Part shown: positions 1 through 37,402 of the stretch, piece by piece
Position numbering within the stretch: the stretch's first letter is position 1
How the letters are laid out: each line of letters starts with the position of its first letter
IMG/VR virus record: IMGVR_UViG_3300045988_064538
Direction: 5' to 3' (one strand)
DNA length: 37,402 nt
From: a virus
Translations under genes and position numbers: made by a program
The notes under the pieces: model-generated
Database searches by the model: none
What the model saw: only the letters and a program-made list of their open reading frames with translations
What the model was told of the DNA's origin: nothing

Positions 1-77
1 GCTAAAGGTTTATAATAATAGAAAAAAGGCTAATTGTTAGCCTTTTTAATTTGTGTATACATCCACGCTCTCATGAA
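1..77. repeat. Left copy of 77-nt terminal direct repeat (identical to 37326-37402)
   Basis: The string gctaaaggtttataataatag...cgctctcatgaa reads identically at both window ends. Confidence 0.95.
23..47. terminator. Bidirectional rho-independent terminator (second copy at 37348-37372)
   Basis: 10-bp stem aaaaaggcta / tagccttttt with loop attgt. The A-run on one side and T-run on the other let it serve the convergent integrase (-) and the small + strand ORF. Confidence 0.7.
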
Positions 78-98
78 TCAGTCTGTGAATGCTCGCTA

Positions 99-1592
99 CT
101 AGCGTAAATAAATATCTAATGTAATATTCCCTAATTTATCTTTTTTATAATAAATAACTTGTATGATTTCCTTTAGGAAATTATTTTTTATTTTCGCGGA
201 TATAGAATCATCCTTTAACATTTCAATTGCTTGCGATAATGTTATCGTTTTATTTTTTAATTCCGAAGAAGATTTGTTTTCTTTTTTTGCATTCATAATT
301 GCTTTTTCAAGTGTAGTTCGTTCATCTTCTAAAGCTTTCTTTCTTTTAGTAAAAATATCTATCGTATAAATTCCGCTTTCTAAATATCCGCAAATATCAT
401 TCATTTTCTTTTCGTTCAAGCTCAAACGTGATTCAAGTGATTCAATGATTTTAGAATTCGTATTCGATTGATTATCATCTGTATCTATTTGCACCTTGAT
501 ATCGTCCAATTTGTTTTTTAATGCATCAATAATAGCATTGTTTAATTCAAAGTAGTTATGCGATACACATTCGCAACCTCTACCGATGCACGCCATTCTC
601 TTGTATTTATCACCACCACGCTTTTTACTGCCGTAGTGTAGCGTTATAGCTTTGCCACAATATCCGCATTTAATCAAACTTGCATATGGATTTTGAAGAA
701 CACATGAATTAGGTTCACGTGTTCTTTTTTTTCGCTCATTTTGTGCCTTATCAAACAATTCTTGGGAAATAATAGGTTCATGCTTTCCATCCACTAATTC
801 ATATTCTTTTTTTGCTTTTCTTTTTTTGACAAGCTTTCCGTCTTGCATCACTTTAAATGTTTCATCCTCGTTAACTTTTATTTTTCCAACATAAACAGGA
901 TTTTTAATTATATCCGTAATTCTATTGTAATCAAACGATTTAGAATTGCGTGGCTTTGCGCCTAGCTTTTCTATTTCATTAACGATGTCAAATGTTCCAA
1001 CACCTTGAGTGTAGCGTTCAAAAATCAATTTAACATATTGACTTTCATCGTTTGGTTTTAATGTCCAATCTTTTCCGATTTTGATTCTATCATAGCCATA
1101 TGGTGCTACCGAACCGATGTAATTGCCACGTCGCTTAGATGCATCACGTCCACGTCGCAATATTTCTTTAGTGTAATCCAAATAATCACTACCTCTTGAT
1201 AATTCCATTTCAAAGAATTTTCTATCGTATTTATCTGATAATGTATATGTTTTTTGAGGTGTGATAATCAACGTATTCGTGTATCTGAATGAATGCACGA
1301 TTATACCACAATCTAGCATGTCACCACGCGTTAATCTTTGACAATCGATAACTAATACCCCTTTTATATTTTCGTCCTCTATACGTTTTAAAACGGCTTG
1401 TATCATAGGTCTATCGTCAATGGTTTCACCACTGACAACTTCCCTATAAATATCATCGCTAGGGATTTTATAGTGAAAATTATTTAATGCATAATCTTGT
1501 AATTGTATTTCATGCTTTTTTAAAACTTCCTCTACCGTTTCTGTTGGGTCGTCTTGTCTAGATTTCCTTAAATACATGATGTATTCACTCAT
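99..1592 (-). CDS. int: Large serine recombinase (phage integrase)
   Basis: N-terminal resolvase-type motif YLRKSRQDD with catalytic Ser. 497 aa with a central recombinase domain, a Cys-rich zinc-ribbon region (CGYCGK...CIGRGCEC) and a C-terminal coiled coil. RBS agaggtg lies upstream. Confidence 0.85.
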   Translation of the reverse strand: MSEYIMYLRKSRQDDPTETVEEVLKKHEIQLQDYALNNFHYKIPSDDIYREVVSGETIDDRPMIQAVLKRIEDENIKGVLVIDCQRLTRGDMLDCGIIVHSFRYTNTLIITPQKTYTLSDKYDRKFFEMELSRGSDYLDYTKEILRRGRDASKRRGNYIGSVAPYGYDRIKIGKDWTLKPNDESQYVKLIFERYTQGVGTFDIVNEIEKLGAKPRNSKSFDYNRITDIIKNPVYVGKIKVNEDETFKVMQDGKLVKKRKAKKEYELVDGKHEPIISQELFDKAQNERKKRTREPNSCVLQNPYASLIKCGYCGKAITLHYGSKKRGGDKYKRMACIGRGCECVSHNYFELNNAIIDALKNKLDDIKVQIDTDDNQSNTNSKIIESLESRLSLNEKKMNDICGYLESGIYTIDIFTKRKKALEDERTTLEKAIMNAKKENKSSSELKNKTITLSQAIEMLKDDSISAKIKNNFLKEIIQVIYYKKDKLGNITLDIYLR

Positions 1593-1594
1593 GA

Positions 1595-1945
1595 TTATTC
1601 ACCTCTTTTTGATATTAGATATTTAGCAAAATTACACAATTCAGTCATTTCGGATTCAGTAAAATTAAACTCATTTACATTTTCTTCCCATACGTTGTTA
1701 AATTTTTCAATGCTCTCTTTTGCGCTCCATCCGCAAAGGTATTGTGGTGTAACCTCTAAAGCTTTTGCAAATTCAATTGCTTTTTTTGGGTCTATGGATA
1801 ATTCGCCTTTTTCATATCTAGACACAGTACTTTCGTGTAGGTTCATTCGCAATCCTAATTCTTTCATAGTCATATGCTTTCTTTTTCTTGATTCTCTAAT
1901 TCGCTCACCTACCATTTTGTCATAATTGTTTATCATTTTATTCAC
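1595..1945 (-). CDS. XRE/CI-like HTH repressor
   Basis: HTH segment MTMKELGLRMNLHESTVSRYEKGE. Divergent from the early lytic genes, and its stop overlaps the integrase RBS. Confidence 0.8.
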   Translation of the reverse strand: MNKMINNYDKMVGERIRESRKRKHMTMKELGLRMNLHESTVSRYEKGELSIDPKKAIEFAKALEVTPQYLCGWSAKESIEKFNNVWEENVNEFNFTESEMTELCNFAKYLISKRGE

Positions 1946-1961
1946 CGTCCTCTATACCTTG

Positions 1962-1990
1962 ATTATAATTTAAAATTGCAATACTTACAA
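1962..1990 (-). promoter_or_regulatory. Candidate repressor/integrase promoter (minus strand)
   Basis: On the minus strand: -35 ttgtaa (1985-1990), 17-nt spacer, perfect -10 tataat (1962-1967), just upstream of the repressor RBS. Confidence 0.45.
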
Positions 1991-2016
1991 TAAATCAATA
2001 AAAAAAATAATAAAAA

Positions 2017-2033
2017 CTTGCAAAAAATGCTTG
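2017..2033. promoter_or_regulatory. Operator copy O1 (cttgcaaaaaatgcttg)
   Basis: One of three near-identical 17-bp sites with inverted half-sites cttgca/tgcaag. Overlaps the -35 of the rightward promoter. Confidence 0.55.
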
Positions 2034-2058
2034 ATTTAGAATTATAATTGTTTATAAT
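2031..2058 (+). promoter_or_regulatory. Candidate early lytic promoter
   Basis: -35 ttgatt (2031-2036), 16-nt spacer, -10 tataat (2053-2058), upstream of the Cro-like gene. Confidence 0.5.
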
Positions 2059-2067
2059 GTAATTGTG

Positions 2068-2084
2068 CTTGTAAAAAATGCAAG
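2068..2084. promoter_or_regulatory. Operator copy O2 (cttgtaaaaaatgcaag)
   Basis: Second copy of the 17-bp dyad site, immediately downstream of the -10 of the rightward promoter. Confidence 0.55.
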
Positions 2085-2104
2085 TTAATAGAAAGGAGAA
2101 ATCA

Positions 2105-2338
2105 ATGAAAATCAACAAATTAAAAGCGAAGATAAAAGAACGCGGACGTTCGCAAAAGGAATGCGCCGACCATTTAGGCTTGAGTTTATATACTTTTAAC
2201 CTAAAAGTTAACGGAAAAAAGCGTTTCTATTGTTACGAAGCAGAAAAACTCGGCAATTTCTTAGAAATGACGGATTTTGAAAAGGTAGATATTTTTTATC
2301 TTAAAACTTGCAAAAAATGCAAGATAAAAGGAGAGTGA
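2105..2338 (+). CDS. Cro-like small HTH regulator
   Basis: ATG at 2105 lies 7 nt after RBS gaaaggag. HTH-like segment RSQKECADHLGLSLYTFNLKVNG. First gene of the rightward early operon. Confidence 0.65.
   Translation: MKINKLKAKIKERGRSQKECADHLGLSLYTFNLKVNGKKRFYCYEAEKLGNFLEMTDFEKVDIFYLKTCKKCKIKGE
2307..2323. promoter_or_regulatory. Operator copy O3 (cttgcaaaaaatgcaag, perfect dyad arms) inside the 3' end of the Cro-like gene
   Basis: Third copy of the 17-bp site, 239 bp centre-to-centre from O2. Confidence 0.5.
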
Positions 2339-2464
2339 ATGATAACAGTAAACGTACATGGTAAGTGTTCTAATTTAGAACAAGCTTTAATTAAATTTGC
2401 TTTACAAGCAGAAAAAGAAAAAGCCACTAAAAATAGTGGCAACGAAAAATCGCTCGCTAAATGA
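2339..2464 (+). CDS. Small hypothetical protein (41 aa)
   Basis: ATG immediately follows the cro stop (tgaATG) and the frame stays open to tga at 2462-2464. Below the ORF-track length cutoff. Confidence 0.3.
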   Translation: MITVNVHGKCSNLEQALIKFALQAEKEKATKNSGNEKSLAK

Positions 2465-2499
2465 TTTTTCAATCAAAGTATACAGGAGAAAAAAAGAAA

Positions 2500-2883
2500 A
2501 TGGAAATGAAAATCACAAATGGATGTTACGAATACGTACATTTAAGCATCGAAACATACAACAAATTGAAGTATGACGAAATGCAAATGTTAAAAAAATT
2601 AGAATCAAGGCAAGACCATATCACAATGTTAGAAGATGAAATCACCGAGTTAACTTGTCAATTAGAAGTTTTCAAGGAAGAAATTCTAAACAAATATTTA
2701 TTAGATTATCGTGTAAGAGATTACCAACTAGAAGATGTTACAGATATTGGTGAGTGGAACTATGGACTTGATAATTGTCAGTATTTGCTAAAAATTGGAT
2801 TCACAATTCAAGAAATGAATGAATTTATTACAAAGAAATGGGAAGAATTTCATCCAATAAAAGAGGAAGAAGAAAATGAATGA
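2500..2883 (+). CDS. Hypothetical early protein (coiled-coil)
   Basis: In-frame ATG at 2500 preceded by aggag. The longer track ORF starts at 2461. No recognisable motif. Confidence 0.5.
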   Translation: MEMKITNGCYEYVHLSIETYNKLKYDEMQMLKKLESRQDHITMLEDEITELTCQLEVFKEEILNKYLLDYRVRDYQLEDVTDIGEWNYGLDNCQYLLKIGFTIQEMNEFITKKWEEFHPIKEEEENE

Positions 2884-3100
2884 TTTAAAGCAATGGTATG
2901 AAGGCAATACCGACAACGAATCATTCAATCTAGATGAATACAATTTAGAAGAATGTGAATATCGCGAAGAAGATGAATCAATGAGATTACCTATCAAAGA
3001 ATACGATAGGTTATTGAAAATTGAAAAGAAATATCACGAATTGCATAAAGCTTATGTTGAACTTTCTAAAAACATGAAAGGAACAATTAATCATGAATAA
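2876..3100 (+). CDS. Hypothetical early protein (acidic)
   Basis: RBS agaggaag upstream. Start overlaps the preceding stop. Confidence 0.5.
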   Translation: MNDLKQWYEGNTDNESFNLDEYNLEECEYREEDESMRLPIKEYDRLLKIEKKYHELHKAYVELSKNMKGTINHE

Positions 3101-3701
3101 AAACAAACAACTATGGGCAATGGCAAAAGCCAATGAGATTATCAAAACAACGAATATCAAAGGAAGGGATTATGCCGAAGTCAACCAACGAATCAAAGCG
3201 TTTAGATTGGTACATCCAAGTGGATGTATTACAACAGAAATTGTCGAATTAAAAGATGGCATCGTAACAATGAAAGCAAGCGTATTTGATGAAGCAATGC
3301 GATTACTCGGAACAGGATACGCACAAGAAAAAGAGCAAAGCTCTTATATCAATAAAACAAACTATATCGAGAATTGTGAAACAAGTGCAATTGGTAGAGC
3401 TTTAGGAATGTGCGGATATGGCGTTGATGTTTCAGTTGCTAGTGCCGAAGAAGTTCAGAACGCAATCAATATTCAAGAACAAGAAGGAAAAAAATTAAAC
3501 GAATTGTCGATTAGCTACACTGAATTAAGGACAACTTTAAGCAATTTGGGTTGCGATTTTAGAAGCGATGAAACTAATAAATGGATTTGCGAAAAAGCAA
3601 AAATCAAAACACAGGAATTGCAAGTGCTAAATACTCAAGAATTAGAAAGACTATGCAAAGTTTACGAAGCTATGATTAACGCTAGAGTTAAGAAAGTTTA
3701 A
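3093..3701 (+). CDS. Putative single-strand annealing recombinase (Rad52/Sak-like)
   Basis: The pattern YAEVNQRIKAFR ... ENCETSAIGRALGMCGYG resembles the conserved core of Rad52-type phage annealing proteins. Sits beside Gp157-like and RusA genes. Recognised from memory only. Confidence 0.45.
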   Translation: MNKNKQLWAMAKANEIIKTTNIKGRDYAEVNQRIKAFRLVHPSGCITTEIVELKDGIVTMKASVFDEAMRLLGTGYAQEKEQSSYINKTNYIENCETSAIGRALGMCGYGVDVSVASAEEVQNAINIQEQEGKKLNELSISYTELRTTLSNLGCDFRSDETNKWICEKAKIKTQELQVLNTQELERLCKVYEAMINARVKKV

Positions 3702-3734
3702 TTGTATATAAAAAATAGAAAGAAGGATAACATA

Positions 3735-4229
3735 ATGAATTTATTTGAAATTAGCAAAGCGTATGAAGAAGTAATTGAAAATGGGTTTCACGAAGATTCA
3801 GAAACGGGAGAAATTTTATTTGATGAAGAAAGCCTAGATGAATTGATTGGTGATTTTAATAGCAAGGTAGATAACATCGTTTGCTATATTAAAAATCTTG
3901 AAACATTAAATACAGGAATCAAGAAAGAAATTGATAGCATGAGTGCTAGAAAAAAAGTAAATGAAAAGAAAATCGAAAACTTAAAATCTTACATTGTATC
4001 AGTGTTAAAAAGTAGAGATTTAAAGAAATATCAAACAGAGAAAAACGCAATCAGTATTAGAAAATCGGCATTAATTAAAGTAATCGATTTCGACTCTTTA
4101 GACGACAAATACAAAACCGCAAAAACGACATACACACCAAATAAAGCGGATATCAAAATTGCTATATTAAGTGGAAAAACAGTTGATGGAGCAAAAATTG
4201 AAGAGAAAGAGAATTTGCAAATTAAGTAA
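3735..4229 (+). CDS. Siphovirus Gp157-like protein
   Basis: N-terminus MNLFEISKAYEEVIE ... VDNIVCYIKNLE and a coiled-coil C-terminus match my memory of the Gp157 family. ATG at 3735 follows RBS agaagga. Confidence 0.5.
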   Translation: MNLFEISKAYEEVIENGFHEDSETGEILFDEESLDELIGDFNSKVDNIVCYIKNLETLNTGIKKEIDSMSARKKVNEKKIENLKSYIVSVLKSRDLKKYQTEKNAISIRKSALIKVIDFDSLDDKYKTAKTTYTPNKADIKIAILSGKTVDGAKIEEKENLQIK

Positions 4230-4939
4230 TGCCAAAGCTAAGAAAATCGAATGGTTTATACATTGTTGATAAACCACCTATTAACGCAACAGATGATTTA
4301 TTACTTGAATGCGGTAATGAATTAGAAGTCAATATGCAGAAAGTTGATAATCGTTATATTACCGACCAACAAAGAAGATTCATCTTTGCATTGTGTAAAG
4401 ATTTTAGTGATTACACAGGATATGACAAAGAAGAAGCTAGAGATATGTTGCAAACCGCAAATGCTCAAGCTAAAGGAATCGATGTTAAATCATTAAGTAA
4501 TTGTGACATGACGTATGCGAATGGATTGATAGATTACATCATCACGTATTTTATATCAAATGATATTCCGTTCAACGCTAACACAATTAGAGAGAATCAA
4601 TATACATTCGATGAAAAACAGACCTACATCATGGCACTAAAAAGAGTATGTGTTGTGTGCGGACAAATTCATGCAGATATACATCATGTTGACCACATCG
4701 GAAATGGATTTAATCGAGATAAAATATCGCACATAGGAAAAAGAGCGTTACCACTTTGCAGAGTGCATCACACAGAGGTTCATTCCATTGGTGAACAAAA
4801 GTTTTTGCAAAAATATCATTTATCACCATTCGTGATAAACAAGAATATGGAGTATTTCATAAAAAAAGGAAAAATTAAAGTATTTGAAGAGGATTTAGAA
4901 AATGCCAAGGAAAACAACAACGAAGAAAATACAGGCTAA
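4229..4939 (+). CDS. HNH-like (DUF968-type) phage protein
   Basis: C-terminal Cys/His cluster CVVCGQIHADIHHVDHIGNGFNRDK ... LCRVHHTEVH. Confidence 0.5.
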   Translation: MPKLRKSNGLYIVDKPPINATDDLLLECGNELEVNMQKVDNRYITDQQRRFIFALCKDFSDYTGYDKEEARDMLQTANAQAKGIDVKSLSNCDMTYANGLIDYIITYFISNDIPFNANTIRENQYTFDEKQTYIMALKRVCVVCGQIHADIHHVDHIGNGFNRDKISHIGKRALPLCRVHHTEVHSIGEQKFLQKYHLSPFVINKNMEYFIKKGKIKVFEEDLENAKENNNEENTG

Positions 4940-5114
4940 AAGCCAAGATACGGAATTGTTCGCGCTAGTTAATTCAAATGCAGATAACAAAGCGTTAGAA
5001 CGTGCTTATAACGCTCGTAAACGCAATGAACAGGCATTCTATACAATTACACTAGGTAGCATATTTATAGCCGTTATATTGCTTTTATGGGGTGAAACAA
5101 TATGTACTTTGTAA
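4902..5114 (+). CDS. Hypothetical small membrane protein
   Basis: C-terminal hydrophobic helix ITLGSIFIAVILLLWG. Overlaps its neighbours. Confidence 0.4.
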   Translation: MPRKTTTKKIQAKSQDTELFALVNSNADNKALERAYNARKRNEQAFYTITLGSIFIAVILLLWGETICTL

Positions 5115-5512
5115 TTGATGGGCGCTTACCTAGTTTGAACGAATATGTTTACGCAGAACGTTCAAGCAGAATGAAAGGCGCAAGGTTAAAAAAAGATACA
5201 GAAAGATTGATAAAGCTATATATCGCTAAATCACATAAATTAGGAACAATTAGAAAAGTATCTAACTATCCTATCAACGTGTCTATTAGGTGGTATGAAA
5301 AAGATAGTAGAAGAGATGCAGATAACGTTTTCTTTGCCGTCAAATTTATTCTAGATAGTCTAGTGTCTTACGGAATCATCGAGGATGATTCTAGAAAGTA
5401 TATAAAATCAATCGATAACGTAATTGCAACGGATAAGGATTTACCAAGAATTGAGGTGTATATAAATGAATCTATTAGAGGTTATGAAAAATTGCGTGTA
5501 CCTACTAATTAG
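5102..5512 (+). CDS. rusA: RusA-family Holliday junction resolvase
   Basis: LPSLNEY near the N-terminus and the acidic catalytic cluster RRDADNVFFAVKFILDSLV..GIIEDDS. RBS ggggtg upstream. Confidence 0.75.
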   Translation: MYFVIDGRLPSLNEYVYAERSSRMKGARLKKDTERLIKLYIAKSHKLGTIRKVSNYPINVSIRWYEKDSRRDADNVFFAVKFILDSLVSYGIIEDDSRKYIKSIDNVIATDKDLPRIEVYINESIRGYEKLRVPTN

Positions 5513-5699
5513 TACGGTACTGATTTACATCATTGTATATCTATGGATGGATTTATTGATGAAATTCAAAATCTACAAAATGAGAAACGTATTCGCAAAA
5601 GTTCAATTCCATCGAATTGATAGTATAGATGAATTAAAACAAGTGCTTTCACAATTACAGGATGAGGAAAACAACGATGAATCAAACACTAGCGATTAA
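5466..5699 (+). CDS. Hypothetical membrane protein
   Basis: RBS gaggtg upstream. TM helix VYLLISTVLIYIIVYLWM. Confidence 0.4.
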   Translation: MNLLEVMKNCVYLLISTVLIYIIVYLWMDLLMKFKIYKMRNVFAKVQFHRIDSIDELKQVLSQLQDEENNDESNTSD

Positions 5700-5904
5700 G
5701 AATCATCTAGAAAAAAAAGGATTCATCACAAGTATGCAAGCTTTTGAACTTTATGGAGTAACTCGATTAAGTGCAATCATTTATGTTTTAAGAAACAAAT
5801 ACGGTATGGACATTGATACACAATACAATTACGGAATGAATAGATATGGCAACAACATTCATTACGGAGTATATACGCTAAAAGGTGGAAGTTCGGATGA
5901 ATGA
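5677..5904 (+). CDS. Winged-helix/HTH DNA-binding protein
   Basis: ATG at 5677 after gaggaaaac. The segment ITSMQAFELYGVTRLSAIIYVLRNKYG is HTH-like. Confidence 0.45.
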   Translation: MNQTLAIKNHLEKKGFITSMQAFELYGVTRLSAIIYVLRNKYGMDIDTQYNYGMNRYGNNIHYGVYTLKGGSSDE

Positions 5905-6748
5905 TAAAAGATTCTATTGGATTAAATTGAAAACAAATTTTTTTGAACAAGATGCAATAGATTTCTTACTATCACAACCGAACGGAAGTGATTATATTGC
6001 ATTGTATTTAAAGCTATGTACAATGACCGCCAATACGAACGGTCAACTTGCTACACAGATTGGCGAAATTCTAATACCATATGATGCTCAAAAAATCGCA
6101 AGAGATACCAAATATTTCTCAGTTGATACCGTTGTTGTTGCTATGGAACTTTTCAAAAAGCTTGGACTTATTTACGAAATAAATGAGAATCTTTTACAAA
6201 TTGCAAACTATGAAAACATGGTCGGAAGTTCAAAAAATGATGAGTATACAAAAAAGCTAAATGCGGAACGTCAAAGAAAAAGCAGAGCAAACAGAAAGCA
6301 AAAATTATTAGAAAGTAACGTGACTGTCACAGATACAATAACGTTACCTTGTCACACAGAGATTAGAGATAAGAGTATAGAGATTAGAGATAAAGATAAA
6401 GATATATGTTTTGATAAATCAAAACCAACAAAACACAAATATGGTGAATATCATCACGTACTCTTAGATGATAATCAATATGAGCGTTTAAAAAAGCTAT
6501 ATGGCGATTCATTGAATGAACACATAAGGATTCTTGATGAATACATCGAAACAAGCGGAAAGAGGTATAAAAATCATTCGCTTGTGATTCAAAAATGGGT
6601 TCATGAACGTTATTTGAAAGACCACAGGAACAATGAGCATGTACAACTAGATTCTAAATTCTATACTCAAGAATCAAGCCAAACGCAAGAAGAAATCGAA
6701 GAAGAAATGGAACGAGTGAGAAGAGAGATTTTAGGTAATGTCGCCTAG
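5897..6748 (+). CDS. Phage replisome organizer (N-terminal domain family)
   Basis: The N-terminus FYWIKLKTNFFEQDAIDFLLSQPNGSDYIALYLKLC is typical of the family. ATG at 5897 lies 7 nt after aaaggtgga, whereas the track starts at a GTG at 5885. Confidence 0.7.
   Translation: MNDKRFYWIKLKTNFFEQDAIDFLLSQPNGSDYIALYLKLCTMTANTNGQLATQIGEILIPYDAQKIARDTKYFSVDTVVVAMELFKKLGLIYEINENLLQIANYENMVGSSKNDEYTKKLNAERQRKSRANRKQKLLESNVTVTDTITLPCHTEIRDKSIEIRDKDKDICFDKSKPTKHKYGEYHHVLLDDNQYERLKKLYGDSLNEHIRILDEYIETSGKRYKNHSLVIQKWVHERYLKDHRNNEHVQLDSKFYTQESSQTQEEIEEEMERVRREILGNVA
6358..6424. repeat. Iteron-like direct repeats plus inverted repeat (candidate origin of replication) inside the replisome organizer gene
   Basis: The 15-bp agagattagagataa occurs at 6358-6372 and 6379-6393 (21-bp period). 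It is followed by three gataaa units and the dyad ttttgat aa atcaaaa at 6409-6424. Confidence 0.45.
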
Positions 6749-6769
6749 AATCTCACATGAGGTAAGAGA

Positions 6770-6964
6770 ATGTATATATATTACGTGGTAGCAATTGGAT
6801 ATTGCTTGGGCAGTAATGATTATTATGGTATTCAAGTTGAATTAGACCATGAAATCAGAACAATGGATGATGTGAAATATTTGAATCATATATTTTATAA
6901 ACAATTACGTATCGAAAATACAACGGTATTGAGTTGGCAATTATTGCAAAGCGCAAACAATTAG
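6770..6964 (+). CDS. Hypothetical protein
   Basis: RBS gaggtaagag upstream. No motif. Confidence 0.4.
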   Translation: MYIYYVVAIGYCLGSNDYYGIQVELDHEIRTMDDVKYLNHIFYKQLRIENTTVLSWQLLQSANN

Positions 6965-6976
6965 AAAGAGGTAAAT

Positions 6977-7525
6977 ATGGAAAATAAAGAAATAAACATA
7001 AAAGTAAATATGACAGGACATGATGTTGAGTTAATTGATGAAATGTTAATGATGCAAAAGAAGCTAGATGAAGCAATCATGGAAGAATATGGGTTAAAAA
7101 GAATTGAAGAATGGAAACTTAATTTAGCAATCTTAGATGAGGTAGGTGAGTTAAATCACGAATTAAAAGGAAATTGGTGTTGGTGGAAGAAAACTCAACC
7201 GAAAGTCGACAGGGAAAAAGTGCTAGGAGAATTAGTTGATATTTGGCACTTTGTATTGAGTTGGGAAAACAATTTCAACTATAGCTACAGACGGCTATTT
7301 TCGAAAGATTATTTTATTGAAGATGTTAAAGATGTTTTGTGGTCACTTGAAAATAATAAAGGAATGATTGTTCAAAGACTTACGCAATTAACGCATTATC
7401 CAATTCGTAAAGTAGAAACGTTAATTGCGATAACAGAATACTTAGGATTTACAATCCAACAAGTATACAACGCTTATTGCAACAAAAATAAAGTGAATTA
7501 TCAAAGACTAGAAAGTGGGTACTAG
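6977..7525 (+). CDS. Dimeric (all-alpha, MazG-like) dUTPase family protein
   Basis: LDEVGELNHELKGNWCWWKK ... LGELVDIWHFVLS matches the dimeric dUTPase/NTP-pyrophosphatase pattern. RBS gaaagaggt upstream. Confidence 0.6.
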   Translation: MENKEINIKVNMTGHDVELIDEMLMMQKKLDEAIMEEYGLKRIEEWKLNLAILDEVGELNHELKGNWCWWKKTQPKVDREKVLGELVDIWHFVLSWENNFNYSYRRLFSKDYFIEDVKDVLWSLENNKGMIVQRLTQLTHYPIRKVETLIAITEYLGFTIQQVYNAYCNKNKVNYQRLESGY

Positions 7526-7527
7526 GC

Positions 7528-7767
7528 ATGTGGATTAGAAGTCAATGCGGAAACATTTTAATGGATTGCGACTTTTTCGCAGTTGAAGAATACGGCTTTA
7601 AATATGCAGTGATTACATTAAGTGGTAAAAGCGGTATAAGCATTAATTTAGGTGCATATACTACTAAAGGTAAAGCTTTAAAAGTTTTAAGCGATATTCA
7701 AGAATGGTACGAATGTTCATACGGTGAAGCATTCCAAATGCCACAAGATGAGGATGTGGAATTATGA
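7528..7767 (+). CDS. Hypothetical protein
   Basis: Co-oriented and tightly packed with its neighbours. No motif. Confidence 0.4.
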   Translation: MWIRSQCGNILMDCDFFAVEEYGFKYAVITLSGKSGISINLGAYTTKGKALKVLSDIQEWYECSYGEAFQMPQDEDVEL

Positions 7768-8033
7768 CGTATGAACAAGAAATTAACACACTTGAAAAAG
7801 CGTTAGATAAAGCTTGTGAATATATACACCAAAACGGATTTAATGGTTGCCCAAGAAGGTATGATTGTGAACTCGTTGATAGAGAAAAGGAATGTGAATG
7901 TATTTTATGTAAATTCGATTGCTTTCCTACTAAAGATGAATATTACAACAAAGAATATGAAAAGAAGTCAAAAGAATGTTGGAAGGAACATTTTTTGATA
8001 GAAGGTAAGTATGGCAAGAAAACCAATTCCTAA
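7764..8033 (+). CDS. Hypothetical Cys-rich protein
   Basis: ATGA-type overlap with the upstream gene. Cys cluster CPRRYDCELVDREKECECILCKFDC. Confidence 0.45.
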   Translation: MTYEQEINTLEKALDKACEYIHQNGFNGCPRRYDCELVDREKECECILCKFDCFPTKDEYYNKEYEKKSKECWKEHFLIEGKYGKKTNS

Positions 8034-8364
8034 AAATATCCGTGAACAAGTATATCGAAAATGCAATGGTCATTGTGCATATTGTGGGTGTGAATTAGAT
8101 TACAAAGATATGCAAGTAGACCATGTTAAATCAGTGTTTTATTACAACGGAACAAACGATATAGATAATCTTCTTCCAAGTTGTAGGATGTGTAATTTCT
8201 ACAAAAGCACATTTACATTAGATGAGTTCAGAAAAAACCTAGAATCATTACACGAGAGATTGCGAAAGCCGTTTATTTATCGTTTGGCACTGAAATATGG
8301 ATTAATAACTGAGCGAAAAAAAGATGTTGTGTTTTATTTTGAAAAGGAGAAAGAAAATGACTGA
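8011..8364 (+). CDS. HNH endonuclease
   Basis: CAYCGCELDYKDMQVDHVKS ... NLLPSCRMCNFYK is a canonical HNH/zinc-finger layout. Confidence 0.8.
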   Translation: MARKPIPKNIREQVYRKCNGHCAYCGCELDYKDMQVDHVKSVFYYNGTNDIDNLLPSCRMCNFYKSTFTLDEFRKNLESLHERLRKPFIYRLALKYGLITERKKDVVFYFEKEKEND

Positions 8365-8740
8365 TTATGTATTTGAAGTGATGAAGCAATTTCCACAATC
8401 ATTTATCAATTATAACAATGAACTTATTTTAATCCCAAAAACAAATTTGTACGTTTGCCTACACGATGTAAATACGCCCACAGATTTAAAGTTTAAATTG
8501 TTGGAATATTGTAGTAGAGAATGTACATTCGTAGAGAGATATAGCCAAGAGTGGAGAAATAGAAGGTATCAAGATGATATTTTGTTAAGAATCAACAAAT
8601 GTCTAGGAACAAATTTCACACGAGAAGAAATGGAATTAGTTTATGACGTATTAGGCAATGGATGTAATCATAAATTAGCAAAAAGGTTCGTTTCAAGTGG
8701 TTACGATATGAAGTTGTTGGAGAGAAAAGAAAATGAATAA
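8357..8740 (+). CDS. Hypothetical protein
   Basis: ATG at 8357 after aaaaggagaaag. No motif. Confidence 0.45.
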   Translation: MTDYVFEVMKQFPQSFINYNNELILIPKTNLYVCLHDVNTPTDLKFKLLEYCSRECTFVERYSQEWRNRRYQDDILLRINKCLGTNFTREEMELVYDVLGNGCNHKLAKRFVSSGYDMKLLERKENE

Positions 8741-9031
8741 TAAAGAATTGAAAAAAACTTAGAAAAGGAAAGAAAAAAGCAAAGAGAAGATGCGATAAAA
8801 ATAAATGGTTTTATCAGATTAGATAAAAGCAGTGCTTCTGAAATCGATAAACAAATTGAGCAAACTTATTTATCTTTGCAAAAGAATATTAAATTTGTCT
8901 GTACCAATAAAGACTTGATGAACAGTATGCTAGATGAATTAGACTATATTGTTTATGCATCAAAGCTATATGGCGGAAAGCATGTTATGGAAGAATTGGA
9001 TAATCGTTACAAAAATAAATTAATGAGTTAA
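8733..9031 (+). pseudogene. Frameshift-interrupted ORF (about 99 codons if read through an A7 tract)
   Basis: The ATG at 8733 reads MNNKELKKT and stops at 8760-8762. The -1 frame is open from 8744 to taa at 9029-9031 (LEKERKKQ...NKLMS). The two frames meet at aaaaaaa (8751-8757). Confidence 0.4.
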
Positions 9032-9044
9032 AAGGAGAATGAAG

Positions 9045-9305
9045 ATGATTAAACTACAAAACGGATACAGTATTGTATCCGATGGGAAAAGCTACACTTT
9101 GGTTCAAGATGCAATTCAAACTAGCAAAGATGGGAAGGAAAAGGAAATTCAGAAATCAATTTCCTTTCACTCAACTTTATCGAGTGCATTACAAGGCTAT
9201 TTAAATTGTATGATGGCGGATTTAGTGAGCAACGTAGATTTAGAATTGAAAGAAGTTAAGCAAGCTATAAGCAAGCTTTACGAGGAATTAAAAGCGTATG
9301 AATAA
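9045..9305 (+). CDS. Hypothetical protein
   Basis: ATG at 9045 lies 7 nt after aaaggaga. The track ATG at 9039 is too close to the RBS. Confidence 0.45.
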   Translation: MIKLQNGYSIVSDGKSYTLVQDAIQTSKDGKEKEIQKSISFHSTLSSALQGYLNCMMADLVSNVDLELKEVKQAISKLYEELKAYE

Positions 9306-9546
9306 AAAATATGAATACAAAGGAAATATTTATTGTGAAGATGATTTATCGGATGAAATATACAACTATGGTGGAGATTTAGATTATTTATTTTTTGATT
9401 TGTTGAGAAATGAAGATATTGAAGAAACTACTTATTATTCCGCTAAAGACGCTTGTAGTTCTGATGAATATTATGAAGATTACAAAGAATTAATTAAAAA
9501 AGAATATGAAAAATTAGGAATTGAGGTGTTACAAGGCTATGAATAA
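9298..9546 (+). CDS. Hypothetical acidic protein
   Basis: Overlaps both neighbours. Rich in D, E and Y. Confidence 0.4.
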   Translation: MNKKYEYKGNIYCEDDLSDEIYNYGGDLDYLFFDLLRNEDIEETTYYSAKDACSSDEYYEDYKELIKKEYEKLGIEVLQGYE

Positions 9547-9961
9547 GTATCAAGAAGCATTAAGTGGAATTGGGAATATAGTGATAGATAAAAACGGTGA
9601 TGGGTATTACACTCCGAAATATTTACGTGATTTTTATTTTAGACCATATGGAACATTACATGAGTTAGTTGATAGAGCGGATTCATTTGAGTGGATTCCC
9701 GTTTCTGAAAGACTACCAAAGGAACATGATAGCATATTCGCTAAATTGTATGGAACAGATAAATGGGATAGTAAATTACATAGAACAGTATCAAATAGAG
9801 TGCTTGTAACCGTTGAATACGATGATGGCACGAGAATTGTCAAGGAGTCGCGTACTTGTGACGGTGAATGGAAGGATGAGAAAAAAATCATAAACTGTAA
9901 AGTTGTTGCTTGGATGGAAATGCTTGAACCTTATAAGGAGAGAGAAAATGAAACAAGATGA
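9539..9961 (+). CDS. Hypothetical protein, DUF551-like
   Basis: ATG at 9539 after gaggtg. The motif WIPVSERLPKE resembles the DUF551 phage domain signature, recalled from memory. Confidence 0.4.
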   Translation: MNKYQEALSGIGNIVIDKNGDGYYTPKYLRDFYFRPYGTLHELVDRADSFEWIPVSERLPKEHDSIFAKLYGTDKWDSKLHRTVSNRVLVTVEYDDGTRIVKESRTCDGEWKDEKKIINCKVVAWMEMLEPYKERENETR

Positions 9962-10337
9962 AATGACGATTTGCGAATGCGTTGAATATTTAGATTCAAT
10001 GGTAGGCGATAATAAGGAAATCAAGGATTGTTTGGATTACATTGAGTGCAAAGCGAAAGCTATGGATAAAAGATTGAGAGAATATAAATACATTTTTGAA
10101 GAAGAACATCCATTAGATGGTAATTCATTCGGCTTCTTACATTTTAAGATGTATTCAAACAGTACTTTAAAAAGAATGACAAAAGATTGGTTAATCGAAT
10201 ATATCAATGTTCTTTATATCAATTGGAAGGGCACAGATAACACGTATGAACGCGTTAGTAGATTAGCTAAACAATTATATGAAAAAGCGAAAGAATATAA
10301 AGAAGCTTTAGATGAGGACGATAAAAATGAAAGCTAA
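9948..10337 (+). CDS. Hypothetical protein
   Basis: ATG at 9948 after aaggagagag. Confidence 0.4.
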   Translation: MKQDEMTICECVEYLDSMVGDNKEIKDCLDYIECKAKAMDKRLREYKYIFEEEHPLDGNSFGFLHFKMYSNSTLKRMTKDWLIEYINVLYINWKGTDNTYERVSRLAKQLYEKAKEYKEALDEDDKNES

Positions 10338-10581
10338 AGCTAAAGGAATGTTTAGAAAATTGGGGTATATACAAGAAAATACGACAATCGAACGATTTAT
10401 TGCGTACAAAAAGCGTCATAGAGTTGGCTTTAATTACATTGAGTTTGACACAATCAATAAAACTTTTGAAGCTAGTTATTATGACTCGAAAGGAGATTCA
10501 CATTCTTTGATTATAACCCCTAAAGAGTTAGTAGCGATATATGAGCAAATAGATGAATTAGGTGGTGGATTTAATGGGTAG
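10327..10581 (+). CDS. Hypothetical protein
   Basis: ATG at 10327 after gaggacg. Confidence 0.4.
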   Translation: MKAKAKGMFRKLGYIQENTTIERFIAYKKRHRVGFNYIEFDTINKTFEASYYDSKGDSHSLIITPKELVAIYEQIDELGGGFNG

Positions 10582-10894
10582 AATACCAATCGGAATTAAA
10601 GAATGGAAGCGCAATCCAAAATCTAATGTGTTGGAGCTATATTGCAGTACATATTATGGAATGCGATTACTAGCAGACATTGAACTATTATATGACTCTA
10701 CATACAGATGCCGTTTAAATAGACAATGGAATAAATACGATATTGAAGTATTACGCGGAACAGAAGAAGAAGTAAAAAAGCAAATTGAGAATGATGTTAT
10801 TAAAGCTTTTGAAAAAGAAGCAAAAGCTTTAAAACACCAACTCACAATATATGAAAATTTTATTTATAGATTTAAAGGAGAAGAAAATGATTAA
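10574..10894 (+). CDS. Hypothetical protein
   Basis: ATG at 10574 after aggtggtgg. Confidence 0.4.
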   Translation: MGRIPIGIKEWKRNPKSNVLELYCSTYYGMRLLADIELLYDSTYRCRLNRQWNKYDIEVLRGTEEEVKKQIENDVIKAFEKEAKALKHQLTIYENFIYRFKGEEND

Positions 10895-11369
10895 TAGAGT
10901 AATTTTATGTGGTCGATTGACTAAAGATGTTGAAATCAGAAAAACAACAAGTGGAAAAACAGTGATTGCCTACACTTTGGCAGTAGAAAGAGATAAAGAA
11001 CATACGGATTTTATTAATTGTGTTGCGTGGAATAAATTGGCGGAATTGATGTCACAGTATACACATAAGGGTGATATGGTAGCAATTGAAGGAAAATTGA
11101 ATACACGCTCATATGATAACCAATATGGAAGTAAAACATATATCACGGAAGTGGTAGCGGATAGTGTGCAATTTCTAAGCTATAAAAAGAGCACAGAGCA
11201 ACAAAACCAAGCACCTAACACAAATACATATAGCCAACCACAACAGGCGCAGAATCAACCGCAAAGAGGTTATACACAACAAAGCTTAACTCAACAGGCA
11301 GAACAACAAGCGTATTACGGCAACAGTAATGATTCATTAGATATTAATAGCGATGATTTGCCGTTCTAG
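10887..11369 (+). CDS. ssb: Single-stranded DNA-binding protein
   Basis: OB-fold N-terminus MINRVILCGRLTKDVEIRKTTSGK, a Q/N-rich linker and the canonical acidic tail DDLPF. ATG at 10887 after aaaggag. Confidence 0.9.
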   Translation: MINRVILCGRLTKDVEIRKTTSGKTVIAYTLAVERDKEHTDFINCVAWNKLAELMSQYTHKGDMVAIEGKLNTRSYDNQYGSKTYITEVVADSVQFLSYKKSTEQQNQAPNTNTYSQPQQAQNQPQRGYTQQSLTQQAEQQAYYGNSNDSLDINSDDLPF

Positions 11370-11371
11370 TT

Positions 11372-11476
11372 ATGAAAAAGTTATTTATTATTTACGTAAT
11401 TTATTTTGTGATAGTATATGCGATTCTAACGGGTTTAAATGCACCCGTTGGAAATCCGCTATTGAAAGGATTTTAA
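11372..11476 (+). CDS. Possible 34-aa hydrophobic peptide
   Basis: Open frame MKKLFIIYVIYFVIVYAILTG... fills the gap between ssb and the next gene. No clear RBS. Confidence 0.2.
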   Translation: MKKLFIIYVIYFVIVYAILTGLNAPVGNPLLKGF

Positions 11477-11477
11477 A

Positions 11478-11756
11478 ATGAACGAATATTGTAAAAACGC
11501 AATGACAATGAATGATAAATACATGCATGCATTAGATGAAAAAGCAAAAGGAAATGAAGATATGGTTAATCATCCGTCACATTATCAACACGGAATTGAA
11601 CCTATCGAATTTATCGAATCGCATAATCTTAATTTTAATTTAGGTAATGTAATCAAATATATATCACGTGCGCCTTATAAAGGGACAGAGTTGGAAGATT
11701 TAAAAAAAGCAAAACGATATTTAGAAAGAGAAATAGAAAGGATGGAAAAGAAATGA
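11478..11756 (+). CDS. DUF3310-like phage protein
   Basis: HPSHYQHG.IEPIEFIESHNLNFNLGNVIKYISRA matches my memory of the DUF3310 signature. Confidence 0.55.
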   Translation: MNEYCKNAMTMNDKYMHALDEKAKGNEDMVNHPSHYQHGIEPIEFIESHNLNFNLGNVIKYISRAPYKGTELEDLKKAKRYLEREIERMEKK

Positions 11757-11959
11757 TTAATTTGATTTGTGACGTAATCGTTGGCAGTGGTATGACTTTG
11801 ATTTTGTATAGCATACTAGTAGGAAAACGAATACAAGAAGAACAAGATAAAGCGACTAAATGTATCTTCAAGTATGAAGAATATAGAAGAAAAATAAGAA
11901 CTTTAGAAAACGAAAATAAACGATTAGAATATGATTTAAAATCCGTTCAAAAGAGGTAA
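11753..11959 (+). CDS. Hypothetical membrane/coiled-coil protein
   Basis: N-terminal TM helix DVIVGSGMTLILYSILVG. ATGA-type overlap with the upstream gene. Confidence 0.4.
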   Translation: MINLICDVIVGSGMTLILYSILVGKRIQEEQDKATKCIFKYEEYRRKIRTLENENKRLEYDLKSVQKR

Positions 11960-11964
11960 TCAAT

Positions 11965-12576
11965 ATGGATTATATGATGTTGAACGACGATAACGAATGT
12001 GTTGGATTTGTTAGCGATACACAAGTTATGCGTGACTTAAAATTAACATTTCCACAATTCAAAAGATATGTGATGTATGGAAAGAAATACAAAGGTTACA
12101 CGTTAATCGAAGATGAATCATGTTCTAGAAAGTGGGAGCACAACAACGATTTAGAATATAGACTAATCACAGAAAGCAAAGAGGGTTGGCGATGGTATGC
12201 AGTAAGTAACTTAACGGTTATGAGAATATCGCCTAAAGGAACAAAAAAAACGCTCAAGCCAAGGAAAGATGGAAGCGTAAGAGTAAATGGACATATATAT
12301 CATGTAAATCGTATATGCTATGAAACATTCCATGATACGAAATTGCCAAGAAATAAAATCGTGAAGTTGATAGGAGAAAAAAATATAAAAAATTTATCCG
12401 TGCATAGTCCAACAGTAAATGTAAAAGGTAGAAACAAAAGAGCAGTAACGGTTGACGGTGTTGTTTACGATTCACTCAAAGAATGTTCAAACAAAACATA
12501 TTATACGGTGAATACGATAAGCAGAATGTTAAGAGAAACAAGAAAGAACACTTTAGGAGTTGAATATGTCGGGTAG
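11965..12576 (+). CDS. NUMOD/HNH-homing-endonuclease-like protein, probably degenerate
   Basis: WYAVSNLTVMRISPKGTKKTLKPRKDGSVRVNGHIYHVNRICYETFHD resembles a NUMOD4-plus-HNH_3 N-terminus. The position where the catalytic His-Asp-Asn block is expected reads IVKLIGEKNIKNL. The C-terminal VYDSLKECS...TISRMLRE resembles a NUMOD1 HTH. Confidence 0.35.
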   Translation: MDYMMLNDDNECVGFVSDTQVMRDLKLTFPQFKRYVMYGKKYKGYTLIEDESCSRKWEHNNDLEYRLITESKEGWRWYAVSNLTVMRISPKGTKKTLKPRKDGSVRVNGHIYHVNRICYETFHDTKLPRNKIVKLIGEKNIKNLSVHSPTVNVKGRNKRAVTVDGVVYDSLKECSNKTYYTVNTISRMLRETRKNTLGVEYVG

Positions 12577-12754
12577 CATTTTAAACGGACAGGTAAGAAA
12601 GTGCGCACAATGTGGCAAAGAATTCAGAGTATACGGTTTAGTTAATATGTGGGCATACAAAAAAACATATAAAGGAAAAATACATTATATGTGCTCGAAT
12701 AAATGTTATGAAGGATGGTTAGAGAAATGGATGCCAAAGAAAAAAGAAGATTAA
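12560..12754 (+). CDS. Hypothetical zinc-ribbon protein
   Basis: CAQCGKEF ... MCSNKCY. RBS aggag upstream. Confidence 0.4.
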   Translation: MNMSGSILNGQVRKCAQCGKEFRVYGLVNMWAYKKTYKGKIHYMCSNKCYEGWLEKWMPKKKED

Positions 12755-13209
12755 TTGATGAGCATTTCAAAGATTACAATGATATTTGCAATCAAATTGA
12801 AGAGCAACGATGCAAATGGGCAGAAATAAATAACAAGTTATATGGAATCAAGCCGATTAATTACAGTGGTATGCCTAGTGGATGCGGTGGCGGTAGCGAA
12901 GATAAAGTAATAGAATTTCTAGAAAGATTAGATGATATTGAAAAAGATATAGGAATTTTAAGAAAAGAAAGAAAGCAGAAAAAAGAAGAACATCTAAAAG
13001 AAATCAATTGCTTGGAAAATTTAGTTTCGAGAAGAATCATCAGAGAAATTTATTTGAACCGACACAAAGTAGAAGATTTAATGAAATTAATGAATTACAA
13101 TCGTAGCAGTGTATTCAGACTAAAAAATATAGCAATTGATGAATTCGCAAACTTGATACTAGAATGGACTAATTCGGACAAAAAAGAACTAGAAAACATG
13201 GTAAAATAG
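12727..13209 (+). CDS. Putative late-gene transcriptional activator (ArpU/RinA-like, sigma region-4-like HTH)
   Basis: Last gene before a terminator and the packaging genes. The C-terminal EIYLNRHKVEDLMKLMNYNRSSVFRLKNIAIDEF looks like a sigma-70 region-4 HTH. Confidence 0.5.
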   Translation: MDAKEKRRLIDEHFKDYNDICNQIEEQRCKWAEINNKLYGIKPINYSGMPSGCGGGSEDKVIEFLERLDDIEKDIGILRKERKQKKEEHLKEINCLENLVSRRIIREIYLNRHKVEDLMKLMNYNRSSVFRLKNIAIDEFANLILEWTNSDKKELENMVK

Positions 13210-13287
13210 TAGTGTCCAATAAGGACGACATATTACATATTCCTTAACGTATGTATAGAGTCACTAAAAATGTAACCTTTTGATAAG

Positions 13288-13318
13288 AACCACGTACTAG
13301 TTTATGTGGTTTTTATTA
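13288..13318 (+). terminator. Rho-independent terminator ending the early operon
   Basis: Stem aaccacgta / tatgtggtt (one G-T pair), loop ctagtt, then ttttattatt. Confidence 0.65.
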
Positions 13319-13521
13319 TTTGTATGGTGTATAGGAAAAAAGTCGCAAAACGGCATACAAAGAAATTAGAGAAATTGACGAGCCTTTTCTAATAATTTGA
13401 TGTGCCTATGTGATTACATTACTGTTCGATTTTGTTTTCATTTTCAATAAGTCCTTTTGATAGATTAAAATACCTCGCCTATGCACCATAGAGATACGCT
13501 ACACGATGAAAGGAGCACACA

Positions 13522-14556
13522 ATGCAGATTGTAGAAATGAATTTATCGGATTTAAAGCCGTATGAAAATAACCCTAGAAACAATCAAGAAGCGATTGATT
13601 ATGTCGCAAGTAGCATTCATGAGTTTGGCTTTAAAGTTCCGATTGTAATTGATAAAGATAATGTAATTGTGTGCGGTCATACAAGATATTTAGCTAGTAA
13701 ACAATTAAATATGAAGAAAGTGCCGTGTATTAAGGCAGATGATTTAACAGATGAACAAATCAAAGCGTTTAGATTAGCGGATAACAAGGTATCAGAAAAA
13801 GCAGAATGGGACTATGACAAATTAAACGAAGAATTAAATGATATTTACGATATAGATATGGAAAGTTTTGGATTCGATATCGATTTTGCCGATGAAGAAT
13901 ATGAGCATATTGTGAATCAACAGGAAACACAAAGAAGAGTTGAAAATATTGTAAATTTGCAATATGGGCAATTTGAAGGTGAAGGTAAATATGATATCCC
14001 AAAATTAAAAGCGGTAACAGATTTACCGCCAATTAAGGAATGGATTGGATTTAATTACGTATTGTCAGATAACGACCCTAGCGGAAAAGCGGTACATTTC
14101 TTCATTGACGATTATCAATTCGAAAGAATTTGGAACAATCCACAACAATATGTTGATAAATTGAAGCAATATGTATGCGTAACGACACCCGACTTTTCAC
14201 CGTATGGCGATATGCCGTTAGCTACACAGATATTCAACATATATCGAAAAGCATGGGTTGGTGCATTCTTACAGGAGCAAGGAGTTACGGTAATTCCAAC
14301 AGTAAGAGCAAGTACAGACCCAAGAAGCTTGGAATTCTATTTAGACGGAATCCCAAAAGATGGAATCGTGATTATTAGCAATATGTGGACAAATGACAAG
14401 GAATCAAGAAAGTATTTCTTAGATAACGAATATAAAACAATGATGGAAACGCTACATCCTAGAAAAGTATTCATTTACGGTCGTGAATTCGAAGAAATTA
14501 CAGATGATAACGTGGAATATATAGAAACGTTTACGAAAGGAAGATGGAGTAAGTAG
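13522..14556 (+). CDS. ParB-like nuclease domain / DUF4417-like fusion protein
   Basis: N-terminus LSDLKPYENNPRNN...VCGHTRYLA is ParB/Srx-like. C-terminus HFFIDDYQFERIWNNP...TPDFSPYGDMP...NIYRKAWVGAFLQ matches my memory of DUF4417. Strong RBS gaaaggag upstream. Confidence 0.65.
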   Translation: MQIVEMNLSDLKPYENNPRNNQEAIDYVASSIHEFGFKVPIVIDKDNVIVCGHTRYLASKQLNMKKVPCIKADDLTDEQIKAFRLADNKVSEKAEWDYDKLNEELNDIYDIDMESFGFDIDFADEEYEHIVNQQETQRRVENIVNLQYGQFEGEGKYDIPKLKAVTDLPPIKEWIGFNYVLSDNDPSGKAVHFFIDDYQFERIWNNPQQYVDKLKQYVCVTTPDFSPYGDMPLATQIFNIYRKAWVGAFLQEQGVTVIPTVRASTDPRSLEFYLDGIPKDGIVIISNMWTNDKESRKYFLDNEYKTMMETLHPRKVFIYGREFEEITDDNVEYIETFTKGRWSK

Positions 14557-15201
14557 ATGGCTAAAGGTGGCAGAGGTGGAAAAAGAAGAAGGGGAAATCC
14601 TAGCACAAACGATAAATTTAGTCCGAATGGTGTTGGAGATTCAGTACCAAGTTCATTAAGTGAAGCACTAGGGGCAAAAGGAAAGCCCATGAGCGAAGCT
14701 AATGCATGGTTTGATGCAAACCCTTATTATAGTGACAAATACGCAGAATTTAGTTCAAATTGTCAAAGATGTGTATTCGCATACGAAATGCGACGAAGAG
14801 GATACGATGTTATTGCACAACCAACATACAAAGGCGATGAGATGCCGAGAAAATGGACAGGTGCAATGAAAGGGATGTCGCGCGTTATGGTTGGAAGAAC
14901 AACGGAAAAAGCGACTATCAGAAATATAAAAAATCAAATGTCGAATTGGGGAGAAGGAGCACGTGGTATTATATACATAAAATGGGCAGGAAAAAAGAAT
15001 GTTGGTCACGTAATAAATTGTGAACAAAAGAATGGTAAGTTACACATTTACGATGTACAATCTAATAAGAGAGTAACAGGTGTGAAATACCTAGAAAAAT
15101 ACTTGCCACACGCAACATTAAGTCACACGCAGTTATTCAGAACAGATAACGCTACACCAACGGACGACATGCGATTCATGGTAAGAACATCGAAGAAATA
15201 A
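14557..15201 (+). CDS. Papain-fold toxin-like (glutamine-deamidase-type) domain protein with a basic Gly-rich N-terminus
   Basis: Candidate catalytic Cys in SSNCQRCVFAYEMRRRGYDV and His/Asp in GHVINCEQKNGKLHIYDVQS, resembling the papain-fold toxin domains of polymorphic toxins. N-terminus is MAKGGRGGKRRRGN. Confidence 0.4.
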   Translation: MAKGGRGGKRRRGNPSTNDKFSPNGVGDSVPSSLSEALGAKGKPMSEANAWFDANPYYSDKYAEFSSNCQRCVFAYEMRRRGYDVIAQPTYKGDEMPRKWTGAMKGMSRVMVGRTTEKATIRNIKNQMSNWGEGARGIIYIKWAGKKNVGHVINCEQKNGKLHIYDVQSNKRVTGVKYLEKYLPHATLSHTQLFRTDNATPTDDMRFMVRTSKK

Positions 15202-15227
15202 AATGAGCAAAAGAAAGAAGGTTAATT

Positions 15228-15449
15228 ATGATTAGTTATGACTTAGCAAAACAAAAAGCGTTGGAATTAAACAGTGATGTAAATGCATGCAATGAGTACG
15301 ATAATGCATACAACTTTTTTGACAAAAACGATGAAGGAGTAGGAGATAAAAGTGTAATCATCTTAAAAGAAGATGGTAAAGCATTGAATTTTGTTGACTA
15401 TATCCTAGATTACGCAACAAGTAACAAAATGAAAAGAATTAAATTTTAG
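15228..15449 (+). CDS. Small acidic protein, possible cognate inhibitor/immunity partner
   Basis: 73 aa, rich in D and E, immediately downstream of the toxin-like ORF. RBS agaagg upstream. Confidence 0.3.
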   Translation: MISYDLAKQKALELNSDVNACNEYDNAYNFFDKNDEGVGDKSVIILKEDGKALNFVDYILDYATSNKMKRIKF

Positions 15450-15457
15450 AGGTGCAT

Positions 15458-15565
15458 ATGAAGAAAAAGAAAGATGGAAAAGGCGGTAAAGTTCTAACAG
15501 ATAAGCAAAAGCTTAATCTAATCAAGAATGGAACAGTGCCAAAGAAAACAACAAAAAAGAAATAG
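15458..15565 (+). CDS. Tiny highly basic peptide (35 aa)
   Basis: RBS gaggtg lies 6 nt upstream of the ATG at 15458. Sequence MKKKKDGKGGKVLTDKQ...KKTTKKK, followed by terminators. Confidence 0.35.
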   Translation: MKKKKDGKGGKVLTDKQKLNLIKNGTVPKKTTKKK

Positions 15566-15631
15566 CTCATATACTAGAGTATAAAGAGTTCCTTAAAGCG
15601 TTCATGATAATGTGAGCGCTTTTTGCTATTT

Positions 15632-15662
15632 AGAGTCTACTGAAAGTAGGCTCTTTTATTTT
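15632..15662 (+). terminator. Rho-independent terminator
   Basis: Stem agagtctac / gtaggctct (one G-T pair), loop tgaaa, then ttttatttt. Confidence 0.65.
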
Positions 15663-15678
15663 GTGAGGTGGTGAATGT

Positions 15679-16044
15679 ATGGCAAAAGGAGCAAGAGGTG
15701 GACAAAGCAAGAAAGCAAGAGGGGTTCAAACTGTTATGATTACATCATCGGATGGACAAACAAAAATCAGATTATCACAAGCGAGTGATGGAACAGTATA
15801 CCAACATTCAGACCCTCAAGGCGGACGATATGACAAACTAACACCAATCCAAGGCATGAGCATGAAAACATTGTTAAACAACGCTAAAAAGAATGGTGGA
15901 AGCATTACAAAAGTAACAAAAGCTATGTTGAATCAAGAAAAGAAGAGAAACAAAGCGGATTCATTAGCACAAGATAAAGCGTTAGGCTCAAGAGCATCTA
16001 AAAAAGGTGTGAATAGACATAGCGCATATTGGAGCAACATGTAA
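15679..16044 (+). CDS. Hypothetical basic protein sharing the MAKG-RGG N-terminus
   Basis: RBS gaggtggtg upstream. N-terminus MAKGARGGQSKKARG parallels that of ORF 14557. Confidence 0.5.
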   Translation: MAKGARGGQSKKARGVQTVMITSSDGQTKIRLSQASDGTVYQHSDPQGGRYDKLTPIQGMSMKTLLNNAKKNGGSITKVTKAMLNQEKKRNKADSLAQDKALGSRASKKGVNRHSAYWSNM

Positions 16045-16057
16045 AGGTGGTGATTAG

Positions 16058-16453
16058 ATGGATAAAGAAAGTAATTTGAAGCCTTTTACTAGTAATCAAG
16101 ACCGTGAACAAGCCAAGATAAATGGTAGAAAAGGTGGCAAAGCACGTCAAGCTCAAGTTAGGCGCAGAAAAGCACTAAAAGAGCAAATGGAATTGTTATT
16201 AACATTACCTTTAACAGATGAAAGAGCAAAGAAACAATTTGAATCTATGGGTATTGATGTGGATAACATGGATAATCAAATGGCGATGGTAGTTAAAACG
16301 TATGCACAGGCATTAAAAGGAAATATTAATGCAGTGAATGTGATTCGTGAGATTATCGGAGAGCGTGTTGTTGAAGTCAATGTTAACAATAATATCGATG
16401 ATAAAGTTAAAGAGCTAGACAGACTACTCGACAGTGTAGCAAAAGATGGATAA
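16058..16453 (+). CDS. terS: Terminase small subunit
   Basis: 131 aa directly upstream of and overlapping terL. The N-terminal LKPFTSNQDREQAKINGRKGGKARQ pattern is common in small terminases of Firmicutes phages. Confidence 0.6.
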   Translation: MDKESNLKPFTSNQDREQAKINGRKGGKARQAQVRRRKALKEQMELLLTLPLTDERAKKQFESMGIDVDNMDNQMAMVVKTYAQALKGNINAVNVIREIIGERVVEVNVNNNIDDKVKELDRLLDSVAKDG

Positions 16454-17693
16454 GAATTTAGTTAGCCTTTTAAGAAATGAACCGTATAAAATCGGACAAC
16501 TATGTGGATTCAAAGATTTAACAGAATTGCACAATGAATGGTTGAAGATGATGATATACGGTGATGATGAATTCACGTTATTAGCACATCGTGGTAGCTA
16601 TAAAACAACGTGTTTGTCTATTTGTTTTGCATTTATCATTGTGTTATTCCCATATAAAACGATTATATTTGTCAGAAAGACGGATGACGATGTAATTGAA
16701 GTTATTAAACAGGTTAGTAACCTTTTGAAAACAAGCATATTTCAGACAATAGCATTAAGGCTATATGGGTGTGAAATAAAGTTCACACAAGATACATCTT
16801 TTAAGCTAGATACATCTTTAAATACATCTACAAAAGGTATGGTTCAGTTGTTAGGTATCGGTTCAAGCGGTTCACTAACAGGAAAGCACGCCGATATTGT
16901 AGTGACAGATGATATCGTAAACTTAAAAGACAGAATATCACGCGCGGAACGTGAAAGAGTTAAGAACGTTTACATGGAATTGCAGAACGTAAAGAATCGT
17001 GGTGGTCGTATATTCAATACAGGTACGCCATGGCATAAAGAAGATTGTATCGCAACGAAAATGCCGAATAAAATAACATACGATTGTTATTCGACGGGAT
17101 TAATCGATAGAGAAAAGCTAGAACAAATTAGGCAATCAATGACACCTAGTTTATTTAGTGCAAACTATGAATTAAAGCATATTGCGGATGCAGATGCATT
17201 ATTCACAAACCCTAAATTTACATCAGATGAAACACTTATTTATGATGGCGTATCGCATATCGATGCAAGCTATGGTGGTGAAGATGGCACGGCATATACA
17301 ATATGTAAATTTGTGGGTGGTAAATTCTATATGCTAGGAAAGCGTTGGAATAAGCACGTAGACGATTGTTTGAGCGAAATCTATGCATTACAAGATAAAT
17401 ATAGAGTTGGCTCAATTTCGTGCGAAAGAAACGCAGATAAAGGCTATTTAGCGAAGGAATTAAGGAATAACGGTCAATATGTCGAGGATTATTCCGAAAA
17501 CATGAATAAATTTATTAAAATATCGACATATTTACGAAAGTATTGGAACGATATTATTTGGCTTGAAGAAACAGATGCGGATTATATAAATGAAATTCTC
17601 GATTATACAGAGAATGCGCAACATGACGATGCGCCCGATTCAGCAAGTTGTATGATTCGTAAATTCAAAGGTAAACGAGAATGGTTATTCTAG
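16446..17693 (+). CDS. terL: Terminase large subunit
   Basis: Walker-A-like AHRGSYKTT, Walker-B DIVVTDD, coupling motif TGTPW, and C-terminal nuclease acidic residues (HIDASYGGEDGTAY, QHDDAPDS). Confidence 0.85.
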   Translation: MDKNLVSLLRNEPYKIGQLCGFKDLTELHNEWLKMMIYGDDEFTLLAHRGSYKTTCLSICFAFIIVLFPYKTIIFVRKTDDDVIEVIKQVSNLLKTSIFQTIALRLYGCEIKFTQDTSFKLDTSLNTSTKGMVQLLGIGSSGSLTGKHADIVVTDDIVNLKDRISRAERERVKNVYMELQNVKNRGGRIFNTGTPWHKEDCIATKMPNKITYDCYSTGLIDREKLEQIRQSMTPSLFSANYELKHIADADALFTNPKFTSDETLIYDGVSHIDASYGGEDGTAYTICKFVGGKFYMLGKRWNKHVDDCLSEIYALQDKYRVGSISCERNADKGYLAKELRNNGQYVEDYSENMNKFIKISTYLRKYWNDIIWLEETDADYINEILDYTENAQHDDAPDSASCMIRKFKGKREWLF

Positions 17694-17708
17694 AAAGGAA
17701 GTGAGAAA

Positions 17709-19142
17709 GTGCTAAAAATTTCAGAAATCAAACAATTTATCGATGAAAATAACTCATCACAGAAAAGAGCGGAAAGTGTAAAAGCTTTAAATTATTACGA
17801 AGGTAGACACGATATCAAAGATTATAAAATCTACTATACAGACGCTAAAGGCGATATTGTGGAAGATGAGCAAAGAAGCAACATTAAAATTTCACATCCT
17901 TTCTTTACTGAATTGGTAGACCAATGCGCGCAGTATATGCTAAGTGGCGACGATTACATCGTGAAGTCAGACAATCCAAAGTTGCAAACAGAATTAAATA
18001 AGTATTTTGATGATGAGTTCATGATGGAAATCAATGATTTAATTACTTACGCAAAAATTGAGGGTGATTCATTCCTATATAGGCAAATGGGTGATGATTT
18101 TAGAAGTCACTTTAAATTTGCGGATGGTTTGAATGTGGTGGAAGTTCCTAGCAAATACGCAAGCGATAAAAAAGACCATATTATTTATCATTACTATTGG
18201 AAAACCGAAAAGAACAACAAAGTAGTTTCTAAGATTCAAGTGTGGGATGATGAGCAAGTTTATTTCTATCAAATGATTGATAACACAATTAAGGTAGATA
18301 CAGACGAAAAGCTAAATCCAAGACCACACGTTGTTTATAAAGAGGACGAAGCAACGTATCAACAAACCTTTAAAGGTATTCCATTTGTTAGATTGGATAA
18401 CAACAGGCGAAGAAGGTCAGATTTATTCGTAATTAAAGATTTAATTGATGATTACGATTTAATGGCTTGTGGATTGTCAAACAACTTGCAAGACGTTGCC
18501 GAAGGAATCTATGTTGTTAAAGGTTACAATGGTAAAAGTCTTGATGAATTAACGCAAAGTATCAAAGTTAAAAAGCAAGTGTCGGTTGGTGAAGGCGGAG
18601 ATTTAGATATCAAGACGATAAACGTTCCTTATCAAGCTCGTGTAGCAAAGATGGAAGAGGACGAGAAAAACATCTATCGTTTCGGTATGGGATTAAACAC
18701 AAATACAATCGGCGATGGTAACACAACGAATTATAATTTAAAATCAAAATATGCGTTATTAGAAATGAAGTGTAAGAAATTAGAAGCTCAGTTAAAGCGA
18801 ATGATGAAATCAGTGATTACAATGGTTATTGATGAAATTAACGAGCAACAAGGTGCACAATTCAGTTATAGCGATGTATGGATTGAATTTAAACGTGAGG
18901 TTATGACCAACGCACAGGACAATGCACAGATTGAGCAAATCAATGCACAGACAACACAGATTAAAGTTAATACGTTATTAGCGTTAGCACAGACTTTAGA
19001 CAATGAAACAATTGTAAAAGAAATTTGTATAGCTTTGGATATTGATTACAATTCAATTAGAGATAAAATACCAAAACCGAAAAGTGTTGAAGAAGAAACG
19101 CAACAGGCTTATTCGGAACTAGATGGATTGATGAATGAATAA
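17709..19142 (+). CDS. Portal protein (SPP1 Gp6-like)
   Basis: 477 aa following terL. The N-terminal ALNYYEGRHDI motif is typical of SPP1-type portals. GTG start after aaaggaagtgag. Confidence 0.8.
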   Translation: MLKISEIKQFIDENNSSQKRAESVKALNYYEGRHDIKDYKIYYTDAKGDIVEDEQRSNIKISHPFFTELVDQCAQYMLSGDDYIVKSDNPKLQTELNKYFDDEFMMEINDLITYAKIEGDSFLYRQMGDDFRSHFKFADGLNVVEVPSKYASDKKDHIIYHYYWKTEKNNKVVSKIQVWDDEQVYFYQMIDNTIKVDTDEKLNPRPHVVYKEDEATYQQTFKGIPFVRLDNNRRRRSDLFVIKDLIDDYDLMACGLSNNLQDVAEGIYVVKGYNGKSLDELTQSIKVKKQVSVGEGGDLDIKTINVPYQARVAKMEEDEKNIYRFGMGLNTNTIGDGNTTNYNLKSKYALLEMKCKKLEAQLKRMMKSVITMVIDEINEQQGAQFSYSDVWIEFKREVMTNAQDNAQIEQINAQTTQIKVNTLLALAQTLDNETIVKEICIALDIDYNSIRDKIPKPKSVEEETQQAYSELDGLMNE

Positions 19143-20076
19143 GTATCAGAAAGAATATATCCAAAGTAACATACAAGACGAAGAAGAAGTGTTGAAGGAA
19201 ATCAAGAAAGCGTATAGAAAAGCAGAATCAGACATAAACCACAAAATTAAAAGGTTGATGTCAGAAATGAAAAAAGCCAAAGAATCAGATATACAATCTA
19301 AGATTTGGCAAATAAAATACCAAAAAGCATTGTTAAAACAGATTGAAGAAGCACTCGCAAAAATCAATGATTATGATTCAATTATGGATTATTTAGAAAA
19401 GTGTTATGAATGTGGATGGTATGGAGTTCTATATGATTTAGAAAAGCAAGGCATCCCGTTGATATTACCTATTAGGCAAGATGAAATGGCAATGGCAATT
19501 GTAAAAGAAACGAAATTAACAAGTGGAATTTACAAGAAATTAGGACTAGATAAAAAGAAGCTTGCAAAAGAAATCAATTTTGAAATATCAAGGGGTATTG
19601 CAAATGGTTGGTCAAGTATGCAAGTGGCAAAACACATACATGATAGATGTACAATCGGAAGAAATCGAGCAAGTTTGATTGCAAGAACCGAAGGACACAG
19701 AGTTTTGAATACATCTAGTTTTAATTGTCAGAAAGAAGCACAAGCAAATGGATGCAAAATAACAAAGCAATGGGATGCTACACTAGACGGAAGAACTAGA
19801 TGGAGTCACAGAATGGTTGACCAAGAAATAAGAAACGTTGACGAGCCTTTTTCTAATGGTTTGATGTTCCCATGTGACCCTAACGGGAGCGCTAGTGAAG
19901 TATGTAATTGCAGATGTGCATTGTTACAACGAGCAACATGGGCACTAAGCCAAAAAGATTTAGATAAATTAAAAGAAAGAGCGGAATATTACAAAGAATT
20001 AAATGAATCATTTAATAAAGATGAATCATTTAAAGACTTTGAGAATAGATTAAAAAAGATAGGAGCAATAAAATGA
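19135..20076 (+). CDS. Minor head protein (Mu F / SPP1 gp7 family)
   Basis: ARTEGHRVLN ... WDATLDGRTRWSHRMVDQ ... CNCRCAL is the family signature. Confidence 0.8.
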   Translation: MNKYQKEYIQSNIQDEEEVLKEIKKAYRKAESDINHKIKRLMSEMKKAKESDIQSKIWQIKYQKALLKQIEEALAKINDYDSIMDYLEKCYECGWYGVLYDLEKQGIPLILPIRQDEMAMAIVKETKLTSGIYKKLGLDKKKLAKEINFEISRGIANGWSSMQVAKHIHDRCTIGRNRASLIARTEGHRVLNTSSFNCQKEAQANGCKITKQWDATLDGRTRWSHRMVDQEIRNVDEPFSNGLMFPCDPNGSASEVCNCRCALLQRATWALSQKDLDKLKERAEYYKELNESFNKDESFKDFENRLKKIGAIK

Positions 20077-20399
20077 AAAAGTTAAGATTTAAAGAGTTAT
20101 GCCAAGACAAAAACACAGGAATGTATTACAAAAAAGGTGATGTTGTTGAATTTGAAGATGCAAGAGCATCGGAAATCATGCAACACAATGTTGCCGAACT
20201 AATCGAAACAAGACAAGAGGTTGAGCCTTTTGTTGAGAAAGAAGAAACTGAAACAGTTGAAGAACAGAAAGAAGAAGCGGAAGAAGTCGAAGAAACTGAA
20301 ACAGTTGAAGAACCAAAGGAAGAAGAACCAAAGGAAGAAAAACCAAAGGAAGAAAAACCAAAAAGAGGAAGAAAGCCAAAAGCAGAACAAGATAAATAG
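20073..20399 (+). CDS. Hypothetical protein with a Glu/Lys/Pro-rich repetitive C-terminus
   Basis: ATGA overlap with the minor head gene. The C-terminal half is EETETVEE / PKEE repeats ending in KRGRKPK. Confidence 0.5.
   Translation: MKKLRFKELCQDKNTGMYYKKGDVVEFEDARASEIMQHNVAELIETRQEVEPFVEKEETETVEEQKEEAEEVEETETVEEPKEEEPKEEKPKEEKPKRGRKPKAEQDK
20241..20365 (+). repeat. In-frame coding tandem repeats
   Basis: The 25-bp gaagaaactgaaacagttgaagaac occurs at 20241-20265 and 20289-20313, followed by three 15-bp units of accaaaggaagaa(g/a)a. Confidence 0.8.
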
Positions 20400-20410
20400 T
20401 ATTCAATTAT

Positions 20411-20445
20411 AAGCGCATAGAAAACAATTCTAGGCGCTTTTATTC
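20411..20445 (+). terminator. Rho-independent terminator
   Basis: Stem aagcgc(a)taga / tcta(g)gcgctt with loop aaacaat, then ttttatt. Confidence 0.55.
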
Positions 20446-20476
20446 GTTATATAAGTATTTATATACCAAAGGTATT

Positions 20477-20500
20477 AAAGGTGCTAAAATCGCCTTTTTT
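20477..20500 (+). terminator. Second tandem terminator-like hairpin
   Basis: Stem aaaggtg / cgccttt (one G-T pair), loop ctaaaat, T-run to 20500. Confidence 0.4.
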
Positions 20501-20617
20501 ATATGTCCGAAATGACATAAAACTACGTGAGCACGCACGTATAAAAGCCATTTACATTTTTTAGCCATCGTGGGCGAAAACACGTAAAAAAGCGTAAGGA
20601 AAAAGGAAGGTAAACAG

Positions 20618-21256
20618 ATGTTAGAAAAGTTATTAAAAGAGTATTTAGCGGATGATTCAAAAGTATCGGAATTCTTAGAAAAGATGAAAGAAAGCAAGAT
20701 TTTTTTATCGAAAGAAGAAAACATCGATACACGCTACACAAAAATGAAAGGTGAATACGAAGCAGAAAAAGCGGAATATGCAAAAGCTTTGAAATTAATT
20801 GAAACGTTAAAAGCACAAACGCAAGGTCAAGATGCATTGCAGACACAAATCACAAATTATGAACAGGAAATTTCCGACCTAAAAGCGAATAACGAACAAT
20901 TAAAACGTGAAAACAATTTAAAAGTTGCTTTATTAAGTGGAAAAGCAAAAGCGGAAGATATTGACTACTTATTATTCAAACTTTCAAAAGATGAAAACGC
21001 CGTTAAATACGGAGAAAATGGTGAAGTATCAAATGTTAATGAGATTATTGACAATTTGAAAAAAGCCTATCCATCGCATTTTGAAAGCGGAGCAAAAAGA
21101 GTCGTTGACAAAATCGACTTGCCGAACGATGGAGATAAGGATGTAAAAATCACAAAAGAGCAATTCGATAAGATGAATTACAACCAAAAAAATGAATTAT
21201 TCCAAAAAAATGAAGAATTATTCAACAAATTAGCAAATGGAGAAGAAGGAGAATAA
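20618..21256 (+). CDS. Scaffolding protein (phage GP20-like)
   Basis: Highly helical, charged 212-aa protein directly upstream of the major capsid gene. RBS aaaaggaagg upstream. Confidence 0.65.
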   Translation: MLEKLLKEYLADDSKVSEFLEKMKESKIFLSKEENIDTRYTKMKGEYEAEKAEYAKALKLIETLKAQTQGQDALQTQITNYEQEISDLKANNEQLKRENNLKVALLSGKAKAEDIDYLLFKLSKDENAVKYGENGEVSNVNEIIDNLKKAYPSHFESGAKRVVDKIDLPNDGDKDVKITKEQFDKMNYNQKNELFQKNEELFNKLANGEEGE

Positions 21257-21262
21257 AAAAAC

Positions 21263-22234
21263 ATGGGAAAATTAGTCACAAAGTTAGCAAACTTGATTAA
21301 CCCTCAAGTTATGGCACAAATGATTAGCGCAAAAGTAGAAAAGAAAGTACGCTTTATGCCTTACGTGAAATTAGACACTACTTTACAAGGAAATAGTGGA
21401 GATACTATCACAGTGCCAAAATACGGATATATCGGTGATGCCGTAGATGTTGCCGAAGGTGAAGAGATTCCAACTCGCCAATTATCAGTAAGTACAGAAC
21501 AACACACAGTAAAGAAAATCGGTATCGGTGGAATCATTACAGATGAAGCAGTGTTAAGCGGTTATGGAAACCCTCAAGGCACATTAACATCGCAATTAGC
21601 AACATCTATCACACAAAAGTTAGATAGTGATGTTTTAGAAGAATTGTATGGCACAAAAACATTCTTTACATCAACAGATGTATTAAGTTATGAAACATTA
21701 GTAAATGCTATTGATGTATTTAATGAAGAAGAAAACACAGACAAAGTAATGTGGGTACACCCTCATCAAGTTACACAATTACGTTTAGACCCTAACTTTA
21801 TTTCAAAAGATAAATATCAAGGTCAAGTAACGGTTGATGGTGAAATTGGAACAATTGCAAACACTCGTATCATCCCATCTAAAAAGGTTATGTTAGTTGA
21901 ATATGTACATGATGCAAGCGGTACAGAGGTAACAAGCGAAAATCTAAAAACATACGAAGGAAAAACATTCCCTAACGTAAAAGTCGGCGACAAAGTAAAA
22001 GCCGTTACTGCTAAGTACTATGCAAACCCTATTGTTAAATTAAATGGAGATAGCGAAACAGAGGACGATACAGAAGCGTTAACTTGTTTCTTGAAACGCG
22101 ATACAAACGTTGAAACAGAGCGTCAATCTAAATTCCGTCAAACAGAGGTCACAGGCGATAAAATTTATGTAATGGCAGTAACAAACGAGAAGAAAGTTAT
22201 TATTGCTAAAACATTACTAGCTAAAAGTGTTTAA
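21263..22234 (+). CDS. Major capsid protein
   Basis: 323 aa after the scaffold gene. The N-terminal LINPQVMAQMISAKVEKKVRFMPYVKLDTTLQGNSGDTITVPKYGYIGDA pattern is typical of Firmicutes siphophage capsid proteins. Strong RBS and a terminator hairpin after the stop. Confidence 0.75.
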   Translation: MGKLVTKLANLINPQVMAQMISAKVEKKVRFMPYVKLDTTLQGNSGDTITVPKYGYIGDAVDVAEGEEIPTRQLSVSTEQHTVKKIGIGGIITDEAVLSGYGNPQGTLTSQLATSITQKLDSDVLEELYGTKTFFTSTDVLSYETLVNAIDVFNEEENTDKVMWVHPHQVTQLRLDPNFISKDKYQGQVTVDGEIGTIANTRIIPSKKVMLVEYVHDASGTEVTSENLKTYEGKTFPNVKVGDKVKAVTAKYYANPIVKLNGDSETEDDTEALTCFLKRDTNVETERQSKFRQTEVTGDKIYVMAVTNEKKVIIAKTLLAKSV

Positions 22235-22258
22235 GCCTTATTTAATTAAGGCTTTTTC
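22233..22258 (+). terminator. Hairpin/attenuating terminator after the capsid gene
   Basis: Stem aagcctta / taaggctt, loop tttaat, then ttt. Confidence 0.55.
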
Positions 22259-22283
22259 CCTTTTATAAAGAAGGGGTGAACGT

Positions 22284-22835
22284 ATGATTATTGATGCAAA
22301 AGATTTATTGAATGAATTTTCGGATTATGATTTCTCAAAAGTTAACGAAATAGTATTGCAAAGACGATTAGATTCAATTGAACAGAAAATCAGAGCCTAC
22401 ACTAGAAACGGATTCTACTTAAAACCAATTAAATCAAGGTTTACATTCAACGGTGATACATTAGTACCATATAAAGATGTATTCGTTGGGTTTTGTATCG
22501 GTGATACAGTAGAAATTTATAACGGCGGAGTAAACAATGGATTATATACGATTAAATCCGTTCAAAAGAACTCGATGATTTTAGATAAGCAACTAATCGT
22601 AAATGATGCAATTATGAGTATTATTAAAATTGATTATCCTAGCGATATTGTAGAAGGTTGTGTGGAGCTTTTAAATTACGATTTGAACGTAAAGCCAAAC
22701 ATGAAGCAAGGAGTTGCAAGCGAATCAATTTCAAGACACTCAGTAAGCTATATACAACGTAATGGCAGTAATACATCGATGGGATATCCTAATGAGCTAT
22801 TAACATTCTTAAATCCGTATATCGAGTGGAGATAA
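22284..22835 (+). CDS. Head-tail connector/adaptor protein (putative)
   Basis: Position immediately after the capsid gene. RBS gaaggggtg upstream. No specific motif recognised. Confidence 0.45.
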   Translation: MIIDAKDLLNEFSDYDFSKVNEIVLQRRLDSIEQKIRAYTRNGFYLKPIKSRFTFNGDTLVPYKDVFVGFCIGDTVEIYNGGVNNGLYTIKSVQKNSMILDKQLIVNDAIMSIIKIDYPSDIVEGCVELLNYDLNVKPNMKQGVASESISRHSVSYIQRNGSNTSMGYPNELLTFLNPYIEWR

Positions 22836-22837
22836 AT

Positions 22838-23176
22838 ATGATAGGAATCAATGGAAACACAATTGCAACGATTCAAAAATTATTTACAAAGAAAAACGAG
22901 TACGGAGAAAAAGAACAAAGTTACGTTGATTTTAAAAAAATAAAAGGTTTCTTGGATATGCAGAGCGGTAACGCTCAATATAATTACAATGCGAAAATTG
23001 TGGAATCAACACATGTGTTTATATGTGAATATCAAAATTTAGATATAAGCGAAGAAAACTCACGCATGGTAATTGATGGCAAAGCGTATGAAATTACATA
23101 TATCGATAATCCTATGAATTTAAATTATCATTTAGAGATTTATTTAAAATATATCGGTGGTGTGCAAAATGTCTAG
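22838..23176 (+). CDS. Head closure / head-tail adaptor protein (putative)
   Basis: ATG at 22838 after gagtggag. Size and position fit. Confidence 0.45.
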   Translation: MIGINGNTIATIQKLFTKKNEYGEKEQSYVDFKKIKGFLDMQSGNAQYNYNAKIVESTHVFICEYQNLDISEENSRMVIDGKAYEITYIDNPMNLNYHLEIYLKYIGGVQNV

Positions 23177-23582
23177 ATTCTTTATTGATAATTCAAGTGC
23201 GGTCAAACAAGCGATTGAACAGGCGATACAAAACGGATTAGAAGAATGTGGTGGGGAGATTGAATCACAAGTAAAATCAAACACTAGAGTTGATACTAGT
23301 GATTTAAAAAACAGTTGGTATCACAAAACGGAGGGCGATGTATGCACTATTGGCTCACCTTTAGAAAACGCCACGTGGGAAGAATTCGGTACAGGTATAT
23401 ACACAAATGGCGGTAGACAATCACCATGGAAGTATGAGTACAAAGGAATAAAAGGTAGACAAGGTTGGAGAACAACCAAAGGTAAAAAGAAAAACCCTCA
23501 CGGCTTGAAAAATACCGCTTTTGGAATGAAAAAAGAATTAGAAGCACATATGCAAGATATTTTGAAGGAGTATTTGAAATGA
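23169..23582 (+). CDS. HK97 gp10-like neck protein
   Basis: ATG at 23169 after ggtggtg. SNTRVDTSDLKNSW resembles the vdTG.L..S motif of the gp10 family. Confidence 0.5.
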   Translation: MSRFFIDNSSAVKQAIEQAIQNGLEECGGEIESQVKSNTRVDTSDLKNSWYHKTEGDVCTIGSPLENATWEEFGTGIYTNGGRQSPWKYEYKGIKGRQGWRTTKGKKKNPHGLKNTAFGMKKELEAHMQDILKEYLK

Positions 23583-23941
23583 ATTTTCTAGGTGCATTAG
23601 ATAGGTTATTAACGAACAATGGAATTAATTACACTTTGGATTTAGTAAATGATATTGTTACTTTTCCTTTTTGGGAAGGTGATTTTCAAGAGGTAGATAG
23701 TTCGGAAGAACAAGGCTACCATGAATATTCGTTTACATTAACAGGAACGAACAAAGGCACATATTCAAGGTTAATAAAAGATTTAGAAATCATAAGAAAA
23801 ATCACAAGGAATCATACAGAAATATTGGAAAGCGGACATAGTGTCGCTTTTTTTTATGAACGTATGCAAATGATACCATCGCAAGATGAACAAATTAAGC
23901 GAATGGAAATCATAATAACAATAAAAGAATGGAGCGTGTAA
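23579..23941 (+). CDS. Tail completion/terminator protein (putative)
   Basis: Position immediately before the major tail gene. ATGA overlap with the upstream gene. Confidence 0.4.
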   Translation: MNFLGALDRLLTNNGINYTLDLVNDIVTFPFWEGDFQEVDSSEEQGYHEYSFTLTGTNKGTYSRLIKDLEIIRKITRNHTEILESGHSVAFFYERMQMIPSQDEQIKRMEIIITIKEWSV

Positions 23942-23944
23942 AAA

Positions 23945-24550
23945 ATGGGAGCAAATGCACCAATTGAAATTGGAAAAACACACAGTGTTACAAGTGAAAC
24001 CGCGAATAACATCATGTTAGGAAGTGGTGTCGTATGTTACGGATTAAAATACGCAACCGATAAGTGGACATATGACGGAGTTTTTGGAGCGACAAACGGT
24101 GGTTCTAAAGTTGAAATCAAACCCGAACAAAAGGATTTAGAAATTGATGGAATTTTAGTTAAAACAAAAGGTTTAACAGTTAAGGTGGGCGAAACTGCTA
24201 CACTTACAACAAACCTTGCAGAAATCACATCGGATAACTTGGCTATGGTTTCGACAGGAGTTAAGAAGAAAGATTCAACTATTACAGGATTTGACGAGAT
24301 TGTATCTAAACCTCAGATTGATGAAGAAGATTACATCGAAAATCTAGGCTTTATCGGATACACAATCGACGGGCAACCTATCATTATCAAATTTGACCAT
24401 GCGATTTGTACAAGTGGTTTATCTTTTGATACCAAAAACAAAGAACAAACAACAGTAGAAGCGACATTTGATTGTGTTGCAACATTAGAAGCGAAAGATT
24501 TAACAACTTTGCCATGGCACATTTATAAAAAGAAAGTAAGTCAAATATAA
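23945..24550 (+). CDS. Major tail protein
   Basis: 201 aa directly upstream of the chaperone pair and the tape measure. Confidence 0.6.
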   Translation: MGANAPIEIGKTHSVTSETANNIMLGSGVVCYGLKYATDKWTYDGVFGATNGGSKVEIKPEQKDLEIDGILVKTKGLTVKVGETATLTTNLAEITSDNLAMVSTGVKKKDSTITGFDEIVSKPQIDEEDYIENLGFIGYTIDGQPIIIKFDHAICTSGLSFDTKNKEQTTVEATFDCVATLEAKDLTTLPWHIYKKKVSQI

Positions 24551-24581
24551 GAGAAAAAAAGAAAGAAAAGAGGTATAAGAC

Positions 24582-24968
24582 ATGAACAATTATGTAATCA
24601 AACCATTTAAAACATCAAATATTTTTTCCGCAGTTAAATTAATTAAAGCGTTTGGAATCGACGAAGTTAAAGGTATCGTTAACGATATCGAGTTAGCGCA
24701 AATCACAGACAAAGAAGGAAACATTAATGCCGATAAGTTAGGATATCAATTAGTAATGCCGATTATCGAGTTAGTTGTCAATCATCTTGGTGATTGCGAG
24801 AAAGAAATTTATCAATTTTTGGAAAGTACATCAAGTTTAACAAAACAACAGATTAAAGATATGAAAGCAACTGAATTTATTAAATTTATGCAAGATTACA
24901 TTAAATATCAAAAGGATGATTTTTCAGATTTTTTCTCACAAGCTTCACAATTGCTCAAGTCGGAATAA
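24582..24968 (+). CDS. Tail assembly chaperone (gpG-like)
   Basis: Acidic 128-aa protein preceding the tape measure. Contains a slippery heptamer near its 3' end. Confidence 0.65.
   Translation: MNNYVIKPFKTSNIFSAVKLIKAFGIDEVKGIVNDIELAQITDKEGNINADKLGYQLVMPIIELVVNHLGDCEKEIYQFLESTSSLTKQQIKDMKATEFIKFMQDYIKYQKDDFSDFFSQASQLLKSE
24929..24935 (+). promoter_or_regulatory. Candidate -1 programmed ribosomal frameshift site T_TTT_TTC
   Basis: Zero frame reads gat ttt ttc. The -1 frame from this point stays open through 24977 to 25246 and would give a G-T fusion. Confidence 0.6.
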
Positions 24969-24976
24969 ACAAATTT

Positions 24977-25246
24977 ATGGACTTGCTATTTAAAAGATAT
25001 GCAAGTCCTTTTTCGCTTTTTGACGAGTTGATTGTGAACAATCAATCGTTTGATTTTATACAAGATTTATTAAACGAAGTTCAAGAAGAAAGCTATTACA
25101 GATTATGGCTTTATAAGGGTTTCGATAAAGATTATGGAGAATTTAAAGAGATTATCAGACCAAAAGAACATAAAAACACAAACATTGATGTTAAAGGAGC
25201 TATTCAATGCTCAATCGATGTTATGAATGAATTAAAACCTCAATAG
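24977..25246 (+). CDS. Tail assembly chaperone gpT-like extension (probably expressed as a G-T fusion)
   Basis: Lies in the -1 frame relative to 24582-24968, with no stop between the slippery site and this ORF. Confidence 0.55.
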   Translation: MDLLFKRYASPFSLFDELIVNNQSFDFIQDLLNEVQEESYYRLWLYKGFDKDYGEFKEIIRPKEHKNTNIDVKGAIQCSIDVMNELKPQ

Positions 25247-25263
25247 AAAAAAGGGGGTGAATC

Positions 25264-27867
25264 ATGAATTTAGCGGATTTAATTTTAAGATTACGAGTTG
25301 ACGGAAGAGAACAAGCTAATCAAGAAATTGACGAAGCAACAAAACATGCAGAAAGTGCTACTGAACGTGGTAATGGAGCATTATCAAAGCTAGGTGGGGT
25401 TGTTGTTAAAGTTGGTTCGATGTGCGCCAAAGGTGTAGCGTTTTGTGCAACAGGTATTTCAACAATTACAGGTTTCGCGGTGAATGCGTATGGCGAATAC
25501 GAACAATTGGTCGGTGGTGTTGAAACACTTTTCGGTGCTCAAGGAATGAGCATAAAACAATATGCCAAAAGTGTTGGAAAAACAGTATCAGACGTTCAAG
25601 GTGATTACGCAAAACTTATTAAAGCTCAAAATAATGTAATGTCAAACGCTCACAAAGCTTATATAAAGCAAGGAATGAGCGCAAATAAGTATATGGAAAC
25701 AGTTACGACATTTAGCGCATCATTATTGCAAGGTTTAAAGGGTGATACGGTCAAAGCTAGTAAAGTTGCGGACATGGCAGTAACCGACATGGCGGATAAC
25801 GCTAATAAAATGGGTACGCAAATGGAAATGATACAAAACGCGTATCAAGGTTTCTCGAAACAAAACTATACAATGCTAGACAACTTGAAATTAGGTTATG
25901 GCGGTACTAAATCCGAAATGGAAAGATTACTAGCCGATGCAGAAAAGCTAACAGGGGTTAAATATGACATCAACAATCTAGCGGATGTATACAATGCAAT
26001 TCATGCTATTCAAAAGAATCTAGGAATTACAGGAACAACCGCCAAAGAAGCAATGCACACAATTCAAGGCTCTATGAATATGACAAAAGCATCATGGGAA
26101 AATCTTATGATAGGATTGTCAGACGGAAAACAAGATATCAGAGAATTGGCAAATCAATTTGGTACGTCATTTAATACTTTGGTTGATAATGTATTTCCGA
26201 GAGTCAAACAAGCTTTTGAAACAATACCGCTAGTAATGACGTTAATAATTCCACAATTATTGAATACAATCATCAATTTATTGCCGTCACTTTTGGGCGC
26301 AGTAGGACAATTGATTAGTGGTATTGCTCAAGCGTTACCAAGTCTAGCCACAAGCCTTTTCGGAGCGGTTAAGACTATATTTACAATGATTGTAAATGCA
26401 TTTACAAGCGGAGCACCTAAATTTATGGAATCCGCCAAGCAAATGGTTTCTAATTTGTGTAAAGGAATCGAGCAAAACTTACCTAGCATCATAAGCAGTG
26501 CTTTAGATATGCTTTTGAAATTTTCACAAGCAATATTGGAATATGCACCGCAGTTAGTTTCGATGGGTATGGATTTATTGATTTCGTTAGCGAAAGGAAT
26601 TGCAGATGCGATACCTACACTAATTGAAAAAGTACCGACAATCATATCAAATCTAGCTAATGCATTTAGTAATAGTGCAAGTACAATTTTCTTAAAAGGA
26701 ATTGAAATTATTATCGAATTAGGCAAAGGTTTGATTCAAGCTATACCAACATTAATCGCAAACATTCCGCAAATTATTAAAGCAATTTTTGATGTATGGA
26801 ATGCAGTGAATTGGTGGAATTTAGGTAAATCGTTAATTGATGGTATCTTAAACGGAATCGCCAATCTATGCGGAAGCCTTAAATCATCGGTTAGTCAGAT
26901 TTTCACAGACATAGAGAATATCATTAAAAACTCTATATCAAATGCCAAAAATGGAGCGGTGAACATTTTCCAAAGTATGGCACAATTCTTAAAAGATATT
27001 GCCGTAGGAATTTGGAATGTTATTAAAGCAACATTTACATCCATGCAAGGTGGAATTGATGGAATATTCAACGCTATCAAAAATCTAGCATCTATTATTT
27101 GGAATGGAATTAAAAGCTCTATTTCAAGCGTTGTACAAGCTATTAAAAATACAGTTGTGAGCATTATTACATCGGTATACATCAGTGTATCGTCAATATT
27201 CACGAATTTAAGCACAGGTACAAGTTCAATATGGAATGGTATTAGGAATATTATTTCAAGCGTTGTTAACGGAATTAGAGGTAACGTTACAAATGCATTC
27301 AGTTCATTAAGAGGTACTGTATCAAGTGTTTGGAACGGTATTAAAACCGCAATCACCAATCCTATATCTACCGCAGTATCAGTGGTTAGCGGATGTATTA
27401 GCAGAATTCGAAGCGCATTTAATTTCTCGTGGAGGTTGCCACATTTAGCGTTACCACACATTTCAATTCGTGGAAGATTCAGTCTAAAGCCACCAAGTGT
27501 TCCACATTTCGGAATCAGTTGGTATAAAAAAGCAATGGATGAACCTTACATGTTTACTAGACCTACACTATTTGGAATGGATTCCGTAACAGGAAACCTA
27601 AGAGGTGCGGGCGAAAGTGGCGATGAAATGATGTACGGTAAAAACAATTTAATGAACGACATTCGTCAAGCGGTAGCAACGGAAAACAATGGAGTTGCAC
27701 AAGTAGTGTATGAATGTTTCGATAAATTGTTCGAAATTTTAGGTGAGTATTTCCCTATGTTTGGTAACGTGAAAATGGTGCTTGATACAGGCACTTTAGT
27801 GGCGGAAACAGTTGAAGAAATAGATAAACAATTAGGAATAATCAAAAAAAGAAAGGATAGCAACTAG
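25264..27867 (+). CDS. Tail tape measure protein
   Basis: 867 aa, helical, with internal repeats such as IWNGIKSSISSVV / IWNGIRNIISSVV / VWNGIKTAIT. Canonical position. Confidence 0.85.
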   Translation: MNLADLILRLRVDGREQANQEIDEATKHAESATERGNGALSKLGGVVVKVGSMCAKGVAFCATGISTITGFAVNAYGEYEQLVGGVETLFGAQGMSIKQYAKSVGKTVSDVQGDYAKLIKAQNNVMSNAHKAYIKQGMSANKYMETVTTFSASLLQGLKGDTVKASKVADMAVTDMADNANKMGTQMEMIQNAYQGFSKQNYTMLDNLKLGYGGTKSEMERLLADAEKLTGVKYDINNLADVYNAIHAIQKNLGITGTTAKEAMHTIQGSMNMTKASWENLMIGLSDGKQDIRELANQFGTSFNTLVDNVFPRVKQAFETIPLVMTLIIPQLLNTIINLLPSLLGAVGQLISGIAQALPSLATSLFGAVKTIFTMIVNAFTSGAPKFMESAKQMVSNLCKGIEQNLPSIISSALDMLLKFSQAILEYAPQLVSMGMDLLISLAKGIADAIPTLIEKVPTIISNLANAFSNSASTIFLKGIEIIIELGKGLIQAIPTLIANIPQIIKAIFDVWNAVNWWNLGKSLIDGILNGIANLCGSLKSSVSQIFTDIENIIKNSISNAKNGAVNIFQSMAQFLKDIAVGIWNVIKATFTSMQGGIDGIFNAIKNLASIIWNGIKSSISSVVQAIKNTVVSIITSVYISVSSIFTNLSTGTSSIWNGIRNIISSVVNGIRGNVTNAFSSLRGTVSSVWNGIKTAITNPISTAVSVVSGCISRIRSAFNFSWRLPHLALPHISIRGRFSLKPPSVPHFGISWYKKAMDEPYMFTRPTLFGMDSVTGNLRGAGESGDEMMYGKNNLMNDIRQAVATENNGVAQVVYECFDKLFEILGEYFPMFGNVKMVLDTGTLVAETVEEIDKQLGIIKKRKDSN

Positions 27868-27869
27868 TT

Positions 27870-28562
27870 ATGTTTGGTGTAAAATTCGGAAATAAGCACT
27901 CATATGATGATTTCAACATGTATTTAAAAGAAAAAGATATAGGCTTTCCCGATGTTAAGCGTGAAACGGTAGAAATAGAAGGTCGTGACGGAAGTATCGA
28001 CCTTTCTACAGTTTTAACGAACGATGTTAAATACAAGAATAGAAAGCTATCGTTCACATTTCAAGCTATCGGAAGTAAATTTGATTTTCCTAATATCATT
28101 TCTAAAATTTCTAATTATTTACACGGTAGAAATTATCACGTTGTTTTAGATGAGGATAAAACATTTTATTATGAAGGTAATGTAACGATTAATAAATTCA
28201 AAACTAGCAAAGCGCTTGGAGAAATTACGATAGATGTGGATGCACAACCGTATAAAATGGAAGTTGTCGCAACAGGTGAACCGTGGATATGGGATACATT
28301 CTCATTTGTTGATGGAATCATCCATGCATCAGAATTAACAGTAAATGGAACGGCAACAATAAACCTTATAAACAGGCGAAAGGTTGTATCACCAACAATT
28401 ACGTGTTCGGATGCTATGAGCGCTACACTAAATGGAGTTACAGTCCAATTAAAAAAAGGAGAAAATAAAGTTTTCGACTTTAGATTAAAAGAAGGTGACA
28501 ATGTTGTTACTTTTAAAGGTAATGGCAAAGTCAATATTATGTATAGAGGGGGTTCATTATAA
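27870..28562 (+). CDS. Distal tail protein (Dit)
   Basis: 230 aa immediately after the tape measure. The N-terminal FGNKHSYDDF...VKRETVEIEGRDGSIDLS pattern is typical of siphovirus tail component proteins. Confidence 0.7.
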   Translation: MFGVKFGNKHSYDDFNMYLKEKDIGFPDVKRETVEIEGRDGSIDLSTVLTNDVKYKNRKLSFTFQAIGSKFDFPNIISKISNYLHGRNYHVVLDEDKTFYYEGNVTINKFKTSKALGEITIDVDAQPYKMEVVATGEPWIWDTFSFVDGIIHASELTVNGTATINLINRRKVVSPTITCSDAMSATLNGVTVQLKKGENKVFDFRLKEGDNVVTFKGNGKVNIMYRGGSL

Positions 28563-31075
28563 TGTACACAGTATATTGCGATGAAAAGCCTATTTATGAT
28601 TTACGAAACGAAGAACTTGTGTTAGGCTCACCAAAATTAACTTTGGAAGAATCAAATACAGGTTCTTTTCAATTTACTATATTGCCGACACATCCATATT
28701 ATGATGATGTTATTGATTTGGTTTCGAATATTGTTGTAAAGCAAGATGGTGAAGAAATATTCAGTGGTATTCCAACGGAACACACAGAGGATTTCTACAA
28801 AAGAAGAACATTTTATTGTACAGGCGAATTATCGTATTTGAAAAACACAACTCAACCAATGGCAGAATATCACGATGTTACGGTTCGTGGGTTTCTAGAA
28901 GCGTTATTGAATATTCATAACGCAAAGGTTGTCGAAAAAAACAAATTCTATGTTGGAGAGGTAACTGTAAAAGATAACAACGATTCACTTTACAGATACA
29001 CGAATTATGAAACTACACTAGAGTGCATCAATGAAAAGTTGATAAAAAAATTAGGTGGTCACATCAAAATCAGAAAAGAAAACGGAAAGCGATATATCGA
29101 CTATATAGAAGATTATGCAAAGGTTTCTAATCAGATTATACAGTTTGGCGAAAACCTCATGGATTTTACCAAGGATTACGATACATCGGATATATGTACG
29201 GTATTAATTCCTTTAGGAGCTAGGCAAGATGAATCGCCAATTAGTGCTTTAGATGCATATTTAGATATAACGAGCGTTAACGATGGAAAGAATTACATAG
29301 TCAATCAAGAAGCCGTCAACAAGTACGGATGGATTGAAAAAGTAGTTAAATGGGATGATGTAAATGTTCCAACAATTTTAAAGACAAAAGGCGAAAAGTA
29401 TTTAAAAGAAGTACAATACGAGCCACAGACTTTAGAAATTAAAGCTATTGATTTACATAATCTAAACATTAATACCGATGCAATTAGGGTTTTGGATTCG
29501 GTTAGAGTTGTATCTAAACCGCACAATCTAGATAAATTCTTTTTAGTTACAAAACGACAAATTCCTTTAAATAAGCCGAGTGATGAAGTGTTCACATTCG
29601 GTGCTAAAATAAGAGAATCATTGACGGATACAACACAAAAAGAAAATGCAGATGTAAAAAACAAATTAAATTCAATTCCTAATAAATCGGAGATTTTAGA
29701 TGAAGCACGTAAAAACGCTACACAGATTATTCATGATGCAACGCACGGTCATGTCGTAACAACGGCTAACGAGCAATTAATCATGGATACAGATGATGTA
29801 AAAACCGCAAAGAATTTATGGAGATGGAATTTAGGCGGTTTAGCACATTCTAGTAACGGTTATGATGGTGCATATGACACGACTATAACAATGGATGGTC
29901 AAATTGCTGGTGAGCGCATTATTGCCAATTCAATCGATGCATCTAAATTAAGTATCAATTACAAGCAAAGTGTTGAAAAGAAAATAACCGTATCACTTGA
30001 TGATTCGAAGAAATATGCAGATGAAAAAGCAACAGGCGCAAAAGAATACACAGATGGACAAGTTACGGAAGCTAAAGATTACGCTAATACTCAAGCTAGT
30101 AACGCAGAATCGAAAGCCAACGAAGCAACGGACAAAAAGTTACAAAGCTATTGGACGAGTGTGGAAACGCAAACGAAAATTGAAAACAGTGCAGAAAAAG
30201 TAATTATTAGTGCATCTGAGAAAGCAACACAAATAGCAAACGAAGCACTAACGAACGCAAAAAACTACACAGATAACAAATTAGTTGATTATGTTACGAG
30301 TGCAAAATTAGAGGTTGAAAAAAATCAAATTTCTTTGAACGCACAAGAATACGCTATGGCATGCGCCAACTCATCGCTATCAAGTGCTAACGGGTACACG
30401 AATAGCCAATTAAAAGAATACGTTACAAGTGCGGACTTAAAGGTAAAAACAGATGCAATCGAAGCATCCGTATCAAAAAAAGTAGGAAACGATGAGTGGT
30501 CAACTAAGCTAAAACAAAGTGCAACGGATATTCAATTTGCATGGAATTCATGCAGTGATTACATCAAGTTTATTGATGGAGAAATGAAAGTGTATGAATC
30601 ATCAACTAATACAGATGATACATTGTTAGCTAGCTTCTATAAAAGAGGAATAACTTTATACAAAGATGGTTCGCGTTTAGGTATGATTGGAACAAATAAC
30701 ATTATAGGAAACGAAAGTGTTAAAGGAATTGTTTTCGATTTAAATTATAGCGGTTCATACATGGCTTGGGCATCAAAAGATGTTAACGACGATGTAAATG
30801 AATATACCATAAAATTAGCGTATGTTGGAAAAGGGAGAGGTTTTGAAAACCATGAAGAAGATGCGCTATATAGCACAGTAACGCTAGATATGCGAAACCA
30901 TTACCTAAAAAATCCTATATTTAAAATCGGCGATGATATAGGCAAAAATTTGACATTCAATTTCTATCAATGCACGAGTGTAACAGACCACAAAGGTAAT
31001 TTTCCAACCACACCATGTTATCTTAGATTCAAACACGGGTTAATGGTTGATGCTAAAGTGTTTCAAATAACATAG
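28562..31075 (+). CDS. Tail-associated protein (Tal / prophage tail endopeptidase family) with coiled-coil C-terminal half
   Basis: 837 aa after Dit. The mid-region has repeated K.YTD.Q...AK.YA-type coiled-coil units. Confidence 0.7.
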   Translation: MYTVYCDEKPIYDLRNEELVLGSPKLTLEESNTGSFQFTILPTHPYYDDVIDLVSNIVVKQDGEEIFSGIPTEHTEDFYKRRTFYCTGELSYLKNTTQPMAEYHDVTVRGFLEALLNIHNAKVVEKNKFYVGEVTVKDNNDSLYRYTNYETTLECINEKLIKKLGGHIKIRKENGKRYIDYIEDYAKVSNQIIQFGENLMDFTKDYDTSDICTVLIPLGARQDESPISALDAYLDITSVNDGKNYIVNQEAVNKYGWIEKVVKWDDVNVPTILKTKGEKYLKEVQYEPQTLEIKAIDLHNLNINTDAIRVLDSVRVVSKPHNLDKFFLVTKRQIPLNKPSDEVFTFGAKIRESLTDTTQKENADVKNKLNSIPNKSEILDEARKNATQIIHDATHGHVVTTANEQLIMDTDDVKTAKNLWRWNLGGLAHSSNGYDGAYDTTITMDGQIAGERIIANSIDASKLSINYKQSVEKKITVSLDDSKKYADEKATGAKEYTDGQVTEAKDYANTQASNAESKANEATDKKLQSYWTSVETQTKIENSAEKVIISASEKATQIANEALTNAKNYTDNKLVDYVTSAKLEVEKNQISLNAQEYAMACANSSLSSANGYTNSQLKEYVTSADLKVKTDAIEASVSKKVGNDEWSTKLKQSATDIQFAWNSCSDYIKFIDGEMKVYESSTNTDDTLLASFYKRGITLYKDGSRLGMIGTNNIIGNESVKGIVFDLNYSGSYMAWASKDVNDDVNEYTIKLAYVGKGRGFENHEEDALYSTVTLDMRNHYLKNPIFKIGDDIGKNLTFNFYQCTSVTDHKGNFPTTPCYLRFKHGLMVDAKVFQIT

Positions 31076-31089
31076 TAAAGGAGAATTGT

Positions 31090-31206
31090 ATGGATGATGT
31101 TAAGTATGTAATGCCCGAAATGGCAGAAATAAACGAGGATGATATTACAATTAAACCTATTGTATACATAGAAGAAAATGAAAAGGAGAAAGTAAATGAA
31201 GGTTGA
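31090..31206 (+). CDS. Small acidic hypothetical protein (38 aa)
   Basis: Good RBS aaggag 6 nt upstream of the ATG at 31090. Overlaps the next start. Confidence 0.3.
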   Translation: MDDVKYVMPEMAEINEDDITIKPIVYIEENEKEKVNEG

Positions 31207-31459
31207 AATTAAAGAAGATAGACCACTACCAATAAGCTTAGAAATGTTTAATGCAAAACAAGCGATTCTAGAGAATGTGTTAACAGTTCAAAAAGAATGT
31301 GGATTACCATATTTTGTGTTAGAAGGAATTTTAGCAGATGTTCTAGTGCAAATTCAAAGTGGTGCAAACAATGAAAGAACAATTGACTTTAATAAATATA
31401 TGGAAGGAATTAAAGAAGATTACGAAAAAGAATTGCAATCATTAAAAGGCGGTGAATAG
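31196..31459 (+). CDS. Hypothetical tail-module protein
   Basis: RBS aaaaggag upstream. 87 aa, helical and acidic. Confidence 0.5.
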   Translation: MKVEIKEDRPLPISLEMFNAKQAILENVLTVQKECGLPYFVLEGILADVLVQIQSGANNERTIDFNKYMEGIKEDYEKELQSLKGGE

Positions 31460-31462
31460 TAA

Positions 31463-33307
31463 ATGCCAAATATTCAAAATGAGATAAACCAAATTAAAAA
31501 TGCGGTTTACGGAGAAGAAGTTCGTGAATCGATTATCGGAGCAATTAAAAAAGTAAATGACGATAACGAGTCTTACGAAACAATCAAAGCAGAATTAAAA
31601 GGAATAAAAACAGATTTAGATAATTCAAAAGCAACACTAGAGAGCATTAAAAGTGCAACTAATACGGCATCGACAACGAAAGCAAACCTTGACACATCCA
31701 CTTCTAAAGCTACACAAGCTAAAAAAGACTTGGACAGTTCAATAACAGATGCTACAAGTGCAAAAAAAGCTTTAGACACATCGGTATCAACTGCCAATAC
31801 ATCTAAATCTAATTTAGATAAATCGGTAACGAGCGGTAATAATTCTAAAACAGAATTGGATAAATCTATTGAATCGGCAAAAACAAATAAAACTAACTTA
31901 GATTCATCTAATACAACGGCTACAAATACATTGAATTCTCTTAAATCAGAGAATTCAAAAGCTCAAGGATATTTGAATCAAGTAACATCAGAAAAAGCCA
32001 ATCAAATTTTAAACGGAATTTCAGATGTTAAAGACTATCTAGGATTAGTCGATACACAAGTCGTTGGATTACAGGTCGATTATAAGAATCGTACATTTAA
32101 ACGATTATGCGGAGCGGTTGGACTAAACAAAGGCTCGGATTTCAATAAGTTTAAAATGTATGGTGGACGTAGACGTTGTAATGTGGCGGATGATGGAACA
32201 ATCAAAGCGTATTATGGCGATAGCGGATATAAAGAAGATGGTTCAAATGGGCAAGTAATGGTTTATCAACCTAAATTCTATTACAACGTCGTGCCCGTTG
32301 AAACGGAGCAAATTTCAACAACAAAAAAAGGCTACCATATGCGTAAAGCTAATTATTACGTATCGGATGTGCCAAAACCAAACTTTAAAGTGCATCCCGT
32401 GTTCTTTGACAAAAACGGAAAAGAAACGGATTATGTATTATTATCGGCTTTTGAAGGTTCGTTATACGATACATCGGCTAGTAAATATCTAGCAAACGAT
32501 GAACAAGTTGCGGATTTTAGCACAGATAAATTATGTTCAATTGCGAATGTCCGTCCAACATCGGGATTATCACAAGATTTGACTAGACCAAAAACGGAAC
32601 AATTAGCAAAAAATCGTGGTGACGGTTGGCATCAATTAAACATTAAGATGACATCAATGGAACAATTACTAATGATGATTGAATTAGGGACTATGGATGT
32701 ACAAAGTGCAATTGGACAAGGTGTCACAAGTATTCCCGATAATGGTTCAACATCATGTGCATCTTATACAGGTTCAACATCATCACTAGGTAATAACACA
32801 GGAATGGCGAATGCAACCAAAGACTACACAGGAACATCCCAAACCGCAAATGGTAAAGTCGCTATTTCATATCGTGGAGTTGAAAACTTCTATGGTTCTA
32901 TTTGGAAGTTTGCAAGTGGAATGAATATCTATGGAAACGGAAAAATGGACGGTGGAATGGCATATATTTGCGATGATTTTACATATGCCGAAGGAAAGAA
33001 CACAGACAATTATAAACCGTGCGGATTTACATTAACGCCTAAAAGTGGATTTATTTCCGCGATGGGATATAGTGAAGAATACGATTGGTTGTTCCTAGCA
33101 TCTGAATGTAACGGCAATAGTGCTCTACCCGTTGGCGATTACACGTGGGTTACTGAAAACCTAAACGGTTATCGTATCGCCCTATTGGGTGGGCGTTGGA
33201 ATAATGGCGGTTATTCGGGGGCTTTCTGTTGGTATTTGGCTTACGGTGTCGGTAGTCGGAATCGTAATGTCGGTGGTCGCTTGTCGTATATCCCCACTAT
33301 GTCATAG
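31463..33307 (+). CDS. Tail fibre / receptor-binding protein, DGR target (C-terminal C-type-lectin-fold-like variable region)
   Basis: N-terminus NEINQIKNAVYGEEVRESIIGAI is typical of tail fibre anchors, followed by 14-residue repeats. The C-terminal GGRWNNGGYSGAFCWYLAYGVGSRNRNVGGRL is encoded by the VR. Confidence 0.85.
   Translation: MPNIQNEINQIKNAVYGEEVRESIIGAIKKVNDDNESYETIKAELKGIKTDLDNSKATLESIKSATNTASTTKANLDTSTSKATQAKKDLDSSITDATSAKKALDTSVSTANTSKSNLDKSVTSGNNSKTELDKSIESAKTNKTNLDSSNTTATNTLNSLKSENSKAQGYLNQVTSEKANQILNGISDVKDYLGLVDTQVVGLQVDYKNRTFKRLCGAVGLNKGSDFNKFKMYGGRRRCNVADDGTIKAYYGDSGYKEDGSNGQVMVYQPKFYYNVVPVETEQISTTKKGYHMRKANYYVSDVPKPNFKVHPVFFDKNGKETDYVLLSAFEGSLYDTSASKYLANDEQVADFSTDKLCSIANVRPTSGLSQDLTRPKTEQLAKNRGDGWHQLNIKMTSMEQLLMMIELGTMDVQSAIGQGVTSIPDNGSTSCASYTGSTSSLGNNTGMANATKDYTGTSQTANGKVAISYRGVENFYGSIWKFASGMNIYGNGKMDGGMAYICDDFTYAEGKNTDNYKPCGFTLTPKSGFISAMGYSEEYDWLFLASECNGNSALPVGDYTWVTENLNGYRIALLGGRWNNGGYSGAFCWYLAYGVGSRNRNVGGRLSYIPTMS
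33176..33284 (+). repeat. DGR variable repeat (VR)
   Basis: Aligns without gaps to 33381-33489 at offset 205. 19 mismatches, all where TR has A. The boundary is uncertain by a few nt (possibly to 33286). Confidence 0.9.
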
Positions 33308-33321
33308 ATTATTTAAGTATA

Positions 33322-33330
33322 TGTTATAAT
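33322..33330 (+). promoter_or_regulatory. Candidate extended -10 promoter (tgttataat) for the TR-spacer-RT transcript
   Basis: TGnTATAAT match 15 nt after the target gene stop and about 50 nt upstream of TR. No good -35. Confidence 0.35.
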
Positions 33331-33380
33331 ATACATAGGTTAATATCATCGTGATTTACTGATTTGCAAAAATTAAATCA

Positions 33381-33489
33381 ATCACCCAATTAGGTGGGAA
33401 TTGGAATAATGGCAGTAATTCGGGAGCTTTCTATTGGAATTTGAATAACAGTGTCAGTAATCGGAATCGTAATATCAGTGGTCACTTGT
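33381..33489 (+). repeat. DGR template repeat (TR)
   Basis: Noncoding copy of VR. Read in the VR frame it carries 10 AAY codons and several AGT codons. 33 adenines by hand count. Confidence 0.9.
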
Positions 33490-33689
33490 AATGTGCTTTA
33501 AGAATTAATTTTTGTTTAAAACCGAATCATCAAACGGTTCGGTTTTAATATAACTGAATGATATTGACCTTGGCACTTGCCAAAACATAAAAGACCGTAC
33601 TACACGGCAACAATTTAAAAGTGTATTAGTAGGCTATGTATTAGCTCGAAAGTTCGCAAAAATTGCATACGTTTTTAGAAGGATTTAGA
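33490..33689 (+). ncRNA. Spacer region of the putative DGR RNA (between TR and RT)
   Basis: About 200 nt with no ORF. Holds the hairpin aaaaccgaa(33518-33526)/ttcggtttt(33538-33546) and smaller stems ttggc-actt-gccaa and ccgt-actac-acgg. Confidence 0.45.
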
Positions 33690-34754
33690 ATGAAGAGAAT
33701 AGGAAATATTTATAGCAAAATTTATGATATGGAAAATTTAAGACTAGCTCACAAAAACGCTAGACGTGGAAAAGGATGGTATGAAGAAGTTAAACGTGTG
33801 GATGCAAATTTAGATTACTATTTGAACAAATTGCAAAAGCAGTTGATTAATCATACATATAAAACATCTAAATACACTACATTCATAAAACATGACAGTG
33901 GAAAAGATAGAGAAATTTACAGATTGCCATATTTCCCCGACAGAATTTGCCAATGGGCGATTTTACAAGTAATAAGTGATTACATATTAAAGAATCTAAC
34001 AAGCAATACTTATTCGGCTATTCCAAACAGAGGAATACATTACGGATATAAAAAAATGCAGAAAGATATACAAAACAACAAAGAAAAATGTAAATATTGC
34101 TTAAAAATCGATGCTAGAAAATATTATCCATCAATTAATCACGACATTCTTAAATCTAAATATAGAAGCATTTTCAAAGATAAAGAATTACTTTGGTTGC
34201 TAGATGAAATAATCGACTCAACCGAAGGAGATACAGGAATTCCAATCGGTAACTATTTGTCACAATTCAGTGGCAATTTTTATTTGTCGAGTTTTGACCA
34301 TTGGATTAAAGAAGAAAAACACGTCGATTCTTACCATAGATATATGGATGATATTGTAATTTTCGCAGAAACAAAAGAAGAATTATATCTTTTAAGAATT
34401 GAAATCGACAAATATTTTAGAGAAAAACTAAAACTAGAAATGAAAGGCAATTGGCAAATATTCCCCACATTTGTTAGAGGTGTTGACTTTCTAGGATATA
34501 GATTTTTTGGAGACTACACGCTATTAAGAAAATCAACTTTAAAAAGAATGAAAAGAGCACTGATACCAATTCACAAAAAAGTTAGCAAAGGAAATATGAT
34601 TAATTATCATGAGTGGTGTCAAATTAATTCGTATAAAGGTTGGTTGAAATGGTGTGATAGCTTTAATTTGTATCGAAAATATATCTTGCCTTTAGAAAAT
34701 GCTTGTGATTCGTATTACACGAATGTAATCAAAAGAAAGGTGTGCATAACATGA
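33690..34754 (+). CDS. DGR reverse transcriptase
   Basis: ATG at 33690 lies 6 nt after agaagga, whereas the track ORF starts at a TTG at 33663. Motifs: SGKDREI, ARKYYPSI, IGNYLSQ (the DGR-type [ILV]GxxxSQ) and RYMDDIVIF (YxDD). Confidence 0.9.
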   Translation: MKRIGNIYSKIYDMENLRLAHKNARRGKGWYEEVKRVDANLDYYLNKLQKQLINHTYKTSKYTTFIKHDSGKDREIYRLPYFPDRICQWAILQVISDYILKNLTSNTYSAIPNRGIHYGYKKMQKDIQNNKEKCKYCLKIDARKYYPSINHDILKSKYRSIFKDKELLWLLDEIIDSTEGDTGIPIGNYLSQFSGNFYLSSFDHWIKEEKHVDSYHRYMDDIVIFAETKEELYLLRIEIDKYFREKLKLEMKGNWQIFPTFVRGVDFLGYRFFGDYTLLRKSTLKRMKRALIPIHKKVSKGNMINYHEWCQINSYKGWLKWCDSFNLYRKYILPLENACDSYYTNVIKRKVCIT

Positions 34755-35011
34755 AAGATTACGGATTGCAGAAAAGTGCCGTAAAGCCGTCAGAGCGAGA
34801 GTTCACAGAAAGCAAAGTATTTGTATATACAGATATAAAAGAAGTTGTAGAAAGCTCGGAAAATGGTGATATTAACCTATTTGAATTTAATATGATTGAA
34901 TATGATAAAGATGAATTTATTGAATTATTGTCAGACAAAAATAAATCATTAGAATCAGAAATCACAGAAATTCAATTAGCATTGTGTGATGTATATGAAA
35001 GGCAAGGTTAA
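34751..35011 (+). CDS. Small acidic protein, ATGA-coupled to the RT (XkdW-like phage protein or DGR accessory candidate)
   Basis: The ATG at 34751 overlaps the RT stop at 34752-34754. 86 aa and acidic. C-terminus is SLESEITEIQLALCDVYE. Confidence 0.5.
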   Translation: MKDYGLQKSAVKPSEREFTESKVFVYTDIKEVVESSENGDINLFEFNMIEYDKDEFIELLSDKNKSLESEITEIQLALCDVYERQG

Positions 35012-35013
35012 TT

Positions 35014-35130
35014 ATGGCTAAAATTTACGCGAGTTTAATTAGAAAAGGTTTAAAGACTTTGGAGCAAGTTCCGAAGCAATTAAGAAAAGAAGTAGAAAAG
35101 CTATTAAGCGAAGGAGAACAAAATGATTAA
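35014..35130 (+). CDS. Small conserved phage protein (XkdX/CD1375-like, 38 aa)
   Basis: MAKIYASLIRKGLKTLEQVPKQLRKEVEKLL resembles the small proteins that precede holins in Firmicutes phages. Overlaps the holin start. Confidence 0.45.
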   Translation: MAKIYASLIRKGLKTLEQVPKQLRKEVEKLLSEGEQND

Positions 35131-35392
35131 TTTTACAGAGTTAACAAAATATTTCGTATTAGTTGTATTGATTGCGTGTTTAATTGTTGGATATATTTTA
35201 AAAACATCGTTTGAAAGTTTCCCAAACAAATACATTCCTACCGTATTAGCTTTTATCGGCATGGTATTAAACTTAGCCGTTAGCGGTTTGAGTGTTGAAA
35301 GCGCCGTTTATGGTGCTTTAATGGGATTAGCTAGTACAGGAATGCATCAAGCGTTTACGCGATTTGTGGAAGGCAAAACCGAAGAAAAATAA
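35123..35392 (+). CDS. Holin
   Basis: 89 aa with hydrophobic helices (FVLVVLIACLIVGYIL, IPTVLAFIGMVLNLAV, AVYGALMGLASTG) and a charged C-terminus. RBS gaaggag upstream. Confidence 0.7.
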   Translation: MINFTELTKYFVLVVLIACLIVGYILKTSFESFPNKYIPTVLAFIGMVLNLAVSGLSVESAVYGALMGLASTGMHQAFTRFVEGKTEEK

Positions 35393-35406
35393 AATAGGCA
35401 ACTTGT

Positions 35407-35814
35407 ATGGAATTTACAATTACAAGCCAACAGATACTTTGGATTTGTGGATTTATTGCATCGGTTTGGGGTGTTGTGAAAATTATTAAAGAAATTGTTA
35501 AAGAGTTTAAAAAGCCAAGTGACGATTTGAAAGAAACGGTGAATCGTCACGGTCAGTTATTAAACAACGATAACGAGAGATTGAAAGCAATTGAAGTTTT
35601 CGTTAAATTGCAAGGCGAAGTAAACAAGAAAATCGATGAGCATACTCAAACTTTAGCAGAACACAACGAAAAGCTAGAAGCAGACAAACAAAGAGGTAAT
35701 TTAATGCTTAAAGCAAATATCGCAATTCTTGACGGTTTACTTTCCGAAGGTGACAAAGAGAATTTAAAAGAAACACGTAAAGAAATCCAAGAATACTTGG
35801 TAGATAAAAATTAA
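35407..35814 (+). CDS. Membrane-anchored coiled-coil protein of the lysis cassette
   Basis: N-terminal TM helix ILWICGFIASVWGVVKII followed by a charged coiled coil. Function unknown. Confidence 0.5.
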   Translation: MEFTITSQQILWICGFIASVWGVVKIIKEIVKEFKKPSDDLKETVNRHGQLLNNDNERLKAIEVFVKLQGEVNKKIDEHTQTLAEHNEKLEADKQRGNLMLKANIAILDGLLSEGDKENLKETRKEIQEYLVDKN

Positions 35815-35837
35815 GGCACTACATAGTGCCTTTTTTA
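35813..35837 (+). terminator. Rho-independent terminator between the holin region and the endolysin
   Basis: Stem aaggcact / agtgcctt, loop acat, then tttttt. Confidence 0.7.
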
Positions 35838-35860
35838 TATAAAGAAAGGAGCTATTTAAT

Positions 35861-35962
35861 ATGGATGAATTAGCTTATGAACAATTGAATGAAGAAGCTC
35901 AAGAAGAATTGAGCAATGGATTAGAAAAGGGGGAAGATGAAGAATGTCATACTCAAGACTAA
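35861..35962 (+). CDS. Small acidic peptide (33 aa) overlapping the endolysin start
   Basis: Strong RBS aaagaaaggag upstream. Sequence MDELAYEQLNEEAQEELSNGLEKGEDEECHTQD. Confidence 0.3.
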   Translation: MDELAYEQLNEEAQEELSNGLEKGEDEECHTQD

Positions 35963-37008
35963 CTAATAAGTACATTGTCGCAAGTCCTAACAACTATATG
36001 CGTGGACGTGGTGGCTATAAAGTATGTAAAATTACACCTCACCACATGGCTTGTCAATGGAGTGCCGAAAGATGCGCTCAATCATTCCAAGTTGAAGGAC
36101 GAATGGCAAGCGCTAACTATTGTATTGGTTCAGACGGTACAATCGTATGTAACGTAGACGAAGAAAATAGAGCGTGGACATCAAGCAACTACTACAACGA
36201 TTGCCAATCTATCACAATTGAAGTTGCAAATGAAACATGTGCGCCTAATTGGACAATTTCAACTAAAGCATGGAATGCATTGGTAAATCTATGTGTTGAT
36301 ATTTGTAAGAGATATAACTTTAGATTAAATTACACAGGAAACGCAAACGGAAGTTTGACAGAACATAGAATGTTTGCAAGTACAAGTTGCCCAGGTCCTT
36401 TCCTACACGATAGAATGAATCAATTAGCTAAAGAAGTTAACGCTAGATTAGATGGTCAAACAGTAGTACCAACACAACCTAGCGCGCCAAGCGGTGAAAA
36501 ATATTCAGTAGGATTACCTATTTGCACAAATACATTAAGTACAAATTGTAATGGCACATCTAGAATTCTAAAAGGAGATTGGAGCGGAACAATCGGACGT
36601 GTAATCAAAGGTGCTAAATATCCGTATCGTGTCGATAGAAAAGGCGTAGCGATTGGATGGACAAATGACAGTGCGATTGATTCAGACCCTCACATTCCTA
36701 ACAGTGGAACTCAAACGCAAGCGGTTCAAACTGTTTTAAATTGTATTCCGTCAGATTTCCACAAAGAAAACGCTACATTCTATATGGATAGAACACTTAA
36801 AATTATGAAAGCGCCAAGTGATAAAGCGGTCGATACAGGTTTTGTATATGAACGTGGTATGTCAGTACATTACGACGGATATGTAAAACGTGAAGGGTTC
36901 GTATGGATTTCATGGCTTTCGGCATCATCGGGAGAACGCCGTTGGATGAAATGCGGAATGTTAAACAATAAAGGCATTAACGCTACACCATACGGAAGAT
37001 TTGCATAA
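35944..37008 (+). CDS. Endolysin: N-acetylmuramoyl-L-alanine amidase (Amidase_2/PGRP-type) with C-terminal SH3b-like binding domain
   Basis: N-terminus KITPHHMACQ...ANYCIGSDGTIV...AWTSSNYYNDCQSITIEVANE...EHRMFASTSCPG is amidase_2-like. C-terminus YDGYVKREGFVWISWLSASSGERRWM is SH3b-like. Confidence 0.8.
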   Translation: MSYSRLTNKYIVASPNNYMRGRGGYKVCKITPHHMACQWSAERCAQSFQVEGRMASANYCIGSDGTIVCNVDEENRAWTSSNYYNDCQSITIEVANETCAPNWTISTKAWNALVNLCVDICKRYNFRLNYTGNANGSLTEHRMFASTSCPGPFLHDRMNQLAKEVNARLDGQTVVPTQPSAPSGEKYSVGLPICTNTLSTNCNGTSRILKGDWSGTIGRVIKGAKYPYRVDRKGVAIGWTNDSAIDSDPHIPNSGTQTQAVQTVLNCIPSDFHKENATFYMDRTLKIMKAPSDKAVDTGFVYERGMSVHYDGYVKREGFVWISWLSASSGERRWMKCGMLNNKGINATPYGRFA

Positions 37009-37060
37009 AATACACACATAAAAATAAAAAAATGTACGAATAAAGGCACAATATGTTATA

Positions 37061-37095
37061 GAAAGCAACCTATGGTTAATTCCATAGGTTCTTTC
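37061..37095. repeat. 35-bp near-perfect inverted repeat (candidate attP core, or a hairpin)
   Basis: gaaag(c)aacctatgg ttaatt ccataggttctttc: 14-bp arms with one bulge and no flanking T-run. Lies between the lysin and the integrase on the circular map. Confidence 0.35.
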
Positions 37096-37152
37096 GTATG
37101 CTATAATGGAAAAGGTTTGAGGTTAATATACATTTTGATGTTAATCTATGGA

Positions 37153-37184
37153 AGCCCTGTTTATACAGGGCTCTTTTTTATTTT
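37153..37184 (+). terminator. Rho-independent terminator of the lysis operon
   Basis: Stem agccctgt / acagggct, loop ttat, then cttttttatttt. Confidence 0.7.
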
Positions 37185-37209
37185 CCTAAAAAAACTATTT
37201 ACAAGCGGT

Positions 37210-37365
37210 ATGTTGTACAAAGAATTAATCACATTACCAATTGGAACGTGGGCGAAAGACGGAGATATCACAAAGGATGAAAAAATGAAATTAATCGATT
37301 TAGTGCGTGAGTTAAGAGAAGATGTGCTAAAGGTTTATAATAATAGAAAAAAGGCTAATTGTTAG
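37210..37365 (+). CDS. Possible small ORF (51 aa) between the lysis terminator and the integrase
   Basis: This is the distal part of track ORF 37072-37365. The upstream part spans two hairpins and is unlikely to be coding. Weak RBS. The ORF ends inside the bidirectional terminator. Confidence 0.25.
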   Translation: MLYKELITLPIGTWAKDGDITKDEKMKLIDLVRELREDVLKVYNNRKKANC

Positions 37366-37402
37366 CCTTTTTAATTTGTGTATACATCCACGCTCTCATG
37401 AA
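37326..37402. repeat. Right copy of 77-nt terminal direct repeat (identical to 1-77)
   Basis: Same 77 nt as the window start. Either a circular-assembly overlap or a true direct terminal repeat. Confidence 0.95.

Follow-up and report, generated by a model that had tools for sequence, protein, structure and literature searches.

The window, the whole 37,402-nucleotide stretch of viral DNA analysed here, comes from a prophage, a temperate siphophage whose host is a low-GC gut bacterium of the Clostridia, and very probably carries a functional diversity-generating retroelement (DGR) that rewrites the tip of the tail fibre. A first-pass annotation had proposed a DGR aimed at the tail fibre, and its main elements, namely adenine-only mismatches within a repeat pair, a DGR-type reverse transcriptase (RT), a C-type-lectin-fold tip and activity in the lineage, are all supported by the present analysis. 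The target gene is found 3′ of the tape-measure, Dit and Tal (Prophage_tail) genes and 5′ of the holin and endolysin genes. A nucleotide-level match to the window was not found in the annotated phage collection, in which Perkons is the closest phage. The core of the cassette is arranged as follows:

31463–33307, plus strand: DGR target, a predicted 614-aa tail-fibre/receptor-binding protein (ORF; phrog_5302 match, gene position)
33176–33284, plus strand: variable repeat (VR), codons 572–608, in frame in the 614-aa ORF
33179, 33187, 33209, 33220, 33245, 33251, 33272 and 33279: relative-wide G sites (8 of the 19 VR/TR mismatches)
33271–33287, plus strand: IMH-like 3′ end of the VR, A-free GGTGGTCGCTTGTCGT versus the TR counterpart AGTGGTCACTTGTAAT, invariant in relatives
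33381–33489, plus strand: template repeat (TR), non-coding and AAY-rich, in-frame reading ITQLGGNWNNGSNSGAFYWNLNNSVSNRNRNISGHL
33690–34754, plus strand: DGR reverse transcriptase, 354 aa (RVT_1 E 1e-16; bRT best PDB match)

The VR and the TR align without gaps, 205 nt apart and with 83% identity (repeat finder and exact alignment), and are the only two copies of the repeat in the whole window. They differ at 19 of 109 positions, and all 19 are adenines in the TR (13 A>G, 4 A>T and 2 A>C in the TR-to-VR direction, by exact count). As the TR contains 33 adenines, the probability of finding every mismatch on them by chance is 1.0e-12 (hypergeometric). The first-pass annotation had already given these intervals and this offset, together with a hand count that the exact one reproduces, and had placed the VR in the last codons of the tail-fibre-like ORF and the TR in non-coding DNA, as found here; within the repeat, no mismatch falls on a non-adenine template position. 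Outside it, non-A mismatches begin leftwards from 33174 and rightwards from 33288. The TR lies only 73 nt downstream of the target stop codon. Not all mismatches are equally informative: since at 8 of the 19 sites all relatives have G, or in a few cases A, only about 11 report free diversification. TR adenines that precede G, or that lie within CAC or TAC, are nearly always G in the VRs, synonymous sites included. Two of the relative-wide sites lie in the A-free 3′ end of the VR, where A>G is fixed at 33272 in 92 of 94 family members and at 33279 in 100 of 101. This segment may act as the IMH, by analogy with BPP-1; a folding test revealed no convincing stable hairpin or cruciform 3′ of the VR (z = -0.4).

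The RT gene starts with an ATG at 33690, preceded by a ribosome-binding site, AGAAGGA, at 33677–33683. The two motifs that had been pointed out in the RT ORF could be placed at residues 186–192 (IGNYLSQ) and 218–221 (YMDD). The former aligns to I181–Q187 of bRT, and the equivalent of bRT R74 is also present (bRT numbering checked against PMC7826257 and bioRxiv 2023.10.23.563531). The best PDB match is bRT itself (8ub7), over the full length and with an E-value of 2.8e-33, a group II intron RT reaching 7e-14. Measured against the curated NCBIfam cutoffs, the protein remains below those for group II (100 versus 300) and retron (39 versus 235) RTs, and far below every cutoff of the Drt2, Drt3a and Drt5 models, while Rfam yields no match in the window to intron RNA domains or to retron msr/msd. 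Of 80 genome loci encoding relatives of this RT, 68 have adenine-biased VR/TR pairs, as do 61 of 80 such viral loci. The sequence comparisons thus support its assignment to the DGR clade, with [I/V/L]GxxxSQ in place of QGxxxSP.

No ORF of at least 32 aa is present between the target stop and the RT start, and neither an HRDC nor an MSL gene was found in the cassette. The 42 small ORFs of the window gave no Avd-like Pfam family among the best 25 of 31 families, the rest having E > 0.0014. Avd sequences are poorly conserved, and a very divergent homologue is hard to detect. Avd (or HRDC) accompanies about 74% of DGRs without being obligatory, but bRT is inactive without Avd. Because Avd was not detected here, the biochemical mechanism of BPP-1 is not simply transferable to this element. 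The Mtd/Brt paradigm of BPP-1 that the first-pass annotation invoked holds for the adenine-specific transfer and not for the BPP-1-type accessory protein.

Directly 3′ of the RT gene there is a small ORF:

34751–35011, plus strand: 86-aa acidic ORF, ATG overlapping the RT stop (ATGA); phrog_18126, E 1e-23

It encodes 21 D+E versus 10 K+R and has no Pfam, NCBIfam or PDB relative. Its product is a candidate for either a fibre-associated protein or a DGR accessory factor. We give roughly even chances to a tail-fibre-associated role (chaperone, assembly factor or distal tail component), the TR and RT having been inserted between the fibre gene and its partner. The ORF sits at the boundary of the tail and lysis modules and is covered by a PHROG family of phage proteins. 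Among 80 viral loci found with the small protein, RT is directly upstream in 74 and there is none in 5; in four RT-less viral loci the ORF adjoins the fibre gene, beginning 60–80 nt after it, with neither TR nor RT. Its retention there shows that the small protein does not need a DGR in order to persist, nor presumably to function. A fibre-associated role leaves unexplained the overlap with the RT stop, kept across phyla, and the gene order in crAss-like phages, which is RT, small ORF, target. Because of this order, the constant neighbour of the small ORF is the RT and not the target.

The RT coupling is what an accessory subunit replacing Avd, possibly of the same family as the CH1 of Wu et al., would account for, and we regard this as a plausible but somewhat less probable reading. 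Besides the stop/start overlap and the 74 viral loci, homologues of the small ORF are coupled to RT in 23 genome loci, although the RTs there are only 55–70% identical. The small ORF shares its N-terminal module with ORFs that are coupled to the RT in DGRs of Bacteroidota and Patescibacteria (hhalign probability 85%, E 7e-6) and also with gp043 of the crAss-like phage cr50_1 (E 3e-11). CH1 is likewise small, acidic (pI about 4.7) and confined to Avd-less DGRs (PMC5758913); it has 160–169 aa versus about 86 here, and the likeness is one of acidity and context, by description only. Against an accessory subunit stand the four RT-less loci, the lack of the small ORF in about 9 of 33 RT-anchored Firmicute loci, the different, 449-aa ORF that Perkons has 3′ of its RT, and the acidity of the protein, Avd being basic and nucleic-acid-binding; no PDB or Pfam relative hints at nucleic-acid binding.

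The target ORF matches phrog_5302, 'tail protein', with an E-value of 5e-97, and no Pfam domain was found in it. The protein is laid out as an N-terminal coiled coil (approximately aa 1–190; weak matches), a middle region and a C-terminal domain:

32450–33304, plus strand: C-terminal C-type-lectin-fold domain of the target, aa 330–614, which displays the VR (AF2 model and Foldseek)

A C-type-lectin-fold C-terminus had been anticipated, with structure prediction of residues ~400–614 suggested as a check. The AF2 model of aa 330–614 is confident (pLDDT 94.3, pTM 0.91) and has this fold. Foldseek against the PDB returned TaqVP (5vf4) as the best match (E 1.5e-10, probability 1.0, TMq 0.52), followed by five Mtd variants, TvpA and FGE. 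The family sequence profile also matches 5vf4 and Mtd, with VR aligned to VR. As modelled, the variable residues of the target are carried on a C-type-lectin fold.

The DNA around the TR, and the spacer that separates it from the RT gene, contain a series of elements, most of them paired in the RNA:

33322–33330, plus strand: extended -10-like TGTTATAAT, candidate promoter of the TR–RT transcript (consensus match only)
33337–33351, plus strand: upstream strand of the TR-bracketing duplex (cPRT-Stop-like), pairs with 33555–33570
33492–33496, plus strand: 5′ strand of outer helix P0, UGUGC, pairs with GCAUA at 33665–33669
33518–33546, plus strand: stem-loop P1, 13-bp stem, just 3′ of the TR
33555–33570, plus strand: spacer strand of the TR-bracketing duplex, pairs with 33337–33351
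33571–33593, plus strand: mini-hairpin UGGC ACUU GCCA, then single-stranded A-rich tract AAACAUAAAAG; conserved
33594–33608, plus strand: inserted hairpin P3, lineage-specific (fold, cmscan)
33620–33671, plus strand: spacer 3′ domain, helix P4 followed by the GCAUAC element, corresponding to the 3′ part of Rfam RT-17

The -10-like element was not recovered as a conserved motif in relatives and is absent from the list of a two-hexamer scan. The TR-bracketing duplex has a predicted energy of -15.8 kcal/mol in the window. Across 39 lineages, cognate strands average -18.0 kcal/mol versus -9.6 for non-cognate ones, none of 10,000 permutations being as low, and covariation backs the duplex in 38 of the 39. 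P0, which with 5 bp is the weakest helix of the window, behaves similarly (cognate mean -7.6 versus non-cognate -5.5 kcal/mol; 0 of 5,000 permutations as low). The mini-hairpin alignment is paired in 98.8% of its cells; GC is replaced by AU in 6 sequences and CG by GC in 3, and the CG>GC swap is the version seen in the window. The long-range helix P4, which encloses UAGUAG, hairpin P5 (33632–33646) and CGAAAG, has 95% of cells paired and compensatory changes in 6 of its 7 pairs. P1 is variable in sequence and missing from about one third of the relatives; it occupies the position of the Avd-binding stem-loop in BPP-1. The covariation score of the spacer is 0.40, versus 0.20 in shuffles (none of the 500 as high) and at most 0.10 in slid controls.

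The RT-17 model (RF03020) scores 28.6 bits in the window (E 8e-4, 33593–33672), below its gathering score of 40.4; the score is lowered because cmscan mis-assigns P3 as the first stem of RT-17. At the homologous position, 8 of 12 relatives are above the gathering threshold (40.9–68.4 bits), and the window spacer aligns to these throughout, the extra hairpin apart. On this alignment the TR–RT spacer appears to be the RT-17 motif, with the window's own copy below the gathering score. The bracketing duplex, mini-hairpin and A-tract together resemble the "cPRT Stop" of BPP-1.

Comparison with relatives locates the diversification and its direction:

33194–33270, plus strand: diversified VR core, codons 578–603 (variation among relatives and sister phages)

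Among 9 close relatives, 25 of the 33 TR-adenine columns are variable, versus 4 of the 76 non-adenine ones. Eight independent close relatives place 163 of 165 VR/TR mismatches at TR adenines, and the 61 viral loci with VR/TR pairs 1,383 of 1,410. The TR is almost unchanged among relatives whose VRs differ. Two sister phages, L083 and L088, show 15 differences in the 77-nt VR core and a single substitution in 7,336 nt elsewhere. The cluster of the target at 90% identity contains 201 distinct sequences, with differences concentrated at residues 578–603. Three non-adenine changes in the TR, G>T and T>C in L085 and T>C in L083, are each mirrored in the cognate VR. Because near-identical sisters carry different VRs and changes of this kind pass from TR to VR, the sequences indicate ongoing mutagenic transfer, and the DGR can be regarded as active in the lineage. 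Recent activity had also been suggested from the heavy VR/TR divergence. The activity stands, for the lineage, on the sisters and the mirrored changes; the divergence alone is no evidence of it, since it is saturated at 12–27% regardless of how far the background has diverged, and fixed A>G sites make up 8 of the 19 differences.

For the window's own copy, activity would follow from sisters at 92–96% nucleotide identity. A once-active DGR that no longer diversifies the fibre, its VR/TR differences being relics, is improbable. Decay does occur among the relatives: L119 keeps VR and TR and has lost its RT, the four RT-less viral loci keep only the fibre gene and the small ORF, and the L085 TR has lost five adenines. 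In the window, by contrast, the RT reading frame is unbroken and retains every catalytic and DGR-specific residue, the TR has kept its 33 adenines in AAY codons and every RNA helix is intact, and sisters with the same cassette turn over their VR within about 1 substitution per 7 kb. The reading of the repeats as an ordinary diverged duplication or a gene-conversion tract next to a retron, group II intron or defence-system RT, in favour of which there is the generic RVT_1 match only, can be set aside, the repeat by its adenine-only mismatches (P = 1e-12) and by a TR conserved while the VR varies, and the RT by bRT as nearest relative, scores below the group II, retron and Drt cutoffs and the lack of intron or retron RNA.

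A functional DGR of this structure would work as follows. A transcript would start just upstream of the TR and run through the spacer, probably into the RT gene. The 13–15-bp duplex would bracket the TR in this RNA, followed by the mini-hairpin, the A-tract and the RT-17-type 3′ domain. The RT would bind the folded RNA and copy the TR into cDNA, perhaps by cis-priming from the spacer, with the bracketing duplex as a likely stop for cDNA synthesis, both by analogy with BPP-1. Copying would be faithful except for misincorporation at adenines in AAY-type contexts. The cDNA would then replace the VR core at the 3′ end of the tail-fibre gene, re-randomising about 12 putative surface codons of the C-type-lectin-fold tip. 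A re-randomised tip may have a changed receptor specificity, and receptor switching would be the pay-off.

By its gene content, the element appears to be of a known Avd-less TR–RT architecture, with target-VR, TR and RT on one strand. Wu et al. 2018 (PMC5758913) describe Architecture A as the TR–RT core and Lineage 3 as Avd-less DGRs, and the window matches in order and strand and shows no gene for Avd, HRDC or MSL; none of their four accessory classes is the RT-coupled, ~86-aa acidic ORF. The BPP-1 DGR (mtd-avd-TR-brt) is similarly phage-borne and diversifies the C-terminal C-type-lectin-fold tip of a tail-fibre protein, and the two share adenine-specific TR-to-VR transfer, AAY codons in the TR, and an RT with [I/V/L]GxxxSQ and the R74 equivalent. 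They differ in that BPP-1 has an avd gene, whereas none was detected here; the spacer RNA is RT-17 instead of RT-10; no VR-flanking hairpin was found; TR codons are AAT and not AAC; only 73 nt separate the TR from the target stop codon; the target is only ~13% identical to Mtd; and the phage is a temperate siphophage of a Firmicute host. TaqVP of Thermus aquaticus (5vf4), the best fold and profile match, has its VR aligned with that of the window and GNxWxW in common with it, but is only 16% identical and is a cellular, not a phage tail, protein, without the coiled-coil N-terminus and middle region. RT-17 is likewise immediately upstream of an RT gene; the Rfam model spans the mini-hairpin to GCAUAC, and the bracketing duplex and P0 found here fall outside it. 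Weinberg et al. 2017 (PMC5737381) left RT-17 without an assigned function, only RT-10 being linked to a DGR and anything further given as speculation. The DGRs of gut Firmicute prophages (for example in Faecalibacterium, PMC11792537) and of crAss-like phages (for example cr50_1) have in common with the window a human gut ecology, related RTs (45% identity to the crAss-like ones), related target C-terminal domains and an RT-coupled small ORF of the same superfamily, and differ from it in virion type and gene order. The element is an ordinary member of a kind that is common in gut phages, and appears to belong to a lineage that works without Avd.

The top direct repeat of the region, as returned by a repeat finder, pairs 33176–33284 with 33381–33489 at a spacing of 205 nt and 83% identity. 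Compared base by base, the two copies differ at 19 of 109 positions, each time at an adenine of the downstream copy (13 A>G, 4 A>T, 2 A>C; it has 33 adenines in all; hypergeometric P = 1.0e-12 for all mismatches falling on these adenines), and none of its C, G or T positions differs. The upstream copy, the variable repeat (VR), comprises codons 572–608 of a 614-aa ORF (31463–33307), the target. The downstream copy, the template repeat (TR), is non-coding and, translated in the VR frame, reads ITQLGGNWNNGSNSGAFYWNLNNSVSNRNRNISGHL, in which AAT and AAC codons are abundant. Outside both repeat ends the alignment collapses into non-adenine mismatches, and a degenerate pattern search found only these two copies in the window. 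Self-comparison and exact counting showed every number of the first-pass annotation for the repeats (coordinates, offset and mismatch counts) to be correct. Its interpretation of the VR/TR pair and the adjacent reverse transcriptase (RT) as a diversity-generating retroelement (DGR) is supported by the mismatch pattern, the RT, the target fold and the activity of the lineage, and the finding is real. The element is a gut-phage tail-fibre DGR with a TR-RT architecture that lacks Avd, the BPP-1 accessory protein; the kind is known and abundant. By gene content, the window is essentially one temperate siphophage:

99–1592, minus strand: large serine integrase (gene annotation)
After the integrase: early genes (SSB, HNH, dUTPase, HTH regulators)
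Between the early genes and the tape-measure gene: head genes
25264–27867: tape-measure gene
27870–28562: Dit
28562–31075: Tal, with a Prophage_tail domain
Between Tal and the target: 87-aa ORF, no Pfam/NCBIfam family
31463–35011: 614-aa target, then TR, RT and an 86-aa ORF (gene order)
After the 86-aa ORF: holin, then a 135-aa ORF, then an Amidase_2/SH3_5 endolysin

Sister copies of the phage adjoin a Peptidase_M3 gene and HydE/G/F genes in bacterial contigs, the host flank having a GC content of 33%, like the phage; the host is a low-GC gut Clostridia bacterium. The label of one MAG HydG match, ‘Roseburia hominis’, is doubtful because of the 33% GC of the host flank, and the HydG matches are otherwise labelled ‘Clostridia’ only. 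The serine integrase abuts a short Peptidase_M3 ORF (oligoendopeptidase F-like) in sister contigs (regions concerned: window 99–1592, minus strand, and 37072–37402; L087, 15445–16113; L081, 9779–9845), a junction that suggests prophage integration into the Peptidase_M3 gene. A nucleotide search of annotated phages with the window gave no match. One early-region ORF, among 42 small ORFs scanned, matches Gln_amidase (PF15644, E 4e-15), a papain-fold toxin/glutamine deamidase domain unusual for a temperate phage.

An AGAAGGA ribosome-binding site precedes the ATG of the RT gene (33690–34754; 354 aa) by 7 nt, and the gene product matches RVT_1 (Pfam). Among all PDB sequences the best match is 8ub7 chain A (E 2.8e-33, aligned end to end), followed by group II intron and retron-type RTs at E 1e-11 to 1e-14; against the NCBIfam group II, retron and Drt RT models the protein scores far below the cutoffs. 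From its sequence, 8ub7 can be identified as bRT, the RT of Bordetella phage BPP-1, because its numbering reproduces D138, M214, D215, D216, R74, I76, A78 and I181–Q187 (residue names and numbering from PMC7826257 and bioRxiv 10.1101/2023.10.23.563531). The window RT keeps IGNYLSQ at residues 186–192, where other RTs have QGxxxSP, together with YMDD and the arginine equivalent to R74; R74 and I181 are the two bRT residues shown to promote adenine misincorporation. Relatives of the RT were collected without reference to repeats; of 80 genome loci encoding them 68 have adenine-biased VR/TR pairs, as do 61 of 80 viral loci, with 1,383 of 1,410 mismatches at A in the viral set. All have in common the compact order VR, TR, a spacer of about 110–230 nt, and RT.

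The target belongs to phrog_5302 ‘tail protein’ (E 5e-97). No Pfam domain was found in it or in 31 diverse relatives, and Pfam and NCBIfam searches gave no CLec, FGE or DUF1566 match, so the fold was taken from structure and PDB profile. A first AlphaFold model (residues 200–614), built on a shallow alignment of 22 close homologues, was discarded at pLDDT 32. With 105 diverse homologues, residues 330–614 were modelled at pLDDT 94.3 and pTM 0.91. A Foldseek search of this model against the PDB returned three chains of TaqVP, the Thermus aquaticus DGR variable protein (E 1.5e-10 to 1.5e-9, probability 1.00, TMq 0.52), followed by five Mtd variants, TvpA, formylglycine-generating enzyme and snake C-type lectins. 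As an independent line of evidence, a sequence profile of the last 230 residues of the family ranks 5vf4 and three Mtd variants as the top four of 177,635 PDB sequences, and the alignment to 5vf4/Mtd places VR on VR. Structure match and profile together indicate that the C-terminal region, as modelled, has a DGR-type C-type-lectin fold, which bears out the fold predicted from the C-terminal motif. The N-terminal coiled coil of the fibre varies in length, giving proteins of 516, 600 or 614 aa among phages otherwise 93–97% identical; the polymorphism consists of 14-aa and 98-aa deletions of Ser/Thr-rich heptad repeats (window 31463–32030; proteins P0003–P0008 in alignment A1).

The 90%-identity cluster of the target contains 201 distinct sequences, and among relatives 93–96% identical the substitutions concentrate at residues 578–603. 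In the DNA of eight independent relatives the TR is nearly invariant and the VRs are scrambled: 163 of 165 VR/TR mismatches lie at TR adenines, and variable columns make up 25 of 33 TR-A columns versus 4 of 76 non-A columns. Three of these four non-A columns are explained by a base change in the TR that recurs in the VR of the same element (G>T and T>C for L085, T>C for L083), which is direct evidence of information flow from TR to VR. The sister phages L083 and L088, from consecutively numbered samples, are separated by a single substitution over the 7,336 nt that lie outside the VR core and by 15 within the 77-nt core. VR-core divergence is 12–27% at a background divergence of 0.01% as at 8.5%; this independence means that VR turnover outpaces genome divergence. 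Together, the information flow and the turnover between sisters show that the element is active in the lineage, from which we infer activity of the window's own copy. Decay is also seen in the collection: one relative (L119, 2601–2985 and 3289–3552) keeps VR and TR and has lost the RT, and four viral loci (L098, L102, L143 and L144) keep the fibre homologue and the small ORF and have neither TR nor RT. The L085 TR is without five adenines (equivalent to window 33408, 33414, 33418, 33425 and 33438), each replaced by the base of its own VR, which suggests VR-to-TR back-conversion or template erosion.

Comparison of 102 distinct VR/TR pairs of the family (L001–L170) separates the template adenines into two classes. 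Those in AAY, TAT and ATC codons (578, 580, 581, 584, 589, 591, 593, 594, 598, 600, 602 and 603) are scrambled, the VRs having A in 40–55%, G in about 30% and C/T in 20–25%. The other adenines, conserved in the TR, are G in 94–99% of VRs and never C/T, for example at 585.3 (69/70), 595.1 (78/80), 604.1 (92/94), 606.2 (100/101) and 607.3 (84/86). Context predicts the class: an A followed by G becomes G in 95% (n=390; CAG 96%, TAG 93%) and TAC in 89%, counts drawn from phylogenetically non-independent pairs. Adenines in CAC likewise end up as G in nearly all VRs. The same rule is found in 52 VR/TR pairs of distant Bacteroidota-type DGRs with unrelated targets (AG 92% G, CAG 96%). The fixed-G class accounts for 8 of the 19 window mismatches:

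TR sites: 33384, 33392, 33414, 33425, 33450, 33456, 33477, 33484
Matching VR sites: 33179, 33187, 33209, 33220, 33245, 33251, 33272, 33279

Three steps are candidates for the origin of the rule: a context-dependent RT, A-to-I editing of the TR RNA, or a G.T repair bias at integration. bRT is known to be affected by the 3′ template neighbour, an NAC context raising dG misincorporation to 27% (PMC12875486). A 3′-neighbour effect alone does not cover the data, since adenines in non-AG contexts at four-fold-degenerate sites are also G (7/8), a sample too small to separate context from position. Part of the pattern has local readings: the 604–608 cluster can be read as the VR 3′-end element (IMH) against its TR counterpart (IMH*), and positions 583, 587 and 595 as selection for Gly or Ala. 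At four-fold-degenerate third positions in the tract, however, G dominates (G 73/78, A 5, C/T 0), an outcome for which protein-level selection cannot account. Primer dislocation, considered for AG>GG, is not supported as a general rule, A before T or C giving no excess of T or C. We found no report of a near-deterministic adenine outcome by context in the literature examined.

The start codon (ATG) of the 86-aa acidic ORF (34751–35011) overlaps the stop codon of the RT gene. The ORF may encode a DGR accessory factor, possibly of the CH1 family of Wu et al., or a fibre-associated protein. Homologues occupy the same coupled position in 23 RT-anchored genome loci, and the small protein alone, used as query against viral contigs, retrieved 424 relatives, with the RT directly upstream in 74 of the best 80. 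Over its first ~45 residues the protein shows homology to ORFs that are RT-coupled in Bacteroidota and Patescibacteria DGRs (hhalign probability 85%, E 7e-6) and to gp043 of the crAss-like phage cr50_1 (E 3e-11), in which the small ORF follows the RT and precedes a tail-protein gene. What speaks against a dedicated RT role is that the small ORF comes directly after the fibre gene in four loci devoid of an RT (the fifth RT-less locus being L119) and that about nine Firmicute loci are without it. The reading as an RT cofactor is therefore weakened by the RT-less loci and partly revived by the cross-phylum coupling. A tblastn search of annotated phages with the protein gave no match, and a PDB sequence search with its profile gave chance-level matches only. 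Small acidic ORFs coupled to the RT stop form a superfamily in Firmicute prophages, Bacteroidota, Patescibacteria and crAss-like phages (window 34751–35011; downstream of the RT in L001–L044; L172, 1572–1916). A second, unrelated family of ~98–115-aa ORFs (‘MKxFSDFxIK...FPFxTTI’) is RT-coupled in Bacteroidota DGRs, overlapping the RT stop by 3–54 nt (L045, L048, L050, L051, L052, L056, L058, L059, L061, L063, L064, L067, L078 and L079); in most of these loci one TR serves two or three VRs in small (~130–160 aa) targets.

The structure of the DGR RNA emerged from comparative analysis only, a global fold of TR and spacer being no better than shuffles. The comparison used 41 dereplicated TR-RT spacers from relatives with RTs 55–70% identical to that of the window. 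The aligned spacers contain an AUGC-containing segment directly 3′ of the TR, a hairpin that is optional and varies in sequence (window 33518–33546), a near-invariant element, GACC-N-UGCC-ACUU-GGCA-AAACAYAAAA, a long-range helix enclosing UGGUAG, a further variable hairpin and UUGAAG, and GCAUAC just 5′ of the ribosome-binding site. Three helices are supported by RNAalifold and an explicit pair count (88% of cells paired versus 78% in shuffles), with a covariation score of 0.40 versus 0.20 when shuffled; none of 500 shuffles reaches 0.40, and slid-partner controls score at most 0.10. The mini-hairpin of the window carries a compensatory swap, UGGC/GCCA in place of UGCC/GGCA. The Rfam motif RT-17 (RF03020) exceeds its gathering score in 8 of 12 relatives' spacers (41–68 bits) and scores 28.6 bits (E 8e-4) in the window, whose inserted hairpin (33594–33608) disturbs the alignment. 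The motifs RT-1 to RT-19 were introduced by Weinberg et al. as associated with RTs; those authors assigned RT-10 to the TR-brt spacer of BPP-1 and only speculated on a DGR role for others (PMC5737381); a role of the orphan RT-17 in DGRs is now likely. A different motif, RAGATH-8 (RF02687, 115 bits), lies at 6433–6690 of L036, ~5 kb downstream of the DGR, in a contig of a Cloacimonadota-labelled MAG.

Outside the Rfam model, a segment 5′ of the TR pairs with a spacer segment abutting the mini-hairpin, which brackets the TR by a duplex of 10–14 bp in 38 of 39 lineages. In the window its strands are:

33337–33351: strand 5′ of the TR
33555–33570: strand in the spacer

Between lineages the strands are unrelated, yet always complementary (e.g. 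GGGUCAGACAAU/AUUGUCUGACCC and GGUUGAAAGAA/UUCUUUCAACC), and the mean energy of cognate pairs is -18.0 versus -9.6 kcal/mol for non-cognate ones, a cognate mean reached by none of 10,000 permutations. An outer helix of post-TR AUGC-NNN with pre-RBS NNN-GCAU also covaries (-7.6 versus -5.5 kcal/mol; 0 of 5,000 permutations). No priming nucleotide or template:primer duplex was identified with confidence, and a DNA hairpin 3′ of the VR is not better than shuffled sequence. A two-hexamer promoter scan of the plus strand 5′ of the TR gave nothing useful. An extended -10-like TGTTATAAT at 33322–33330, 6 nt upstream of the 5′ strand of the duplex, is a candidate promoter, a transcript from which would begin right at the structured RNA; relatives show instead a TATAT/TATAA-like box abutting the duplex.

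As a DGR, the element is one more case of a very common gut-phage receptor-switching device, raised slightly above routine by the mapped RNA architecture with a likely RT-17 role, the candidate partner protein and the two-class adenine rule. We consider it a rather improbable, speculative generalization that the RT clade found in Firmicute siphophages, crAss-like phages, Bacteroidota and Patescibacteria would carry out Avd-independent mutagenic retrohoming in which the coupled acidic protein replaces Avd and an RT, RNA-editing or repair step turns A-before-G, CAC and TAC adenines to G almost deterministically, AAY being scrambled. If true, TRs could ‘hide’ structurally essential G positions as A, in a two-tier code with AAY as the signal to randomise and AG or CAC as the signal to write G. 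Of practical value is a compact Avd-less cassette of ~1.6 kb that comprises TR, spacer RNA and RT, and of which nature offers hundreds of relatives and abundant VR variation; should the AG-to-GG rule prove mechanistic, the adenines to be randomised could be chosen when engineering DGR-based targeted mutagenesis.

From the target stop codon to the RT there is no ORF of at least 32 aa, neither of the flanking ORFs (87 aa and 86 aa) has a Pfam/NCBIfam family, and no Avd-like family is among the Pfam matches listed for the window's 42 small ORFs. Being Avd-less, the DGR matches Architecture A of Wu et al., the TR-RT core found in 29% of DGRs, and their Lineage 3, also Avd-less, for which they proposed Avd-independent homing (PMC5758913). 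The question of such homing dates from Wu et al. 2018; the RNA architecture (RT-17, TR-bracketing duplex and mini-hairpin) offers testable handles on it, as do the candidate partner protein and the dependence of adenine outcomes on context. In BPP-1, the ‘cPRT Stop’ seen by cryo-EM consists of a duplex that brackets the TR, then a short stem-loop and then unpaired adenosines, and was predicted by that study in 207 of 278 DGRs with Avd; the same design is present here in a lineage without Avd.

Follow-up and report, generated by a model that had tools for sequence, protein, structure and literature searches.

An apparently Avd-less DGR in a gut-Clostridia prophage and the small gene pair downstream of its RT

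This locus raises two linked questions: (i) whether a phage DGR can diversify its target gene with no Avd encoded beside it, and (ii) whether the small acidic ORF joined to the RT gene by an ATGA overlap (o86) takes the place of Avd. Avd proteins are recognised as small, basic (pI about 9.5) four-helix bundles (PF05635/cd16375). An earlier note on this DNA, made from the sequence alone, found no such gene in the cassette and listed three options: (a) an RT that works without Avd, (b) an unrecognised accessory in its place, with o86 as the candidate by position, and (c) Avd supplied from elsewhere. As a counter-argument, it suggested that o86 and the following 38-aa ORF (o38) are an XkdW/XkdX-type pair of Firmicutes phages, with TR and RT simply inserted between the fibre gene and that pair. 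Its premise, a need for Avd in phage DGRs, is valid for the BPP-1 type alone; avd is present in 74% of DGRs, and Architecture A, which has no accessory gene, makes up 75 of 372 (Wu, Gingery, Zimmerly et al. 2018, NAR 46:11, PMC5758913).

Cassette layout and diversification of the fibre gene

The window (the whole 37,402-nt stretch that was analysed) is an entire 37-kb temperate siphophage, a prophage of gut Clostridia. The DGR cassette and the genes that follow it are laid out as follows:

31463-33307, + strand: fibre gene, the DGR target, encoding a tail fibre / receptor-binding protein of 614 aa; VR lies at the 3' end; stop TAG 33305-33307
33176-33284, + strand: VR, a 109-nt direct repeat of TR
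33308-33380, + strand: gap between the fibre stop and TR, 73 nt, read straight from the sequence
33381-33489, + strand: TR, 109 nt
33490-33689, + strand: TR-RT spacer, 200 nt
33564-33676, + strand: conserved structured RNA in the TR-RT spacer, with hairpin P1 (33571-33582) and a 3' stem-loop domain
33690-34754, + strand: DGR RT, 354 aa, pI 9.4; stop TGA 34752-34754
34751-35011, + strand: o86, 86 aa, acidic, phrog_18126; its ATG (34751) overlaps the RT stop (ATGA)
35014-35130, + strand: o38, 38 aa, CD1375-family, phrog_1382; constant partner downstream of o86
35123-37008, + strand: lysis cassette (Pfam and PHROGs), comprising the next three entries
35123-35392, + strand: Hol44-type holin
35407-35814, + strand: 135-aa protein
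35944-37008, + strand: Amidase_2+SH3_5 endolysin

The layout described in the earlier note stands: 73 nt separate the target stop from TR, the TR-RT interval of about 200 nt holds no + strand ORF of at least 20 aa (the minus strand has just 22-31 aa ORFs), and the RT stop overlaps the start of an acidic 86-aa ORF (ATGA at 34751, pI 4.29). The fibre gene product is a phrog_5302 tail protein (E 5e-97, PHROGs), and homologs of 43-60% identity lie upstream of the RT or of o86 in nearly all related loci. The end of VR lies 21 nt upstream of the fibre stop codon. The RT ORF opens at TTG 33663; the start kept in relatives is ATG 33690, preceded by GAAGGA. The protein matches Pfam RVT_1 (E 1e-16) and phrog_1423 (E 7e-120). 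A promoter/terminator scan of 33200-35500 returned nothing that exceeds shuffled expectation. Among the GenBank phages of INPHARED, neither megablast of 31000-37402 nor tblastn of o86 gave a match; thus, the phage has no close cultured relative there.

The cassette has the hallmarks of a DGR, with an RT beside TR, adenine-only TR/VR differences and VR at the 3' end of the target. VR and TR are 83% identical over 109 nt, and all 22 core mismatches fall at TR adenines (14 A>G, 4 A>T and 4 A>C). Across eight related phages (~95% identical), the VR sites that vary correspond to 28 of 33 TR adenines, 1 of 34 T, 0 of 27 G and 0 of 15 C, while TR itself is nearly invariant. The lone varying T site is a T>C change in the TR of two of these phages (L003 and L007) that is faithfully mirrored in their VRs. 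Mutagenic retrohoming, as read from population sequences rather than from experiment, is ongoing in natural populations. The alternative, a decaying relic that no longer diversifies and in which the missing Avd marks a loss of function, is scarcely credible. The family does show decay, as the RT of L056 is internally deleted (with o86 intact) and L045 retains a C-terminal fragment of the RT alone; however, the RT ORF studied here is intact and 96-98% conserved, and 28 of 33 TR-A sites but 0 of 42 G/C sites differ among the VRs of the eight near-identical phages, with a TR point change carried over into VR.

Searches for Avd, and the spacer RNA

The observation that the cassette lacks an Avd-type gene is borne out by several searches, including the profile check of small ORFs against Avd and HRDC that the earlier note had proposed. 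Six-frame, stop-to-stop segments of 50-260 aa (182 in the window) were compared to Pfam at E up to 0.05, and none matches PF05635 (Avd/23S IVS) or HRDC; a MutS-type match is likewise missing from the Pfam results. A PHROGs search of the small basic ORFs found nothing Avd-like, HMM and hhalign comparisons with the Avd-like family from Faecalibacterium phage FP_Brigit give no match in the window, and no basic all-helical ORF of at least 100 aa occurs anywhere near VR, TR or RT. In nine related contigs, a PF05635 gene is absent within ±10 kb. Since VR has diversified in nature and searches of the whole phage, and of ±10 kb in its relatives, detect no Avd, the RT appears to work without Avd, as option (a) proposed.

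The possibility that Avd acts in trans, from a very divergent gene elsewhere in the phage or from the host chromosome, has to be weighed against these results and is considered quite improbable. Avd proteins are poorly conserved (PMC5758913), and Pfam also misses the Avd-like protein of FP_Brigit (gp58), so a very divergent Avd could escape searches based on sequence; the 'Avd' annotation of gp58 is unconfirmed by Pfam or PDB sequence search and is confirmed by fold only (Foldseek 2RLD, 2GSC and 4DWL). The window also contains a few small basic ORFs without assigned function (8324-8740, 15679-16044 and 16058-16453). These ORFs, however, are unlike the FP_Brigit profile, lie 17-25 kb off the cassette and do not accompany the DGR module as it travels between unrelated phage backbones. 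Furthermore, the nine related contigs are free of PF05635 genes in the ±10 kb covered, and genomes with avd-less DGRs had no remote avd (Wu et al., PMC5758913). A phage-encoded copy, as in option (c), is thus without evidence within this phage.

A DGR type without Avd is already described as Architecture A1, in which TR precedes an RT on the same strand beside the target gene and avd, HRDC, MSL and CH1 are all missing. By gene layout and by its lack of avd, HRDC and MSL, the cassette agrees with this type. Lineage 3 DGRs are also without avd (PMC5758913). With Architecture A1 / Lineage 3, the cassette shares gene order and strand, the missing accessory gene, TR/VR differences confined to adenines and a tail-fibre gene of a phage as target, while this clade differs in its evidence of activity in natural populations and in its size (at least 7,952 RT homologs at E<1e-10, gut-Clostridia phages). 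The BPP-1-type layout (Architecture B, avd-TR-RT) does not apply, as the cassette has no Avd gene. The DGR of Bordetella phage BPP-1 (mtd-avd-TR-brt) nevertheless resembles this one in that a receptor-binding tail protein is hypermutated at its C-terminus and a structured non-coding RNA lies between TR and RT (RT-10 there, PMC5737381; RT-17-like here). The bRT of BPP-1 depends on an Avd pentamer that binds the spacer RNA (PMC6182149); by contrast, no Avd is detectable here.

The structured spacer RNA is likely the part of the DGR RNA that the RT binds and that serves in priming. Rfam RT-17 (RF03020) aligns over its full length to 33593-33672 with 28.6 bits (E 8e-4), a score under the gathering score of 40.4. 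In an independent RNAalifold structure of 16 aligned spacers, 10 of the 16 predicted pairs show compensatory changes. The more distant cultured phages Lactobacillus LBR48, Butyrivibrio Arawn and Psychrobacillus Perkons (RT identity of 37%, 34% and 54%, respectively) are similar in having no Avd in the neighbours tested and RT-17, RT-18 or RT-4 motifs upstream of the RT; the LBR48 spacer matches Rfam RT-18 above the gathering score. Arawn and Perkons also share the order of a tail/target gene, a TR-sized gap and then the RT.

The o86/o38 pair with and without the RT

The o86 protein is unlike Avd. It is acidic (pI 4.29, with 21 D+E vs 10 K+R), and its AF2 model (pLDDT 93) consists of four beta strands and one 33-residue helix. 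Foldseek searches of the PDB with this model return no Avd structure (4DWL, 2GSC or 2RLD) and nothing below E 0.3, although the same method recovers all three for FP_Brigit gp58. On its acidity and on the predicted beta-sheet/one-helix fold, which is not a four-helix bundle, o86 is thus rejected as an Avd. Naming the protein by other means is no more productive: Pfam and NCBIfam are empty, a PDB profile search gives noise only, and BFVD (Foldseek) yields uncharacterised phage proteins alone. A signature of nucleic-acid binding is absent, and the fold weakly resembles that of the ssRNA-binding coronavirus Nsp9 (TM about 0.4, E>0.5).

In loci with an RT closely related to this one, the o86 gene is tightly linked to the RT gene. 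Among RTs of at least 60% identity, 76 of 77 have an o86 homolog immediately downstream (a sample selected by RT), and 82 of 86 loci preserve the ATGA overlap, with about 25 different junction sequences among them. The last codons of the RT (K-K/R-G, AAGAAAGG) encode the Shine-Dalgarno sequence of o86. With overlap and adjacency kept to this degree, RT and o86 are almost always expressed together, and a secondary role of o86 in the DGR is possible. The overlap is nonetheless regarded as an inherited junction and not as evidence of joint protein function. One apparent case of an RT without o86 (L114) is the same contig as L007, in which o86 is present.

The comparison with DGR-less relatives, which the earlier note had named as a check, reveals that o86 also occurs without the RT, right after the fibre gene. 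In 12 of 52 GTDB species-level loci and about 10 IMG/VR contigs with no RT (examined over ±4.5 to 7 kb), the fibre gene leads straight into o86 and o38; the fibre gene and o86 directly abut in L008-L012, L029, L030 and L034. In an RT-less clade of 11 members with 61% mean pairwise identity, 13 of the 15 o86 residues conserved in the copies beside an RT are retained, including the TDTQLALCDVYEM motif. The dN/dS of o86 in RT-less clades is about 0.25, from 2-4 differences per pair, too few to interpret. The L045 locus, taken at one point for o86 in an unrelated context, is instead a truncated C-terminal RT fragment by an NrdD-like gene, an arrangement that probably arose by rearrangement or chimeric assembly.

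The partners of o86 that remain constant are the fibre C-terminal domain and o38. The fibre C-terminus, TR, RT, o86 and o38 co-occur in both siphophage and PBSX-like myophage backgrounds, o86 and o38 being the sole small proteins that move with this mobile module, and relatives that share fibre, RT, o86 and o38 have different holins and lysins. As judged from these gene neighbourhoods, o86 tracks the fibre and not the lysis genes or the phage type.

The partner protein o38 belongs to the CD1375 family (NCBIfam NF040910; 47.4 bits vs a cut-off of 22.5, E 1e-12, model positions 1-33 of 34). It follows o86 in nearly all loci and also occurs in two phages in which the 7 kb examined hold no RT. As o38 has no match to Pfam XkdX (PF09693) at E<=1, it is not classed as XkdX. 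Similarly, o86 and 20 homologs have no match to Pfam XkdW (PF09636) at E<=1, and no XkdW structure is within the top 50 Foldseek PDB matches of o86; position alone agrees with XkdW, and this identity is also rejected. The counter-argument in the earlier note thus survives in part: TR and RT do lie between the fibre gene and a pre-existing pair, but o86 and o38 are not XkdW/XkdX members by Pfam. What the pair shares with the PBSX XkdW/XkdX pair and the CD1375 family is the site, between the fibre/RBP gene and the holin of Firmicutes phages, and a size pattern of an acidic protein of about 70-115 aa followed by one of about 35-50 aa. Brevibacillus phage Jimmer1 has a comparable small-gene pair and no RT in the 7 kb examined. 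In phiCD211, a 107-aa protein has a clear CD1375-like half and an o86-like half of just 3.9 bits; o86-like and CD1375-like proteins may be encoded there as one fusion. Literature on the function of diffocin ORF1374/1375 and XkdW/XkdX provided nothing useful.

Cultured phages with related RTs extend this picture. LBR48 and Arawn encode, behind the RT, a small protein, next one of CD1375-like or XkdX type, and then lysis genes; Arawn gp20, at the position equivalent to o38, matches XkdX (E 3e-17). LBR48 gp02 and Arawn gp19 correspond to o86 by position alone, and Perkons has a 449-aa ORF downstream of its RT; all three phages differ from this clade in having no detectable o86 homolog. FP_Brigit encodes both the Avd-like gp58 and an o86-like protein (gp61, 24.9 bits), the latter placed after the VR-bearing gp60 and before CD1375-like genes and not adjoining the RT.

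These comparisons bear on whether o86, perhaps with o38, is a lineage-specific DGR accessory that replaces Avd, coupled to the RT through ATGA and binding the RT or the cDNA intermediate. The adjacency in 76 of 77 RT-selected loci, the overlap in 82 of 86 and the movement of o86/o38 as the only small genes with TR-RT between siphophage and myophage backgrounds would all fit such a role, as would the faint likeness to Nsp9. An acidic precedent also exists in CH1, a candidate accessory (pI 4.7) with no known motifs that occurs solely in avd-less Bacteroides DGRs (PMC5758913). Compared by description, CH1 and o86 are alike in acidity (pI 4.7 vs 4.3) and in having no known motifs; CH1 differs in being 160-169 aa and found in Bacteroides Lineage 3a only, while o86 is 86 aa, is found in Clostridia phages and persists without an RT. 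This persistence weighs against an accessory role: of 52 species-level loci, 12 have o86/o38 directly after the fibre gene with neither RT nor TR, as do about 10 viral contigs, and an old, diversified RT-less clade retains o86 under the same constraints (13 of 15 conserved residues, TDTQLALCDVYEM among them). FP_Brigit-type DGRs have the o86-like protein 0.3-2 kb from the RT, by CD1375-like genes and alongside an Avd-like protein, and the nearest cultured-phage RT (that of Perkons) is without o86. The protein is, moreover, acidic, bears no nucleic-acid-binding signature and is not a helical bundle. Option (b) of the earlier note is thus not supported, and an accessory role of this kind is very unlikely. 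A slightly less likely variant is that o86, with o38, is fibre-linked in origin and was later recruited through the ATGA junction to cDNA synthesis or to cDNA targeting to the fibre gene. If true, o86 would be a non-homologous functional substitute for Avd, and the RT-less lineages would show its older function only.

Working model and meaning

The reading preferred here, at a probability of roughly 0.8, is that of an active accessory-free DGR, target(VR)-TR-RT, in which the o86/o38 pair downstream of the receptor-binding protein gene is pre-existing and is not a DGR accessory. By analogy with BPP-1, the late transcript would carry TR and the conserved structured spacer RNA resembling Rfam RT-17, the basic RT (pI 9.4) would use this RNA to prime adenine-mutagenic cDNA, and the cDNA would replace VR at the 3' end of the tail-fibre gene, without an Avd-type protein being involved. 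The job performed by Avd in BPP-1 would presumably fall to the RT, to the spacer RNA or to a factor from the host. TR and RT lie between the fibre gene and the o86/o38 pair. Going by gene order, o86 and o38 might help to assemble or attach the fibre C-terminal domain, a tentative proposal held at a little under even odds.

As o86 is one of two fibre-linked genes also found where there is no DGR, annotation of this ATGA-coupled acidic ORF as a DGR accessory gene is to be avoided. The literature searched contains no experimental study of how Avd-less DGRs (approximately one quarter) achieve processive adenine-mutagenic reverse transcription. The clade described here looks a convenient natural model for these systems: it is abundant, active in natural populations and present in cultured strains (e.g., Bariatricus massiliensis AT12, Coprococcus comes MSK.16.63 and [Clostridium] asparagiforme DSM 15981), and it is compact, with a ~110-nt structured spacer and an RT of 354 aa besides the fibre gene and TR.

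Layout and activity of the retroelement cassette

The window amounts to an essentially complete temperate siphophage, in which the gene order from the recombinase runs through a replisome organiser, an SPP1-type portal, a Mu-F-like protein, capsid, tape measure and a Prophage_tail protein, and closes with the fibre gene, the diversity-generating retroelement (DGR) and, last, the holin/endolysin cassette. At 36-37 kb, near-identical IMG/VR contigs are as long as the window; thus, the presence elsewhere in the phage of an Avd gene, the small basic four-helix-bundle accessory of BPP-1-type DGRs, is testable in the window. The relevant features include:

99-1592, minus strand: large serine recombinase (Resolvase + Recombinase), at one end of the phage
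28562-31075: Prophage_tail protein
31463-33307: fibre gene, the DGR target (stop TAG 33305-33307)
33176-33284: variable repeat (VR), the 109-nt repeat shared with TR
33381-33489: template repeat (TR), the 109-nt repeat shared with VR
33564-33676: conserved structured RNA in the TR-RT spacer, comprising hairpin P1 (33571-33582) and a 3' stem-loop domain (RNAalifold, 16 aligned spacers)
33663 (TTG) to 34754: reverse transcriptase (RT) ORF; the start common to all relatives is ATG 33690, preceded by a GAAGGA Shine-Dalgarno
34751-35011: acidic 86-residue ORF (o86)
35014-35130: 38-residue ORF of the CD1375 family (o38), downstream of o86 and followed by the holin

The cassette geometry described in the earlier note is correct: 73 nt separate the fibre stop from TR, the 200 nt between TR and RT hold no plus-strand ORF of at least 20 aa, and the RT stop (TGA 34752-34754) overlaps the ATG (34751) of o86 (pI 4.29). 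At 31090-31459, directly 5' of the fibre gene, are two small ORFs, one of 38 aa and one of 87 aa (pI 4.6, phrog_11105); relatives keep such a pair in this place (50-52 aa plus 76-84 aa in L013, L018 and L102). Just 5' of the terminase genes and adjoining a ParB_N+DUF4417 protein (13522-14556), ORFs 14557-15201 and 15679-16044 have a common N-terminus (MAKGGRGGKRRRG / MAKGARGGQSKKARG), the former carrying a Gln_amidase (papain-fold toxin) domain.

TR adenines account for all 22 of the core VR/TR mismatches. When the window is aligned with seven IMG/VR phages that are ~95% identical across the region (n=8), TR is close to invariant, while VR varies at 28 of 33 positions where TR has A, 1 of 34 with T, 0 of 27 with G and 0 of 15 with C. 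The sole variable T position arises from two phages (L003 and L007) whose TR carries T>C, a change reproduced in the VRs of both. This pattern is the hallmark of continuing transfer from TR to VR with adenine mutagenesis. Judged by natural populations, the DGR works without Avd, which supports the first of the options raised earlier, namely an RT that is functional without this partner. In the related locus L056 (2700-3290) a DGR is decaying and RT loss is caught in progress: an in-frame fusion of ~25 codons from the N-terminal end to ~7 from the C-terminal end is all that remains of the RT. TR (78% identity to VR) and the spacer RNA are undamaged there, and o86 shares 100% identity with the o86 of a relative that has the RT.

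No Avd detected in the phage and its clade

The lack of Avd in the cassette, as claimed in the earlier note, is borne out by profile searches. Among 182 stop-to-stop segments of 50-260 aa from all six frames of the window, none match PF05635 (the Avd/23S-IVS family) or HRDC in Pfam. Elsewhere in the phage, the small basic ORFs encode a RusA-like resolvase, an HNH protein, a probable small terminase or uncharacterised proteins, none of them Avd-like by PHROGs. The sensitivity of Pfam is incomplete, as the 'Avd'-annotated gp58 of Faecalibacterium phage FP_Brigit has no Pfam match. For this reason the gp58 family was modelled; the model is all-helical, with 2RLD, 2GSC and 4DWL (BPP-1 Avd) as best PDB fold matches (probability 0.97-1.0, target-normalised TM ~0.7). 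An HMM of the gp58 family and hhalign profile comparison find no match in the window, o86 or the basic small ORFs, and of nine related contigs for which Pfam calls were precomputed, none has a PF05635 gene within ±10 kb. Thus, the absence of Avd is real within the sensitivity of the tools used and is a trait of the entire clade. Supply of Avd from elsewhere finds no support, as none is found in what is essentially the whole phage.

The annotated 'Avd' of FP_Brigit (locus L190, 3694-4488) is 264 aa, compared to 195-202 aa in relatives, and is Avd-like by fold. Its ORF continues into TR (4362-4489); thus, misannotation probably accounts for the last ~60 residues.

The o86 protein at the RT stop

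The proposal that o86 replaces Avd as the DGR accessory draws on its tight linkage to the RT. The ATGA overlap is retained in 82 of 86 RT-containing loci picked via o86 (~25 distinct junction sequences). When loci are selected by RT instead (the best 80 in IMG/VR, RT 60-98% identical), an o86 homolog lies at the RT stop in 76 of the 77 with sufficient downstream DNA, the sole miss being an ORF-calling artefact. In addition, o86 and o38 travel with TR-RT, as the block of fibre C-terminal ~330-430 residues, TR, spacer, RT, o86 and o38 is found in siphophage and PBSX-like myophage backgrounds with differing lysis genes. The two are the only DGR-helper candidates, if the phage encodes any helper. 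By contrast, loci L008-L012, L029, L030 and L034 have no RT or TR, and the fibre gene passes directly to o86 and o38. The RT is likewise absent from 12 of 52 GTDB species-representative genome loci with enough upstream DNA, in most of which the fibre homolog ends ~20-25 nt 5' of o86. All but one of these 12 form a single diversified o86 clade (mean pairwise identity 61%). Of the 15 residues with 90% or higher conservation among RT-linked o86 copies, this clade retains 13, the whole C-terminal motif among them. This persistence at the same position without an RT is the outcome that the earlier note set as removing o86 from the accessory candidates, and its substitution for Avd is very unlikely.

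The predicted fold points the same way. The AF2 model of o86 (pLDDT 93) has four beta strands and, C-terminal to them, a single helix of 33 residues that carries the invariant motif TQLALCDVYE; such an acidic beta-plus-helix protein would be poorly suited to the role of a basic, nucleic-acid-binding helical bundle. o86 is a member of phrog_18126 (E 1e-23) with no Pfam or NCBIfam match, XkdW included, and Foldseek returns neither Avd nor XkdW, no significant PDB hit, and solely uncharacterised phage proteins from BFVD. Of the suggestion that TR and RT are inserted between the fibre gene and an XkdW/XkdX-like pair, the position stands and the family labels do not. Two neighbours of o86-like proteins are constant: a receptor-binding gene on the upstream side and, downstream, a mini-protein of CD1375/XkdX type. 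An RT may or may not be inserted between that gene and the o86-type pair. As the lysis genes change but the fibre C-terminus remains with o86 and o38, the pair tracks the fibre, not lysis, and gene order suggests a role in fibre assembly or attachment.

At the window junction (34728-34754) and its equivalents in ~25 relatives, RT K-K/R-G codons (AAGAAAGG) double as the o86 Shine-Dalgarno. The C-terminal RT codons are variable (…KRKVCIT, …KKGLNAA, …KKGGKVA); AAGAAAGG-type codons are always present ~10 nt 5' of the o86 ATG and, thus, the RT tail encodes the o86 ribosome-binding site. This overlap probably constrains the RT tail, and the junction, once formed, would be held by selection on both genes, with joint action of the proteins not required. 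In locus L045 (1323-2758), an 83-aa C-terminal RT fragment, still ATGA-coupled to o86, lies directly 3' of an NrdD-like gene fragment, either by rearrangement or as an assembly chimera.

More remote phages allow further comparison. Within the FP_Brigit group, whose RT is ~30-37% identical, the o86-like gp61 (motif TQMALCDVYEQL; 24.9 bits to the o86 HMM) is 3' of the VR-bearing gp60, directly 5' of two CD1375-like genes and 0.3-2 kb from the RT. This DGR has the Avd-like gp58 as well as gp61, and its VR is inside gp60 (DUF6273) rather than at the gene 3' end. In Butyrivibrio phage Arawn, whose RT is 34% identical, the RT is followed by a 71-aa acidic protein and that by a true Pfam XkdX. Brevibacillus phage Jimmer1 orders its fibre genes, a 115-aa acidic protein ending LQLAITDLYEQI (weak, 7.8 bits to the o86 HMM), a CD1375-like gene and lysis genes, with no annotated RT within the 7 kb examined. 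Downstream of the giant receptor-binding protein of C. difficile phage phiCD211 (L188), a 107-aa protein (3297-3620) may be a fusion of both small proteins; its C-terminal half is clearly CD1375-like, and as its N-terminal helix matches o86 at 3.9 bits, the fusion is a weak lead. If real, the two small proteins may act together.

Spacer RNA and Avd-independent operation

Conserved RNA structure is apparent between TR and RT. Rfam RT-17 matches 33593-33672 at full length (28.6 bits, under the gathering score of 40.4; E 8e-4), the spacer of LBR48 matches RT-18 above its gathering score, and those of Arawn, Perkons and L101 match RT-4, RT-18 or RT-17. The 16 aligned spacers support 10 of the 16 predicted pairs by compensatory changes, with CG-to-GC swaps in P1. 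The TR-RT spacer of BPP-1 holds RT-10, with other RT motifs proposed for other DGRs (Weinberg et al. 2017, PMC5737381). Some relatives (e.g., L058, L061) have a second, different-looking spacer type. A 9-bp hairpin (AAAACCGAA...TTCGGTTTT) and the T-rich run after it (33519-33547), 30 nt 3' of TR and 5' of the conserved RNA, could be a terminator, an attenuator or part of the DGR RNA.

The view that phage DGRs need Avd holds for BPP-1, whose cDNA synthesis has bRT-Avd and the spacer RNA as its necessary and sufficient components (PMC6182149), but not generally. Among 372 DGRs, avd is present in 74%, 75 have the accessory-free Architecture A (TR-RT), and Lineage 3 is avd-less; remote avd genes were sought, none were found, and an Avd-independent mechanism was concluded (Wu et al. 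2018, PMC5758913). Avd is also absent from most DGRs of Zeta crAss-like phages (PMC12386605). Thus, Avd-free operation is an already known class. The spacer RNA is likely the RT-binding and priming element, and an Avd-independent mechanism would need to be encoded in it. Being compact, abundant and active in nature, the clade could provide a model of how Avd-less DGRs work.
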